Below, in pieces: positions 1 through 64,000 of a DNA stretch of 64,000 bases (positions are counted from its first letter, which is position 1; each line of letters begins with the position of its first letter). The translations under genes and the position numbers were made by a program. The notes under the pieces are model-generated. The model saw nothing but the letters and a program-made list of their open reading frames with translations, did not search any database and was not told the origin of the DNA. This stretch comes from an uncultured delta proteobacterium (GTDB lineage Bacteria; Myxococcota; Myxococcia; SLRQ01): NCBI GenBank assembly GCA_963727485.1, contig CAVSGM010000011.1:1-64000 (forward strand). Direction: 5' to 3'.

Positions 1-2110
1 AGCGCCTCATCGACGGCACCGTCGCCGGGATTGACCCGGGCGGTGCGCACCTTCTTCCGCGAGGCCCTCGCCGTCTACGCCCTGCAACTGCGACGTGTCC
101 CACGAGCTGGGCCGCCTCGGTGATCCGCGACCGCCGGCGCACCGACCACCGCCTGGTGCGCGTGGGCGCCGAGCTCACCCAGCCCGTGGCGGACCTGGCG
201 GAGCGCCCGGGCCGCTCGGTGCTCCACGCCGCGCCGGGCGTCGACGTCCGCGGCGACGGCGAGCTGCCCCACTACCTCCTCATGCGCGCCGTCGCCGAGA
301 TGAAGGGCCAGGGGCGCACCGCGCTGGGCTCCATCTCACCGGCTGCTACTCCACCCTGCTCCACAGCGCCGACGGCCAGGGCCTCCAGCGCCGCCTCGCC
401 GGCAACCCCGTGGGCCAGGCCTACGTGGAGCTGCTCCTGGAGCTCGTCGACGCCGACCAGGACCCGGCGCACCCCAAGGTCCGCGCCGTCGTCGACCAGG
501 TGGTGGAGAGCTGGCGCGCCGGCGAGAAGACCCTGGTGTTCTGCTTCCGCACCAACACCGCCCAGCGCCTCCAGGACATCCTCAAGGGGCGCCTGGAGGC
601 CGAGCTCGACGCCAGGCGCCAGCGCTGCCTCGGCGGCGAGGCCGCGTGGAAGGCGCTCCGCAGCCGGCTCACCGCGCGGAACCGCGACCTCATCGGCATC
701 GGGCTCGATCGGGTGCTCTGGTCTCTTGCGGTGGCGCGGCCGGACGGCGCTTCCCTGGACCCGCGCGCCCTGGCGCTCACCGATGACGACCTGGAAGCCC
801 TGGCCGCCTGCTTCGTCCGCCATGGCATCGATCCTCGGGAGGAGCACCCGGACCGCGTGTTCCTCCACCGGGCCCACGAGCACGTCGTCGCCCGGCGGCT
901 CCTCGGGTCGCAGCGCTGGCCGGCGCCGGTCGCGGCGCTCCTGACGGCCATGGCCGACCCGAGCTGGGTCGAGCACGCCTACGGCCTCCCCGGCGAGGTG
1001 GACGACGACTCGGCGAGCACCGACCGCTCGGTCACCGACGAGCGCGGCGTCCACTTCCGGTACCCGGTGGTCGTGGAGGATCCGCCCGCCGCCGACGTCG
1101 CCGCGGTGGTCTCGGCGCTCCGCGACCGCCGCGCCCGCGCCCGGCAGCAGGGCCAGACGAGCATGCTCGACGCCTACGTCGAGGCCCCGAACCTGTGGCT
1201 GGGTCTCGAGCCGGGGTCACTGTCGCCCCGGGTGTCCCGCCTCCACGCCCAGCTCGCCGCCATCACCTTCGACGACGAGCTCGCCTTGGCCGAGCGCCGG
1301 GAGGTGATGCAGGCGCTCCGCCGCGCCGTGTTCCGCGAGTCGATGCTCCTCCGGATGCTCCCCGACCGGGACGACCGCGGCGCCGACCGCTGGGACACGC
1401 TCCTGGTCGACGCCTTCTTCCGCCCGCTCCCCGGCCAGCGCGAGGGCGTCGCCGACCGGGTGGTCACCTTCCTCGAGGACCTCCGCGGCGCCAGCGGCCG
1501 GGCCCACGACCCGGAGACCCCCCGCGGCGCCCTCCTCGACGCCACCCGCCAGAAGGAGGACCACGTGGCGCTGGTCAGCGGCAGCACCAAGCAGCAGACC
1601 CGCGACCGGCGCTTCACCGGCTTCAACACCCCGCTGCTCCCCGAGGTCATGGTCTGCACCTCCGTGGGCCAGGAGGGCATCGACCTCCACCGCCACTGCC
1701 GCAACGTCATCCACTACGACCTCGCCTGGAACCCGGCGGTGGTGGAGCAGCGCACCGGCCGGGTCGACCGCATCGGCAGCAAGGCCTTCCGCGAGCGGGC
1801 GCTGAAGAACGACGCCGCGTTCCTGGAGATCGCGCTCCCGTACCTCGCCGGCACCTACGACGAGCGGATGTACGCCGAGCTGCGCATCCGGGCGCAGATC
1901 TTCGAGGTGCTCACCGGCGGCGACGTGACCGCCGACGACGTCACCGGCAGCGATGAAGGTGGCGCCGAGGCCCAGGGTAAGCCGGCGGACGCGGGGCTGC
2001 CCATCGTGTCGCTGCCCCCGGCGATGATCGAGGCGCTGCGGGTGAAGCTCGAGGTCTACGAGCCGTCCGGTCCAGAAGACGAGGCCCTGATGCTGCGGCG
2101 ACCAGCATGA
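1..2110 (+). CDS. SNF2/SF2 helicase, C-terminal part (5' partial; frameshifts before ~340)
   Basis: HELICc motifs: EKTLVFC, FNTPLLPEVMVCTSVGQEGIDLH, HYDLAWNPAVVEQRTGRVDRIGS; the coding frame switches from ORF 120..944 to ORF 95..2110 near 335. Confidence 0.85.
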
Positions 2111-2149
2111 CAGAAGGCGCCAGGTCACCGTTGCGCCCCCATCGCGGTG

Positions 2150-2188
2150 GGTTTACAGATGTAAACGTGATTGCTATTTCTGTAAACC
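2150..2188. promoter_or_regulatory. Nested inverted repeats, probable XRE autoregulatory operator
   Basis: GTTTACA-GA-TGTAAAC at 2151-2166, and GGTTTACAGA (2150-2159) / TCTGTAAACC (2179-2188), in an AT-rich patch just upstream of GTG 2200. Confidence 0.7.
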
Positions 2189-2199
2189 AAGGGGGTCAC

Positions 2200-3267
2200 G
2201 TGCTTGGAGAGCGAATCAAGCGGGCGCGCGTGGCCGCCGGCCTGTCGCAGCGGGAGCTCGCCAGCCGGGCGGGGCTCAGTGCGATGGCCGTGTCGAAGTT
2301 CGAGCGGGGGCTCGCGAACCCCACCTCTCGGACGCTCATCCGCCTTGCGCACGCCCTTGGCACGCGCCTCGAGTTCTTCCTGCGCCCGGCGGCGGCCGAG
2401 CTCCAACGGCCGGAGTACCGGAAGCGAGCGTCACTTCCGAAGAAGCAGCTGGCACGCGTCGAGGCCGACGTCCTCGACCAGGTGGAGCGCTTCCTGGAGG
2501 TGCTCGCGCTTTTCCCCGAGCGGCCAGTCGCCCGGTTCGAGGTTCCCCGGGAGGTACCCGAGCGCCTCGATGCCTACCCGCAGGTCGAGGACGCCGCCCT
2601 CGCGGTGCGGGAAGCCTGGCATCTGGGTCGCAACGCCATCCCGTCCCTCGCCGACACGCTCGAGGAGCACGGATTGGTCGTGCTCACGACCAAGGTGGAC
2701 GCGTCCGCGAAGTTCGACGGGCTCGCGGCGATGGTGGGCGAGCTGCCCGTCGTGGTCGTTGGCGCGGAGTGGCCAGGTGATCGGCAGCGCTTCACCATGG
2801 CACACGAGCTGGCTCACCTGGTGCTCGCGGGACGCCTTGGCGAGGGGCTCGATGAAGAGAAGGCCTGCAATCGCTTTTCCGGCGCGTTCCTGGTGCCGGC
2901 GGAGACCGTCCGCTACGAGCTGGGGTCACATCGCAACCGGCTCGAGCCGCGGGAGCTGTACACCCTCAAGCACGAGTACGGCCTGAGCATGATGGCGTGG
3001 GTCTTCCGTGCCCATGACGCAGGGGTCATCAGCGACCAGACGAAGAACCGGCTCTTCCGGCTGTTCTCCGCGAAGGGTTGGCGGACGCAGGAGTCTGGCG
3101 ATCCCGTCGAGCCCGAGTCACCGGAGCTCTTCGAACGGCTCGTCCTGCGGGCGCTAGCCGAGGAGATGATCTCGACGAGCAAGGCCGCGGAGCTGATGGG
3201 CATGCCAATCGTCGAGTTCCGACAGCGACTGCGTTTCGAGGCCCCGCGTGGCGCTCCTCATCGGTGA
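2200..3267 (+). CDS. XRE-family HTH fused to ImmA/IrrE (Peptidase_M78) metallopeptidase
   Basis: N-terminal LGERIKRARVAAGLSQRELA HTH; RQRFTMAHELAH HExxH motif; GTG 2200 preceded by AAGGGGG. Confidence 0.92.
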   Translation: MLGERIKRARVAAGLSQRELASRAGLSAMAVSKFERGLANPTSRTLIRLAHALGTRLEFFLRPAAAELQRPEYRKRASLPKKQLARVEADVLDQVERFLEVLALFPERPVARFEVPREVPERLDAYPQVEDAALAVREAWHLGRNAIPSLADTLEEHGLVVLTTKVDASAKFDGLAAMVGELPVVVVGAEWPGDRQRFTMAHELAHLVLAGRLGEGLDEEKACNRFSGAFLVPAETVRYELGSHRNRLEPRELYTLKHEYGLSMMAWVFRAHDAGVISDQTKNRLFRLFSAKGWRTQESGDPVEPESPELFERLVLRALAEEMISTSKAAELMGMPIVEFRQRLRFEAPRGAPHR

Positions 3268-3739
3268 TTCGAACATCTTCATCGATTTCGAGGAGGGAGG
3301 GCTGCTCGAGGCGCTCTTCCGCCTGCCCGAGGAGGTGGGCGTACCCGACCTTCTCTTCGAGGAAGAGCTGCGAGGTCAGCACGAGGCGCTCCTGGACGAC
3401 GGGCTCGTCCTCGTCCAGCTCACGCCGGAGACGCTCCAACGCGTGGTCCGCCTCGCCAGCGCGCATCGCAAGCCGAGCAGATTGGACCTGGCTGCGCTGG
3501 CTGCGGCCGAGCAGGAAGCCTGTCCCCTGCTCACCGGAGATCGGAACCTGCGCGCTGCCGCAACGACAGAAGGCGTCGAGGTCCACGGCACGCTCTGGGT
3601 AGCGAGGCGCCTGGTCGATGCTGGCGTGGTATCCGTCAGCGTGCTCCGCGAGGCCTACGCCAAGATGGAGGCGGGCGGTCGCCGGCTCCCGTGGGACAAG
3701 GTGGCCGCGCAGCTCGAGGAGCTGGAGCGTTCGGGCTGA
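3248..3739 (+). CDS. PIN-domain protein (DUF3368-like), partner of XRE-ImmA
   Basis: IGDSNIFID ... LLTGDRNLR ... EVHGTLW PIN acidic motifs; overlaps the upstream gene. Confidence 0.8.
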   Translation: MALLIGDSNIFIDFEEGGLLEALFRLPEEVGVPDLLFEEELRGQHEALLDDGLVLVQLTPETLQRVVRLASAHRKPSRLDLAALAAAEQEACPLLTGDRNLRAAATTEGVEVHGTLWVARRLVDAGVVSVSVLREAYAKMEAGGRRLPWDKVAAQLEELERSG

Positions 3740-3846
3740 CGGCAGTCCAGCGGCCGCCGCGGCTCTCCCAAGGCCGCGGCCAGGTTATTGACCCTCCCAT
3801 CCGCGATGAGCACCTTCCCGCCAGCTGGGCTCAGTGAGCTGAGCGC

Positions 3847-4605
3847 ATGCTGACCGACAGGTTCTGGAGCTACTTCTTCGAGATCACGAAGCCATCCCCC
3901 GCCAGGGACCTGGCGATCGCGAGAGCACCGAGCGGGCCCTGGGCCTGCTGCCGCCCCTGACCTCGCACCACCGCATCCTCGACATCGGCTGCGGTTCGGG
4001 AACCCAGACCATCGACCTGGCACGCGCCACCGCGGCACAGATTGTGGCCGTCGACAGTCACGAAGCGTTCGTCGCGCAGCTCGAAAAACGGGTCGCCGAA
4101 CTGCGCCTCGGAGCCCGCATCAAGACGAGGTCGGCGACATGAACCACATCACGTTTCCGGACGGGTCGTTCGAAGTCATCTGGTGCGAGGGGGCCATCGT
4201 CATCATCAACGGGCAGCTTCGCCAAGGGGCTCTCGGCGTGGAGACGCCTGCTCGTCCCCGGCGGGCACATGGCCCTCTCCGAGCTCTGCTGGCTCCGCGA
4301 CCACCCTCCAGCCGAGGTGAAGGCGTTCTTCGAGGCCGAAGGCGCTGACGTCGCCGACCTGGACGCCAGGCGCCACGACATCGCCGAGAACGGGTACCGA
4401 CTCGTCGGCGACTTCGTGTTGCCAGCGGTGGGCTGGTGGGAGAACTACTACGTGCCCCTCGGGGAGGCGCTCGAGCGCTTCCGTCGCGCACGCCGGCGAC
4501 GCCGAAGCCCTCGAGGTGGCGGCCAGGAGCCAGTACGAGATTGACCTCTATCGCCGGTACCCGGATTTCTTCGGCTATGGCTTCTTCGTGATGCAGCGCA
4601 CCTGA
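3847..4605 (+). CDS. Class I SAM-dependent methyltransferase (several frameshifts)
   Basis: Pieced across frames: PRQGPGDRESTERAL, RILDIGCGSGTQT, GDM..FPDGSFEVIWCEGA, SELCWL, WWENYYVPL, YEIDLYRRYPDFFGYGFFVMQRT. Confidence 0.8.
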
Positions 4606-4622
4606 CGAGGCGCCCCCAGGGC

Positions 4623-4658
4623 TTGCACAAAAATAAAGCCACACTTAATGTTTGTGCA
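4623..4658 (+). promoter_or_regulatory. Sigma70-like leaderless promoter with inverted-repeat operator
   Basis: TTGCAC-17-TAATGT, ATG 6 nt later; TGCACAAA (4624-4631) / TTTGTGCA (4651-4658) inverted repeat. Confidence 0.65.
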
Positions 4659-5241
4659 TGGCCGCCTCGCCCCCAACCTCGCCCCACTGGGACCGCCTCT
4701 ACGAGATCGCGGCGTGCCCAGGTCGGGCTGTTCACCACCCAGCAGGCGGCCGAGGCCGGCTACTCGCCGCAGCTCCTCGCCCACCACCTGGGCGCGGGAC
4801 GCATGGTCCGGTGCGGCGCGGGGTCTACCGCCTGGTCCACTTCCCCGTGGGCGACCACGAAGACCTGACCGCGGTCTGGCTCTGGTCCGAGCGCGAGGGC
4901 GTCTTCTCCCACGAGACCGCGCTCGCCCTCCACGACCTCTCCATGTGCTGACTGTCCCAGGTCCACCTCACGCTCCCGGAGTCGTGGCGCAGGCGGCGAC
5001 TGCGCGTGCCCAACGGCGTCGTGCTGCACTACGGCGACGTGGCCCCAGGTGAACGCCGGTGGTCGGCCCGGTGCCCGCGACTATTTCCTCGGCGCACCCT
5101 CGAGGACTGCGCGGCCGAGCACCTCGCACCCGAGCTGCTCCGGGGCGCCGCGGCCGACGCGCTGGAGCGCGGCCTGGTCACCCGCGCCGACCTCGCCACC
5201 GTCGAGGCCGAGCTCGAGCCCTTCGGGGTCTCGACCCATGA
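4658..5241 (+). CDS. abiEi: Type IV TA antitoxin AbiEi family (frameshifted)
   Basis: WDRLYEIA..Q.GLFTTQQAAEAGYSPQLL, RRGVYRL, GVFSHETALALHDLS, VHLTLP, RTLEDC across frames. Confidence 0.8.
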
Positions 5242-5405
5242 CCCGCCAGGGGCGGTCTCGCCATCGAGCTGCGCCTCGAGCGCGCCCGCACCACCAAGGA
5301 CGTCGACCTGTGGGTCATGGGCTCGTCCGAGGAGGTCCTGGAGCGGCTCCGTTCCGCCTGCCGGCGCGACCTGGGCGACTTCATGGTCTTCACCGTCACG
5401 CCGTT
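5238..5405 (+). pseudogene. AbiEii nucleotidyltransferase toxin remnant
   Basis: Only GGLAIELRLERARTTKDVDLWVMGSSEEVLERLRSACRRDLGDFMVFTV remains; N- and C-terminal parts missing. Confidence 0.7.
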
Positions 5406-5615
5406 GACCGCCGTCGCCCGAAGCATCGGGTTCGGGAACTCCACCACGAGGCCTTCAGCCGCGCCTTCGGCGAGGACACCCGCCGACAACGGGTCCTCGA
5501 GCACGAGCGGCTGCTCCGATCCCCTGCGCGACGACCGGCTCGAGCCACTCGACCAGGGTGAGGTGCGCAACTGCGGGGTGGTCGAGCACGGCCGCGGCCA
5601 GAACCACTTCCTGGT
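5400..5615 (-). pseudogene. Remnant of a spermidine-synthase-like gene, paralogous to 11718..12506
   Basis: Minus strand reads AAAVLDHPAVAHLTLVEWLEPVV and AEGLVVEFPNPMLRATAVNGV, matching AAAVLDHPGVSQLTVVEYLEPVI and AEGHRIEFPNPLQETAAVNGV. Confidence 0.65.
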
Positions 5616-5623
5616 CTACGCCG

Positions 5624-6523
5624 TCAGCTCGAGCTCATGCTTGGCCGGAGGCCCCGCCAGCTCTCGCCCAGATCCCCCGCGTGGTCCTCGATGTACTCGC
5701 GAACGGACCGCCCGGGCCGCTGGAGCAGCTGCGCCATCGCCGGGTCCTCGGTGGCGCCCCGCCCGAACCGCAGCAGGAAGTGCAGCAGGGTCTGCACCAG
5801 GATGGCGCCACCGGGCAGCCCCCGGCGCCACAGGTGCCGCGCGTACCCTGGCACCGACGCCGGCTGGTAGACGATGGGCCGCCCGAGCGTCGCGGTCAGC
5901 GCCTCGGTCACCTCGGACCAGGGCACGGCGCCCGGGCCCGTGAGGGTGTAGCTGTGGCCCCGGTGGCGCTCGGGCTCGGTGAGCACCAGGGCCGCGACCT
6001 CCGCGATGTCGCGCGCGTCGATCCAGTTCACCGGCTGCCGGCGGCCGGCGGGGACGTAGATCCGGTCGTCCTCGACGATGTCCTGCCGGTAGGCGGACTG
6101 GAGGTTCTGCGCGAAGAACCCCGGCCGCAGGTTGGTGTGGTGGTCGCCCCGGAGGCGCAGGTGGTCCTCGACCTTCCGGTGGGGCACGACCCGGTTCTTG
6201 CCGGCCCCGGCGACGGAGAGGAACACCACGTGGTCGACCCCGTGGGCCCGCGCGAGGTCGACGAAGGGGTTGAGGTTGCGCTGCACGTCGGCGATGGCCG
6301 GCGGCCGCATGAGGAAGAGGTGCCGAGCGCCGCCGAGGGCGCCTTCCCAGGTGCGCCGGTCGCGGAAGTCGAGGCGGGTGGCGACCACGCGGTCCCCGAA
6401 GCGCGCGCGGGCCTTCGCCGGGTCGCGGGTGGCGGCCACGACCTCGATCCCGCGCCCCAGGAGCGACTCGACCACGTGCTCGCCGACGTTACCCGCCGCG
6501 CCGGTGACCAGGACCCGTGTCAT
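5624..6523 (-). CDS. NmrA-like NAD(P)-binding protein (atypical SDR)
   Basis: MTRVLVTGAAGNVG; LRPGFFAQNL; IDARDIAEVAA. Confidence 0.9.
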   Translation of the reverse strand: MTRVLVTGAAGNVGEHVVESLLGRGIEVVAATRDPAKARARFGDRVVATRLDFRDRRTWEGALGGARHLFLMRPPAIADVQRNLNPFVDLARAHGVDHVVFLSVAGAGKNRVVPHRKVEDHLRLRGDHHTNLRPGFFAQNLQSAYRQDIVEDDRIYVPAGRRQPVNWIDARDIAEVAALVLTEPERHRGHSYTLTGPGAVPWSEVTEALTATLGRPIVYQPASVPGYARHLWRRGLPGGAILVQTLLHFLLRFGRGATEDPAMAQLLQRPGRSVREYIEDHAGDLGESWRGLRPSMSSS

Positions 6524-7111
6524 GACCCGGCGCCCTTGGCCCGGAGGAGCCCGCGGACCAGGCTGCGCACGAAGGCCGCGTCCTCGCCCGGCGCAAAGGC
6601 GTCCCCGCCCAGGTACGCGTTGAAGCAGCGGGCCTCCATCGCGCCCAGGAGGCCCTCGGCGACGGGCCCCGAGCGCAGGGGCGCGAGGCTCCCCCTGCGG
6701 GCGGCGGCCGCGAGCCAGCGGGCGAGGACGTGGCGGAGCGCGACGGGCGGCGGGGGACCGGCGGCCTCGGGGAGGTCGCTGATGGACCACCCGGCCGCCT
6801 TGAGCACCACGAGGTTGGGCAGCACGCGCTGGAAGAACCCCATCAGGTCGAGGAGGATCTCCACCAGGCGGGCCTCGACGCCGGTGCGCGGCGGCGGCTC
6901 GGAGAGCCAGGCCAACGCCCGGGGCCGGCCCGGGGCCAGCGCGTCGACCATGAGCTGGGCCTTGGAGCCCGCTCGGCCGAAGAGCGCCGCGTGGGTGACG
7001 CCCAGCCGCTCGGCCACGAGCTTCACCGGCGCGCTCGGGCCGTGCGCCAGGAACACCTCCCGGGCGGCTTCCTTGATCTCGTCGTCGGTAATCGTCCGCG
7101 GTCGCTGCCAC
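6520..7111 (-). CDS. TetR/AcrR family regulator (apparent 1-nt indel just after GTG start)
   Basis: RPRTITDDEIKEAAREVFLAHG...VAERLGVTHAALF HTH; GTG 7111 is out of frame by 1 nt. Confidence 0.85.
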
Positions 7112-7112
7112 T

Positions 7113-7138
7113 GGTTACCTTCTAGTCAGAAACTAACC
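7113..7138. promoter_or_regulatory. TetR operator palindrome
   Basis: GGTTACCTTCT-AGTC-AGAAACTAACC, 9 of 11 arm positions pair, abutting the TetR start. Confidence 0.65.
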
Positions 7139-7157
7139 GCAGGCAAGACCTCCCTCG

Positions 7158-7809
7158 TCAGCCGCTCGACCGTTGCCAATGCAGGAGCGTCTGGGCGTCC
7201 ACGGCGTCGAGACCGGGAACCGCGTGGTGACACAGCTCGGCGCTCGCCGCGGTTGCCCCCACGCCCACCACGGTCATCCCCGCCGCCAGCGCCGAGCGGA
7301 TCCCGGTGGCCGAGTCCTCGACCACCAGGCACTGCGCGGCCTCCACGCCCAGGCGCCGCGCCGTCTCGAGATAGGGATCCGGGAACGGCTTCCCCCGCTC
7401 GCAGTCCTCGGCCGTCTGCCGCGTGGCGAAGTACCGGGTCAGCGCCAGGCGGTCACACACCACCTCGACGAGGCTCATGGGCGAGGACGAGCACAAGCCC
7501 AGGACCGCGCCTGCAGCGTGCAGGTCGCGAAGGAGCTCGACGGCCCCAGCCATCGCGACGCCCTCGCTGGCGATGAGCGCCGCCACCCGCTGCACCACCG
7601 CCTCGGCGACCTCCTCCCGGCCCGGGCCGCGCCAGGGGTACCGCTCGAACCAGTGATCCACCACGGCGTGGATTCGCATCCCGATGGTCTGCGCGCACAT
7701 GCTCCGTGGTCAGCGGCACCCCCACGGCCCCGAAGACCTCGACCTCCGCGCGGCGCCACAGGGGCTCCGAGTCGATGAGCACGCCGTCCATGTCGAAGAT
7801 GATGGCCAT
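7158..7809 (-). CDS. HAD family phosphatase (YniC/HxpB-like), frameshift near 7700
   Basis: IIFDMDGVLIDSEPLW; CSSSP; GKPFPDPY; VVEDSATG. Confidence 0.88.
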
Positions 7810-7886
7810 GGTGTCTGCCGGAGGGTCGGGCCTCCACGCTACAATGAGTGCCCCCCGTGCTCCACGGCTACGACAGGAGGGCGCCC

Positions 7887-9051
7887 ATGCGCCATGGCTT
7901 CTGGTGCCTCGTCCCCATCCTCGCCGTGCTTGGGTGCGCCGGTGGCGGCGCGTCGATCCCGGACGGCGGCCGCACCCGCACCCCCGTGCCCGACGGTGGC
8001 TTCACCGCGGGCAATCCGGACGGCCACTGCTCGGCGCCGATCCCGCCCGAGGGCCGGCTGGTCGACGTGTCGCACCCCACCGCCGTCATCGGCACGGGGA
8101 CGGCCGCAAGCTGCACCTTCTCGGCGCTCTCGGCGGCGGTGCGCCGGCGGCATCATCACCTTCGACTGCGGCGACCGGCGCCGGTCACCATTCCGGTGAC
8201 CGCGACCCTGAACCTGCCGATCGACAAGGACACGGTGATCGACGGCGGGCGGCTCGTGACCCTCGACGGCGGCGGCACAGGTGCGGATCCTCCGCTTCGA
8301 CAGCCCGAACTTCCAGGCACAACGAGACCGCGCCTGACCCTGCAGCACCTGCGGCTCGTCAACGGCAAGACCAACCCGACCGAGGCGATTCCCGACGCGC
8401 CCGCCCCTTGCTCGCAAGGCTGGAACGACGGCGCGGGCGGGGCCATCTACATGCGCGACGGCAACCTCAGCGTCATCGACTGCGTCTTCACCGGGAACGA
8501 GGGCGCGCGCCCCTGGGCCCGGACACCGGCGGGGGAGCGCCATCACGTGCTCGGCAGCAAGCACGGGGTCGTGATCGCCGGCAGCACGTTCGAGAACAAC
8601 CAGGCAGCAACGCCGGCGGGGTGGGGGGCCTGTTCGCCGAGCTCGACGTCTACGACAGCCTCTTCACGGCAACATGGCGACCGGCCACGGCGCCAACAAC
8701 AACGACCCCAGCAAGTGCAGCGTGCATGAACAACGGCCAGAACGAGATCGGCTCGGGCGGAAACGGTGGCGCGCTCTACAGCGACGGCAAGGGCGTCAAC
8801 GTCATGCTCTGCGGCGACCAGATTGTCGACAACGCCGCCGGCGACGAACGCCTTCGGCGGCGGCCTGTTCTTCACCAGCAACGACTTCAGCGGCGACGCT
8901 CACCATCGCCGACACCACGATGACCGGGAACACCGGCGGCCACTGGACCAATGCGCCAAGCAGGGCAGCGTCCAAGAACGCCGGCACCGCCGTGGGCACC
9001 AACTGCCACAGCATCACCATCACGAACTCGACGGTGCAGGGCGTGCCGTAG
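7887..9051 (+). CDS. Lipoprotein with right-handed beta-helix / polymorphic membrane repeats (multiple frameshifts)
   Basis: Lipobox LAVLGC; VIGTGTAASCT, GGIITFDCG, GGAIY, GGNGGALYSDG, GGGLFFTSN. Confidence 0.7.
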
Positions 9052-9069
9052 ATCGCGGGGCGGGGCCGG

Positions 9070-9384
9070 CTACGCCGCCAGCTCGTACTCGAGCTCGTAC
9101 CAGTGCTGCCCGTCGACGATCTCGATGGTCATGCGGCCGGACAGCCCGCGCAGCGCGTCGGTCCCCGAGTCGGGCGCGATCACGACCTCCAGGGAGCGCG
9201 CGTCCCGGGTCATCACCGCGGTGTGCATGAGCACGAAGCTCCCCTGCTTGCCGCCGAGGCGTCCGGTGACGCGCTCCAGCGCGACGTACGCCGCCGAGGT
9301 CTGAACCGGCGTGCGCACGCTGAGCAGGTGCACCTTGCTCGTGGCGTCGAGCTCACCGGCGAAGCGCAAGGTGACCTCCCACAT
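9070..9384 (-). pseudogene. DUF3224 domain protein lacking its N-terminus
   Basis: RFAGELDATS...SAAYVALERVTGRLGGKQGSFVLMH...PDSGTDALRGLSGRMTI...YELEY; the family-like N-terminal strand is not seen. Confidence 0.7.
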
Positions 9385-9397
9385 CGGGGCGTCCGGG

Positions 9398-11488
9398 TCA
9401 GGCCACCCACCCGTGGCGCGTGGGCACGGAAGTCCAGCCGCAGCACCTACGCCAAGTCGTTGGGCGACCAGCGCCCCTGAGCACTTGGCTTCCTACCAAA
9501 TGCCCGCGGTCACGTGACACCTCGCCTACGGGTTGCTCGTGGGATTCTGAAGCCACCCTGTCGGTCGCGCCCGAGTCCGAGCGCTGCGTGCCATCGGCGC
9601 GGCGGGCCTGGCCGCGCTGGTCGATCAGATCGCCGTCGAGATCCGTCAGAGACACCAGATTGAGCGCGGGGCTGCCGGGCAACGGCACCAGGGTGTCGGT
9701 GGGCCCGCCATGATCGCCCAGCGCCGAGAGCATGGGGTCGGCCACCGAGGTGAGATCGGTGCTCACCGGCCTGAGCCCCGAGGAGTACCCGAAGATCGAG
9801 CCGAGCACGTTGTTCCCATGGTCGTTCACGGCCATCGGGATACCGGGAACGCTGTCGACGACCAGATCCGCGTTTGTACTGCCGATGTTGCCCGCGATCA
9901 CGTTCCGGGCGAGGTCGAACGTGGTCGTGGTGGGTGTCATTGACGAAGTGTTCACGACATCGACCGCCCCACCACCGCAGAGCGCTCCGCAGATGTTGCC
10001 GGTCACGGTGCAGCCGGTGAGCACCAGCGCGCCCGCATCCACGGCCATGGCCGCCCCAAATGTGGCCCCCGGCCCGCCCACGCTATTGGCGGTGAAGGTG
10101 GAGTCGCGTGCGGTGAACGACGGGACCCCGGAGGCAGGTTGGTCGGAGGTCACCGCGCCACCGCCGGTGTTGCAATTCGATCCGCAGTTGGCCACGTTGC
10201 CGCTGAACAAGCTTCGATCCACCACCGTGGCGCCCTGGTTGGCGATGGCCGCGCCCCTCGCTGCGCTGTTGTCGAGGAAGGCGCAATCGGCCACGTGGAG
10301 CGTGCCGTTGCCAGCCACCTGGATGGCCTGCTTGGCGTGGGTGAAGGTGAGCCCGCTCACGGTGAGCGTCGCGCCCGCGCCCACGCTGAAGATGGCGCTC
10401 GAATCATTTCCGGTCACCGAGAGCACGCGTGCGCCTGGCCCTTGCACGAACAGAGCCTTCGAGACCGCGATGGTCCCGGAGGTGAGCACGATGGGCCCGG
10501 TCACGCTGGGATCGAACGAAATGAAGCCGTCGTTCTGCGCGGCGGCGATGGTGCCTCGCAGGCTCCCGGGTCCGGTGTCGTTGGCGTTGGTCACCGTGTA
10601 CGGAACCGCGAACAGAAACGACGTGCTGGCGGTGTCGCCAAAGGCGTCGACCACGGTGAGCGTCACCGTCGACGTGCCCGGGATCGTCGGGGCGGTGACG
10701 GTGAGCGTGCGGTTCGCGCCGGCGCCGCCCAGCACCAGCGAAGCGGGCGGCAGATAGTCGGGAGCGCTCGACGAAGCGCTCACGCTCAGCGCGGCGGGCG
10801 GGTTGGGCACATCGTCCACGGTGAACGGGATCACCACCGAGCTACCCTCGGCAACGACCTGATCGGCGACGGAGCCGATGTTCAGCGAGGCATCCGATCC
10901 GTAGTAGGTGACCTCCACGCTCGCCGAGTCGCCCCCGGTCAGCGTCACCGGCGAGGTGTGCACGAGGGGGAAGAAGACCACGCCGGCTTCAGCGATCGAC
11001 GAGGCGGTCACGTGGTAATCGCCCGGCGCGAGCTCGGTGAGCGTTTGCGTGCTCGCGAGCGTGGCCACCGGGCCCATGGGTCCGAACACCTTGACTTGCG
11101 GCGCGCTCGGGAGGTCGCCATCGAGGGTGATGGTCAGGCTCGCGCCTTCGACCTCTTTCACCTCGACACTGGCGGTGGCGGTTCCGCCGGGGCCGGTCAC
11201 GGTGAGGGTGTATGTGGTGGAGGCGGTCGGCGAGACCGAGATCCCCACCCCGCTCTGCACCTCGCCCACGCCTTGGTCGACCTTGCCGGTGCCGCCCACG
11301 AAGTACCCGGTGAGCGTGGTGCTCTGACCGGCGACCACGCTGGGCATGGCCGCCACGAAGCCCAGGATCTGCGGTGCTTTCGAGCCCGTGGAACCGGTCG
11401 ATCCCGTCGTCGGAGTCGACGGTGCATTGCCTCCGCTACATCCAGCGCCCACCCAGGCCATCGCGCCGAGCAGCATCGCGAATCGCAT
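9398..11488 (-). CDS. Large lipoprotein: Ig-like domains, beta-helix repeats, choice-of-anchor Q-like C-terminus
   Basis: Lipobox VGAGC; VTNANDTGPGSLR; GAAIAN/GGGAV repeats; LGDHGGPTDTLVPLPGSPALN...DQRG; start may be 11509. Confidence 0.75.
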   Translation of the reverse strand: MRFAMLLGAMAWVGAGCSGGNAPSTPTTGSTGSTGSKAPQILGFVAAMPSVVAGQSTTLTGYFVGGTGKVDQGVGEVQSGVGISVSPTASTTYTLTVTGPGGTATASVEVKEVEGASLTITLDGDLPSAPQVKVFGPMGPVATLASTQTLTELAPGDYHVTASSIAEAGVVFFPLVHTSPVTLTGGDSASVEVTYYGSDASLNIGSVADQVVAEGSSVVIPFTVDDVPNPPAALSVSASSSAPDYLPPASLVLGGAGANRTLTVTAPTIPGTSTVTLTVVDAFGDTASTSFLFAVPYTVTNANDTGPGSLRGTIAAAQNDGFISFDPSVTGPIVLTSGTIAVSKALFVQGPGARVLSVTGNDSSAIFSVGAGATLTVSGLTFTHAKQAIQVAGNGTLHVADCAFLDNSAARGAAIANQGATVVDRSLFSGNVANCGSNCNTGGGAVTSDQPASGVPSFTARDSTFTANSVGGPGATFGAAMAVDAGALVLTGCTVTGNICGALCGGGAVDVVNTSSMTPTTTTFDLARNVIAGNIGSTNADLVVDSVPGIPMAVNDHGNNVLGSIFGYSSGLRPVSTDLTSVADPMLSALGDHGGPTDTLVPLPGSPALNLVSLTDLDGDLIDQRGQARRADGTQRSDSGATDRVASESHEQPVGEVSRDRGHLVGSQVLRGAGRPTTWRRCCGWTSVPTRHGWVA

Positions 11489-11717
11489 TCGAGAGAGATG
11501 AAGGTGCATGCGTTCGTATACCAAGTAACGTTTGGCCACGCGAACGCTTGAATCCCCGTCCCGGCCCGAAGGAGATGCGCCGCCCCCCGAGCGGCAGGCA
11601 CGCCGCCAGACCTCGAACGCGAGGCTACCGAAGGGCTACCCCGGGCTACAGCCGCTGGCCCCGGCGTGGGCTCTGGCCGAACGCCCTGGCGTCAGCGGCT
11701 GCCACGCGGCGATGGAT

Positions 11718-12506
11718 TTACGCCTTCTGCGGCGTCCTCGCCGAGCGCGCGAGATAGACCCCGTTTACCGCGGCCGTTTCCTGAAGCGGGTTGGGAAACT
11801 CGATGCGGTGGCCCTCGGCCTCGCCGAACACCTCGCGGAGCACCTCCAGGAACCCGTCCTCGGGCGCGTCGTTGGACCAGAGCGCGAACACGCCCCCGGG
11901 CTTCAGGAACCGCTGGAGCCGGCGCAGCCCCTCGGGCGTGTAGAGGTCGGCGTGGGCCGGGCTGAGCACGTCGGTCGGCGTGTGGTCGATGTCGAGGAGC
12001 ACCGCGTCGAAGCGCCGCCCGGGCTGCTCGGGATCGAAGCCGTCCGTGCGCGCCAGCTCGAAGAAGTCGCCCTTCAGGTAGGTGCAGCGCGCGTCGCCGG
12101 TGAGCCGCTCCCCGTTGGGGACCAGGCCCTGGCGGTGCCAGTCGATCACCGGCTCGAGGTACTCGACCACGGTGAGCTGCGAGACCCCCGGGTGATCGAG
12201 CACGGCGGCGGCGGTGTACCCGAGGCCGAGCCCGCCGACGACCACCTCCAGGCCCGCCGTGGACGAGCCGCCCGAGCCCACCCCGACGCCCGAGCGGCCT
12301 GAACCGGCCCCGCCCCCGAGCGCCCCGAGCCCGAGGGTCGCCAGCTGCACCTCGGACTCGTGGAACAGGCTCGACATGAGGTACGCGTCCCCGAGGCGCA
12401 CCTCGTAGGCCACCGTCCCGCCGAGCGCCAGGAACCGCCGGCGCTGGAGCACCAGCTCGCCCATCGGCGTCTCGCGGTAGTCGAGCTCCTCGAGCAGCTT
12501 CTCCAT
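11718..12506 (-). CDS. Spermidine synthase-like SAM-dependent protein
   Basis: EELDYRETPMGELVL; LMSSLF; VVVGGLGLGYTA; FDAVLLDIDHTP; LKPGGVFALWS. Confidence 0.85.
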   Translation of the reverse strand: MEKLLEELDYRETPMGELVLQRRRFLALGGTVAYEVRLGDAYLMSSLFHESEVQLATLGLGALGGGAGSGRSGVGVGSGGSSTAGLEVVVGGLGLGYTAAAVLDHPGVSQLTVVEYLEPVIDWHRQGLVPNGERLTGDARCTYLKGDFFELARTDGFDPEQPGRRFDAVLLDIDHTPTDVLSPAHADLYTPEGLRRLQRFLKPGGVFALWSNDAPEDGFLEVLREVFGEAEGHRIEFPNPLQETAAVNGVYLARSARTPQKA

Positions 12507-12645
12507 GTCGCGGCCTCCGGGTTGGTCGAGCACGCCTCGCCGAGAGGGTGCGCCAAGGGCCCGGGGGACACAAGCTGGATCCCGTCGCGCCGCAGCCGGT
12601 CTCCCGGACGGCCCCCGGACCCGGTACACTGCCGCCACCGTGCCC

Positions 12646-13056
12646 ATGGATCCCCGACTCAACTTCGTCACCCTCGTCGTCGCCGACCTCGATCGCGCGC
12701 GTCGCTTCTACCTCGACGGCCTCGGCTGGGCCGCGGCCCTCGACGTGCCCGGCGAGGTGGTGATGATCCACGTGGGGCACAAGCTCGTCCTCTCGCTGTG
12801 GGCGGAGGCCGCGGCGCGCGGCGAGCTCGGTCCGGTGACCCGCGGCGGGACGCTGCCGTTCACCCTGGCCCACAACGTCGCCTCGCCCGAGGAGGTCGAC
12901 GCGGTGCTCGCCACCGCTCGCGCCGCCGGCGCCACCGTCCACGGGCCCGAGGCGCGCGACTGGGGCGGCTACAGCGGCTACTTCACCGACCCCGACGGCT
13001 TCCGGTGGGAGGTCGCCCACAACCCGCACCCCATCGGGGACGTCACCCTGCCCTAG
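12646..13056 (+). CDS. VOC/glyoxalase family protein
   Basis: MDPRLNFVTLVVADL; WGGYSGYFTDPDGFRWEVAHNP. Confidence 0.9.
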   Translation: MDPRLNFVTLVVADLDRARRFYLDGLGWAAALDVPGEVVMIHVGHKLVLSLWAEAAARGELGPVTRGGTLPFTLAHNVASPEEVDAVLATARAAGATVHGPEARDWGGYSGYFTDPDGFRWEVAHNPHPIGDVTLP

Positions 13057-13088
13057 GGTGCGGCCGGGCCCCGGGCGTCGCCACCCCC

Positions 13089-15275
13089 ATGTCCCGCTCC
13101 CTGGCCACCGTCCCCCTGGCGCGCAAGGTCCGGGCGCTGTCCGGTGCCCTGCCGTTCTGGCGCGGGCTCTACGCCATCCTCCGCTCGGACTACTACCACC
13201 GGCATCCGTTCCGGACGCCGGCCGTCCCCGAGCTCGGCCTCCCGGGGCTCGCCTTCTCCGACGGCCCGCGGGGCGTGGTCCTCGCCGGCGGCGCCACCAC
13301 CTTCCCGGTGCCCATGGCCCGGGGCGCCACCTGGGACCCCGAGCTGGAGACGCGCATCGGCGAGGCCATGGGCCGGGAGCTGCGCGCCCTGGGGGCCAAC
13401 CTCTTGGGCGCGGTGTGCGTGAACCTCCTGCGCCACCCGGCGTGGGGGCGCGCCCAGGAGACCTACGGCGAGGACCCGGTGCACGTGGGCGCCCTGGGCG
13501 CGGCGCTGGTCCGGGGCATCGAGCGCCACGCGCTCGCCTGCGTGAAGCACTTCGCCGCCAACTCCATGGAGAACGCCCGGTTCGTGGTCGACGTCGAGGT
13601 GTCTCCCCGCGCCCTCCACGAGGTCTACCTCCCGCAGTTCAAGGCCTGCGTCGACGCCGGGGCCTCGGCGGTGATGAGCGCCTACAACTCGGTCAACGGC
13701 GCGTGGTGCGGTCAGAACCGGGCGCTGCTCACCGAGGTGCTCCGGGACCGCTGGGGCTTCGACGGCGTCGTCCTCACCGACTTCGTGTTCGGGGTGCGCG
13801 ACGCCCGCGCGGCCCTGGCCGCCGGCCTCGACCTGGAGATGCCCTTTCGCATGGTCTTCGGCGACGCGCTGGTCGAGCTGGTGCGCCAAGGCGAGGTCGA
13901 CGCCGCGCTGGTGGACCGGGCCCTCGAGCGCCTCGCGCGGGTGCAGCGGCGCCTCCCGCCGGCCACCGGCTACGGCCCGGCGGACCTCGGCCGCGCCGAC
14001 CACCAGGCCCTGGCGCGGGAGGCGGCGCGCGAGGCCATCGTCCTCCTCAAGAACGACGGGGCGCTCCTGCCCTTGGGCCCCGGGAAGACCCTGGTGGTCG
14101 TCGGCCGCCTCGCCGACACCCCGAACCTCGGCGACCGGGGCTCCTCCGACACGCGGCCGGACCACGTGGTGACCCCGCTCGCGGGCCTGCGCGCGCGGTT
14201 CGGCGACCGGGTGACCTTCGTGCCCGACCTCCAGGCCCCCGGCGCCGCCGAGCAGGTCCGCGCGGCGGACGCGGTGCTCGCGGTGGTCGGCTACACCGAG
14301 GCCGACGAGGGCGAGCACGTCCAGCCCCCGGACATCACCCCGTTCCTCGGGCTCTTCCCGCCGCCCCTGCGCCTGCCCGGCGTGCTCCGGCGCCTCTGGC
14401 GCTGGCTCATGGCGAAGGTCGCGCCCCGCATCGCCCGGCGCGTCGCCCGGGATCGGCGCGCCTTCGGCAAGGGCGGCGATCGGGCGCGCCTCACCCTGCG
14501 CCCGGCCGACGAGGCCCTCATCCTCGCCGCCGCGGACCTCAACCCGAACCTGGCGGTTGCGGTCATGGGCGGCAGCGCCATCCTCATGGAGGCCTGGAAG
14601 GCCCGGGCCCGGGCGATCCTCATGCTCTGGTACCCGGGGATGGAGGGCGGCCACGCCCTGGCCGACGTGGTCTCCGGCGACCACGCCCCCAGCGGCCGGC
14701 TCCCGTTCACCATCCCCACCTCGCCGGACCACCTGCCGCCCTTCGATCGCGACGCCACCTCGGCGCGCTACGACCTCTGGCACGGCTACCGGCTCCTCGA
14801 TTGGGACGGCCACGCGCCGGCCTTTCCCTTCGGCCACGGGCTGTCCTACGTGGACTTCGCCTACGGCGCGCCGGCGGTCGAGCCCGCGGCCATCGGGCCC
14901 GATGGCGCCGCCACCGTGACCGTCCCGGTGACCAACCTCGGAGCCATGGAAGCCGACGAGGTGGTGCAGCTCTACGTCGAGCCGCCGGCGGGAGCGGTCG
15001 AGCGCCCGGGCCGGGTCCTCGCCGCCTTCGCCCGACTGCGCCTGGCGCCCGGCGCCACCGGGGACGCGACCCTCCAGGTCCCGGCCTCGGCGCTGGCGGT
15101 CTTCGACGAGGCCGCGGACGCCCTGGTGGCGTACCCTGGCGTGTACCGCCTCCTCGTCGCCCGGAACGTCCGCGACCCGGACGCCCGTGTCGCAAAGCTC
15201 ACCGTCACCCGAGCACCGCTGACCCAACCACCCACCCAGGGGGAACCATGGAGATCCCCTATCTCGAGCTCGTGA
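13089..15275 (+). CDS. Glycoside hydrolase family 3 beta-glucosidase
   Basis: FSDGPRGV; RHPAWGRAQETYGEDP; KHFAANS; VMSAYN; GFDGVVLTDF; FPFGHGLSY; Fn3-like tail. Confidence 0.93.
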   Translation: MSRSLATVPLARKVRALSGALPFWRGLYAILRSDYYHRHPFRTPAVPELGLPGLAFSDGPRGVVLAGGATTFPVPMARGATWDPELETRIGEAMGRELRALGANLLGAVCVNLLRHPAWGRAQETYGEDPVHVGALGAALVRGIERHALACVKHFAANSMENARFVVDVEVSPRALHEVYLPQFKACVDAGASAVMSAYNSVNGAWCGQNRALLTEVLRDRWGFDGVVLTDFVFGVRDARAALAAGLDLEMPFRMVFGDALVELVRQGEVDAALVDRALERLARVQRRLPPATGYGPADLGRADHQALAREAAREAIVLLKNDGALLPLGPGKTLVVVGRLADTPNLGDRGSSDTRPDHVVTPLAGLRARFGDRVTFVPDLQAPGAAEQVRAADAVLAVVGYTEADEGEHVQPPDITPFLGLFPPPLRLPGVLRRLWRWLMAKVAPRIARRVARDRRAFGKGGDRARLTLRPADEALILAAADLNPNLAVAVMGGSAILMEAWKARARAILMLWYPGMEGGHALADVVSGDHAPSGRLPFTIPTSPDHLPPFDRDATSARYDLWHGYRLLDWDGHAPAFPFGHGLSYVDFAYGAPAVEPAAIGPDGAATVTVPVTNLGAMEADEVVQLYVEPPAGAVERPGRVLAAFARLRLAPGATGDATLQVPASALAVFDEAADALVAYPGVYRLLVARNVRDPDARVAKLTVTRAPLTQPPTQGEPWRSPISSS

Positions 15276-15442
15276 CACCCGACGTCGACGCCGTCTGCGC
15301 CACCTACGCCGCGGCCCTCGGCGTCGCCTTCGGCGACCCGGTCCCCGAGCTGGGCAACGCGCGCACCGCCGAGCTCCCGGGCCAGGGCACCATCGCCATC
15401 CACCTCCAGGGCGGCCTCGAGCTCGGCCTCTGGCAGCGGTAG
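15248..15442 (+). pseudogene. VOC-family protein with internal deletion
   Basis: 64 aa: YLELVTPDVDAVC...LGNARTAELPG joined directly to QGTIAIHLQGGLELGLWQR; the middle of the fold appears absent. Confidence 0.55.
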
Positions 15443-15467
15443 GGCCCTCGTCCCGGCGCACCGGCGG

Positions 15468-15968
15468 TCACAACGTCGGCGGCGCCTGCGCCTGCCCCCG
15501 CGCCTTCCTCGGCGTCTGCTCCGCGGGCCGCGGCCTGCAGATCGACGCCAGGGTCCGGGTGACCTCCCGCTCGAGGCCGTTCTTCTGCCCGGTCGCCGTG
15601 GCGTGGCGCGCGAGGTCGGCGAGCGAGAGCAGGCCCACCGGCCGGTTGTCGCCGTCGACCACCGGCACCCGGCGGATCTGCTTGTCGCTCATCAGGAGCT
15701 CGGCGGCGCCCACCGAGTCGCCCGCCTCGCAGGCGTAGACCTGCTTGGCCATGGCGTGGGCCACCGGGATCGCCGAGAGCGCGCTCCCCCGGGTCAGCGC
15801 CGCCATGCAGATGTCCCGGTCGGTGACCAGGCCGACGAGCTGGCCGCCGTCGTCCACCACCGGGACCGCGCCGCAGTCCTGCTCCCACATGATCTGCGCC
15901 GCGGTGTTCAAGGTGTCGCCGGGCCGACAGGTGACCGCCGGCCGGGTCATGATCTCCTGGACGTTCAT
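15468..15968 (-). CDS. CBS domain protein
   Basis: DCGAVPVV; GLVTDRDI; QIRRVPVV; GLLSLADL. Confidence 0.92.
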   Translation of the reverse strand: MNVQEIMTRPAVTCRPGDTLNTAAQIMWEQDCGAVPVVDDGGQLVGLVTDRDICMAALTRGSALSAIPVAHAMAKQVYACEAGDSVGAAELLMSDKQIRRVPVVDGDNRPVGLLSLADLARHATATGQKNGLEREVTRTLASICRPRPAEQTPRKARGQAQAPPTL

Positions 15969-16106
15969 GGGTAGTCCCCCTGTTGGGCCAAGGGCCCTAC
16001 GCCCGCGCGCTCCGTGCCCGCGGGCGACGGCTGCACGCTAGGGACCGCGGGCGACCGGCGCGACCACCGCCTTGCCCATCCCCGGCGACTCCCATACACC
16101 GGCCCC

Positions 16107-16484
16107 ATGGCCGAGTCTCCCCGCCGCGGCACCGGCAGCGCCCTCCTGATCCCGCTCCTCGTCGGCCTCGTCGTCGACGGCTACGGGCTCTTCCTCGCCT
16201 TCGCCCTCTCCGTCGGGTCCAACGAGGTCGGCGCCTACGTCCGCGGCTGGGGGCTGTTCTTCCTGGTGCTCCTCGTCGCCGGCCCGATCCTCTCCGCCGT
16301 CACCTGGGCCAGGCGCCGCAGCCGACTCGGGGTGGTGGCGGGGATGCTCCTCGCCTGCGTGCCCTTCGCCGTCTTCGGCGTCGCCTCGGCGCGGGTGCAC
16401 CCGGACTACTGGCTCCAGGTGGTGCTGGTCCTGGCGTTCATCGGCGGCGCCACCGCGCTGCTCCTGTGGCAGATCACCCGGTGA
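16107..16484 (+). CDS. Hypothetical membrane protein (about 4 TM)
   Basis: Four hydrophobic segments, GC3-biased codons. Confidence 0.6.
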   Translation: MAESPRRGTGSALLIPLLVGLVVDGYGLFLAFALSVGSNEVGAYVRGWGLFFLVLLVAGPILSAVTWARRRSRLGVVAGMLLACVPFAVFGVASARVHPDYWLQVVLVLAFIGGATALLLWQITR

Positions 16485-17208
16485 GCCTCGGCCACACGGG
16501 CCGAAGGGCCGGCCGGTGCGCCGCGCCTACTTCGCCGCCACCGCGTCCGCAGTCCGCCGGGTCCACCCGATCCACCCCGGCCCCCGGCGGCTCCCCGAGG
16601 AACTCCACCCACTGGCGCTTGATGCAGGGGTAGTGGCGCGCCGCCTCGGCGAGCTCCAAGAACCCCCCGATGGTCTTCTCGAAGCGCGCCTGGAGCGCCT
16701 CGTCGGCGATGCGTCCGTCGTCGAAGGCCTTGTGGGCCATGGCGAGCGAGAACATCTCGGGGAAGATGCGGGTGCCGAGGTGCTCGAGCGGCATCCGCAG
16801 CACCCACAGGCCCCGGTTGCCCCCGGCGAGCGACGGCGACGCCGAGAGGAGCAGCCCGTGGCGCCCGTTGAACGGCTGGGGCCGGAAGCGCGAGGTCCAG
16901 TCGATGAGGTTCTTGATGGTCCCGGGCATCGACCCGTTGTACTCGGGCGAGGCGAGGATGAAGGCGTCGTTGTCCAGGAGGCGCTTCCGGAAGGCGTCGG
17001 CGCCGGCGGGGATCCCCTCACCCGCCTCGAGGTCCCCGTCGTAGAGCGGCACGTCGAACTCGCGCATCGACGCCCGGTCGACCACCGCGCCCTGGCGCTC
17101 GGCGACGGTGGCCGCCAGCTCGGCCAGCTTGTGGTCGAGGGACTCGGCGCGCAGGGAGGCGGCGAAGACCAGGACCTTCAGCTTCGGGGTCGCGGTGGGC
17201 GTGGACAT
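16474..17208 (-). CDS. NADPH-dependent FMN reductase
   Basis: VFAASLRAES; ILASPEYNGSMPGTIKNLIDWTSR; GGNRGLW. Confidence 0.9.
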   Translation of the reverse strand: MSTPTATPKLKVLVFAASLRAESLDHKLAELAATVAERQGAVVDRASMREFDVPLYDGDLEAGEGIPAGADAFRKRLLDNDAFILASPEYNGSMPGTIKNLIDWTSRFRPQPFNGRHGLLLSASPSLAGGNRGLWVLRMPLEHLGTRIFPEMFSLAMAHKAFDDGRIADEALQARFEKTIGGFLELAEAARHYPCIKRQWVEFLGEPPGAGVDRVDPADCGRGGGEVGAAHRPALRPVWPRLTG

Positions 17209-17358
17209 GGGGGCACTCTAGTCATGCACGAACGACCCCTGCCAGTCGAGGCCTGATCGTCCAGCGGGCATCAGCGAGCGCATCGCCTACAGGTGGCCGC
17301 GGCGGCACCGGGAAGAAGGCCACTCGGGCGGCGCGGGTCGCGCTCCCGAGTGCGGGGG

Positions 17359-18189
17359 TCAGGCCGCCGTGTCGGACCCGCAGCACCCGGACCCGCAGCC
17401 GCACCCGCCACCGGGCTTCACCGCCTCGATGGTGGCGGACACCACGTGGTCCTCCACCCCCGAGCCGGGGATCCAGTCGCGGATGAACTCGCGGCTCTCG
17501 GGCTTCACCACGACCTGGAGGTCCTCGAAGCCGACCTCGGCGAGGAGGGACTCGAGGGTCGACACCTCGGTGGCGCCGGAGACGCACCCGGTCAGGGCCT
17601 CCACGTCGGCCTTGAGGGCCTCGGGGAGGGCGCCGGTGAGCACCACGTCGGAGATGGCCAGGCGCCCCCCGGCCTTCAGCACCCGGAAGGCGTCGCGGAA
17701 GACCGCCGCCTTGTCCGGCGAGAGGTTGATGACGCAGTTGGAGAGGATGACGTCGACGGTGTCGTCGGCCACCGGCAGGTGCTCGATCTCCCCGAGGCGG
17801 AAGTCGACGTTGGCGGCGCCGAGCTTCGCCGCGTTGGCCCGGGCCTTGGAGACCATGTCCGGGGTCATGTCGACGCCGATGACCTGGCCGGACGCGCCCA
17901 CCTGCTCGGCGGCGAGGAAGCAGTCGAAGCCGCCGCCGGCGCCGAGGTCGAGGACGGTCTCGCCGGCGCGCAGGGCGGCGATGGCCTGGGGGTTCCCGCA
18001 GCCGAGGCCCAGGTTGGCGCCCTCGGGGACCGCCGCGAGGTCCTCCGCCGAGTAGCCCAGCGCCAGGCTGGCGTCGGCCCCGGGGCCGCAGGCGCCGCCG
18101 CCGCAGCAGCCGCCGCCGGTGCCGCGGGCGATGTTTCCGTACTCCTCGCGCACGGCGGCGCGGATCTCGTCGTGGGTGGGCTCGCTCAT
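17359..18189 (-). CDS. arsM: Arsenite methyltransferase
   Basis: NLGLGCGNP; VLDLGAGGGFDC; SNCVINLSPDK; GCVSGA; Cys-rich termini. Confidence 0.92.
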   Translation of the reverse strand: MSEPTHDEIRAAVREEYGNIARGTGGGCCGGGACGPGADASLALGYSAEDLAAVPEGANLGLGCGNPQAIAALRAGETVLDLGAGGGFDCFLAAEQVGASGQVIGVDMTPDMVSKARANAAKLGAANVDFRLGEIEHLPVADDTVDVILSNCVINLSPDKAAVFRDAFRVLKAGGRLAISDVVLTGALPEALKADVEALTGCVSGATEVSTLESLLAEVGFEDLQVVVKPESREFIRDWIPGSGVEDHVVSATIEAVKPGGGCGCGSGCCGSDTAA

Positions 18190-18338
18190 GGTGCAGGTCT
18201 CCTGAAGTGACGAAATAGGGGACACAGCCCTTCCGGTGCAAGGGGGGGTCTACCGCCTTGCGCCAAGGCAGCACGGATGGATACCCACTGGCAGGCCCGG
18301 GCCGCAGGCGGCGCGAGACACTCGAGGGGGACGCGGAC

Positions 18339-19082
18339 ATGTCCACGCAGCAGACCGTTCTCGTGCTCGGCGGCACCGGACGCACGGGCGGTCGGGTGCT
18401 GCAGCAGCTCCTGGACCGCGGCGTCGCCGTGCGCGCCATCGTGCGTTCGGCCGAGAAGCTTCCGGCTGGCGTCACCGGCCACCCCAACCTGGCCGTGATC
18501 GCGGCCAGCCTGCTCTCGCTTGGCGACGAGGACCTTCAGCGGCACCTGCGCGGCTGCGATGCGGTGATCTCCTGCCTGGGTCACAACCTCAGTTTCAAGG
18601 GCATGTACGGCTCGCCCCGCGACCTCGTCACCCGCGCGGCGACGCGCATCTGCCAGGGTATCGAAGCGCTGCAGCCGGCCGCGCCGGTCAAGCTCGTCCT
18701 CATGAGCAGCGTCTCGGTGAATCGCCCGGACGGGCTCGACACCCGCCGGGGCGCCCTCGAACGGGCCTTTCTCTGGGGGCTGCGCGGCGTGCTTCCGCCG
18801 GCTCGGGACAACCAGCGGGCTGCGGACTTCCTGCTCGACGGGAGCGGGCCGAGTCACGCGCTCGTCGAGTGGGTGGCGGTCAGGCCGGACTCGCTCGTGG
18901 AAGGCGACGTCTCGGAGCACGCGGTGCACCAGGGCCTGGTGGACAGCCTCTTCGCGCCGGGTCACACCAACATGGCCAACGTCGCGCACTTCATGTGCGA
19001 GCTGGTGACGAGCCCAAAGACCTGGGCCGAGTGGAAGGGCAAGCTGCCGGTCATCGTCAACGCCGCGGCGACGCCGGCCTGA
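18339..19082 (+). CDS. NAD(P)-binding oxidoreductase (BVR-B-like SDR)
   Basis: VLVLGGTGRTGG; CDAVISCLGH; EWVAVRPDSL. Confidence 0.85.
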   Translation: MSTQQTVLVLGGTGRTGGRVLQQLLDRGVAVRAIVRSAEKLPAGVTGHPNLAVIAASLLSLGDEDLQRHLRGCDAVISCLGHNLSFKGMYGSPRDLVTRAATRICQGIEALQPAAPVKLVLMSSVSVNRPDGLDTRRGALERAFLWGLRGVLPPARDNQRAADFLLDGSGPSHALVEWVAVRPDSLVEGDVSEHAVHQGLVDSLFAPGHTNMANVAHFMCELVTSPKTWAEWKGKLPVIVNAAATPA

Positions 19083-19108
19083 GTGGACCGCCCCCGGCCC
19101 TTGACGCG

Positions 19109-19145
19109 CAGGCCCGGCCCCGGATGGTCCCCGGTGCCGGGCCTG
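19109..19145. terminator. GC-rich hairpin between convergent genes
   Basis: CAGGCCCGGC...GCCGGGCCTG; related to the hairpin at 21338-21391. Confidence 0.5.
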
Positions 19146-19166
19146 GCCGCCCCTCCGCGCGACCGT

Positions 19167-21101
19167 CTACGCCGCGGACCGCCCCCGGCGGCGAAGGCCC
19201 GCGAGGACGATCCCCAGGAGCACGAGGGACAGGGGCACCGCGCCCGACTCGCCCGCCGCGGCGCTGCAACCGCAGCTCCCGTCCTTTCGAAAGCCCGCGC
19301 CGTTGGGGCAGACGCAGACCGGAGTGGTCGACTCCGGCTGGTCGCAATGGCCCCCGGCATCGCGGCAGGTCTGCGTGTCGCAGCTACAGGTGTATCCGGG
19401 CGACGTGTTGGTGCAGGTGTTCCCCGTGCCGCAGACGTGGCCCTTGGCGCACTCGTCGATGTCCACGCAGGAGTGGCCATCGAACTCGAACCCGGACCGG
19501 CACTTGCAGTTGTACCCGGTGGCGTTGTTGATGCAGACGCCCTTGGAGGACGGCCCACAGGGATCGCCGACGCAGTGGTCCACGACGGTGCAGGTGTGGC
19601 CGTCGCCGGTGTAGCCGGTGTTGCAGGCGCAGGTGACGCCGGTCGTCCCGTCGGTGCAGGTGGCGTTGGCGCCGCACCCGCCGTTGTTCGTGGCGCAGGT
19701 GGGGCTGCACTGGGTCCCGTCTCCCTGGTAGCCGGCGTTGCAGGCGCAGGTGTAGCTGCCCGGGGTGTTGGTGCAGGTGGCGTTGGCGTCGCAGCCGCCG
19801 TTGTCGGTGGCGCACTCGTCGATGTCGCTGCAGGTGGTGCCGTCGAAGGCGTAGCCGCCGTTGCAGGTGCAGGTGTAGCCGCCGGTGGTGTCGGTGCAGC
19901 TCGCGCCCTGGGTGCCGCAGGGGTTCGCGGCGCAGGGGTCGACCGCGCAGGTGGTGCCGTCGCCGACGTACCCGCTGTTGCAGGTGCACACCACGCTGCC
20001 GGTGCTCGCGTCGCAGGTGGCGTTGGCGTCGCAGCCACCGTTGTTCGTGGCGCAGGGATCCATGGGGATGCAGGCGCCGCTGGGGTCCGGCGCGTACCCC
20101 TGCGCGCAGAAGCACATGCTGGCGGTCGCGGGCGGCGTCACGGAGCACTCGTAGTTGGGCTCCACGGTGCAGGTGGGGCTGCAGCCGTCCCCCGCCGTGG
20201 TGTTGCCGTCGTCGCAGCCCTCGGTGCCGGTCTTGATGCCGTCGCCGCAGGTGGCCACGCAGGCCTGGCCCGCGGTGGGACAGGTGTAGCCTACCTCGAC
20301 CTGCGTGCAGTCGCTGCTGCACCCGTCGCCGCTGGCGGTGTTGCCGTCGTCGCAGGCCTCACCCTGCTCCAGGGTCCCGTTGCCGCAGGTCGATGCCTGG
20401 CAGTCCGACGCGGGGATGACCACGTCGTCGATCATGGGCCCGGCGACGTTGGTGTCGGAGCCGGAGAAGTAGAGGATGGTCGAGGTGCTCTGCGCGGTGA
20501 ACTCGAAGTGGAGCGGCTGCCAGGGGGTCACCTGGGCGCTGCCCAGGGTCTGGTACTCGGCGGTCGCAAAGGGCGTGGTGACGTCCTGGGCGAGACCGGC
20601 GCCGGTGTCGTCGGCGACGCCGACGGTGAGCACCCGGCTACAGCTCGTGCTGCAGGACTGCCCCGAGTAGGTGACGCAGTTGGCGCTGCCGAGGAACTGC
20701 ACCCCGTAGGTCTTGCCCACCTCCGTGGGGAGCACCTGGGCGATGACGCCCTGGCTGGAGCCGTTGAGATCGATGGAGTAGGTGCCGTTGCCGGCGGGCT
20801 GGCAGCCGGCGTAGGCGGTGCCGTCGACCCAGTCGATGGTCCCGGAGACCAGCTGCCAGTCGGCGGAGCTGGGCTGGGTCTCGAAGCTGGGGTCGAGGAC
20901 GGTCAGCGGCGCCAGGGTCTGGCAGCTGAAGCCGGACTCGATGGTGCAGGTCGCCGAGCAGCCGTCGCCGCTGGCGGTGTTGCCGTCGTCGCAGGCCTCG
21001 CCGGGGTCGAGGACGCCGTTACCGCAGGCCGCGAGGGCGGGCTTTGCCGCCAGGAGCGTGAGAGTGGATACAGCGACCAGGACGAGCGGAGACGCGCGCA
21101 T
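19167..21101 (-). CDS. Cys-rich surface protein 1 (DUF4215 repeats, choice-of-anchor C/DUF642-like domain, EGF repeats, MYXO-CTERM)
   Basis: Signal peptide; CDDGN..GDGCS repeats; SIDLNGSSQG..GPMIDDV; DIDEC Ca-EGF; GCSAA..TM..RRR tail. Confidence 0.88.
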   Translation of the reverse strand: MRASPLVLVAVSTLTLLAAKPALAACGNGVLDPGEACDDGNTASGDGCSATCTIESGFSCQTLAPLTVLDPSFETQPSSADWQLVSGTIDWVDGTAYAGCQPAGNGTYSIDLNGSSQGVIAQVLPTEVGKTYGVQFLGSANCVTYSGQSCSTSCSRVLTVGVADDTGAGLAQDVTTPFATAEYQTLGSAQVTPWQPLHFEFTAQSTSTILYFSGSDTNVAGPMIDDVVIPASDCQASTCGNGTLEQGEACDDGNTASGDGCSSDCTQVEVGYTCPTAGQACVATCGDGIKTGTEGCDDGNTTAGDGCSPTCTVEPNYECSVTPPATASMCFCAQGYAPDPSGACIPMDPCATNNGGCDANATCDASTGSVVCTCNSGYVGDGTTCAVDPCAANPCGTQGASCTDTTGGYTCTCNGGYAFDGTTCSDIDECATDNGGCDANATCTNTPGSYTCACNAGYQGDGTQCSPTCATNNGGCGANATCTDGTTGVTCACNTGYTGDGHTCTVVDHCVGDPCGPSSKGVCINNATGYNCKCRSGFEFDGHSCVDIDECAKGHVCGTGNTCTNTSPGYTCSCDTQTCRDAGGHCDQPESTTPVCVCPNGAGFRKDGSCGCSAAAGESGAVPLSLVLLGIVLAGLRRRGRSAA

Positions 21102-21191
21102 GCAGGATGATCCCTTCCGTGATGTGAGTGGTGCGTCGAATTCTGCCCACTGTCAGGATTCGTGAAGCCGCCTGTCAGAGTCAAGCGGGTA
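21102..21191 (-). promoter_or_regulatory. Conserved leader/promoter shared with the gene at 23463..25844
   Basis: TTGACTCTG 83 nt upstream of ATG in both genes; shared CGAATCCTGA, TGGGCAGAA and GATCATCCTGC-ATG blocks. Confidence 0.65.
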
Positions 21192-21337
21192 GCGCAGTAC
21201 CCGGGGATCCCCCAGACCGGCCCGCATTCCACCGGGAGGAGGGAAGCTGCTGCGTGGCCAAAGAAGCCACTCTCACCAACGGGCACCGGGAGAACGTCCA
21301 CGGTCATGGACGAACGACGCCTGCCCTGAGCGGACAC

Positions 21338-21391
21338 GGGCCCGGCCCCGGGCGCTTCCCCGAAGCCGGGAGCGCTCCCGGTGCCGGGCCC
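21338..21391. terminator. Long GC-rich hairpin downstream of surface protein 2
   Basis: GGGCCCGGC...GCCGGGCCC outer arms with inner pairing. Confidence 0.55.
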
Positions 21392-21412
21392 TTCGGCGTG
21401 CGCGCCTTTGGC

Positions 21413-23233
21413 CTACGCGGCCGACCGCCCGCGGCGGCGGATCCCCGCGAGCACGATCCCCAGCATCACCAGGGACAGGGGCACGGCGCCGCCCTCACCG
21501 GCCGCCGAGCTGCAGCCGCAGAGCTCCCCGTCAGCACCGCCGCTGTGCCAGCCGCCGAAATGGTGGCAGACGCAGGTCGGAGCTCCGTCCTTGTCGGTCT
21601 CGCAGGTGCCAGCGACCGTGACGCACGAGCCGCCGCACGCGCACTTGTAGCTGCCGTCGGTGTTGGCGCAGTCAACGAGCATCCCGCAGGGGTGGTCGGC
21701 CGCGCACTCGTCGATGTCCACACAGGTCGTGCCGTCGGACTTGTACCCCTTCTGGCAGGTGCAGGTGTAGCCGTCGGCCGTGCTGGTGCAGGTGTCCCCA
21801 TGGGCTCCGCAGGGATCGGCGGCGCAGTGGTCGGTGGAGGTACAGGTCGTGCCGTCGCCGGTGTAGCCGGCGTTGCAGGCGCAGGTGACGCCGTTGGCGC
21901 CGTCGGTGCACGTGGCGTTGGCGTCGCACCCACCGTTGCCCGTGGCGCAGGTAGGCGTGCACAGCGTCCCGTCGCCCTGGTAGCCGGCGTTGCAGGCGCA
22001 GGTGTAGCTCCCCGGGGTGTTGGTGCAGGTGGCGTTGGCGTCGCACCCGCCGTTGGCGGTCTGGCACTCGTCGATGTCACTGCAGGTGGTGCCGTCGAAG
22101 GCATAGCCCGCCGGGCAGGTGCAGGTGTAGCCGCCCGAGGTGCTGGTGCAGGTGCCGCCCGGGCCGCAGAGGCCCGGCGTGGCGGTGCAGGCGTCGGTGG
22201 CCACGCACTGGCCCTGCGGGTCCTGCTGGTAGCCCGGCGCGCAGGAGCACGTGCTGAAGGTCGCCGGCGCCGTGACGCTGCACACCCACCCGGTCTCGAC
22301 GGTGCAGGTGTCGCTGCAGCCGTCGCCGGGGGCGGTGTTGCCGTCGTCGCAGCCCTCGGTGCCCGTCTTGATGTCGTCGCCGCAGGTCGCGACGCAGGCC
22401 TGGCCCGCCGTGGGGCAGGTGTAGCCCACCTCGACGTGCTGGCAGTCGCTGCTGCAGCCGTCACCACTCGCGGTATTTCCGTCGTCGCAGGCCTCGCCCG
22501 CGCCGATGACGCCGTCGCCGCAGGTCGAGAGGCGGCAGTCCGACGCCGGGATCGTCACGTCGTCGATCATGGGGCCGGCGGGGCTGGGGTCCGAGCCCGA
22601 GAAGTAGAGGATGGTCGAGGTGCTCTTTGCCGTGAACTCGAAGCGCAGGGGCTGCCAGGGCGCAACCTGGGCGTTGCCCTGGGTCTGGTACTCGGCGGTG
22701 GCAAACGGGGTGGCGATGTCCTGGGCGAGGCCGGCGCCGGTGTCGTCGGCGACGCCGATGGTGAGCACCCGGGTGCAGGTGGTGGCGCAGGACTGGCCGG
22801 TGTAGGTCACGCAGTTGGCGTTGCCCAAGAACTGCACCCCGTAGGTCTTGCCTGGCTCGGTGGTGAGCACCTGGGCGATGACCCCCTGGCTCGAGCCGTT
22901 GAGGTCGATGGAGTAGGTGCCTTCGCCGGAGGGCCAGCAGGCGGAGAGGGAGGTGCCGTCGAGCCAGTCGATGGTGCCCGAGACCAGCTGCCAGTCGGCC
23001 GAGCTGGGCTGGGTCTCGAAGCCCGGGTCCTTCACGGCGAGGGGCGCCAGGGTCTGGCAGGTGGCGCCGGTCTCGATGGTGCAGTCCGCGGCGCACCCGT
23101 CGCCGGCGCGGGTGTTGCCGTCGTCGCAGGTCTCACCCGGGTCGAGGACCCCGTCGCCACAGGCCGCGAGCGCCGGCCGCGCCACCACCAGGGACACTCC
23201 TACCGCCGCCAGAACCGCCAGGAACCTGCGCAT
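21413..23233 (-). CDS. Cys-rich surface protein 2 (paralog)
   Basis: Same architecture as 19167..21101, near-identical tail AVPLSLV.LGIVLAG.RRRGRSAA. Confidence 0.88.
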   Translation of the reverse strand: MRRFLAVLAAVGVSLVVARPALAACGDGVLDPGETCDDGNTRAGDGCAADCTIETGATCQTLAPLAVKDPGFETQPSSADWQLVSGTIDWLDGTSLSACWPSGEGTYSIDLNGSSQGVIAQVLTTEPGKTYGVQFLGNANCVTYTGQSCATTCTRVLTIGVADDTGAGLAQDIATPFATAEYQTQGNAQVAPWQPLRFEFTAKSTSTILYFSGSDPSPAGPMIDDVTIPASDCRLSTCGDGVIGAGEACDDGNTASGDGCSSDCQHVEVGYTCPTAGQACVATCGDDIKTGTEGCDDGNTAPGDGCSDTCTVETGWVCSVTAPATFSTCSCAPGYQQDPQGQCVATDACTATPGLCGPGGTCTSTSGGYTCTCPAGYAFDGTTCSDIDECQTANGGCDANATCTNTPGSYTCACNAGYQGDGTLCTPTCATGNGGCDANATCTDGANGVTCACNAGYTGDGTTCTSTDHCAADPCGAHGDTCTSTADGYTCTCQKGYKSDGTTCVDIDECAADHPCGMLVDCANTDGSYKCACGGSCVTVAGTCETDKDGAPTCVCHHFGGWHSGGADGELCGCSSAAGEGGAVPLSLVMLGIVLAGIRRRGRSAA

Positions 23234-23376
23234 CCACTGCCTCCGATGTTTGGACTTGAGGTGTTCCGCGCGAGCGCGGACTGGGCGAGAGATACCCAGC
23301 CTGACGGTCCGCTACACCGTCTCTCCAGGTCAACCACCGGCCTGCCCCTAGGGACTGGTGGCATCGGGGCTCTCAC

Positions 23377-23401
23377 GCCCCTCGCCCGGTGGGCGAGGGG
23401 C
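23377..23401. terminator. Hairpin downstream of surface protein 3
   Basis: GCCCCTCGCCC-GGT-GGGCGAGGGGC perfect 11-bp stem. Confidence 0.55.
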
Positions 23402-23462
23402 TCGGCTGGGGGTCAAGCCGTGTTGAAGCCGGCCCCGCCAAGGGCCGTGAGGTGCGACCGGC

Positions 23463-25844
23463 CTACCGCCGTCGGCGGCGGGTCAGCAGGGCGACGCCGA
23501 GGCCGGCCAGGAGCAGCCAGCTGGAGGGATTGCCGCTGCCCCGGGAGGCCGCCACGGCGCAGCCGACGCTGCTCCCATTGGTCGTCGAGCCGCTCGAGGC
23601 GACGCAGCTCTTCCCGCTCAGGGCATAGCCCGGCGCGCAGGAGCACACGCTCCCCGTCGCCGGCGGGGTGACGGTGCACTGCCACCCGGTCTCGACGGTG
23701 CACTTGGCGCTGCACCCGTCCCCCGCCGTGGTGTTGCCGTCGTCGCAGCTCTCGGCGCTCTGCTTGATGCCGTCGCCGCAGCTGGAGGTGCAGGCCTGGC
23801 CGGGGGTGGCGCAGGTGTAGCCCACCTCGATCTGTTGGCAGTCGCTGCTGCAGCCGTCGCCGCTCATGTTGTTGCCGTCGTCGCAGACCTCGCCGGGGTC
23901 GAGGGTCCCGTTTCCGCAGCTCGTGGGGTGGCAGTCGGAGGTGGGGGCGGTCACGTCGTCGATCATGGGGCCGGCGAGGTGGGTGTCCGAGCCCGAGAAG
24001 AAGAGGACGGTGGATGTGCTCTGGGCGGTGAACTCGAAGCGCAGGGGCTGCCAGGGCACCGACTGGGGGCTGCCCTGGGTCTGATAGACGGCGGTGGCGA
24101 AGGGCGTGGTGACGTCCTTCGCCAGATCGGCGTCGGTCGCGTCGGCCGCCCCCACGGTGAGCGCGCGGCTGCAGGTGCTGGCGCAGGACTGGCCGCTGAC
24201 GTTCACGCAGTTGGCGTCGCCGAGGAACTGCACCCCGTAGGTCTTGCCCGGCTCGGTGGTGAACACCTGGGCGAGGACGCCCTGGCTGGAGCCGTTGAGG
24301 TCGATGGAGTAGTGGCCGTCGCCGGCGGGCCAGCAGGCGTTGCCGTCGGTGTCGCTGGGCCGGTCGGTGGTCCCGGTGACCGTCTGCCAGTTGCTGGGGC
24401 CGAGCGGCGTCTCGAAGCTCTGGTTCTTCACGGTCAGCGGCGTCAGGGTCTCGCAGGTGGTGCCGGCCTCGACGGTGCAGTCCGGGGCGCAGCCGTCCCC
24501 GGCGCGGTTGTTGCCGTCGTCACACGCCTCGCCGGTGTCCAGGATCCCGTCCCCGCACGAGGGCAGGGCGCAGGTCGTTCCGTCGCCGGTGTAGCCGGCG
24601 TCGCAGGTGCACACGGCGCTGCCGCTGCTCGAGTCGCAGGTGGCGTTGGCGTCGCAACCGCCGTTGTTCTGGGTGCAGGGGTCGACCTTGGTGCAGGTGG
24701 TGCCGTCGCCGGTGTAGCCGCTGTTGCAGGTGCACACCGGGCTGCCGGTGCTGCCGTCGCAGGTGGCGTTGGCGTCGCAGCCGCCGTTGCCGGTGGCGCA
24801 GGGGTCGATGGACACGCAGGCGCCGCTGGGGTCCTGCTGGTAGCCCGGCGCGCAGGTGCACAGGCTCCCGGTCGCCGGGGGCGTCACGGTGCACGCCCAC
24901 CCGGTCTCCACGGTGCAGGTGGCGCTGCAGCCGTCACCGGGGGTGGTGTTGCCGTCGTCGCAGCCCTCGGTGTTCTGCTTGGTCCCGTCGCCGCAGGCGG
25001 GGACGCAGGGCTGGCCGGGGGTGGCGCAGGTGTAGCCCGCCTCGGTGTGGCAGTTGCCGTCGCAGCCGTCGCCGCCCACCGTGTTCCCGTCGTCGCAGGT
25101 CTCCCCGGCATCGATGATGCCGTTGCCGCAGGCCGACGGCTGGCAGTCCGAGTCGGGGATGACCACGGCGTCGAGCATCGGCCCGGCCAGCGCGGTGTCC
25201 GAGCCGGAGAAGTAGAGGATGGTGGAGGCGCTCTTGGCGGTGAACTGGAAGCGGAAGGGCTGCCACCCCACGGCCTGGGGGCTGCCGCTCATGGTGTACT
25301 CGACGGTCTTGTAGGCGTTGGGGATGTCGGCGGCGAAGCCCGCGCCGGTGTCGTCGGCGACGCCGAGGGTCATCAGCCGGGTGCAGGTGCTGGCGCAGGA
25401 CACGCCGGCCTGGGTGACGCAGTTGGCGCTCCCCAGGAAGTGCACCGCGTAGGTGGTCCCGGGGACGGTGGCGAGGGCCTGGGCCAGCACCCCCTGGCTC
25501 GAGCCGTTGAGGTCGATGGAGTAGCTGCCGTCGCCCGAGGGCCAGCAGGCGTTGGCCTGGGTGTTGGACTGCCAGTCGATGGTCCCCGAGACCAGCTGCC
25601 AGTCGGCGGCGCTCGGCTGGATCTCGAAGTGTGCGTTCTTCACCGTGAGCCCGGTCGCCGTAGGACAGCTGAAGCCGGACTCGACGGTACAGGTCGGCGA
25701 GCAGCCGTCGCCGGCGCGGAGGTTGCCGTCGTCACAGGCCTCGCCGGCGTCGAGGATCCCGTCCCCGCAGGCCGCGAGCGCGGGCCTCGCCACGCCCAGG
25801 AGCAGGCCCATCAGACCCACGGTCACCACCGAAGACGCACGCAT
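23463..25844 (-). CDS. Cys-rich surface protein 3 (two choice-of-anchor C-like domains)
   Basis: Internal duplication of the repeat+domain module; tail GCAVAASRG...WLLLAGLGVALLTRRRRR. Confidence 0.88.
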   Translation of the reverse strand: MRASSVVTVGLMGLLLGVARPALAACGDGILDAGEACDDGNLRAGDGCSPTCTVESGFSCPTATGLTVKNAHFEIQPSAADWQLVSGTIDWQSNTQANACWPSGDGSYSIDLNGSSQGVLAQALATVPGTTYAVHFLGSANCVTQAGVSCASTCTRLMTLGVADDTGAGFAADIPNAYKTVEYTMSGSPQAVGWQPFRFQFTAKSASTILYFSGSDTALAGPMLDAVVIPDSDCQPSACGNGIIDAGETCDDGNTVGGDGCDGNCHTEAGYTCATPGQPCVPACGDGTKQNTEGCDDGNTTPGDGCSATCTVETGWACTVTPPATGSLCTCAPGYQQDPSGACVSIDPCATGNGGCDANATCDGSTGSPVCTCNSGYTGDGTTCTKVDPCTQNNGGCDANATCDSSSGSAVCTCDAGYTGDGTTCALPSCGDGILDTGEACDDGNNRAGDGCAPDCTVEAGTTCETLTPLTVKNQSFETPLGPSNWQTVTGTTDRPSDTDGNACWPAGDGHYSIDLNGSSQGVLAQVFTTEPGKTYGVQFLGDANCVNVSGQSCASTCSRALTVGAADATDADLAKDVTTPFATAVYQTQGSPQSVPWQPLRFEFTAQSTSTVLFFSGSDTHLAGPMIDDVTAPTSDCHPTSCGNGTLDPGEVCDDGNNMSGDGCSSDCQQIEVGYTCATPGQACTSSCGDGIKQSAESCDDGNTTAGDGCSAKCTVETGWQCTVTPPATGSVCSCAPGYALSGKSCVASSGSTTNGSSVGCAVAASRGSGNPSSWLLLAGLGVALLTRRRRR

Positions 25845-25934
25845 GCAGGATGATCACTTTCGCCCCGGCGAAGTTGTGTCGAGTTCTGCCCAGCATCAGG
25901 ATTCGCGAGGAGGCCGGGCAGAGTCAACCGGGTA
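25845..25934 (-). promoter_or_regulatory. Conserved leader/promoter (copy of 21102..21191)
   Basis: Same motifs at identical spacing from ATG. Confidence 0.65.
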
Positions 25935-26032
25935 TTGTAAGACCCGGGCCGTGCCTCCCTGGGCCGGACACGCGCAAGGGCCCCCGAGGGCCCGCCGCGA
26001 AACAGGTGCTCGCGGGTCGTCTCGGGCGACCG

Positions 26033-26766
26033 TCAGGTCGCGACCGCGACGAAGTGCCGGGCGTCGAGGCGCCCCTCGCCGTCCCACCGGTAGGCCACCA
26101 GCTTCTGGCCGGGGAGGGCGGCGCTGAAGTCCACTAGCTCACGCCCGCGGGGAGCGGCGCCTCGAGCCCCTTGAGGAGGCACTCGATGGCGGCGTAGGGC
26201 CCCGTGCCCTCACGGCTCGCCTCGACCATGAGCGGCCTGGTGAGGCGCGGGGGATCGCCGGCCTCGGCGGAGACCGCCGCCTGGTGATCCGGGGACCAGG
26301 TCGCGTGGATCACCCGGAGCTCGCCGAGGTCGAGCCAGAGGGGCAGGGTGCGGAAGAAGGCGATGGCGTCGTCGTGGGCCGCCGAGTCGGCGCCGACCTC
26401 GGCGAGGAAGGCCTGGTGCTGCGCCTTGTTCTTCGCCGTCCGCGGCCGCAGCCACGCCGCCGGGTCGCGCGGATCGTCGGGCCCCTGGGGATTCGGGGTG
26501 CGGAAGGCCACCGCGTTGAACTCATGGTTGCCCACCGTCGCCCGGGCCGCGCCGGCGTCGATCATCCACCGCACGATCCGGAGCACCTGCCGGCCGTGGG
26601 GGTTCCGGTCGATGAAGTCGCCGACGAAGATCGCCTGGCGCCGGTCGCCGGGGTACCGGTAGCCATCCCCCTCGGGCCGGTAGCCGAGCCGGCGCAGGAG
26701 CTCGTGGAGGGCGCCGGCCTGCCCGTGGACGTCCCCGATGATGTCGTAACCGTCGACCTTCGCCAT
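26033..26766 (-). pseudogene. Calcineurin-like metallophosphoesterase with internal deletion
   Basis: IIGDVHG, FVGDFIDR, GNHEFN; stop at 26134, then an out-of-frame family-like C-terminus VDFSAALPGQKLVAYRWDGE...HFVAVAT ending at 26033. Confidence 0.75.
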
Positions 26767-26888
26767 GGCCGGACCCCCGCCTCGGCCGTCATCGAACCAC
26801 GGATCGGCGCCGGCCCCAAGGCGGTTTACAGCCCCCGCCCGGTGCCGGAGACTCGGCCGGCCCACCCGACGCCCGAGGAGCAGCGCAC

Positions 26889-27281
26889 ATGACCTTCGGC
26901 ACCCTGGCCAGCCTCGCCGCCGAGGCCCTCGAGAGCCGCCGCACCGGCGAGCGCTTCACCGAGAGCCGCACCCTCACCGGCCCCACCGGCCTCGGCCGCT
27001 TCGTCGTGCGCCACGAGACCCTGGCCCCGGGCCGGCGCAGCGCCGCGCCCCACCACCACACGCGCCTCGAGGAGCTCCACTACGTCCTCTCGGGATCCCC
27101 CACCGCCCGGGTCGGCGACACCGAGCGCCGCCTCCACCCCGGAGACTTCGTGGCCTTCCCCGCCGGCGACCCGGCGCCCCACTGCCTGGTCAACGAGACC
27201 GACGCCCCGGTGACCTTCCTCACCGTGAGCGCCGGCGCCGACGACGACGAGGTCGTCTACGCCCAGGTGAAGTCGCTGTAG
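26889..27281 (+). CDS. Cupin domain protein
   Basis: PHHHTRLEELHYVLSG; LHPGDFVAFPAG..HCLVN. Confidence 0.88.
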   Translation: MTFGTLASLAAEALESRRTGERFTESRTLTGPTGLGRFVVRHETLAPGRRSAAPHHHTRLEELHYVLSGSPTARVGDTERRLHPGDFVAFPAGDPAPHCLVNETDAPVTFLTVSAGADDDEVVYAQVKSL

Positions 27282-27401
27282 CCGCCGACCTCGCCGCAGC
27301 GGAGGCAGCGGGTGTCGCCCGGCTCCACGCTGCCGGTGGCGAGGGGATCGGGGTGATAGCGAAACGTCGGGAGGTCCATGGCGCCGCCCGATCCCACCGC
27401 G

Positions 27402-27767
27402 TCACCGCCGGGGCAGCACCACCACCTCGCCGGCGCCGGCGAGCGCCTCGAGCCAGACCTCCTCGAGGACGTCGAGCTCGGCGTCGAGGTCGAAGGCCGG
27501 GTCGTCCTTCGGCGTCACCGCCTCGAGCACCTCGATGACGAAGGCCGCCTCGCCGTGCTCGGCCCAGGCGCGCTGCATCCCCGCGTCGGGGTGCGATCCG
27601 TGGGCGAGCATGAACCGGTGGCGGTTCACCGCGCCGTCGAGGTTGCGGGTGGTGCCGAGGAGGGTGCGGCCGGCGGCGGGGCAGCTCACCCGGAAGGCCC
27701 CGGCGGGCCGGGCCTCGAGGCGGTAGGCGCGCTTGAGGTCGCGCTCGCGAGCGCGGTCGGTGCTCAC
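27402..27767 (-). CDS. GIY-YIG nuclease-like protein (LuxR-associated type)
   Basis: LKRAYR...AGAFRV...NRHRFML.HGSHP..MQRAWAEHGEAAF.IEVLE; GTG overlaps the upstream TGA. Confidence 0.7.
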   Translation of the reverse strand: MSTDRARERDLKRAYRLEARPAGAFRVSCPAAGRTLLGTTRNLDGAVNRHRFMLAHGSHPDAGMQRAWAEHGEAAFVIEVLEAVTPKDDPAFDLDAELDVLEEVWLEALAGAGEVVVLPRR

Positions 27768-28646
27768 GGCGCCCGCTCCAGGCGCACCACCGCCGCCCAC
27801 TGGGCCCGGCCCGGGGCGCGGGGATCCGGCGGCGGCACCCAGGCGAAGGGGCGCAGCGGCCAGGGCACCCGCTTCAGGCGCGCCCCCGCGTGGAGGAAGG
27901 ATCGCGCCTCGCGCAGGCGCCAGCCGCGGGCCTCGAAGAAGGTCACGCCGTTCGCCGGCCCGAACCTTCAGCGGCGCCTGCGCCAGGTCGCGCTCCCGGC
28001 CCCGGCGCAGGCGGCGCACCATCGACGGGGAGGCGAGATCGGTGATCCAGTCGGTGAAGCCCGGGCGCGCAGCGAGGGCCCGGGCCAGCTCGGCCACCGC
28101 CTCGGCGTCGAGGTAGACGAGCACGCCCTCGGTGAGGACCAGCACCCGGCGGTGGGCGGCGGACACCGAGTCGAGGAGCTGCGCCCGCGACGCCGCGTCG
28201 GCGAGATCCGCGGGCACCCGCTGGAGGACGCACCGGGGCACCTCGCCCTCGAGGATCCGCGTCTTCTCCTCGAGGAGCGCCGGCTGGTCCACCTCGATCC
28301 ACGCGAGGTCCGTGGGCAGGGCCAGCCGGTAGGGCCGGGTGTCGTAGCCGGCGCCGAGGTTGAGCACGGCGGTGCAGCCCTCGGCCACGGCGGCCTCGAC
28401 CGCGGCGTCGATGAGCACCGTCCGGGTGACGATGGGCCAGCCGTTGCCCCCGGCGCCCGGCTGGGGCATCGCCCGCGCGATCTCCTCGCCCCGGGCGCCG
28501 GCCAGCCGCGCGGCGAAGGGATCGTGGAAGAGGGCGTCGGGGCGGGCCGACTCCCAGGCGCGGTAGGTGGCGACCCAGCGGGCGGTCTCCGCCACGCCGG
28601 TGAGGGGTCGCCGCGCGGGCGACCGGGGCTGGGGCCGGGCGGACAT
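27764..28646 (-). CDS. Class I SAM methyltransferase, LCM family (frameshift near 27955)
   Basis: ETARWVATYRAWESARPDALFHDPFA; VLNLGAGYDTRPYRL; LVLTEGVLVYL. Confidence 0.88.
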
Positions 28647-28652
28647 GGCGCC

Positions 28653-28680
28653 AATATACCCGGGTAAAACAATCCGTCAA
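28653..28680 (-). promoter_or_regulatory. Leaderless sigma70-like promoter with palindromic operator
   Basis: TTGACG-16-TATATT-6-ATG; TACCCGGGTA palindrome overlapping spacer and -10. Confidence 0.7.
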
Positions 28681-28778
28681 CCCGGGCCCGGCGACACCCG
28701 CCCACCCGGCGCGTTGACCGGGCCGGCGTGGTCCCGGAGACTGCCCGCGGAGCCCACGCCGGCGACCAGGAGCACCAG

Positions 28779-29249
28779 ATGAGCGACCCCACGGGCCTCC
28801 GGCCCCCGAAGACCACCGAGCACCTCAATCACCTCCGGGCCCTGGTCCGGGGCGAGGGTGAGCCACCGCCGGTGGCGCGCCTCGTGGGCTTCGAGCTCAC
28901 CGAGGTCGAGCTCGGCCGCGCGGTCACCGCGCTCGAGGCCGGGCCCCAGCACGCCAACCCCATGGGCACCCTCCACGGCGGCATCCTCTGCGACATCGCC
29001 GACGCGGCCTGCGGCATCGCCATGGCCACCACCCTCGAGGACGACCAGAGCTTCACCAGCCTCGACCTCTCCATCAAGTTCCTCAAGCCGGTGTGGACCG
29101 GGCGGCTCACCGCCACCGCCTCCCTGGTGAAGCGCACCCGCACCCGGGGCCTCCTCCAGTGCGACATCGTCGACGCCGGTGGCAGCCTGGTGGCCCGGGT
29201 CTATAGCGAGTGCAGGGTCCTCGACGCAGACGCCGCCCGGGGCCGCTGA
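28779..29249 (+). CDS. PaaI family thioesterase
   Basis: HANPMGTLHGGILCDIADAACG; FLKPV. Confidence 0.92.
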   Translation: MSDPTGLRPPKTTEHLNHLRALVRGEGEPPPVARLVGFELTEVELGRAVTALEAGPQHANPMGTLHGGILCDIADAACGIAMATTLEDDQSFTSLDLSIKFLKPVWTGRLTATASLVKRTRTRGLLQCDIVDAGGSLVARVYSECRVLDADAARGR

Positions 29250-29288
29250 CGGCGCCCGGCGCCGACCTCACGCCTCGGAGAACCGAAC

Positions 29289-30203
29289 ATGGCCCACTGG
29301 ACCGTCGACGACATGCCCGACCAGCACGGGCGCACGGTGCTGGTCACCGGCGCCAACAGCGGCCTGGGCCTCGGCGTCTCCAAGGCCTTCGCCCGGAAGG
29401 GCGCCCGGGTGATCCTCGCCTGCCGCAGCCCCGAGCGGGGCGCCGCCGCCGTCGACGCGGTGAAGGCCCAGGCGCCGGACGCCGAAGTGGAGCTGGTCCG
29501 CCTCGACCTCGCCGACCTGGACCAGGTGCGCGCCGCCGCCGACGAGGTGAAGCGCCGCGTCGGCGTCCTCGATGTCCTGGTGAACAACGCCGGGGTGATG
29601 ATGGTCCCGAAGCGCGAGACCACCGCCCAGGGCCACGAGCTCCAGTTCGGGGTGAACCACCTCGGGCACTTCGTGCTCACCGGGGCGCTCCTGCCCCTGC
29701 TCGAGGCGGCGCCCGCGGGCCGGGTGGTCACCGTGAGCAGCATGGTGGCCAGGATGCCCGGAGCGAAGATCCACTTCGACGATCCGGCCCTCGCCCAGCG
29801 GTACCAGCGCAGCCCGGCCTACGGCCAGAGCAAGCTCGCCAACGCCATGTTCGCCGCCGAGCTCCAGGCGCGCCTCGAGGCCGCCGGCAGCAAGGTGATC
29901 TCCGTCGCCGCCCACCCGGGGTGGACCGCCACCGGGCTCCAGCGGCACCTGGGTCTCATGGGGCCGCTGATGAACGCCCTCGGCGCCCAGAAGCTCGAGA
30001 TGGGCATCCTCCCGCTGCTGCGCGCCGCCACCGATCCCGAGGTCCGGGGCGGGGACTACTACGGCCCCAGCCGCCGCTGGGAGATGCGCGGGTACCCGAG
30101 GCGCGTGCGCCTCCCCGCCGCCGCCGAGGACGTCGGGCAGCGCCAGCGCCTCTGGGCGCTGACCGAGTCCCTCACCGGTACGCCCTTCGCCCTGGCCGCC
30201 TAG
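29289..30203 (+). CDS. SDR oxidoreductase (retinol dehydrogenase-like)
   Basis: TGANSGLG; NNAGVM; NHLGHF; YGQSKLAN. Confidence 0.93.
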   Translation: MAHWTVDDMPDQHGRTVLVTGANSGLGLGVSKAFARKGARVILACRSPERGAAAVDAVKAQAPDAEVELVRLDLADLDQVRAAADEVKRRVGVLDVLVNNAGVMMVPKRETTAQGHELQFGVNHLGHFVLTGALLPLLEAAPAGRVVTVSSMVARMPGAKIHFDDPALAQRYQRSPAYGQSKLANAMFAAELQARLEAAGSKVISVAAHPGWTATGLQRHLGLMGPLMNALGAQKLEMGILPLLRAATDPEVRGGDYYGPSRRWEMRGYPRRVRLPAAAEDVGQRQRLWALTESLTGTPFALAA

Positions 30204-30664
30204 CCCCTGGCCCCAAACCCGCGCCCGCCCCCGCCCCCGCGACCCTGACCCCGACCGGCGCCCCGGGACACGCAGCGCCGGAAGGCCTCGAGGTGGCGCG
30301 TCTGCGACGCCTCGCGCAGGTTTCCGAAGACCTCCAGGATGTCGGGTCGATTGGTGCTCGCCATCAGGCGGTCGTAGAGCGCGGCGTTCTCGACCTCCGC
30401 GGCCACGCCGGCCTCGCAGGCGTGGTGAAGGCTGTTGAAGCGCGGAACCCGGCCGGGCCAGGGGTTCTCCGGAACCTCGAGCCCGTAGCGCTCGAAGAGC
30501 CGCGTCAAGGCCCCGATGTGACGCGCCTCGGCCTCGCGGATGTTCGTGAAGGGGCGCACCGGGCCGAAGTCCCGGAGGACCTGGTCGTAGGTGGCCCAGG
30601 CGCGGTGCTCGTCGTCAAGGGCGTCGCGCAGGGACTGCTGCTCGGTCTCGCTGAGCACGGACAT
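30200..30664 (-). CDS. Ferritin-like DUF2202 protein
   Basis: ALDDEHRAWATY; NIREAEARH; EVENAALY; HLEAFRRC. Confidence 0.8.
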   Translation of the reverse strand: MSVLSETEQQSLRDALDDEHRAWATYDQVLRDFGPVRPFTNIREAEARHIGALTRLFERYGLEVPENPWPGRVPRFNSLHHACEAGVAAEVENAALYDRLMASTNRPDILEVFGNLREASQTRHLEAFRRCVSRGAGRGQGRGGGGGRGFGARG

Positions 30665-30770
30665 CTCTCGCCTCCCGGTGGGTCGTTGCACCTGGAACCT
30701 AGGGTCTGCTCGCGCCACTCACCGAAGCGGGGGAGTGGCGTGGGCGGGGCCAAGGCCCAACGTGATGCCC

Positions 30771-31853
30771 ATGCACGCCACCGCCACTCGCGATCCGGTG
30801 GTCCTCGCCACCGCGACCGCGCTCCCGCCCCACCGCTATGACCAGGCGGAGCTGGCCCGGGTGGCGAGGGCCCTGCTCCCGGCCCTCGAGACCCGCCCCG
30901 GCGTCCTCGAGCGCTTCTTCTCCCGGGTGGGCGTCGAGTCCCGGCACCTGGCCCTCCCGCTGGAGGCCTACGCCGACCTCAAGGGTCTCGAGGCCAAGAA
31001 CCGCGCCTGGCTCGAGGTGGCCACCGGCCTCGGCGAGGAGGTGGTCGGCGCGCTCCTCGGCGCGCCCGGCGTCGACCCCGCGGACGTCGGGGAGATCGTG
31101 AGCACCACCGTCACCGGGCTGGCCGTGCCCTCCCTCGAGGCGCGGCTGATGAACCGCCTGCCGCTCCCCCGGGACGCGCGCCGGGTGCCGCTCTTCGGCC
31201 TCGGGTGCGCCGGGGGCGTCGCCGGGCTCGCCCGCGCCGCCGACTTCCTGCGCGCCTTCCCCGACCGCCTGGCGATCCTGCTCTCGGTGGAGCTGTGCTC
31301 CCTGACCGTGCAGCGCGAGGACGTGTCGGTGGCCAACGTCATCTCCACCGGGCTCTTCGGCGACGGCGCCGCGGCGGTGCTCCTCGCCGGGGCCGACCAC
31401 CCCCTGGCCGCACGCGCCGGGCCGGCGATCGTCGACAGCCGCTCGGCGGTGTTCCCGGACACCGAGCGGGTCATGGGCTGGGACTTCGTCGACACCGGCT
31501 TCCAGATCGTCCTCAGCACCGAGGTCCCCGACCTGGCCCGGGAGGCCCTGCCCCGGGAGGTCGACGCCCTCCTGGGGTCCCACGGCCTCGGCCGCGACGA
31601 CGTCGCCACCTGGGTCACCCACCCGGGCGGGCCGGCGGTGCTCCGGGGCCTCCAGGCGGGCCTCGGCCTCGACGACGACGCCCTCGCCGCCAGCTGGGAG
31701 GGGCTCGCCCGGGTGGGCAACCTCTCGTCGGCGTCGGTGCTCTTCCTCCTCGACACCTACCGGCGCGAGCGGCGCCCGGCCCCGGGCTCGGCGGGCCTGA
31801 TGATCGCCATGGGACCCGCCTTCGCCGCCGAGCTGGCCCTGCTGCGGTGGTGA
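30771..31853 (+). CDS. Type III polyketide synthase (SrsA/BpsA-like)
   Basis: LFGLGCAGG (Cys), THPGGP (His), GNLSSAS (Asn), LFGDGAAA. Confidence 0.95.
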   Translation: MHATATRDPVVLATATALPPHRYDQAELARVARALLPALETRPGVLERFFSRVGVESRHLALPLEAYADLKGLEAKNRAWLEVATGLGEEVVGALLGAPGVDPADVGEIVSTTVTGLAVPSLEARLMNRLPLPRDARRVPLFGLGCAGGVAGLARAADFLRAFPDRLAILLSVELCSLTVQREDVSVANVISTGLFGDGAAAVLLAGADHPLAARAGPAIVDSRSAVFPDTERVMGWDFVDTGFQIVLSTEVPDLAREALPREVDALLGSHGLGRDDVATWVTHPGGPAVLRGLQAGLGLDDDALAASWEGLARVGNLSSASVLFLLDTYRRERRPAPGSAGLMIAMGPAFAAELALLRW

Positions 31854-31860
31854 GCCGACC

Positions 31861-32430
31861 GTGGTGACGCGCGACGCGTTCCTGGCCCTGGTGGCCCTGG
31901 TGGCGGTGCAGCGCCTCCTGGAGGTGGTGAAGAGCCGGCGCCACCAGCGGGCGCTCCTCGCCCGGGGCGGCCGGGTCCACGCCCAGGGGCAGATGCGGTG
32001 GATGCAGCTGCTCCACGGGGCCTGGCTCCTGGCGATGGTCGTCGAGGTCCTCTTCCTGCGCCGGCCCTTCGTCTGGCCCCTGGCGGTGGTGGCCCTGGGG
32101 GTCTTCGCCACGGGCCAGGCCCTGCGCCTCCTCGCCCAGCGCGCCCTCGGCGCGCGCTGGACGGTCACCGTGGTGACCCTCCCCGGGGCGCCGCCCGTCA
32201 CCGGCGGGATCTACCGGTACCTGCGCCATCCCAACTACCTCGGGGTGATCCTGGAGATCGCCGCGCTGCCCCTGGTGCACACCGCCTGGATCACCAGCGT
32301 GGTGTTCACCGTCCTCGACGGGTGGATGCTGCGCCGCCGCATCCGCGCCGAGGAGCGGGCCCTGGCCGAGGACTCGGACTACGCCCGGGCCATGGCCGGG
32401 CGCGCGCGCCTCGTCCCCCGGGGGCCGTGA
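31861..32430 (+). CDS. Isoprenylcysteine carboxyl methyltransferase family (SrsB/BpsB-like)
   Basis: TM helices; LGARWTV; GIYRYLRHPNYLGV; RIRAEERAL. Confidence 0.9.
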   Translation: MVTRDAFLALVALVAVQRLLEVVKSRRHQRALLARGGRVHAQGQMRWMQLLHGAWLLAMVVEVLFLRRPFVWPLAVVALGVFATGQALRLLAQRALGARWTVTVVTLPGAPPVTGGIYRYLRHPNYLGVILEIAALPLVHTAWITSVVFTVLDGWMLRRRIRAEERALAEDSDYARAMAGRARLVPRGP

Positions 32431-33599
32431 CCGTGGACGCCGAGGTCCTGGTCGTCGGCGGCGGGCCGGTGGGCCTCTTCCTCACCGCGCGCCTGGTGCA
32501 GCTCGGCGTCGACGCCCTCTGCCTCGAGGCCCGGGCCGATCCGGCGGCCGACGGAGAGTCCCGGTCCATCGGGATCCACCCCCCGTCGCTCGCCTGCCTC
32601 CGGGCCCTGGGGGTCGCCGACCGGTTTCTCGCCGAGGGCGTCCTCGTGCGCCGGGCCCTGGCCTTCTCCAGCCGGGGGCTCCTCGGGACCGTGGACCTCA
32701 CTCGCCAGAGCGGGCCCGACCAGGGGGTGCTCGCCATCCCCCAGGCGCGCACCGAGGCCCTCCTCGCCCAGCACCTCGAAGGCCGCGCGCCGGCGGCCCT
32801 GCGCCGGGGGGTGCGAGTGACCCGGGTGGCGGCGGGCGCGGCCCGGACGGGCCCGGTCACAGTGGACACCGGCGCTGGCGCGCTCACCGCCCGGGTGGTC
32901 GTGGGCTGCGACGGGGGACGGTCCTTGGTGCGGTGCAACATGGGGGTGCCGTTCCCGGGGTGGCGGGCCCCGGAGGCCTACGTCATGGGCGACTTCCCCG
33001 ACGACACCGACCTGGGCCACGACGCCGCCATCTTCCTCGCCGACGCCGGCCTGGTGGAGAGCTTCCCCTTGCCCGGGGGCCTGCGCCGGTGGGTCGCCGA
33101 GTGGCCCGAGCGGGTCGAGGCGCCCGACGCCGCCGCCCTTGTCGCCACCGTCGCCGCCCGCACCGGGCGCCACCCCGACCCGGCGCGCGCCATCATGCTC
33201 AGCGCCTTCGGGGTGGAGCAGCGCCTGGCGCCCCGGTGGGTCGACCGGGGCCGGGTGCTCTGCGGCGACGCCGCCCACGTGGTCAGCCCCTTCGGGGGCC
33301 AGGGGATGAACCTCGGGTGGCTCGACGCCTTCGACCTCGCCTCGGCCCTGCACCGGGGCCTCGGTCACGACGGCGCCCCGGACGCCGGCCTCGAGGCCGA
33401 GCTCGCCGGTTACGGCCGCCGCCGCTGCCGCGCCGCCCGCCGGGCCCTGCGCCGCGGGGCCATGAACCGCCGCATCGGCCACCGGAGCCCGGCCCCGCGC
33501 CTGCGCAACGCCGTGCTCGGCGCCGCCCTCGCCGTCGTGCCCGAGGCGACCCTGGTGCGCCTGTTCACCATGGGCGGCCTCGGCGGGCCCGGCCCCTGA
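32427..33599 (+). CDS. FAD-dependent monooxygenase
   Basis: VLVVGGGPVGL; GCDGGRSLVR; GDAAHVVSPFGGQGMNLG; GTGA overlap with upstream gene. Confidence 0.9.
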   Translation: MTVDAEVLVVGGGPVGLFLTARLVQLGVDALCLEARADPAADGESRSIGIHPPSLACLRALGVADRFLAEGVLVRRALAFSSRGLLGTVDLTRQSGPDQGVLAIPQARTEALLAQHLEGRAPAALRRGVRVTRVAAGAARTGPVTVDTGAGALTARVVVGCDGGRSLVRCNMGVPFPGWRAPEAYVMGDFPDDTDLGHDAAIFLADAGLVESFPLPGGLRRWVAEWPERVEAPDAAALVATVAARTGRHPDPARAIMLSAFGVEQRLAPRWVDRGRVLCGDAAHVVSPFGGQGMNLGWLDAFDLASALHRGLGHDGAPDAGLEAELAGYGRRRCRAARRALRRGAMNRRIGHRSPAPRLRNAVLGAALAVVPEATLVRLFTMGGLGGPGP

Positions 33600-33617
33600 G
33601 CGTGCGGCGGGGGGCGC

Positions 33618-34892
33618 TCAGCCCTGGCGGTCGCAGGCGGCGGCCCTCTCGAGGAGCAGGTCGCGCTCCCGGTGGTTGGCGGTCATCACGGCCGCGGCCT
33701 CGAAGGCCGCCCGGGCCTCGCCCCAGCGCCCGAGCTTCTCCAGGAGGTCTCCGCGCACCGCCGGGAGCAGGTGGTAGCGCGCCAGCGCCGGTGCGTCGGC
33801 GAGGTCCTCGACCAGGGCCAGGGCCGGCTCGGGGCCGTAGGCCATGGCCACCGCCACGGCGCGGTTCAGCGCCACCACCGGCGACCCGGTCACCTCCACC
33901 AGGGCGTCGTAGAGGGCCACGATCCGCGGCCAGTCGGTGGCCTCGGCGGTGGTCGCCCGGGCGTGGCAGGCGGCGATGGCGGCCTGGAGGGCGTAGGGGC
34001 GAAGCGCCTCGGCACGGCCGGCGGCGAGGGCCTCCGCCCGTGCCAGGGCGGCGAGCCCCCGGCCGATGAGCAGGTGATCCCACCGCGCCCGGTCCTGGTC
34101 CAGGAGCAGCACCGGCGCGCCCCCCGGCCCGACCCGGGCCCGCAGCCGCGAGGCCTGGAGCTCCATCAGCGCCGTGAGGCCGTGCACCTCGGCGTCGTCG
34201 GGGACCAGCGTCGTCAGGATCCGTCCCAGGCGCAGGGCGTCCTCGCAGAGGTCGGCGCGGATCCAGTCGTCGCCGGCGGTGGCCGCGTAGCCCTCGTTGA
34301 AGATGAGGTAGACCGTCTCCAGGACCGAGGGCAGGCGCGCGGCGAGGTCGGGCCCCCGGGGCACCTCGAAGGGGACCTGGGCTTCGGCGAGGGTGCGCTT
34401 GGCCCGGACGATGCGCTGGGCCACCGTGGGCACCGGCTTGAGGTACGCCCGGGCGATCTCCTCGGTGGTCAGGCCCCCGAGCAGCCGCAGGGTCAGGGCC
34501 ACCCGGGCCTCGGCGGAGAGCACCGGGTGGCAGGCGATGAGCATCAGGCGCAGGAGGTCGTCGCCCACCGCGTCGTCGAGGGCGGCCTCGGGATCCGGGC
34601 GCGCCACCCCGTCCCCGGCCTCCGCCACCAGGGCGTCGTGCTTGCGCTCGCGCATCCGGTCCCGGCGCAGCCGGTCCAGGGCGCGGTTCCGGGCGGTGGC
34701 CATGAGCCAGGCGCCCGGGTTGTCGGGGATCCCCGAGGCGGGCCAGCGCTCGAGGGCGGTCACCAGGGCCTCCTGGGCCAGGTCCTCGGCGAGGTCGAGG
34801 TCGCGCACCAGGCGCAGGAGGCCCCCGATGAGCCGGGGCGCCTCGATCCGCCACACCGCCTCGATGGCCGCCCGTGCCGCCGCCTCGCCCAT
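33618..34892 (-). CDS. ECF sigma factor, ECF42-type with TPR/DUF6596 extension
   Basis: AEDLAQEA; WPASGIPDNPGAWL; LIACHPVL; YLIFNEGY; LLLDQDRARWD. Confidence 0.92.
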   Translation of the reverse strand: MGEAAARAAIEAVWRIEAPRLIGGLLRLVRDLDLAEDLAQEALVTALERWPASGIPDNPGAWLMATARNRALDRLRRDRMRERKHDALVAEAGDGVARPDPEAALDDAVGDDLLRLMLIACHPVLSAEARVALTLRLLGGLTTEEIARAYLKPVPTVAQRIVRAKRTLAEAQVPFEVPRGPDLAARLPSVLETVYLIFNEGYAATAGDDWIRADLCEDALRLGRILTTLVPDDAEVHGLTALMELQASRLRARVGPGGAPVLLLDQDRARWDHLLIGRGLAALARAEALAAGRAEALRPYALQAAIAACHARATTAEATDWPRIVALYDALVEVTGSPVVALNRAVAVAMAYGPEPALALVEDLADAPALARYHLLPAVRGDLLEKLGRWGEARAAFEAAAVMTANHRERDLLLERAAACDRQG

Positions 34893-34901
34893 CGCCCGGC
34901 G

Positions 34902-35387
34902 TCAGCCCGCCGCCGCCCGCTCCAGGGCGGCGAGGTCGATCTTGACCATCTGCAGCAGGGCGTCGGAGACGCGCCGGGCCGCCGCCGGGTCGGAGTGGTT
35001 CATCAGCTCGCCGAGGCGCGCCGGGACGATCTGCCACCGGACCCCGAAGCGGTCGGTGAGCCAGCCGCAGGCCTGGGTGTGGCCGCCGCCCTCGAGGAGC
35101 GCGTCCCAGTAGCGATCGAGCTCGGCCTGGTCCTCGCAGGTCACCATCAGGGAGATGGCGTCGTTGAAGGGGTCGTGGGGCCCGGCGCTCATGGCCTGGA
35201 AGGGCTGGCCGAGGAGGGTGAACTCGACGACCTTCACCGAGCCCGGGGGGCCGCTCGGCGACTCGCCGGGCAGCGCGGTCACCCGCTCCACCCGGGAGTC
35301 CGGGAAGATCGACGCGTAGAACCGGGCCGCCTCCTCGGCGTCGCGGCTGTACCAGAGGAACGGATGGATGCGCACCTTGGCCGGCAT
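34902..35387 (-). CDS. VOC family protein (PhnB / 3-demethylubiquinone-9 3-MT-like)
   Basis: IHPFLWY; FNDAISL; CGWLTDRFGVRWQIVP. Confidence 0.9.
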   Translation of the reverse strand: MPAKVRIHPFLWYSRDAEEAARFYASIFPDSRVERVTALPGESPSGPPGSVKVVEFTLLGQPFQAMSAGPHDPFNDAISLMVTCEDQAELDRYWDALLEGGGHTQACGWLTDRFGVRWQIVPARLGELMNHSDPAAARRVSDALLQMVKIDLAALERAAAG

Positions 35388-35403
35388 CGTCAATCTCCTC
35401 CCG

Positions 35404-35838
35404 CTAGGGTTCGTGATGGCCCTCGGTCTCGGCGCGGAGCCGCGCCTCCTGCTCGCGCAGCTCGGGGGTCATCGCCTCGCCGAAGTCCTCGACCTCGAAG
35501 ATGGGCCGCAGCTCCAGCTCCGCCTCCTCGCCGGGCATGGGGTCGGGGCAGCGCCGGGCCCAGGCCACCGCCTCGTCCATGGACTTCACCTGCCAGATCC
35601 AGTAGCCCGCGACCAGCTCCTTGGTCTCGGCGAAGGGGCCGTCGATGACCGTCCGCTCGCCGCCCGCGAAGTGGATCCGCTTGCCCCGGCTGCTGGCATG
35701 GAGCCCGTCGCCGGCGAGCATCACCCCGGCCTTCACCAGGGCCTCGTTGAACTGGCCCATGGCCTCGAGGGTCTTCTCACCGGGCATCTTCCCGGCCTCG
35801 GAGCCCGGGGTCGCCTTCACCATCACCATGACGCGCAT
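35404..35838 (-). CDS. YciI/DGPF family protein
   Basis: IDGPFAETKELVAGYWIW. Confidence 0.92.
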   Translation of the reverse strand: MRVMVMVKATPGSEAGKMPGEKTLEAMGQFNEALVKAGVMLAGDGLHASSRGKRIHFAGGERTVIDGPFAETKELVAGYWIWQVKSMDEAVAWARRCPDPMPGEEAELELRPIFEVEDFGEAMTPELREQEARLRAETEGHHEP

Positions 35839-35857
35839 CGTCGGCTCCCTTCGTGGA

Positions 35858-36244
35858 TCACGGGTCGCGGGGCTCGGGCCCCATCCCCGGGTCGAACATC
35901 GGTCGCACCTCGGACTCGCCCTCGAACTCGGGCCAGTGCTCCCGGTGCAGCTCCATGAACCGGCGGGCGAGGGCCACCGCCTCCTCGCGGGTGTCGGCCT
36001 CGAGGATGGCCCAGCCGCCGATGATCTCCTTGGCCTCGGTGAAGGGCCCGTCGGTGACCGCGAGCTCGCCGCCGGAGAGCCGGACTCGGAAGCCCTCCGC
36101 GCTCGGGAGCAGCCCCCCGGTGTCGACGAGGCTGCCGTCCGCGAGGGACTGCTTCACGAACTCGCCCATGGCCTCCAGCAGGGCCTTCGGGGGACCGGAC
36201 TCACGGAACGACTCGGCGTGCTTGATGAACGACAGGTACCGCAT
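35858..36244 (-). CDS. YciI/DGPF family protein
   Basis: TDGPFTEAKEIIGGW; SD AGGAGG. Confidence 0.9.
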   Translation of the reverse strand: MRYLSFIKHAESFRESGPPKALLEAMGEFVKQSLADGSLVDTGGLLPSAEGFRVRLSGGELAVTDGPFTEAKEIIGGWAILEADTREEAVALARRFMELHREHWPEFEGESEVRPMFDPGMGPEPRDP

Positions 36245-36274
36245 GGGGCCTCCTGGCTTGGGGTTCGACCAGGC

Positions 36275-36301
36275 GACGAACGGGCCCGGTCCGGATCGAC
36301 A
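36275..36301 (-). promoter_or_regulatory. ECF42-type promoter
   Basis: TGTCGAT-ccggaccgggcccg-TTCGTC upstream of the DGPF-DGPF-VOC-ECF operon. Confidence 0.7.
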
Positions 36302-36367
36302 CGCGCGGGGATCTTTCCGACCCCCCGGGGTCATACCCCCTGGACGCGGTGACCGGGACCCCCGGGC

Positions 36368-36802
36368 TCAGCTCCGAGGGCGCTGCTCGGGCGCGGTCCG
36401 CCGCCGAGCCTCCCGCTCGCCCCCGCCGAGGCCGAAGACCCCGCCGAGCTCGCCGGGCTCGAGGAGGGGCCGCAGCTCCAGGACCGCCTCCTCGTCGGGG
36501 CTGGCCGCCGGGCACCGCTGGGCCCACATCAGCGCCTCGTCCATGGACCCGACCTGCCAGATCCAGTAGCCGGCCACCAGCTCCCGGGTCTCGGCGAAGG
36601 GGCCGTCGACGATGGTCTGCTTGCCCTCGGCGAAGTGGACCCGCTTCCCCCGGTCGCTGGGGTGCAGGCCGTCGCCTGCGAGGAGCACCCCGGCCTTGGC
36701 CAGCGCCTGGGTGAAGGCGCGCATCTCGTCGAGACGAGCACCCGGCGGCCGCGCCCCCGCCTCGGACTGCCTCGTGGCCTTGAGCATGACCATCACGCGC
36801 AT
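36368..36802 (-). CDS. YciI/DGPF family protein (close paralog of 35404..35838)
   Basis: MRVMVMLKAT; VDGPFAETRELVAGYWIW. Confidence 0.9.
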   Translation of the reverse strand: MRVMVMLKATRQSEAGARPPGARLDEMRAFTQALAKAGVLLAGDGLHPSDRGKRVHFAEGKQTIVDGPFAETRELVAGYWIWQVGSMDEALMWAQRCPAASPDEEAVLELRPLLEPGELGGVFGLGGGEREARRRTAPEQRPRS

Positions 36803-37029
36803 GACTTCCCCCTTCGCCGACACCGGCGTGGCTCGAGTTTCGAACGTACCTGGACTCGTCGAACTCGCCCCCCCGGGCGGCCGGAGCGTGACCTCACCCC
36901 CGCACCCCATGGTTTACGTCCTGGGCGCTCGTGGCGCCAGCCGGCCCCGGGGGGAAGTCACGCCCCGGTTTGCCCACCCGGGCCTCCACCCCTACCTTCG
37001 CGCGCCGTCACCCCAACCGGAGGCACGAG

Positions 37030-37447
37030 ATGAAGCGCAAGGCACACGCGGTCTGGCACGGCGGGCTCAAGGACGGAAAACGGCACCTTCGGCGTCGGCA
37101 GCGGCGTCTTCGCCGACCAGAAGTACGGCTTTCGCTCCCGCTTCGAGGACGAGCCCGGGACCAACCCCGAGGAGCTCATCGCCGCCGCCCACGCCGGCTG
37201 CTTCTCCATGGCCTTCTCGGCGCGGCTCGGCGATCAGGGCATCACCCCCGAGGCCATCGAGACCGAGGCGGTCATCGACTTCGAGGGCGGAGTGCTCAAG
37301 TCGAGCACCCTCCACACCACCGTCCGCGTCCCCGGCGCCGACGAGGCCAAGGTGAAGGAGGCGGCGGCCGCGGCCAAGGAGGGCTGCCCCATCTCCAAGG
37401 TCCTGCGCCTGGAGATCGGCCTCGAGCTCACGGTGGTCACCGACTAG
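37030..37447 (+). CDS. osmC: OsmC family peroxiredoxin (frameshift near 37080)
   Basis: MKRKAHAVWHGGLKDG; SRFEDEPGTNPEELIAAAHAGCFSMA; GCPISKVL. Confidence 0.9.
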
Positions 37448-37591
37448 GCGGCGCCCCCACCGAGGGGCGCCCCCGGGCCGCGCGGGACGCCCGGGCCCGG
37501 GACCCGGCGATTGACGGACCTCGATCGCCTCGGTACCGTCGCCGTTTCCCTTGCCGGGCACGGATGCCCGGCGCCAAGGCGGGGTGCCCCC

Positions 37592-38503
37592 ATGCGTGTC
37601 CATCAGCTCAGCGTCGTCGTCGCCATCTTCCTGCTCACCAGCGGGGTCGCCGGTTGTGGCGGGAGCTCCGGGGGCGGCGGCTCCGGTGGCCAGGACGCGG
37701 GGACGGTCTCCGACGGCGGGAACGGGACCCAGGGCGGTGGGACCACGGACGGCGGCGGCACGGTGACCGACGGCGGCACCACCCCCGACGGCGGGACCCT
37801 GACCGACGGCGGCACCGCCACCGACGGCGGCACCGCCACCGACGGCGGCACCGCCACCGACGGGGGCACCGGCACCTGCACCGGGAACCCGTGCTCCCTG
37901 GTGGCGCCCCAGTGCGGCTGCGCCTCGGGCCAGGCCTGCTACCTCAACGGCACCAGCCGGGTCTGCGCCCCCGCGGGCAACGGCATCGACGGCCAGACCT
38001 GCGCCACGCCGACCGACTGCGGCGCCGGCCTCCTCTGCATCAACCTCGACCAGACCAGCAACCCGATCTCCGAGTGCGCCCGGTTTTGCAACACCGACGC
38101 CGACTGTCAGGGCGCCGGCTCCCTCTGCGCCCACACCCTGAAGGACAACACCGGCGCCACCCTGGCCCAGGTCTGCAGCGTCTCCTGCGATCCCAACGCC
38201 CAGACCGGTTGCCAGACCGGGACCATGTGCGTCATCGCCCAGGAGCAGACCGGCGCCAAGGCGTTCTTCACCGACTGCGTCGATCCGGTGGGCACCGCGA
38301 CCCAGGGCCAGAGCTGCTCCCAGCTCACCGACTGTGCCCCCGGCTACGCCTGCGCCGGCTCCCCGTCCAAGTGCCTGCGCTACTGCACCGCCCCGGGCCA
38401 GGCCGCGGCGGGCGGCTGCAGCAGCACCGAGACCTGCTTCGGCCTCAGCACCCCCATCGTCATCGGCGGCACCACCTACGGGGTCTGCGACACCAGCCCC
38501 TGA
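37592..38503 (+). CDS. Cys-rich lipoprotein with DGG linker repeats
   Basis: Lipobox VAGC; (TDGGTA)n; many C-x-C modules such as QCGCASGQACY and CARFCNTDADC. Confidence 0.8.
   Translation: MRVHQLSVVVAIFLLTSGVAGCGGSSGGGGSGGQDAGTVSDGGNGTQGGGTTDGGGTVTDGGTTPDGGTLTDGGTATDGGTATDGGTATDGGTGTCTGNPCSLVAPQCGCASGQACYLNGTSRVCAPAGNGIDGQTCATPTDCGAGLLCINLDQTSNPISECARFCNTDADCQGAGSLCAHTLKDNTGATLAQVCSVSCDPNAQTGCQTGTMCVIAQEQTGAKAFFTDCVDPVGTATQGQSCSQLTDCAPGYACAGSPSKCLRYCTAPGQAAAGGCSSTETCFGLSTPIVIGGTTYGVCDTSP
37802..37870 (+). repeat. 18-bp coding tandem repeat
   Basis: ACCGACGGCGGCACCGCC x3 plus a partial copy; degenerate copies upstream. Confidence 0.85.
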
Positions 38504-38534
38504 ACCGGCCCGCCCGCGGGCCAGCCTGCCGCCC

Positions 38535-39235
38535 ATGACACGCCTCCAGCCCTTCGCCGACGACCTCTTCCTCGCCGACGGTCCCAAGGTCTCGTTCTAC
38601 GGCTTCCCCTATCCCACGCGGATGGCGGTGGCAGTGCTCCCCGGGGGCCTGTGGGTCTGGTCGCCCATCGAGCCCGACGACGCCCTGGTCGACGAGGTGA
38701 AGGCCCTGGGCGAGGTGCGGTGGATCGTCGAGCCCAACCGCCTCCACCACCTCTTCCTGCCGGCGTGGATGGAACGTTTCCCCGAGGCCCAGGCCTTCGG
38801 CGCCCCGGGTCTCGCGGCGAAGCGCCCGGACCTCGCCTTCGCCGGCGAGCTCGGGGACACGCCCGATCCCGGGTGGGCCGGCGTCCTCGACCAGGTGGTC
38901 GTCGCCAGCCGCGCCTTCGCCGAGGCCTCTTCTTCCACCGCCCCTCGTCCACCGCCCTGGTCTGCGACCTGGTGCAGCGCATGGACCCGGAGCACTTCCA
39001 CGGGTGGAAGAAGCAGGTGATGAAGCTCGAGGGCCTGGTGGGCGAGCACGGCTCCTCGCCCCGGGAGCTGCGGGCGGCGTTCCTCTCCCGGGGGCCGGCG
39101 CGGGCGGCGGTGGACACGGCGCTCGCGTGGGATCCCGAGCGCCTGGTCATCGCCCACGGCGCCTGCGCCCCCGAGCACGGCCGCGCGGTCCTCGCCGAGG
39201 GCCTCGCCTGGCTGGAGAAGCCCTGGCCCGTCTAG
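38535..39235 (+). CDS. DUF4336 domain protein (frameshift near 38925)
   Basis: GFPYPTRM; LWVWSPI; PNRLHHLFL; FFHRPSSTALVCDL; WDPERLVIAHG. Confidence 0.85.
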
Positions 39236-39251
39236 AGCGGGCGCGGCCCGG

Positions 39252-39485
39252 CTACCCCTGGATCCAGGCGGCCACGTCGGCGGGACGCGGCACCCGCCCC
39301 GAGACCTTCATCACCCCGTCGACCGCCACCGCCGGGGTCCCGAGGACGCCCGCGGCGAGGATCGCCTGGACGTCCTCGACCTTCTCGAGCTCGACGTCGA
39401 CGCCCGTCGACGCCATCGCCTGGCGGATGACCTTCTCGGCGCGGCGGCAGTTGGCGCAGCCGGTTCCGTAGAGCTGGATCTTCAC
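39252..39485 (-). CDS. Small redox-active disulfide protein (MTH895-like thioredoxin)
   Basis: IQLYGTGCANC; GVLGTPAVAVDG. Confidence 0.9.
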   Translation of the reverse strand: MKIQLYGTGCANCRRAEKVIRQAMASTGVDVELEKVEDVQAILAAGVLGTPAVAVDGVMKVSGRVPRPADVAAWIQG

Positions 39486-39500
39486 GGGCTTCCCTCCGGT

Positions 39501-40562
39501 TCAGAGCACGGCGTTGAACAGGTAGCCGACCAGGAGGATCCCGGCGGCGACGATGCCGATGAAGGTGGCGATGAGACGCGGGCGCAGCACCTTGCGCAGG
39601 ATCACCATCTCCGGCAGCGAGAGGGCGACCACCGACATCATGAACGCCAGCACCGTGCCCAGGGCGGCGCCCTTGCCCAGCAGCGCCTCCACCACCGGGA
39701 TGATGCCGGCGGCGTTCGAGTACATCGGGACCCCGGCGGCGACGGCGACCGGCACCGCCCACCAGGCGCTCCGGCCCATGATCGACGCCATGAAGTCCGC
39801 GGGCACGTACCCGTGGATCCCCGCGCCCACGGCGATCCCGGCGAGGACGTAGAGCCACACGTGGCCCACGATGTCGCGCACCGCCTCGCCCCCCATCCGC
39901 ACCCGGTCGTCCCAGGTCAGCGGCGTCTCCGGGAGCTCGGTGGCGGGCACCGCGGTGGCCCGCACCCAGGGCTCCACCTGGCCCTCGAGGTGCAGCCGGC
40001 CGATGGCCCAGCCGGCGACCATGGCCACCGCGAGGCCGGTGGCCGCGTAGAGGAGGGCCACCTGCCAGCCCACCAGGCCGAAGAGCAGCACCAGCGCCAC
40101 CTCGTTCACCATCGGCGCCGAGACCAGGAAGGCGAAGGTCACCCCCAGGGGCACCCCGGCGTTGACGAAGCCGATGAAGAGGGGCACCGCGGAGCAGGAG
40201 CAGAACGGGGTCACCACCCCCAGCAGCGCGGCCAGGGCGTCGCCGACGGTCTCCCGGCGGCCGGCGAGGAGGCGGCGGGTGCGCTCGGGGGTGAAGAAGC
40301 TGCGGACCACGCCCACGGCGAAGACCACCCCCACCAGGAGCAGGAGCACCTTTGGGGTCTCGAAGGTGAAGAAGGCCACCGCCTGCCCCAGGCGGCTCTC
40401 CTCGGCGAGGCCGAGCACCTGGTGGGTGAGCAGGCGCGAGAGGGGCGCCAGGGCCAGGTAGGCGGCGATCCAGGCGGCGAGGGCGAGGGCGCCCAGGCCC
40501 ACCAGGCGCCAGGGGCCGTCGCGCCGCAGCCGCGGGCCCCGCGCGTGGGTCAGCTCGCTCAC
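39501..40562 (-). CDS. ArsP/DUF318 family permease
   Basis: TPFCSCSAVPLFIG; SAPMVNEV; GVPMYSNAAG; ALSLPEMVIL. Confidence 0.9.
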   Translation of the reverse strand: MSELTHARGPRLRRDGPWRLVGLGALALAAWIAAYLALAPLSRLLTHQVLGLAEESRLGQAVAFFTFETPKVLLLLVGVVFAVGVVRSFFTPERTRRLLAGRRETVGDALAALLGVVTPFCSCSAVPLFIGFVNAGVPLGVTFAFLVSAPMVNEVALVLLFGLVGWQVALLYAATGLAVAMVAGWAIGRLHLEGQVEPWVRATAVPATELPETPLTWDDRVRMGGEAVRDIVGHVWLYVLAGIAVGAGIHGYVPADFMASIMGRSAWWAVPVAVAAGVPMYSNAAGIIPVVEALLGKGAALGTVLAFMMSVVALSLPEMVILRKVLRPRLIATFIGIVAAGILLVGYLFNAVL

Positions 40563-40942
40563 CCTGCGAGCCCCGGGGCGGAGGCGCCTGGCCCGCAGCA
40601 CGCGTCCTGGCAGGCCTTCATCTCCAGCCAGCGGTCGAGCCGCCTGCGGAGGTCGGCCATCGCCGCCTCGCCGAGGAGCGCCGGCAGCCGCTCGACCAGC
40701 TGGCGGCGCGCCGGGTCGAGGTCCGGGTCGAGGCGGTAGTGGAGCCACACCCCGCGGCGCCGGTCGATCACCAGCCCGGCCCCGCGCAGGTAGCGCATGT
40801 GGCGCGACGCCTTGGACTGGGTGATCCCGAGGATGGCCTCGATGTCGCAGACGCAGGCCTCGCCCCGGAGGAGGATCACCGCGAGGATCTGGAGGCGGGT
40901 CTCGTCGCCCAGGGCCTTGAAGGTCTCGGAGAGTGTCCTCAT
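40559..40942 (-). CDS. arsR: ArsR/SmtB family regulator
   Basis: FKALGDETRLQIL; EACVCDI; SRHMRYL; C-terminal CQDACC. Confidence 0.88.
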   Translation of the reverse strand: MRTLSETFKALGDETRLQILAVILLRGEACVCDIEAILGITQSKASRHMRYLRGAGLVIDRRRGVWLHYRLDPDLDPARRQLVERLPALLGEAAMADLRRRLDRWLEMKACQDACCGPGASAPGLAG

Positions 40943-41021
40943 GGAGACCCATGTAATCGCGTACCCGGTTGGATCCAGCTGCGGGTTGCGGTCCGGTCGC
41001 CGTCTGGCGATGGTGGGGCCC

Positions 41022-41627
41022 ATGCCAGACCTCGACGCGCTGGGTGACGACGACGAGCACGAGGACCGCCTCTTCGAGGCCCTGGACCTGGAGGGCGTGG
41101 CGCTCTCCGGCCGGCGCTTCACCGGCTGCACCTTCCGGCACCTCCGGGGCCAGGCGAGCCGGTGGCAGGGGGCGCACCTCGAGGACTGCGCCTTCGAGAA
41201 CTGTGACCTCACGGGGATGGTCCCCGGGAATCTCCGGGCCCACGACGTGCGCTTCGTGGGGTGCAAGCTCCTGGCGGTCCGGTGGACCCGGGCGATGGGC
41301 TACCCGCGCCTCGGCTTCGAGGACTGCCTGATGCGCTACGCGGCCTTCAGCGACCTGGACCTCCGGCGGACGGAGCTGCTCCGCTGCCGCCTCACCGAGG
41401 CGAGCTTCACCGGCGTCGATCTCACGGACGCCGACTTCGCCGGCTCGGACCTCACCGGCGCGACCTTCCAGGGCACCACCCTCGCCGGCGCCGATCTCTC
41501 CACCACCGAGGGGCTCTTCCTCGACCCGGCCCGCAACCGGGTGAAGGGCGCCCGGGTGCCGGTGGAGACCGCGGTGCTGCTGGCGATGTCCCTGGGGCTG
41601 CGGGTGCGCGGGTACGACGAGGGGTAG
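41022..41627 (+). CDS. Pentapeptide repeat protein
   Basis: ASFTGVDLTDADFAGSDLTGATF repeats. Confidence 0.9.
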   Translation: MPDLDALGDDDEHEDRLFEALDLEGVALSGRRFTGCTFRHLRGQASRWQGAHLEDCAFENCDLTGMVPGNLRAHDVRFVGCKLLAVRWTRAMGYPRLGFEDCLMRYAAFSDLDLRRTELLRCRLTEASFTGVDLTDADFAGSDLTGATFQGTTLAGADLSTTEGLFLDPARNRVKGARVPVETAVLLAMSLGLRVRGYDEG

Positions 41628-41728
41628 GGCGACGGCCCGGCCCGCGGGCCCCGTGGGATTCGAGGCGGCACCTGCCCCATGGGCCCCGGCGCGCCGTTGC
41701 CTAGCCTGTTCGTGGGGAGGACCTGGCC

Positions 41729-42766
41729 ATGAAGGCGATGGTCTACGAGCGCTACGGCGCGGCGGGCAACGTGCACCTCACGCGCATCTCCAAGCCCAAG
41801 CCCGGTGCGGGTGAGGTCCTCATCGAGGTCCACGCCACCTCGGTGAACAGCTGGGACGTGGAGCTCCTCCAGGGGAGGCCCCTGGTCGCCCGCCTCGAGG
41901 CGCCCTGGCGGCCGAAGCACCCGGTCCTCGGCAGCGACGTCGCCGGGGTCATCACCGCGGTGGGCCCCGGGGTCACCGACCTGAAGGCCGGCGACGCGGT
42001 CTTCGGCGACCTCTCCGGGGTGGGGTGGGGCGGCTTCGCGGAGTACGTCTGCGCCCCGGCCGGGCGGGTCGTCGAGAAGCCGGAGAAGATGACCTTCGAG
42101 GAGGCCGCGGCGATCCCCCAGGCCGGTGCCCTGGCCCTCCAGGGCCTCGCCTACCAGGGCGGCGTCACCCGGGGCCAGCGCCTGCTCATCAACGGCGCCG
42201 GCGGGGGCGTCGGGACCTTCGCCCTCCAGCTCGCCCGCCACGCCGGCTGCGAGGTCACCGCGGTGGATCGCGGCGCCAAGCTCGAGGCCCTGCGGCGCCT
42301 GGGCGCCGACGCCGTCGTCGATTTCGAGACCACCGATCCCACCCGCCCCGAGCGCCCCTACGACTACATCCTCGACGTCTCGATGAAGCGCTCGATCTTC
42401 GCCTGGGCCCGGGCCCTGGCCCCGGGCGGGACCTACGCCGCCGTCGGCGGCACCCTCCCGCGGCTCCTCCAGCTCGCGTCCCTGGGGCCGCTGTTCCGGA
42501 CGCGACAGGGCAAGCGGATGGGCGTGGTCATCCTCCGGCCGGGGCGCGCCGACCTCGAGACCCTCGCCTCGCTCTTCGAGGCGGGGACCGTGGGGCCGAT
42601 CATCGACCGCTCCTACCGCCTGGAGGAGACCTCCGAGGCGATGGCGCGGCTCGCCCGCGGCGAGGTCCTGGGCAAGGTGGTGATCGCCGTGCGGCCCGCC
42701 GAGGGCGAGACCCGGCGCCGGCGCCCGCGGCCCACCCGGCTCCGCCCGGTGCCGCCGCCGGCCTGA
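41729..42766 (+). CDS. NAD(P)-dependent MDR alcohol dehydrogenase / quinone oxidoreductase
   Basis: VLGSDVAG; LINGAGGGVGTF; IDRSYRL. Confidence 0.9.
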   Translation: MKAMVYERYGAAGNVHLTRISKPKPGAGEVLIEVHATSVNSWDVELLQGRPLVARLEAPWRPKHPVLGSDVAGVITAVGPGVTDLKAGDAVFGDLSGVGWGGFAEYVCAPAGRVVEKPEKMTFEEAAAIPQAGALALQGLAYQGGVTRGQRLLINGAGGGVGTFALQLARHAGCEVTAVDRGAKLEALRRLGADAVVDFETTDPTRPERPYDYILDVSMKRSIFAWARALAPGGTYAAVGGTLPRLLQLASLGPLFRTRQGKRMGVVILRPGRADLETLASLFEAGTVGPIIDRSYRLEETSEAMARLARGEVLGKVVIAVRPAEGETRRRRPRPTRLRPVPPPA

Positions 42767-42799
42767 TCCGTCCACCCGCTGCCGGGGCCCACGCGGCCG

Positions 42800-43681
42800 T
42801 CAGTCCTCGTCCTCGCCGAGGAGCGCCCGCAGGAGCGGGTTGGGGAAGCGCCGGCTCAGGGTGATGGCGTGGAAGGTCTCCTCGAGGCCCGGGAGGGCCG
42901 CGACCTCGATGAGCTCGCCGGTGTCGAGCTCGTCCTTGACCACGATGGGCGGCACCACCGAGAGGCCCGGGTGCTCCCGGGCCACCAGGCGCAGCATCGC
43001 CATGTCGTCCACCTCGGCGGCGATCGCCGGCCGCACCCCGAGGCGCTCGGCGAGGGCGTCGAAGCCGGCGCGGATGCTGGTCTGGAGGGCCGGGACCACC
43101 AGGGGCTCGGTGGCGAGCAGCGTCTTGATCTTGCGCCGGCGCCGGGGCTTCGAGGGCGGGCCCACCAGGCTCACCGGTTGGCTGGCGAGGTGGTGGGCCA
43201 CCCAGGGCGTCGCCGCGTCCCGGGCGGGGACCGAGTTGGCGAGGACCACGTCCACCCGGTGGAGCTCCAGGGCCTGCAGGAGCTCGGCGAGGGCCCCGGA
43301 GCGCACCACCAGCTCCACGTCGTCGCGTTCGAGCAGGGGCTGGACGAAGCCGAGCTGGAAGTTCCGCGAGAGGGTGGCCACCGCGCCCACCCGGAGCACC
43401 TGCCGCGCCCGACCCACCGGATCCTGGAGGACGCCGAGGAGCTCGTCCCCGGTGGTGAAGATGGCGTCGGCATGATCGAGGGTGATGCGCCCGGCCTCGG
43501 TGAGCACCAGCTGCCGCCCCCGGCGCTCGAAGAGGTCGTGGCCCAGGGCCTCCTCCAGGCTCTGGATCTGCACCGAGACCGCGGACTGGGAGACGTGGAG
43601 GTGGCGGGCGGCCCGGGTGAGGTTGCCCTCGTGGGCCACCGCCCAGAAGTAGCGGAGGTGGTGGTAGTTGAGCGCGGCCAT
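42800..43681 (-). CDS. LysR family regulator (NhaR-like), divergent from the dab operon
   Basis: LNYHHLRYFWAVAHEGNLTRAA; AEVDDMAMLRL. Confidence 0.93.
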   Translation of the reverse strand: MAALNYHHLRYFWAVAHEGNLTRAARHLHVSQSAVSVQIQSLEEALGHDLFERRGRQLVLTEAGRITLDHADAIFTTGDELLGVLQDPVGRARQVLRVGAVATLSRNFQLGFVQPLLERDDVELVVRSGALAELLQALELHRVDVVLANSVPARDAATPWVAHHLASQPVSLVGPPSKPRRRRKIKTLLATEPLVVPALQTSIRAGFDALAERLGVRPAIAAEVDDMAMLRLVAREHPGLSVVPPIVVKDELDTGELIEVAALPGLEETFHAITLSRRFPNPLLRALLGEDED

Positions 43682-43694
43682 GGTGGCGACCGCA

Positions 43695-43711
43695 GTTCTA
43701 CATAACAGAAC
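43695..43711. promoter_or_regulatory. LysR box (T-N11-A dyad)
   Basis: GTTCT-ACATAAC-AGAAC in the AT-rich intergenic region. Confidence 0.7.
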
Positions 43712-43770
43712 GTCACTTGCCAAACATTGAATTGGAAACAACAGGGGTCGCCGCCTATATCACGCCCTGC

Positions 43771-45315
43771 ATGGCCGCCCCCCTCGCTCTCCTGCCGCTC
43801 CTCGCGCCCCTCGGCCTCGTCCTCGCCGCCTTCGTGGGCTGGCGGACGCCCGGCCCCCGGCCCGCCCGGGCCCTGGCGGTGGCGACCCTCGCCACCTGGC
43901 TCGCCCTGGCGCTCGCCGCCGTCGCCGCCGGCTCGGTCATCGTCCTCGGCGCCGCCACCAGCCCGCTCGTCGGCGTCGCCGGGGTGGGCCTCTCGGTGCG
44001 CCTCGATCCCCTGAGCGGGACCCTGGCGCTCCTGGTGGCCTTCATCGGGGTGGTGGTGGTCCGCTACAGCCGCCACTACCTCGACGGCGAGGCGCGCCAG
44101 GGGGCCTTCGTCGCCCGCCTCTGCCTCGCCCTGGCGGCGGTGCTCCTCCTGGTCCTCTCCGGGAACCTCGCCCAGCTCCTCGTCGCCTGGATCGCCACCG
44201 GCCGGGTGGTGGAGGGGCTCCTGCGCTTCTACCCGGGTCGGCCCCGGGCACGGCGGGCGGCGGCGCGACAGAAGCGCGTCTCCCGGATCGGCAACCTGGC
44301 GCTCCTCGGCGCCGTGCTGCTCCTGCGTCACGCCTTCGGCACCCTGGATCTCGCCGCCCTCGCCGTGGCCGCCGGGCACCTCGCCGGCGGCGCCCTCCCG
44401 GTCACCGTCCCCCTCGCCATCGCCCTCATCATCGTCGCCGCCCTCATCAAGAGCGCCCAGGTCCCGACCCACGGCTGGCTCCCCCAGGTCGCCGAGGCGC
44501 CGACCCCCGTCTCCGCCCTCCTCCACGCGGGCATCGTCAACGGCGGCGGCTTCCTGGTCATCCGCCTGGCACCGGTGATGGTCCTCTACCGCCCGGCGCT
44601 CCTCGCCCTGGCGCTCGCCGCCGGTGCCAGCGCCGTGGTCGCCTCGGCGGTGATGCTCACCCAGCAGAGCACCAAGGCGGCGCTGGCCTGGTCCACCGTG
44701 GCCCAGATGGGCTTCATGCTCGTGGAGTGCGGGATCGGCGCCTTCGCCGCCGCGGCCCTCCACCTCGTCGCCCACTCCTTCTACAAGGCCCACGCCTTCC
44801 TCACCGCCGGCGAGGTGCCGCGGTCGGCCCCCGCCGCCGCCGGCCCCGCCGCGCCCTCGGTGCCGGCCATCGCCGTCACCCTCGCCGCGGCCCTCGCCGG
44901 CTACCTCGCCGTCGCCTTCTCCCTCGGGATCACCTGGCACGAGGCCCCGGCGCGCCTGGCCCTCGGCGCCGTCCTCGCCCTCGGCCTCACCCACCTGCTG
45001 GTGCAGGCGCGCAGCGGCGCCCGGGTCCTCGCCCGGGCCGCGGCGGTGGCGGCGCTCCTCGCCGCCGGGTACCTCGCCCTGGAGCTCGGCGCCGAGGTCC
45101 TCCTCGCCCCGGTGCTCCCGGCCCACGCCGCGCCGGGCCTGGCCGTGAACGGGGTCCTCGCCGCGGTGGTCCTCGGCTTCGCGGGGCTCGTGGGCCTCCA
45201 GCTCCGCCTCCCGGCCCTCGGCGCCTCGCCTCGGTGGCGGGCCCTCTACGTCCACCTCCGCCAGGGGCTCTACCTCGACCTCTGGCTCGATCGCCGTGAG
45301 GCCGCCCAATGGTGA
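43771..45315 (+). CDS. dabB: Inorganic carbon transporter membrane subunit (NuoL/ND5-like; DabB/MpsA)
   Basis: KSAQVPTHGWL; EAPTPVSALLHAGIVNGGG; STVAQMGFM; HLVAHSFYKAHAFL; overlaps the DUF2309 gene. Confidence 0.9.
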   Translation: MAAPLALLPLLAPLGLVLAAFVGWRTPGPRPARALAVATLATWLALALAAVAAGSVIVLGAATSPLVGVAGVGLSVRLDPLSGTLALLVAFIGVVVVRYSRHYLDGEARQGAFVARLCLALAAVLLLVLSGNLAQLLVAWIATGRVVEGLLRFYPGRPRARRAAARQKRVSRIGNLALLGAVLLLRHAFGTLDLAALAVAAGHLAGGALPVTVPLAIALIIVAALIKSAQVPTHGWLPQVAEAPTPVSALLHAGIVNGGGFLVIRLAPVMVLYRPALLALALAAGASAVVASAVMLTQQSTKAALAWSTVAQMGFMLVECGIGAFAAAALHLVAHSFYKAHAFLTAGEVPRSAPAAAGPAAPSVPAIAVTLAAALAGYLAVAFSLGITWHEAPARLALGAVLALGLTHLLVQARSGARVLARAAAVAALLAAGYLALELGAEVLLAPVLPAHAAPGLAVNGVLAAVVLGFAGLVGLQLRLPALGASPRWRALYVHLRQGLYLDLWLDRREAAQW

Positions 45316-47706
45316 TCCCCGTCTTCCAATCCCTGGCGCCCCTCCCGCCGACCGAGGAGATCGCCGAGGCCGTGCGCCAGGCCGTGTCCCGGGTGGCCCC
45401 CCTGTGGCCCCTCGACGCCTTCGTGGCCGTGAACCCGCTCCTCGGCCTCGCCGACCAGGACCTCGCCGAGGCCTCGGCGACCGTGGCCCGGGCCGCCGGC
45501 GCCCGCCTGACCCTGCCCCGGCGCCACTACGCCGACGCCCTCGCCGACGGGCGCATCACCGAGCGGGACCTCGCCGAGGCCCTCGCCGAGGCCCGGGGCA
45601 GGCCGGGGGTCCCGGCCACCGTCGCCGAGCTGGTGGCCGCCGCCTCCGAGGCCGAGCCCGCGCGCCGGCCCCTGCCCACCGTCGCCGACGTCGCCGGTTC
45701 GGTCACCGGCCACGACTGGGCCGCCGAGGTGGTGGACGCGGTGGGCGCCTGGGCCGCGGGGTACTTCGCCGAGCGCCCGGCAACCTGGGCCTCGCCGTTC
45801 CGGGACCTGCCGCCCTTCGCCGCCTGGCGCGCCGAGGCCGTCCACGACCGGGCCCCCGAGGCTCTGGGCGTCGCCGGCTTCCGGGACTTCGCCGCCGCCC
45901 TCCCGGACGACGCCGCGGCCGCCACCGCCCTCCTGGTGGCGCGCCTCGGGGTCCCCGAGGCCGGGCTCGACGACTGGCTCCACCGGCTGCTGATGACCGT
46001 CGCCGGGTGGGCCGGCCACGGGCGCTACCGCGACTGGGAATCCCGCGGACCCCGAGGGGGCAAGCGACACCGCCGCCGGGGTCCTCGCGGTGCGCCTCGC
46101 CTGGGAGGTCGCCCTCCTCGAGGGCCTCGAGGTCCCGGGCCTCGCCCCCGCCTGGGCTCGCGCCCGCGACCGCCTCGCCGAGCCCGGGGACCCGGCGCCC
46201 TTCGCGGTGGACGCCGTCCTCCACGCCGCCTGGGAGAAGGGCTGGCAGCGGCGCCTCACCGACGACCTCGCCGGCGCCGCGCCGGGCGCCCGCGCCGATT
46301 CCGCCGACGGCTCCGACGCCGCGCCTCGCCCCCGCCTCCAGGCGGCCTTCTGCATCGACGTGCGCTCCGAGGGTGTGCGCCGGGCCCTGGAGTCGGCGGG
46401 CCCCGAGATCGAGACCCTGGGCGTCCCCGGCTTCTTCGGCTTCCCCCTGGCCTGGGGCACGGGCGCCCTCTGCCCGGCCATCGTCCCCGCGAGCCTCCCG
46501 GTCGCCGAGCGCCCCGAGGACGCGGCCGCCGCCCGCGACCGGGGCGCCTTCGCCCGGGCCTTCAAGTCCTTCAAGCTCGCGGCGGTCTCGAGCTTCGGCT
46601 TCGTGGAGGCCCTCGGCCTCACCTTCCTCTTCCAGCTCCTCGCCCGGGCGTTCCGCTGGCGCCCCGGGGCCCGGGACGACGCCGGCGCCACCGCCCGCCT
46701 CGAGCTCGACGAGGCGGTGCCGCTCGAGGCCCGGGTCGACGCCGCCGCCACCGCCCTGGGGGCCATGGGGCTGACCCGCGGTTTCGCCCGGACGGTGCTC
46801 CTGGTGGGCCACGGCGCCACCACCGCCAACAACCCCCACGCCTCGGTCCTCGACTGCGGCGCCTGCGGGGGCCGCAGCGGCGACGCCAACGCCCGCATCG
46901 CCGCCGCCACCCTCAACGAGCCGGCGGTCCGCGCGGGCCTCGCCGACCGGGGGATCGCCGTCCCCGCGGACACGGTCTTCCTCGCCGCCCACCACGACAC
47001 CACCTGCGACACCCTGGCGCTCCTCGACGACGTCCCCGAGGCCCACCGCGCCGAGCCCCACCTCGCCGCGCGCCTCGTCGAGGCCGGGGACGCCGCCGCC
47101 GCCGCCCGCGCCGCCCGGGACCTCCCGGGGGCCTCGGTGGCGGCCCTGCGCAGCCGGAGCCGCGACTGGTCCCAGGTCCGCCCGGAGTGGGGCCTCGCCG
47201 GGTGCGCCGGCTTCGTCATCGCCCCCCGGGCCCGCACCCGCGACCTCGACCTCGGCGGCCGGTGCTTCCTCCAGAGCTACGACTGGCGCCGGGACCCGGA
47301 CGCCCGGATCCTCGAGGGGATCCTCGCCGGTCCGGTACGGGTCGCCGGCTGGCTCTCGCTCCAGTACTACGCCTCGGCGGTCGACCCGGCGGTCTTCGGC
47401 AGCGGCAACAAGGTCCTCCACAACCCGGTGGGCACCGCCGGGGTCCTCGAGGGCGGCGGCGGCAATCTCAAGGTGGGCCTCCCCTGGCAGTCGGTGAGCG
47501 ACGGGGCGCGCCTGGTCCACGAGCCGAGGCGCCTCACCGTCGCCGTCGCCGCGCCCCCCGAGGTCCTCCGCGCCATCGTCGCCCGGCAGCCGCAGCTGCG
47601 CACCGCCCTCGACCACCGGTGGATCCACCTCCTCGCCCTCGACGACGCCGGCCGCGTGGCCTGGCGTCACGGCGCCCCCCGGCCCCAGGTGGTCCCCGAG
47701 ACCTGA
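45309..47706 (+). CDS. dabA: Inorganic carbon transporter catalytic subunit DUF2309 (DabA/MpsB), frameshift near 46060
   Basis: APLWPLDAFVAVNP; FCIDVRSE; GHG..NNPHASVLDCGACGG; DWSQVRPEWGL; GSGNKVLHN; HEPRRL. Confidence 0.92.
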
Positions 47707-47716
47707 AGGAACGCCC

Positions 47717-48211
47717 ATGCAGTGCTTCGCCATCGTCCGTGACGCCGAGGCCCTCGCCAGAGCCTGCGAGGACCTCTCGGATCTCCTGGAGTGGACCCGC
47801 CGCGCCGGGGACGACGCCCCCGAGCTCCTCGGGATCTGGCTCGACCCGGCGCAGGTGGTGGAGGTGCCGGCGTCCCTCGGCCCGGTGGGCCCCGTCGACC
47901 GCAACCGAGGGCCCTGGCAGATCGCCGCCTCCGCGGGCCTCTCGGGGCTCTGGACCCTCTGCTGGATCGAGGGCCCGCCCCTGGACCGTCGGACCCTGGT
48001 GACCGCCCTCGACGGGACGGGGTCCGGCGCCGGGGGCTTCCACCCGGTGTTCGGTCGGGAGGCCATCGGGAGCGCCCACCATCGGGAGCTCGGCGCCCTC
48101 GCCGAGCGCCGCGGCGACCTGATAAGGTCCCCGCTCTTTCTCGATGGGGAGAGCGGTCGCCTGGCGCCGCCCTCCGAGCCCACCCGATGGCGACGCGCCC
48201 AGTCCAGCTGA
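47717..48211 (+). CDS. Hypothetical protein inside the dab-pur operon
   Basis: SD AAGGA, 10 nt after the dabA stop; overlaps purK start; GC3 bias; no family recognised. Confidence 0.65.
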   Translation: MQCFAIVRDAEALARACEDLSDLLEWTRRAGDDAPELLGIWLDPAQVVEVPASLGPVGPVDRNRGPWQIAASAGLSGLWTLCWIEGPPLDRRTLVTALDGTGSGAGGFHPVFGREAIGSAHHRELGALAERRGDLIRSPLFLDGESGRLAPPSEPTRWRRAQSS

Positions 48212-49442
48212 AGCTTCCGGCTCCCGACGCCCCGGCCCTGGGGATCCTCGGCGGGGGTCAGCTGGGGCGGATGCTCGCCGAGTCGGCCCTGCGCCAGGGG
48301 CTGCGCCCGGTGGTCCTGGCGACGTCGGCCGAGGTCCCCGCGGCCATCGACGGCGTGGACCTCCACGTCGGAGCCCTCGACGACCCGGACGCCCTCGAGG
48401 CCCTGGTCGCCCAGGTCAATCACCTCACGGTGGAGAACGAGTTCCTCGACCTGGGCCGGATCGAGGCGGCGCTGGCCGGCAAGCCCTCGGTCCACATCCG
48501 GCCCGGCCTCGACGCCATCGCCGTCTCCCAGGACAAGCTGGCCCAGAAGCGCCTCTTCAGCCGCCTCGGGATCCCCACCGCCCCCTGGGAGGTGGTGCAC
48601 CCGGCGCGCCTCGAGGCCGACCTCGCCCGGGTGGGGCGGCGGTTCGGGCACCGCTTCGTCCTCAAGTGGTCGCGCTTCGGCTACGACGGCCACGGCAACC
48701 ACGTGGTGACCTCCGCCACGGGCCTCGGGGATCCCGAGCTGGCGCGCTTCTGCGAGCGGGGGGTGGCGAAGGGCGCCGAGCTCTACGCCGAGGCGATGAT
48801 CGACTTCCGCTGCGAGCTGGCCATGGTCTCCACCCGGAGCGCCGCCGGGGAGCAGGTCTACTTCCCCCTGGTCGAGAGCCGCCAGGAGCGCGGAGTGTGC
48901 CGGGAGGTCCTGGGGCCGGCGACGGCGCTGGGGGGGGCCCGGCACTCGACGAGGCGGCGCGCTCGGTCCTCGGGACCCTGGGCGCCCACCTCGCGTGGAG
49001 CGGCACGTTTGCGGTGGAGTTCTTCCTCGACGCGGACGGATCGCTGCTCGCCAACGAGATGGCCCCCCGGGTCCACAACACCGGCCACTACACCCTCTTC
49101 GGCGACGAGCCGAGCCAGTTCGACCTCCACGTCCAGGCGGTGTGCGGCCTCGAGCTGAAGGCCCCGGCGGTGCGCGGCCTGGTGGCGATGCGCAACCTCC
49201 TCGGGCCCTGGGACGTGGCGCGGGGCCGGCCCTGTCCGCCGCCGCGCCGCGAGCCGCCCGCCGGCGTCGACCTCTACTGGTACTTCAAGACCACCGTGTC
49301 CCCGGGGCGCAAGATGGGCCATCTTACGGGCCGGGCGGACACGCCCGAGGCCCTGGAGGACCTCCTCGAGGCGATGCGCGCCTACGAGCAGGCGGTGTGG
49401 CGAGACCTGGAAAGGAGCGCGGACGATGGCGAGGGTCCCTGA
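48187..49442 (+). CDS. purK: N5-carboxyaminoimidazole ribonucleotide synthase (frameshift at G8 48930-48937)
   Basis: [53 protein letters not shown]. Confidence 0.93.
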
Positions 49443-49932
49443 AGGCGGCGGCGCCCGGGTGGCGATCATCATGGGCTCGGACTCGGACCTCCCGGTGATG
49501 CAGGGGGCCGCCGACGCCCTCGACGCCCTGGGGGTCGACTACGAGCTGGCCATCGTCTCCGCCCACCGCACCCCCGAGCGCATGGCCGACTTCGCCGGCG
49601 CCGCGGCGGGTCGGGGGCTCTCGGTGATCATCGCCGGCGCCGGGGGCGCGGCCCACCTCCCGGGGATGGTCGCGGCCCACACGACGCTCCCGGTGATCGG
49701 GGTGCCGGTGCCCGTGGGGCACCTGCAGGGCACCGACGCGCTCTTGTCCATCGTCCAGATGCCCACGGGGGTGCCGGTGGCTGCGGTGGCCATCGGCGGC
49801 GCCTTCAACGCCGGCCTCCTCGCCGCACAGATCCTCGCCGCCGGGGGCGAGAAGCCCGACGCCGCGCTGGCCGCGCGCCTCGCCGACTACAAGGCCGAGC
49901 TGCGCCAGAAGGTCCTCGACAAGAAGATCTGA
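49426..49932 (+). CDS. purE: N5-CAIR mutase (class I PurE)
   Basis: [37 protein letters not shown]. Confidence 0.97.
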
Positions 49933-50048
49933 GACGGCGGCCGCCGACGACGGGTAAGGCCCCCGCCCTTGCCCGCCTCCGGACCGGGGGGCACCTTCTG
50001 GGCCCACCCGACGCGGGCCCCACGGCCCGCTCCCCACCGGAGGTCACC

Positions 50049-51050
50049 ATGGAGTACACGCGACTCGGAAACACCGGCCTCGAGGTCTCCCGCATCTGCC
50101 TGGGCTGCATGAGCTACGGCGATCCCGACGCCACCGTCGAGGGCTCGCCCATGGGCTGGAAGTGGGCCCTGCGCGAGGAGGACTCGAAGCCCTTCTTCAA
50201 GCGCGCCCTCGAGCACGGCATCAACTTCTTCGACACCGCCAACGTCTACTCCTTCGGCGCCTCCGAGGAGATCACCGGGCGGGCGCTGAACGCCCTGGCC
50301 CGGCGCGAGGACGTGGTCCTGGCCACCAAGGTCCACGGGCGGATGCGCCCGGGGCCCAACGGCGGCGGGCTCTCGCGCAAGGAGATCCTCCACGAGATCG
50401 ACGCCAGCCTGAAGCGCCTGGGCACCGACTACGTGGACCTCTACCAGATCCACCGGTGGGACCCGAACACGCCCATCGAGGAGACCATGGAGGCGCTCCA
50501 CGACGTGGTCCGCGCCGGCAAGGCCCGCTACCTCGGCGCCTCGTCGATGTTCGCCTGGCAGTTCGCCAAGGCCCAGCACGTGGCCGAGACGCACGGGTGG
50601 ACGAAGTTCGTCTCCATGCAGAACCACTACAACCTCCTCTACCGGGAGGAGGAGCGGGAGATGAACCCCCTGTGCCTCGACCAGGGCGTGGGCCTCATCC
50701 CCTGGAGCCCGCTGGCGCGCGGGTACCTCGCCCGGCCGCCGTCGGCCGATGCCACCAAGCGCTCGGAGACCGACCGCTTCGGCAAGATGCTCTACGACCA
50801 GACCGGCGAGGCCGACGGCCGGATCATCGACGCGGTGGACCAGGTGGCGAACAAGCGCGAGGTGCCCCACGCCCAGGTGGCGCTGGCGTGGCTCCTCCAG
50901 CGGCCCGGGGTGGCCTCGCCCATCATCGGCGCCACCAAGCTCGAGCACCTCGACCAGGTGGTCGGCGCCGTGGACCTCGCCCTCACCGAGGATGAGATCG
51001 CAGCGCTCGAGGCGCCCTACGTGCCCCACGCCATCGCCGGGCACGGCTAG
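50049..51050 (+). CDS. Aldo/keto reductase
   Basis: [35 protein letters not shown]. Confidence 0.95.
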
Positions 51051-52139
51051 GCTGCCGGCAGGCTCAGGGTGAACCGGGCGCCTCCCTCCGGACCCTCGGC
51101 GGCGACGAGCCGACCTCCGTGCTGCTCGACAATCCGGCGGGCAATGGCCAAGCCGAGGCCCGCGGCACCGCCCTGGGCCCCTTGGCCCTGCCGGTGGGGG
51201 AGGAAGATGACCTCGCGTTCGGCCGGCGGTACGCCCGGGCCGGTGTCGTCGACGTGGAGCCGAAGCTCACTGCCCGAGCGGTGGACGGAGAGGGTGACGC
51301 GCCCTTCGGCCCCGGCGTGGCGCACGGCGTTCTCGACGAGGTTCGACACGGCGACGGAGAGGGCCTCGCCGTCCGCCTGCACCAGGGCTGGCCCCGTCCC
51401 AGGCGCCTCCACCAACGAGATGGCCACCGAGGTGTCCGCCCGCCGGGCCACCACCGCCTCGGCCAGGGCTCCGAGGTCCACCGGGGCCAGGTTCCGGGGC
51501 GGCAGGGAGTCGGCCCGCGCGAGGCGCAGCATCGCGTCGACGAGGCGCCCCATCTGCCGGACCTCGTCCAGGGCCGGTGCGGGCGGTCTCCTCCCAGTCC
51601 CCGGTACTCCGGGGCCGGCGGAGCGCCACCTCGAGCTCGGTGGCGACGACCGAGAGCGGCGTCCGGAGCTCGTGGGAGGCGTCGTCGGCGAACCGCGCCA
51701 GAGCCGCCTGCCCGCGCTCCAGCCGGTCGAAGAGCTCGTTGAGGGCGACCACCAGGTGGGTGAGCTCGTCGTCCCGGCCGGGGACCGGGAGGCGACGGTC
51801 GAGGTTGGCGCTGGTCATCTCCCGGGCGGCGCCGACCACGTCGTCCACGGGCCGGAGGGCCCTGCGGGTGGTGAGGAAGGCCCCGAGCACCGCGAGGCCG
51901 AGGCCGACCGGTGCCGCGAAGGCCATCGCCACCAGGACCTCGGAGAGCACCTCCCGGGGGCTGTCGTCGCTGGTCTCCACCCCTTGGCCGGCGGCATCCT
52001 GGACGCTGCCGCTCTCCTGCCACTCGACCGCGAGGAAGGCGGTCACGCCGAAGACCACCAGGGCGGCGGCCGTGGACAGGGCCACCCACCAGGCGATGCG
52101 CCGGGCGAGGCCTCGGCGGCGTGGGGACGTCCTAGCCAA
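51047..52139 (-). CDS. HAMP sensor histidine kinase (frameshift near 51575)
   Basis: 2 TM; DASHELRTPL H-box; NLVENAVRH; DDTGPG; GLGLAI. Confidence 0.9.
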
Positions 52140-52812
52140 CGTCGTCCTCCTGGGCCACCAAGCGGAAGCCCGCCCCCCGTACGGTTTCGATGCGAACCGG
52201 CGAACCCTGGAGCTTCCGGCGGAGATGGGCCAGGTGCACGTCGACGAGGTTGGTGCCCGGGTCGAAGTCGTAGCCGAAGGCCTGCCGGAGGATCTCCGGC
52301 CTGGAGAGCACCTCGCCCCGGCGACGGAGCAGGAGCGCGAGGAAGGCGTGCTCTCGCGGTGAGAGGCCGACCCGCCGGTCTCCGACCCGCACCTCGAGGG
52401 CGCCGGCCTCCAGGCTCAGGCCGGGGACGCCCAGGGGGGCCCACCTCGGCGCCGCCGCCCGACGCATCACCGCGCGGAGCCGAGCGAGCAGCTCCTCGAA
52501 GGCCACAGGCTTGATGAGGAAATCGTCGGCACCAGCCTCGAGGGCGTCTACGCGGGTCCGGAGGGCGTCCCGGGCGGTGAGCACCAGGATCGGGACCCAG
52601 AGACCCGCGTCCCGGGCCGCGGTGATCACCTGCCGCCCCTCCATGTCGGGAAGGCCGAGGTCGAGGACGATCCCGTCGAGATCCGCCTCGGAGAGACGGG
52701 ACAGTGCGTCTGTGCCCCGGGTCACGGCCTCCACGGTGAACCCCTCCTCGGTGAGCCCCCGCGACAGGGAGGCCACCAGGCGCGCGTTGTCTTCCACGAG
52801 GAGGATGGGCAC
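52132..52812 (-). CDS. OmpR-family response regulator
   Basis: ILLVEDN; LDLGLPD; LTARD; GADDFLIKP; ETVRGAGF. Confidence 0.93.
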   Translation of the reverse strand: MPILLVEDNARLVASLSRGLTEEGFTVEAVTRGTDALSRLSEADLDGIVLDLGLPDMEGRQVITAARDAGLWVPILVLTARDALRTRVDALEAGADDFLIKPVAFEELLARLRAVMRRAAAPRWAPLGVPGLSLEAGALEVRVGDRRVGLSPREHAFLALLLRRRGEVLSRPEILRQAFGYDFDPGTNLVDVHLAHLRRKLQGSPVRIETVRGAGFRLVAQEDDVG

Positions 52813-52860
52813 GGCTAAGGGGTAACACCCGCGGGCCTCCGGTGACACAGCCCGGACCGC

Positions 52861-52877
52861 CTTAACGAAGACTTAAC
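52861..52877 (+). promoter_or_regulatory. PmrA/QseB-type direct repeat box
   Basis: CTTAAC-GAAGA-CTTAAC (11-bp period) between the regulator and the PepSY gene. Confidence 0.7.
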
Positions 52878-52932
52878 CGGCGCCGCGGGGAGCGAAGCCG
52901 CATGCTGACCCCCAACCCCAAGGAGGTAGCAA

Positions 52933-53265
52933 ATGGGCAACCTGTCCAAGACCGCACGCATCCTCGTCCTCGCCTTCGGGCTCTCCCTGGTGCCGGCCTC
53001 GGCCGCGTTCGCCGAGGGACACCGCCCCCCCGCCCGTCACCACAAGGTCTCCATGAAGCAGGCCCGACAGACGGCGCTCGCCCGGGTCGCCGGCACGGTG
53101 CGGGGCCACGAGCTGGAGTACGAGAAGGGCCGGTGGATCTACTCCTTCGAGATCCACGTGAAGGGCGAGCCCCGCTCCCGGATCCACGAGGTGAACGTCG
53201 ACGCCGACAGTGGTCGCATCGTCGACGTGTCCGTGGAGAACGACTCGGGCGAAGGGGGCGACTGA
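52933..53265 (+). CDS. Secreted PepSY domain protein
   Basis: SD AAGGAGG; signal peptide; ELEYEKGRWIYSFEI...EVNVDADSGRI. Confidence 0.88.
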   Translation: MGNLSKTARILVLAFGLSLVPASAAFAEGHRPPARHHKVSMKQARQTALARVAGTVRGHELEYEKGRWIYSFEIHVKGEPRSRIHEVNVDADSGRIVDVSVENDSGEGGD

Positions 53266-53274
53266 CCGCCGCCC

Positions 53275-53985
53275 TCAGCGGCCGAGGGCGGCCCAGCCAA
53301 AGCGCAGGAGCGGCAGGGCCGCCTCGGCGAAGTCGACCACCCGGGTCACCAGGCGCTCGCTGCCCATGTCGCGGACGGAGAGCGACCGGCGGACGATGAA
53401 CGACTTGTGCTTGATCACCTCGAGCACCGCGGCGTCGTCCACGTCCTCGAAGCCCCGGGGCGCGCGCTTGAGGACGTCGTCGCCCCCGAGGGTGAGGCCG
53501 GCGGCGTCGAGCTCGGCGAGGACCTTGTCGAAGGTCCTCTGGCGCTTCACCACCGCCTGGCGCAGGGCCTTCAGGGCCGGCGGGTCGGGACGGTAGAACC
53601 CGGCGGCGGTGAAGCAGCCCTCGGGATCGAGGTGCACGTAGAGGAGCCCCGGCGAGAGCTTCCCGCCGTCGCGGGTGAGGGTGGCGCCGGCGTTGGTCTT
53701 GTAGGGGCGCTTGTCCTTGGAGAAGCGCACGTCCCGGTGGATGCGGAACATCGCGCGCTTGGGATCGCCCTTCAGCGGCAGCTTCCGGGCGGCCAGCGCC
53801 TGGGAGAGCTCGGCGACCAGGGCCTGCATCGGCCCCTTCACCTCCCGCTCGTAGTCGCCCTTGTGGGCCTCGAACCAGTCCCGGGACTGGATCCCGGCGA
53901 GCTCGTCGAGGAACTCGAAGGCCCCGGGGCCGAAGCCGGTGAAGCCGGGTCCGGCGGTCTCCGTGGTCTGTCGTACCCTCGCCAT
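53275..53985 (-). CDS. DUF2461 / TIGR02453 family protein
   Basis: RDWFEAHK; MFRIHRDVRFSKDKRPYKT; LKRAPRGF. Confidence 0.9.
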   Translation of the reverse strand: MARVRQTTETAGPGFTGFGPGAFEFLDELAGIQSRDWFEAHKGDYEREVKGPMQALVAELSQALAARKLPLKGDPKRAMFRIHRDVRFSKDKRPYKTNAGATLTRDGGKLSPGLLYVHLDPEGCFTAAGFYRPDPPALKALRQAVVKRQRTFDKVLAELDAAGLTLGGDDVLKRAPRGFEDVDDAAVLEVIKHKSFIVRRSLSVRDMGSERLVTRVVDFAEAALPLLRFGWAALGR

Positions 53986-54041
53986 CCGCACCTCCCTTGG
54001 CCTGCGTGGGACGGGGTGTACCATGCACCCGAGCCCGCCCG

Positions 54042-54533
54042 ATGCCCAACGGTCCCATCCAGCGCTTCCTCGAGGCCGACCACGCCCGCCTCGACGCCCT
54101 CCTCGCCGGCGCCCTCGCCGCCCCCCAGGCCGACGGGGCCGCCTACCTCGCCTTCCGCGAGGGCCTCCTCCGGCACATCGCCATGGAGGAGAAGGTGCTC
54201 CTGCCCGAGGCACGACGGCGACAGGGGCGGGCGTCACTCCCCGGCGGCGATCAGCTCCGCGCCGACCACCGGGCGCTGGCCGCCCTCCTGGTCCCGCCCC
54301 CGAGCCCCGCGCTCCTGGAGACGGTGGGGGCGGTCCTCGCCGAGCACAACCCCCTCGAGGAGGGGCCCGGCGCCCTCTACGCCTTCTGCGAGCAGCTGGT
54401 CGGCGACGAGGCCGACGCCGTCCTCGCGCGCCTGGAGGCGGTGCCCCCGGTCAAGGTGTCGCCCCACCGGGACGGGCCGCAGATCCGGGCGCACCTGGAT
54501 CGGCTCCTCGCCGCGCGCGCCGCGGTCGGGTAG
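54042..54533 (+). CDS. Hemerythrin-like domain protein
   Basis: DHARLD; RHIAMEEKVLLP; DH; EHNPLEE. Confidence 0.8.
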   Translation: MPNGPIQRFLEADHARLDALLAGALAAPQADGAAYLAFREGLLRHIAMEEKVLLPEARRRQGRASLPGGDQLRADHRALAALLVPPPSPALLETVGAVLAEHNPLEEGPGALYAFCEQLVGDEADAVLARLEAVPPVKVSPHRDGPQIRAHLDRLLAARAAVG

Positions 54534-54606
54534 TCGGCGCCGTGCGGCGGCGGGCGCGTGGCGACCCGGGCTTGAATGTCCGGGCTTCGCCCCCGTCCAG
54601 AGGCCC

Positions 54607-55182
54607 ATGAAGACACGAATCGCACCGCTGGTGGGCGTGGCCATCCTCCTCTGGGTGACCCCCGCCCTCGCGGACCCCGCGCCGTCCTGCACCTCGGCCT
54701 ACGGGAAGACGGCCTGCGGGTTCCACTGCGTCGCCGCGTACGGGCAAATCCAATGTGCCGAGACCCCCGAGGGCCGGTGCCAGGCGGCCTACGGCAAGGT
54801 GACCTGCTGGGACCCGCTGCCCGCCGAGCGGCACCGGGGCCATCACCGGGAACGGGAGGCCGGCGAGTCGGAGGCGCACCCGGGATCGCACCGCCCCCGG
54901 GCCGCGGCCTCATGCAGGTCGGCCTATGGCAAGACGGAGTGTGGGTACCACTGTGTCGCCAAGTACGGGAAGGTGGCCTGCGCCGCCACCCCGGAGGGCG
55001 CCTGCGCCGCCGCCTACGGCAAGGTGGTGTGCTGGGACCCTCCGCGCCAACGTCCGCGACCGCGCCGTGAGACTCCGCGCGCGTCCTGCCTCGCCGCCTA
55101 CGGGCAGATCGCCTGTGGCTACGATTGCACCGCCGCCTACGGCAAGGTGCGCTGCGCGACCACCCCAACTCGAGAGAGATGA
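54607..55182 (+). CDS. Secreted Cys-rich repeat protein (C-x-AAYG-K/Q repeats)
   Basis: Signal peptide ...PALA; two complete and one partial 44-aa six-Cys units. Confidence 0.75.
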   Translation: MKTRIAPLVGVAILLWVTPALADPAPSCTSAYGKTACGFHCVAAYGQIQCAETPEGRCQAAYGKVTCWDPLPAERHRGHHREREAGESEAHPGSHRPRAAASCRSAYGKTECGYHCVAKYGKVACAATPEGACAAAYGKVVCWDPPRQRPRPRRETPRASCLAAYGQIACGYDCTAAYGKVRCATTPTRER

Positions 55183-55185
55183 GCC

Positions 55186-55731
55186 ATGAACCTCCCTGAC
55201 GTCCGCTGGTCCAACCTCGCCGTCGTCACCTTCAGCCTGGCTGCGCTCCTCTCCGTCGCGGCCGGGAGCGGCAAGGGGGTCCCCTCGGGCCCCGGCGCGA
55301 CGCCGCCGCCCGCCGCGCCGGCCGCCCGGAAGGCGGGGCCCATCGTGATCGTGCCCGGCAAGTCCATCGGCGAGGTCCACCTGGGCATGCCGCGCGCCAA
55401 GGTCGAGGCCCTGGGCCTCGAGCGCCACCCGCGCTACGCGAAGATGACGATCCCCTACACGGTCTACTACGACGCCCACGGCCGGGTGAGGGGCGTCGAG
55501 GTCTCGCTCGAGCACGCCGGCCGAGAGGTCACCCTCGAGGGTCGGCGCATCCCCGGGCACGCCACCTTCGCCGAAGCCGTGGCCGCGGTCGGCGGGTGCG
55601 AGAAGCCGGCACCGCAGACCGGAGGGACCGTCGCCCGCTGCCACGGTGGGGTGGAGGTCAGGGTGGGCGGCGCCGACCCGGCCGAGGTCTGGATCCGGAT
55701 TGCCCAGCCCCCTGCCGGTTCGGCGCCCTAG
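55186..55731 (+). CDS. Hypothetical secreted protein
   Basis: Signal peptide; [20 protein letters not shown] motif; 3 nt after the upstream stop. Confidence 0.65.
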
Positions 55732-57116
55732 GGTCCGAGGGGCAGCCCGGCCTGGCCCGGATCGGTGGTGACCTGGGCCCAGAAGGACACCTGGCTCTGG
55801 CGCGCGCAGGCGCCGGGCCGGCTGGGATCGTAGGGCGTGTAGACGGGCACCGGGCAGGCCCGCGTGGACGACCCGGTCTCCTGGACGGCGTAGCGGAACT
55901 CGAAGCGGTCTCCCGCCTGGAACGCCGGGGCGGGGAACTTGGGGATCCAGTAGATCGAAGAGACCAGGTCGGTGACGTCGGCGCCATCCGCCGGGGCGGC
56001 GAAGCTGACCGACTGGCCGTCGGGTGCCACCTGGACCTGGCCGCCGAGGGCGTAGTCGCTGGACACCCCGAAGGTCCCGACCGGTGCCGCGCCGCCGGCG
56101 CCCGACACCGCCTGGCGCAGGGACACGGTGACCTGGGTGGCCAGGTTGTCCCAGGCGCCCAGGTAGTCGGTGAGGAAGCCCGGGTCGCCGGCGGCCGGGT
56201 GGCCCGGGCCCGTCCGGGCGAGGAGGTAGACGCCGCCAAAGCTCGAGGGGTCGAGGGAGATGTTGGCCTGGAGCCCGGGGAGGGCCTGGCCGGGGACGAG
56301 CTGGTCCTCCGCCATCACGCCCAGGCCGCCGATCGCGTCCCCGGCGACCTGGCGGGTGGTTCCGTCGGCGAGGGCCACCCGGACCTGGGGGGCGTATTGG
56401 GGCACGGCGACGGAGATGGCCTTGGCGCGGGCGGCGTAGACGGTGCCGTCGCTGCCGACGAACTGGTACTGGAGGGTCACCTGGAGGCTCGACTGGCCCT
56501 TCAGGGTCGTGGGCGGTGCGTAGAGGAGGTACCACCCGCGCTGCCCGGTGGCGGCGAACGAGGTCGCCAGGCTCACCCCGCCGGCATCGCAGGAGAGGGG
56601 CGTGGGGTCGAAGACCTGGGCGAGGTCGGTGACCCCGGTGAGGTCGAGGCGCCCGTCGGCGGTGAGGTGGGCCCCCTGGGTCGGGGCGGGCGGGTAGTAG
56701 CGGCCGTCGGAGGCGCTGCACCCGCTGATCATCAGCCCGAAGTCGTCGCCGGTGGGTGAGACGCCGGAGAGGTGCACCGCCAGGTCGTAGGGGAAGGCCA
56801 CGGCGGCGGCGCCGGCGATGGTGGCGGGGACGCAGGGCCCACAGCTCCCCCCGCAGTCCACCGCGGTCTCGTCGCCGTTGCGCACTCCGTCGCTGCAGCT
56901 CGGCGCCTGGCAGGTCCCGTCGTCGCACACGCCGCTTTGGCAGTCGGTCCCGGCGCCGCAGGCGTCTCCGGCGGTACCACCGGGGCTGCCGCCGTCGCTG
57001 CCGCTGCCCGGGCCGCCGTCGGCGCCAGCGGTCGACGGCGCTCGGGCGTTACAGCCCGCGGCGAGGGCGGCGCAGAGGAGGAGGACCAGGGGAGCGGGCG
57101 GGGTGCGATGGGTCAT
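55728..57116 (-). CDS. Lipoprotein with myxobacterial Cys-rich motif and unknown C-terminal domain
   Basis: Lipobox [27 protein letters not shown]. Confidence 0.75.
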
Positions 57117-57221
57117 GCGGGTACCGGTGGATCCCCGGAGCCCGACGACTATGGGGCTCCTCCGCCCGCTCGGGGAGCCCGCCCGGGTCGACGTAAGGCC
57201 CCAGGTAAGGGGCCCGACCGG

Positions 57222-58214
57222 TCAGTGTGCCACCGGGGCCGGGGCCCCGCCCACCACCCGGAGGGCCGGGGCCGCCCGCCACCCGGTCTCCTCGCCGGCG
57301 GAGAGGTACTCGACCGCGCCCAGGGCGGCCACGGTCCCGTCGGCCACCGCGGTGGTGATCTGGCGGTAGCGCTTCACCCGGCAGTCGCCGGCGGCGAAGA
57401 CCCCGGGGACGCTGGTGCGCAGGGCGTCGTCGGTGACGATCTCGCCGCGGCCTGTGAGCTCGACCACCCCCTCGAGGAAGCCGGTGTTGGGGAGGTAGCC
57501 GATGAAGAGGAAGGCGCCGGTGGCGGGGATCACCGTCTCGGTGCCGTCGTGCTTGGAGGCGACCACCACCTCTTCCAGGTGGTCCTCGCCGCGGAAGGCC
57601 CGGACCTCCTGGGCCATGAGGAAGCGGATCTTCGCGTTGGCCTCGGCCTCGGCCACCGCCCAGGGCTGGGCCTGGAACGCGTCGAACTCGTGGATCACGG
57701 TGACCGACCGGGCGTAGCGGGTCAGGGACACCGACTCCTCGAGGGCCGAGTTGCCGCCGCCGATGACCACGATGTCCTGGTCGGTGAAGAAGTCGCCGTC
57801 GCAGGTGGCGCAGTAGGAGATGCCCCGGCCCTCGAAGGCGGCCTCGGAGGGGAGACCCAGCTTCCGAGGCACACCTCCGGGGGCCAGGACGACCGCGCGG
57901 GAAGTCAGGGGGCCCTCGCCAGCGAGGGTCACCGTCTTCGGGAATCCCGCGAGGTCGAACGACTCGACCTCGGCCTGGGAGACGACCCGGCAGCCGAACT
58001 GCTCGGCCTGCCGGCGCATCGCCCGGGCGAGCTGGTGCCCCGAGACGTCCGGGGCACCCGGGTAGTTGGCGACGGCGTAGGAGAGGATCATCTGCCCGCC
58101 GACGGTGCCGGTGTCGACCACCAGGGTGCGCTGGCGCGCCCGGGCGAGGTAGATGCCGGCGGTGAGCCCGGCGGGGCCGCCGCCGAGGACGATGACGTCG
58201 TAGTCCGTGGACAT
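57222..58214 (-). CDS. trxB: Thioredoxin reductase
   Basis: GGGPAGLTAG; GISYCATCDG; IGGGNSALEE; GVFAAGDC. Confidence 0.93.
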   Translation of the reverse strand: MSTDYDVIVLGGGPAGLTAGIYLARARQRTLVVDTGTVGGQMILSYAVANYPGAPDVSGHQLARAMRRQAEQFGCRVVSQAEVESFDLAGFPKTVTLAGEGPLTSRAVVLAPGGVPRKLGLPSEAAFEGRGISYCATCDGDFFTDQDIVVIGGGNSALEESVSLTRYARSVTVIHEFDAFQAQPWAVAEAEANAKIRFLMAQEVRAFRGEDHLEEVVVASKHDGTETVIPATGAFLFIGYLPNTGFLEGVVELTGRGEIVTDDALRTSVPGVFAAGDCRVKRYRQITTAVADGTVAALGAVEYLSAGEETGWRAAPALRVVGGAPAPVAH

Positions 58215-58239
58215 GGATCCGCTCCCGTGCCGTCCGAGC

Positions 58240-58596
58240 TCAGGCCGCCTTGGCGGTGAGCTTGCTGTCGAGGATGGCGGTGACCTGCTGCCGGTTCTGG
58301 ATGCTGCTGGTGGCCGCGGCCACCTTGCCGTTCTTGAAGTAGACGACGAAGGGCAGGCCGGTGAAGCCCGCGGTCTGCGGCAGGCTGCGGATGGTCTCCA
58401 TCGCCACCTGGCTGTCGAAGAGCATGTCGCGGAAGGCGACGTGGCCGTAGGGCTCCTCGAGCTGCTCCATCACGTCGTAGACCGGCAGGCACATCGGGCC
58501 CATCCGGCCGCAGCAAATCATCACGTTCTCGTTGTCGGAGAGGAGGGCGTCGAAGGCGTCCTTGGACTCGATGTGCTTCAGGTTGGTGTCGAGCAT
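58240..58596 (-). CDS. Thioredoxin-family protein with atypical CCGRMGPMC motif
   Basis: Trx-like layout, GLPF cis-Pro loop, FKNGKVAA. Confidence 0.75.
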   Translation of the reverse strand: MLDTNLKHIESKDAFDALLSDNENVMICCGRMGPMCLPVYDVMEQLEEPYGHVAFRDMLFDSQVAMETIRSLPQTAGFTGLPFVVYFKNGKVAAATSSIQNRQQVTAILDSKLTAKAA

Positions 58597-58636
58597 GGCA
58601 AAATCCCTTTCGTAGGGACGTTGGGGTTTGGGGGGA

Positions 58637-58921
58637 CTACCCGTCGATGGCGTCGGCCTCGACGTATCGGGCCAGCAGGTCGGCGACCGAGACCAGCTTC
58701 AGCGTGTCTCCGTCCACCTTCAGCTCCTCGCCGGCGAAGCGCTTGTAGACGACGCGGTCGCCCACCACGACGCCGTTCTCGACGCCGGTGGCCACCGCCA
58801 GGACCTTGCCCTCCGCCGGCGCCTCGCGGGCGGACTCGGGGACGAAGAGGCCCGACGCGGTCTTCTCCTCGGCCTCGATGGGCTTGACCAGGATGAAATC
58901 TCCAAGGGGCTGCACGTTCAT
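58637..58921 (-). CDS. groES: Co-chaperonin GroES (no adjacent groEL)
   Basis: VQPLGDFILVK; EEKTASGLFVP; GKVLAV; VGDRVVY. Confidence 0.9.
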   Translation of the reverse strand: MNVQPLGDFILVKPIEAEEKTASGLFVPESAREAPAEGKVLAVATGVENGVVVGDRVVYKRFAGEELKVDGDTLKLVSVADLLARYVEADAIDG

Positions 58922-58933
58922 GGTTCGAGTCTC

Positions 58934-59527
58934 CTAGCCCTGGGCGAGGCCCAGGAGCTTGTCGAGCTGGGGTTTGTCGAAGCCGACGACGAAGTGGCCG
59001 TCGACGTCGGTCTGGGGCACGCCCCGCTGGCCGGTGCGTGCGGTGAGCTGCTGCGCCGCCTTGGGATCCTGCGAGACGTCGACCTCGCGGAAGGCGACGC
59101 GGTTGCGCTTGAGGTAGTCCTTGACCCGGACGCACCAGGGGCAGGTCTGGGTGGTGTAGACGGTGACCCGGCGGGGGCGCTTCGTCTCACCGTCCCGGGG
59201 GGCGGCGGCGAGGACGGTGCCGGTGACCAGGGCCTCGTACTCGGTCAGCGGGCGCTCGCCGGCGATGACCTGGACCACCTTGTCGCCCCGCACCTTGATC
59301 ACCGCGGGGACCGAGGTGACGCCGTAGTGGGTGTGGACGTCCTTCACCCGGCCCACGTCGACCCGGTAGAGGGGCGCGTCGGGGTGCTTGTCCGCGAGCT
59401 GATCGAAGACCGGCCGCTGGCGCCGCGAGCGCTCGGAGAACTCGCCGAAGAAGCCGAGGTAGGCGACGCCGTCGTCGCCGAGGTCGGCGCGGAGGGTCTC
59501 GAGACCGTCTACGTCCTTGATGGCCAT
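58934..59527 (-). CDS. Fusion of a Cys-less thioredoxin-like domain and a glutaredoxin (NrdH/YruB-like)
   Basis: N-domain FGEFSERS...YGVTSVP; C-domain VYTTQTCPWC...GQRGVP...VVGFD. Confidence 0.85.
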   Translation of the reverse strand: MAIKDVDGLETLRADLGDDGVAYLGFFGEFSERSRRQRPVFDQLADKHPDAPLYRVDVGRVKDVHTHYGVTSVPAVIKVRGDKVVQVIAGERPLTEYEALVTGTVLAAAPRDGETKRPRRVTVYTTQTCPWCVRVKDYLKRNRVAFREVDVSQDPKAAQQLTARTGQRGVPQTDVDGHFVVGFDKPQLDKLLGLAQG

Positions 59528-59561
59528 GGTGTGGTTCGCTCCGTGTCTCGAAGGGTGGGAA

Positions 59562-59882
59562 TCAGCCGGCGGCCGCCTGGGCCCCGGCGCAGGCCTTCGC
59601 CGACGCCGCCAGGGTGGTGAGCGCGGTGAGCACCCGGCGCACCGCCCGGGCGTTGGCGAGCTTGTAGACCCGGCAGCGGCCGTCGGGCTCGCAGTCGAGG
59701 AGCCCGGCGTCGCGCAGCGTGGCGAGGTGCTTGGAGACCACCGGCTGGGGCTCGCCGAGGGCCTCGATGAGCTCGGAGACGATGTGGGGGCCGGTGGCGA
59801 GGCGCTCGAGGATCGCCAGGCGCAGGGGGTGCGCCAGGACGGTGCCGAGGCGGGCGGTGGCGTCTCGCTGGTCGGGGTGCAT
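59562..59882 (-). CDS. ArsR/SmtB family regulator
   Basis: LAHPLRLAIL; QPVVSKHLATLRDAGL; CEPDGRC in the wing. Confidence 0.88.
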   Translation of the reverse strand: MHPDQRDATARLGTVLAHPLRLAILERLATGPHIVSELIEALGEPQPVVSKHLATLRDAGLLDCEPDGRCRVYKLANARAVRRVLTALTTLAASAKACAGAQAAAG

Positions 59883-59921
59883 CGGGGGGGCTCCCGGGGT
59901 CGGGGGAAAACATTCCATCTA

Positions 59922-59968
59922 CGACATATGTCGCGGCTGGTATGTAACGCCCCCGGCCGCCGTGTCAA
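59922..59968 (-). promoter_or_regulatory. Promoter and palindromic operator of the redox operon
   Basis: TTGACA (59968-59963)-16-TACATA; perfect palindrome CGACATATGTCG at 59922-59933. Confidence 0.6.
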
Positions 59969-60035
59969 GGCCGTCCTGGCCTGGGGGCCGCCGCCGCCCT
60001 ATCCTGGCGCCGCCCCCCCCGGCCCAGGAGACCCC

Positions 60036-60647
60036 ATGGCCAGCCAGGATCGCTTCGTCGATCGCTACCGGGACGCCGACCCCGAGGACCTCCCCTGGTT
60101 CCACGCCGAGCCGGACCCGGACCTCCTCGCCCTCTTCAACGGGGTCCTCCCCGAGCCCGCGGCCCGGGTCCTCGATCTCGGCGCCGGCCCCTCGGTCCAC
60201 GGCATCGAGCTCGCCGCCCGGGGACACCGGGTCACCTGCATCGACGGCGTGCCCGAGGCCCGGGACATGGCAATGGCGCTCGCCGAGCGCCGGGGCGTCG
60301 CCCTCGACTACCGGGTGGGCGACGCCATCCGGGAGACCCCCGAGGGGCCCTTCGACCTCATCCTCGATCGGGGGTTCCTCCACACCCTCGAGCCCGGCGA
60401 GCGCCCGGTGTGGCGCGCCGCGGTGGCCGGCGCCCTGGCCGAGGGCGGGTCGCTGGTCATCAAGTGCTTCGACCGGCGCCCGCCCCGGGACTTCGGGCCC
60501 ACCGGGCTCACCGCCCGGGAGGTGGTCGAGGCCCTCGGCGATCCCGAGCCCGGGGGCCTCGCCCTCGAGCGCCTCGCCCGCACCCGCTTCCCCGGCCACG
60601 CGGGCCGGCCCCACGCCACCTGGACGGTGCTGGCGCGCAAGCTCTAG
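60036..60647 (+). CDS. Class I SAM methyltransferase (TPMT/TehB-like)
   Basis: LPWFHAEPDPDL; RVLDLGAGP; FDLILDRGFLH. Confidence 0.85.
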   Translation: MASQDRFVDRYRDADPEDLPWFHAEPDPDLLALFNGVLPEPAARVLDLGAGPSVHGIELAARGHRVTCIDGVPEARDMAMALAERRGVALDYRVGDAIRETPEGPFDLILDRGFLHTLEPGERPVWRAAVAGALAEGGSLVIKCFDRRPPRDFGPTGLTAREVVEALGDPEPGGLALERLARTRFPGHAGRPHATWTVLARKL

Positions 60648-61295
60648 TCAGCCCGCGTCGTCGTCGTCCGCCTCGCCCTCGAGCCCCTCGAGGCCCTCGT
60701 GGACGAGCCAGGGGACCATGACGAGCGCCGCCACCGGATCCGCCCACCCCCAACCGAAGGCCGCGTGGGCCCCGAGGCCGACGAGCAGGGTCAGCGAGAG
60801 GTAGCTGCACGCCAGCGACTCCTTGGCCTCGGCGGCGAGCGCCCGGCTCCCGAGCCCCCGCGCCGCCCGGAGCTTCCCCCAGGCGAGCAGCGGCATCACC
60901 ACCAGCGCCGCCGCCGCCACGGCGATCCCGAGCGGGCTCACCGCCGGCCTGGCGCCGGTGAGCAGCGTGTGCCCGGCCCCCACCGTCACGTAGGCGGCGA
61001 GGAGGAGGAAGGTCACGCCGATCACCCGCTCCACCCGGCGCTCCCGCCCCTCGAGGGCCTCGGGGTGGGCGCCGCGCGCCTCGCCGGCGACCCGCCACAG
61101 GACCAGGGCCGCGGCGGCGATCTCGATGCCGCTGTCCAGGCCGAAGCCGGTGAGGGCGATGCTCCCGGCCCGCGCCCCGGACCAGAGGGCGACCCCGGCC
61201 TCGACGGCGTCCCAGAGGAGGGTCGCGACCAGGAGCCACCGGGCACGGCGCAGGCAGCGGCGGTGGGCTTCGGGGGTCGGCGTGGGATCGGTCAC
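60648..61295 (-). CDS. Cation transporter (CDF-like membrane domain)
   Basis: GSIALTGFGLDSGIE; ALAAEAKES; WADPVAAL. Confidence 0.85.
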   Translation of the reverse strand: MTDPTPTPEAHRRCLRRARWLLVATLLWDAVEAGVALWSGARAGSIALTGFGLDSGIEIAAAALVLWRVAGEARGAHPEALEGRERRVERVIGVTFLLLAAYVTVGAGHTLLTGARPAVSPLGIAVAAAALVVMPLLAWGKLRAARGLGSRALAAEAKESLACSYLSLTLLVGLGAHAAFGWGWADPVAALVMVPWLVHEGLEGLEGEADDDDAG

Positions 61296-61367
61296 ACACC
61301 GCAGGCTAGCCGGCGAGGGCCGGGTCCGTCACCCCAACACGGGGCATGGCCCTCACGGACGGGCCGA

Positions 61368-61943
61368 CTAGTGGATCGTCTCGCCCCGGGCGCACATGGC
61401 CACGAACTTCTCGACGCGCCGCGCCCGGGTCTCCGCCCGCTTCGCCTCCTCCACCCGGTAGAGGATGGCGTAGCGGTTCGCCGAGCTGAGCCTCGCGAAG
61501 AACGCCTTGGCGGCGGGGTCCGCGTCCAGGGCCGCCTGGAGGTCCGCGGGGACGGTGGCCGTCCGGTGGGAGTCGTAGGCGGCGTCCCACCGCCCGTCGC
61601 CGCGGGCGGCCACCACCTGGGCCATCCCTGGCGCCGCCATCCGGCCCTCCTCGATGAGCCGCTCGGCCCGCCGGCGGTTCACCTTGGACCACCGGCTCCG
61701 GGGGCCCCGGGGCGTGAGCCGCTGGAGGTAGTAGGCTTCGTCGAGGCGTCCCTTCTGGCCGTCGATCCACCCGAAGCGCAGCGACTCGTCCACCGCCTCG
61801 TCGTAGCTCGGGCCCCGGCCGCCGCCGCCCTTCTTGGGGATCTTCAGCCAGATGCCGGCGGCGGCGCCGTGGTGGGCCGCGAGCCAGCGACCGAGGTCCG
61901 CGGCGTCGTCGAAGCCGCGGATGGGCAGGTCGTCCTTGGGCAT
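61368..61943 (-). CDS. YdeI/OmpD-associated family protein
   Basis: FGWIDGQ; SRWSKVN; VPADLQAAL; AKRAETRARR. Confidence 0.9.
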   Translation of the reverse strand: MPKDDLPIRGFDDAADLGRWLAAHHGAAAGIWLKIPKKGGGGRGPSYDEAVDESLRFGWIDGQKGRLDEAYYLQRLTPRGPRSRWSKVNRRRAERLIEEGRMAAPGMAQVVAARGDGRWDAAYDSHRTATVPADLQAALDADPAAKAFFARLSSANRYAILYRVEEAKRAETRARRVEKFVAMCARGETIH

Positions 61944-61951
61944 GGTCGCGC

Positions 61952-62464
61952 CTAGGGCTCGCGGTCGCGGGCGAGCTCGAAGATCCGGGGCGTCGCCGGC
62001 TCTCCGTCGTAGTAGTCCGCGGGCGCCACGCGGCCCCGGAGGCCGAGGGCGCGGACGAACACCTTCCCGCTGTCCGGGTAGGTGGCCACCTCGTTGGGTT
62101 CGTTCGGGCCGATGGCCAGGTACACCAGGTCCTCGTCGCCGGTGTTGGCGAGCTGGTGGGCGACGCCGCTGCCCGCGGGGCAGGAGACGCAGTCGCCGGG
62201 GCCGATGCGCCGCAGGCTCTCGCCGTAGCGCAGGACGCCCGTCCCCGAGAGCACGTAGAAGACCTCGTCCTCGAGCTGGTGGGTGTGGAAGGGGCAGGCG
62301 CTGCGCCCGGGCGACACCCGGGTGAGGTTCACCCCCAGGCGGCCGCCGTGGGACCGCATGGCGGGGGTGAGGTGCTTGTCGAGGCTGCCGTAGCGGCCCT
62401 CGGCGAGGTTGTCCTCCCACTCGAGGTCGTCAACGTTCACCACCATCTCGTCGGCCTGGGTCAC
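61952..62464 (-). CDS. Cupin domain protein
   Basis: CPFHTHQLEDEVFYVLSG; AHQLAN; YPDSGK; DYYDGE. Confidence 0.9.
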   Translation of the reverse strand: MTQADEMVVNVDDLEWEDNLAEGRYGSLDKHLTPAMRSHGGRLGVNLTRVSPGRSACPFHTHQLEDEVFYVLSGTGVLRYGESLRRIGPGDCVSCPAGSGVAHQLANTGDEDLVYLAIGPNEPNEVATYPDSGKVFVRALGLRGRVAPADYYDGEPATPRIFELARDREP

Positions 62465-63348
62465 GGCTGGTCCTCCTTGGGGGCGGGCGCGAGGCGGGCG
62501 TACCCGGCGAACTGGTCGAAGACCACGCGCCGGGCCCGCGGGGTGAGCGCCCGGCGGACGACCCCGAGGATCCGCGCCATCCGCGGCAGGGGGAACGGCC
62601 GGCCCAGGCGCCGGCCCTCGGGGGCGAGGTAGCGCATCTCGTCGACGCGCCACCCGTGGGCGGCGAAGAATCGCTCCCAGTCGGCGGGGTGAAAGCGGAA
62701 GGGCGCGTTGCTCATGTGGCGGGCGTGGCCGCCGCGCTCCCGGCGGGCGTGGATGGCCGGGTGCATGTAGTCGACGATCCAGCCGGTCACCTGGGGCCGG
62801 GCGCGGAGGTCGTCGGCGAGGGCGCCCACCGACGCCTCGGCGAGGTAGAGGATGACGCCCTCGGTGAGCACCAGGATTCGGTGGTCCCCGGCGCAGACCT
62901 CGTCGAGGAGCGCCCGCCGCGCGTCGTCGTCGGCGAGGTCCACGGCCCGGCGCTCCAGGTGGCACCGCGGGGCCTCGCCCTCGAGGCGCCCGGTCTTCCA
63001 CTCGAGGATCCGGGGGAGGTCGACCTCGATCCAGCGCAGGTCCGCCGGAAGGTCCAGGCGGTAGGGCCGGGCGTCGAGGCCCGCACCGAGGTTGACCACC
63101 GTGTCCACGCCGCCGGCGATGGCCTCGGTGATCATCCGGTCGATGATCACCGTGCGGATCACCATGGTCCACCCGCCGATGAACGACCGGGGGCCCACCG
63201 CGGCGAGGATCTCGCGCCCCTTGTCCCCGGCGAGGCGGGCGGCGAGGGGATCCCGGAAGAGGGCGTCGGGCCGCTCGGTCTCCAGGGCCCGGAAGCCGGC
63301 GACGAGGAAGGCGGTGTCCGGGACGTCGCGGATCGCGGGATCGGCCAT
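62461..63348 (-). CDS. Class I SAM methyltransferase, LCM family
   Basis: DTAFLVAGFRALETERPDALFRDP; VNLGAGLDARPYRL; LTEGVILYL. Confidence 0.9.
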   Translation of the reverse strand: MADPAIRDVPDTAFLVAGFRALETERPDALFRDPLAARLAGDKGREILAAVGPRSFIGGWTMVIRTVIIDRMITEAIAGGVDTVVNLGAGLDARPYRLDLPADLRWIEVDLPRILEWKTGRLEGEAPRCHLERRAVDLADDDARRALLDEVCAGDHRILVLTEGVILYLAEASVGALADDLRARPQVTGWIVDYMHPAIHARRERGGHARHMSNAPFRFHPADWERFFAAHGWRVDEMRYLAPEGRRLGRPFPLPRMARILGVVRRALTPRARRVVFDQFAGYARLAPAPKEDQP

Positions 63349-63491
63349 GGCTGGCACGGTGGCAGGGGCCAGGGGCCCGGTCAACGGGGCCGGGCTTGAC
63401 CGGCGCCCTCGACGCCACCTTCGCCGCCCCGAGGGCTGGGCAACCGGCGAGGCGCCGCGTATCGTGGAGCCGACACCTACCTGGGGGGGGC

Positions 63492-64000
63492 ATGGCGGAC
63501 ACGGAGCGTGTCGTCACGGGGTGCAAGGTTGGGGTGGGGCGGCAGCGTCCGGTCGGGGGCAAGCGATGGCCGGGGCCGACTCGCCTCCTGGCGTTGGCGC
63601 TCCTGGCGGGGCTGATCTTCCCCGCCCCCGCTCGGGCCCAGGGGGCCGCGGCCGACGCCCAGAAGCTCATGGAGAAGGCGCGCAGCGGCCACCCGCTCAC
63701 CCCCGCGGAGCAGGCGCGGCTGCGGGCCGACCTGATGCAGCAGTCCCAGCAGCGGCTGGACCAGACCCAGAGCTCGATGCCGCCGAAGATCCAGGCCCTG
63801 ATGCAGAAGGCCCGATTGGGGCGGCAGCTGACCCCCGAGGACAAGGCCGCCTTGCGCCAGTGGGCCATCGACCGGGCGATGCACGGCCGGGGCGGGGTCC
63901 CGGGCGCCGGGGCCAGGCCCCCGGGGCCGGGGAGCGCGCACGCGGGCGCCGGGCCATCGGGCGCCGGCGGTCCGCACCGGCCCACGGTCATGGACTTCAT
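63492..64000 (+). CDS. Hypothetical secreted protein, 3' partial (absent from ORF track)
   Basis: Open frame from ATG 63492 (start may be later); RLLALALLAGLIFPAPARA signal; duplicated helical motif. Confidence 0.6.
   Translation, partial: MADTERVVTGCKVGVGRQRPVGGKRWPGPTRLLALALLAGLIFPAPARAQGAAADAQKLMEKARSGHPLTPAEQARLRADLMQQSQQRLDQTQSSMPPKIQALMQKARLGRQLTPEDKAALRQWAIDRAMHGRGGVPGAGARPPGPGSAHAGAGPSGAGGPHRPTVMDF

Follow-up and report, generated by a model that had tools for sequence, protein, structure and literature searches.

In a stretch of 64,000 nucleotides from an uncultured delta proteobacterium of the Myxococcota (contig CAVSGM010000011.1, assembly GCA_963727485.1; hereafter the window), a reverse-strand lysR gene is divergent from dabB-dabA-orfX-purK-purE on the forward strand, and every forward-strand junction is either an overlap or a gap of 10 nt. 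On balance we favor the reading that these genes work as one low-CO2 operon, in which DabAB would supply bicarbonate and PurK would use it. The parts are known, and they are convergently linked: a similar pairing is present in two other bacteria with differently derived pumps, so dab-purEK is likely a recurring supply-and-demand operon for low CO2. No description of such an operon was found in the literature searched, which covered few subscription papers and no supplements. Domain and family matches support the initial annotation of the LysR, DabB, DabA, PurK, and PurE genes (Table 1).

Table 1. Features of the locus, with positions counted from the first nucleotide of the window.
Feature	Position	Strand	Assignment and evidence
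lysR	42800..43681	-	LysR-type regulator of an NhaR-like subfamily travelling with dabBA; ATG at 43681; PF00126 and PF03466
Predicted LysR recognition site	43695..43711		Dyad GTTC-N9-GAAC including T-N11-A, within GTTCTACATAACAGAAC
Second conserved AT-rich site	43724..43733		ACATTGAATT in the window; consensus ATG.ATTTT
dabB/mpsA	43771..45315	+	NuoL-like membrane subunit, 514 aa; PF00361 and PF00662; PRK08168 345 bits (cut-off 380)
dabA/mpsB (DUF2309)	45309..47706	+	ATG at 45309, stop at 47706; PF10070 positions 1-212 and 228-747 in two frames
orfX	47717..48211	+	164 aa; unnamed family found beside inorganic-carbon uptake genes
purK	48187..49442	+	N5-CAIR synthetase of a divergent clade of ~400-420 aa; PF22660, PF02222, PF17769
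purE	49426..49932	+	Class I N5-CAIR mutase; TIGR01162 202.9 bits (cut-off 149.6)

The coordinates bear out the tight packing from dabB to purE. dabB and dabA overlap by 7 nt, orfX follows dabA after 10 nt with GAAGGA ahead of its ATG, and the orfX/purK and purK/purE overlaps are 25 and 17 nt. Short-read contigs bridge the dabA-orfX junction (X2, 47625-47848) and the orfX-purK junction (X1, 48085-48271) with 0 differences, and contig X4 (49323-49571) bridges purK-purE with 5 differences; none of the short-read contigs listed bridges dabB-dabA. In the assembly, dabA and purK are each split by a 1-nt frameshift, near 46039 and in a G run near 48932-48938, respectively, a point absent from the initial annotation. 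In run X3, a base at 46039 is missing from one contig (a related short-read contig of depth 4.7), and a second contig carries one extra base after 48937; these match the two frame changes, and an unbroken PurK of 418 aa, 99.6% identical, is present on another contig (P0003). Both frameshifts are therefore likely sequencing or assembly errors. The cysD gene on contig C3 is likewise split. A scan for sigma-70 promoters and terminators returned 0 sites (0.1 and 0.8 expected) and is uninformative at 75% GC; the GC profile gave no island boundary.

DabA aligns with DabA2 of the Halothiobacillus neapolitanus DAB2 complex (9rd0_A) at E 2e-115. Its CID, GHG, and CGAC motifs, initially annotated as conserved zinc ligands, align with C351/D353/R355, H524, and C539, that is, with the Cys2His zinc site and the Asp-Arg dyad, and its FVE and WGL align with the finger-motif E444 and with L658, which stand in place of the canonical Gln/His (residue numbering from the accessible text of the DAB2 preprint, 10.64898/2026.03.13.711513). 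This PF10070 cytoplasmic subunit adjoins a NuoL-like PF00361 membrane subunit whose gene overlaps dabA, and there is no DabC, as expected of a DAB2/MpsAB-type pump. DAB2 is described, in the parts of the literature available to us, as carrying out vectorial CO2 hydration driven by the membrane potential. By sequence, DabAB is predicted to raise cytosolic bicarbonate.

The LysR protein was not accepted as NhaR, its best NCBIfam match (114 bits, cut-off 219), or as CbbR (61 bits, cut-off 450), and these scores place it in another subfamily. LysR proteins 45-67% identical to it are encoded divergently from dabB in 39 other loci. Over the 40 lysR-dabB intergenic regions, window included, the dyad has the consensus gTTCt.t..aA.AgAACg, so that the T-N11-A dyad first noticed in the window alone proves to be a conserved footprint. 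The AT-rich site between this dyad and dabB is probably an activation site.

purK occurs at one locus in the genome and, like purE, is the only copy found; a second AIRC match on contig C2 is weak (51 bits) and probably LarB-like. PurK has preATP-grasp, ATP-grasp, and PurK_C domains and sequence motifs including KMGH, which we take to be significant for PurK. PurE exceeds the TIGR01162 cut-off and has the SAHR and AGGAAHLPG loops, the latter presumably a class I marker. In a tree, the PurK clade is separate from the PurK proteins of class relatives, and a search of 251 genomes from G401's phylum at E<=1e-60 gave no match to it, so no donor could be named. Among four family relatives (completeness 85-98%), dabA and PurK_C were each found in 0/4 and purE in 3/4. 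In G002 and G003, purE directly follows a purD homolog; in the present genome the gene after purD (C2:61695-62990) is an unrelated one, with no purE at that site. The window PurE falls outside the starred group of G002, G003, and G020, and an AU test did not reject its grouping with G002 and G003 (p 0.113), that is, a native origin. We infer that purE was replaced or moved. According to the accessible parts of published work, PurK uses bicarbonate and PurE by itself functions only when DIC is very high; PMC10880623, as far as its available text goes, treats the presence of purK as a mark of low-CO2 adaptation and reports that cyanobacterial purK mutants need high CO2.

Linkage of dab and purKE was found in 0/90 same-phylum genomes with both genes. 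The two lay on one contig in 19 (nearest 264 kb) and on different contigs in 71, which leaves some of these genomes untestable for linkage. It was also absent at the 22 nearest DabA loci (0/22) and at 80 PurK loci (0/80), including the closest (L061, 59%), and no dab lay in the 10-kb flanks of 6 plasmid purK loci; G065 and G074 have the same PurK clade and order, with their DABs elsewhere. These counts, together with linked cases in other clades, led us to reject a conserved dab-purKE cassette inherited as a unit. Among 70 proteobacterial genomes with both genes, 2 carry purE-purK in the same direction less than 1 kb downstream of dabBA (about 0.02 expected), with a same-strand purE 136 bp past the dabA match in G1103 and 791 bp past it in G1026. 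purE lies within 7 kb of the dabA match in 5/70 and within 20 kb in 8/70, against random expectations of 0.013 (1 kb), 0.37 (7 kb), and 1.06 (20 kb), or, once the 90 same-phylum genomes are included, 0.019, 0.54, and 1.54; the distance cut-offs were set after seeing the data, and related genomes in the counts are not independent. Two survey rows were left out (G215, with only a 96-codon dabA match, and the unpublished G944, which supports none of the claims made here), as were G402 and G405, which were checked with PurK instead and have it on different contigs from dabA. In G1103, where no Rubisco was found, the order is dabB-dabA-purE-purK with genes about 75 bp apart; in G1026, inside a carboxysome region, dabA and purE have a P-II gene and at least 225 bp between them. 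The three linked DabA proteins belong to three separate starred clades and their PurK proteins to three clades, in two gene orders. The linkage is thus not unique to this contig, since it recurs with two other DabA clades, yet it is uncommon and has not been passed down as a cassette. Most of 110 DAB loci had none of the panel's bicarbonate-using genes nearby (purEK 5, pyrC 2, Sua5 1).

The OrfX profile gave 92 matches at E<=0.001, itself included and about 2 of them spurious, for a family of about 90 clusters. Its AF2 model (pLDDT 90) has no Foldseek match at E<=0.001, profile searches gave no PDB match, and 66 members have no relevant Pfam match (one weak luciferase match, E 0.003). Lacking Pfam and structure matches to P-II/SbtB, MpsC, or DabC, OrfX was rejected as one of these known DAB accessory proteins. 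A word-index search with orfX returned only itself; orfX was found in 0/60 relatives and in none of the viral contigs searched, and the profile was present in 1/22 chosen genomes (G280). Each of the three plasmid homologs has a DAB or SbtA-PII system no more than about 6 kb away, and Sua5/TsaC, crotonyl-CoA carboxylase, BioD, or acyl-CoA carboxylase genes are also near; by comparison, only 126 of the 72,556 plasmid records carry dabA. In CO2-limitation clusters OrfX likely has an accessory or sensing role, and its family is a candidate new low-CO2 protein family.

An alternative that we consider rather unlikely is that the two modules are chance neighbors: a mobile lysR-dabBA-orfX cassette would have landed, within an accessory region, just upstream of purKE, which would keep its own promoter within orfX and be free of CO2 regulation. 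The window as a whole is made up of assorted, unrelated accessory genes, G280 has the lysR-dabB-dabA-orfX arrangement without purKE, and neither the phylum nor the loci of the closest DabA and PurK homologs show the linkage. The end of orfX that runs into purK lacks conservation, and overlapping ORFs are common in GC-rich genomes. A sole purKE has to be expressed at any time of purine synthesis, a point in favor of a basal or separate promoter; an internal promoter may lie within orfX, and we counted this against the one-operon reading. However, independent recurrence far above random expectation, family relatives that lack both modules, the service of both modules to growth at low CO2, and the lack of an intergenic gap ahead of purK all speak against mere chance.

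It is less probable still that the genes form one transcript with no dedicated rescue role, purKE being expressed at housekeeping level from the dab promoter while the pump serves all carboxylases. The sole purKE copy would fit this, as would other bicarbonate users in the genome, including three acyl-CoA carboxylase beta homologs; the accessible text of PMC6689103 proposes that MpsAB supplies several carboxylases of Staphylococcus aureus. The conserved two-site LysR footprint, by contrast, suggests regulated rather than constitutive expression. Physical channelling, in which DabA, perhaps via OrfX, binds PurK and passes bicarbonate on directly, is very improbable and not supported: in its favor is only adjacency, with orfX between dabA and purK, but the DabA and PurK clades of the three linked cases are unrelated, G1103 and G1026 lack orfX, OrfX also occurs with SbtA with no DAB nearby, and the downstream partners of DAB differ between loci.

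Under the low-CO2 operon that we favor, the lineage would have gained the lysR-dabBA(orfX) cassette and the divergent purK separately, purE would have been replaced or moved, and the join would have been retained because each module is of use for growth when CO2 is low. DabAB would raise cytosolic bicarbonate and PurK would draw on it for purine synthesis, with the two coupled by joint expression and the bulk pool of bicarbonate rather than by a physical channel. The initial annotation had proposed a low-CO2 rescue module in a heterotroph. No Rubisco was found in the genome (93% complete), in line with a non-autotroph, and the low-CO2 logic stands, given the relatives without dabA and purK, the recurrence, and the orfX contexts; the module is, however, not a spare copy, because the genome has no second purK or purE. 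An intact beta-carbonic anhydrase is present, and DAB is thus not the sole bicarbonate source.

The closest known systems share only parts of this arrangement. DAB2 (DabA2-DabB2; PDB 9rd0/9rd8/9rd9) has the same two subunits, PF10070 and PF00361, and the residues named in its accessible text (Cys2His site, Asp-Arg dyad, Glu444, Leu658) are all kept in the window DabA, whereas here the host has no Rubisco that we could find, a divergent NhaR-like LysR gene precedes the pump genes, and orfX-purK-purE comes after them. MpsAB(C) of S. aureus (PMC6689103) and ndhF-mpsB-canC of Bacillus subtilis (10.64898/2026.09.08.750065) are likewise DAB-type pumps of non-autotrophs, and the available portions of both papers name purine carboxylation or PurK among the bicarbonate users; the operon partners given in those portions are mpsC or a carbonic anhydrase, not purKE, and neither text mentions LysR. 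In Synechococcus elongatus PCC 7942, purK is likewise in an operon with inorganic-carbon genes (rbcLS-purK; 10.1101/2021.04.20.440233, accessible text), but its partner is Rubisco in an autotroph rather than an uptake pump and purE. Plasmids of Methylocystis rosea (pGW6_1, NZ_CP034087.1), Nocardia cyriacigeorgica (NZ_CP026745.1), and Pseudomonas hygromyciniae (pSDM007, NZ_CP070507.1) combine a divergent regulator, an inorganic-carbon transporter, an orfX homolog, and CO2/bicarbonate-using enzymes. M. rosea has the lysR-dabB-dabA layout seen here, with a LysR 52% identical, and in N. cyriacigeorgica orfX is fused to an HTH domain, unlike the stand-alone orfX here. Downstream of these clusters, known from annotation only and with no study found in the literature searched, are bioD-ccr, Sua5, pyrC, and DUF6671 instead of purKE; for DUF6671, no papers were found in that literature.

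Tentatively, bacteria may repeatedly build modular supply-and-demand islands for low CO2, where a regulator would turn on a DIC pump (DAB or SbtA) along with those bicarbonate-limited enzymes that the host requires (PurKE, TsaC/Sua5, Ccr, BioD, acyl-CoA carboxylase). OrfX would then be an island marker and a CO2/bicarbonate sensor, alone here and, in Nocardia, as effector domain within the HTH regulator that faces dabBA.

In conclusion, the purpose of DAB/MpsAB pumps in non-autotrophs, the reactions they feed, and their regulation have so far been largely inferred, and the gene order reported here points to the PurK step as one client of the pump in at least three independent lineages. The contrast with family relatives that have PurE but not PurK suggests that a change from a high-CO2 purine route to a low-CO2 one can be traced. 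OrfX represents an uncharacterised, confidently modelled family that recurs beside DIC transporters and carboxysome loci, and the conserved LysR operator provides a direct test object for a response to CO2 or bicarbonate.

The gene layout proposed by the initial annotation, five co-directional genes facing a divergent LysR gene, is borne out: dabB, dabA, orfX (a 164-aa ORF), purK, and purE overlap by 7, 25, and 17 nt at three junctions and lie 10 nt apart at the other. The assembly (14 contigs, 5.55 Mb, 73% GC, 93% complete) contains a one-base break in each of dabA and purK. These are likely sequencing or assembly errors because contigs of run X3 have one base fewer at 46039 and one extra base after 48937, an unbroken 418-aa PurK (99.6% identity) is present on another contig, and a further gene of the genome, cysD, is likewise split. 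The dabA-orfX and orfX-purK joins are spanned, without mismatches, by short contigs from two metagenome runs of salt-marsh origin and are thus not misassemblies.

The dab-purKE linkage is not an inherited cassette. Among 400 same-phylum genomes, 97 contain dabA; purE was sought in 96 of these and found in 90, with no linkage to dabA in any: the two genes share a contig in 19, at least 264 kb apart, and lie on different contigs in 71. Flanks of up to 10 kb around the 22 nearest DabA loci contain neither purK nor purE, and dabA was not found at any of 80 PurK loci. In two proteobacterial classes, dabA is present in 24/251 and 58/251 genomes, and purE, sought in 79, was found in 70. Two of these contradict the possibility, raised initially, that the linkage is unique to this contig: G1103, in which no Rubisco was found, has dabB-dabA-purE-purK with about 75 bp from dabA to purE, and G1026 has cbbR-like lysR-dabB-small ORF-dabA-P-II-purE-purK adjoining carboxysome genes. 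Linked cases, those within 7 kb, and those within 20 kb numbered 2, 5, and 8 in the 70 genomes versus 0.013, 0.37, and 1.06 expected from random placement (0.019, 0.54, and 1.54 once the 90 genomes of the same phylum are included); as cut-offs were set post hoc and kin are non-independent, these comparisons are indications, not P values. The three linked genomes have DabAs from three separate starred clades, and PurKs that likewise differ, which points to convergent assembly.

Alignment with DabA2 (PDB 9rd0) shows that C351, D353, R355, E444, H524, C539, and L658, linked to activity or noted as strictly conserved in a DAB2 preprint (10.64898/2026.03.13.711513), are all retained, and DabB is a short NuoL-like partner. 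By sequence, the predicted DabAB qualifies as a DAB2/MpsAB pump and would work like one. The absence of Rubisco noted for the window extends to the genome, as far as 93% completeness allows; single-query searches gave no SbtA or SulP match. The suggested check for carbonic anhydrases located one intact beta-carbonic anhydrase on contig C4. The LysR scores under both NhaR and CbbR cut-offs and is 45-67% identical to the dabB-facing LysRs of 39 other loci. GTTC-N9-GAAC and a second AT-rich site are kept in the lysR-dabB spacer across these loci and the window, a comparative result that argues well for control of dabBA by this LysR.

A full HMMER scan with OrfX gave 92 matches, mostly 155-190 aa; two long matches are spurious. 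A 66-row alignment matched nothing in Pfam or PDB, and the confident alpha/beta AlphaFold model (pLDDT 90) had no Foldseek match. Homologs occur on 3/72,556 plasmid records, all within inorganic-carbon clusters: lysR|dabB-dabA-bioD-ccr-cysD-bioA converging on ilvD-pyrC-DUF6671-acyl-CoA carboxylase-...-orfX (Methylocystis), an HTH-orfX fusion divergent from dabB-dabA-P-II, then Sua5 and DUF6671 (Nocardia), and nhaR-like lysR|...DUF6671-pyrC-ilvD-Sua5-orfX-...-SbtA-P-II (Pseudomonas). The profile matched 2/110 dabA loci, both carboxysome regions, and 1/18 further same-phylum dabA loci (G280, lysR|dabB-dabA-orfX), versus 0/80 PurK loci; the dabA-locus matches were ascertained via dabA, leaving the plasmids as the unbiased cases. 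These contexts place OrfX with the carbon-uptake part of the locus, and the fusion, in the regulator's position, suggests a sensing domain. G280 has three purE matches, on C121, C26, and C3.

Other genes recur near such loci. DUF6671, for which an incomplete literature search gave no description, follows dabA in 10/110 loci, one counted twice (L034, L190, L234, L238, L239, L241, L242, L244, L251), and is in 3/3 orfX plasmid clusters. The gene directly after dabA is a cysD homolog in 5/110 (L030, L031, L033, L154, L192), and two orfX clusters also contain one (L167, L169). pyrC (dihydroorotase) adjoins dabBA in G917 and G1118 (L153 2571-3620, L207 11406). On two plasmids of Hymenobacter (L174 6945-11143, NZ_CP114768.1; L175 6768-11143, NZ_CP095065.1), a pyrB-pyrC-purE-purK operon unites pyrimidine and purine steps near bicarbonate use; no DAB was found within the fetched flanks. 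Elsewhere in the window, genes at the contig start are typical of mobile or defence DNA, and a probable arsenic-resistance set includes an ArsP-type permease ORF apparently merged through a frameshift.

Coordinates of the dab-purKE locus and of other gene groups in the window
Feature	Position	Strand or remark
lysR (-) and dabB-dabA-orfX-purK-purE (+)	42800-49932	divergent
orfX	47717-48211	plus
Three tandem EGF-like/DUF4215 repeat-protein genes	19170-25844	minus
ECF sigma factor with DUF6596, after three YciI-domain genes and a PhnB-like gene	33621-36910	
Helicase fragment, HTH-IrrE/M78 peptidase, PIN/DUF3368 genes	95-3736	contig start
ArsR-like gene, ArsP-type permease, thioredoxin, ArsM-like methyltransferase	39255-41243 and 17362-18225	

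We consider a low-CO2 operon the likeliest reading, and a reasonably probable one. When inorganic carbon is short, LysR would activate the dabB promoter, DabAB would convert CO2 to bicarbonate, driven by membrane potential, and PurK from the same transcript would use ATP and bicarbonate to make N5-CAIR for PurE. Homologs establish the chemistry of the pump and of PurK; that the genes are co-transcribed, that CO2 is the signal, and what OrfX does are inferred. PurK is listed as a client of bicarbonate supply in PMC6689103 and 10.64898/2026.09.08.750065, and purK sits in the rbc operon of S. elongatus (10.1101/2021.04.20.440233); our literature search, incomplete as above, turned up no account of a dab-purEK operon. 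Several points weigh against this reading: a beta-carbonic anhydrase is present, purKE must be expressed at a basal level, the linkage is rare, and few of 110 DAB loci have bicarbonate-using genes nearby (purEK 5, pyrC 2, Sua5 1). That rarity leaves some room for chance adjacency with an internal promoter, which we regard as unlikely beside the lack of a gap before purK and the excess over random placement. Unregulated co-transcription is improbable alongside the conserved spacer sites. Channelling, entertained initially as a possibility, is very improbable. Functionally, purK and purE are ordinary.

The search for second copies returned none, purK and purE of the window being the only ones detected in the genome; PurE carries a loop that we take to be a class I signature. 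Four family relatives have dabA in 0/4, PurK_C in 0/4, and purE in 3/4. In G002 and G003, purE follows a purD homolog; in the window's genome, an unrelated gene follows purD. The relatives' purE genes without detectable PurK (L024 8757-9290, L025 8210-8701, L026 8677-9159) include loop variants in G002 and G003 (AGMAAHLAG, AGLAAHLAG), both behind purD, and the usual loop in G001, after lpxB. For a foreign versus relocated PurE, grouping with G002/G003 was not rejected (AU test, p 0.113). The window's DabA clusters with alphaproteobacterial-type sequences (support 96, FastTree, 43 rows), and its PurK forms a clade separate from that of class relatives, whose gene order is purE-purK. ORF translation placed a putative tRNA gene, a possible integration site, right before the closest fetched purK-purE relative (L061, about 6260-6450). 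According to PMC10880623, AIR carboxylation by PurE can proceed in the absence of PurK when DIC is very high, and purK is taken there to indicate adaptation to low CO2. Together with the relatives lacking dabA and PurK and the separate PurK clade, this makes it appear that the lineage gained two low-CO2 functions, which it now holds side by side.
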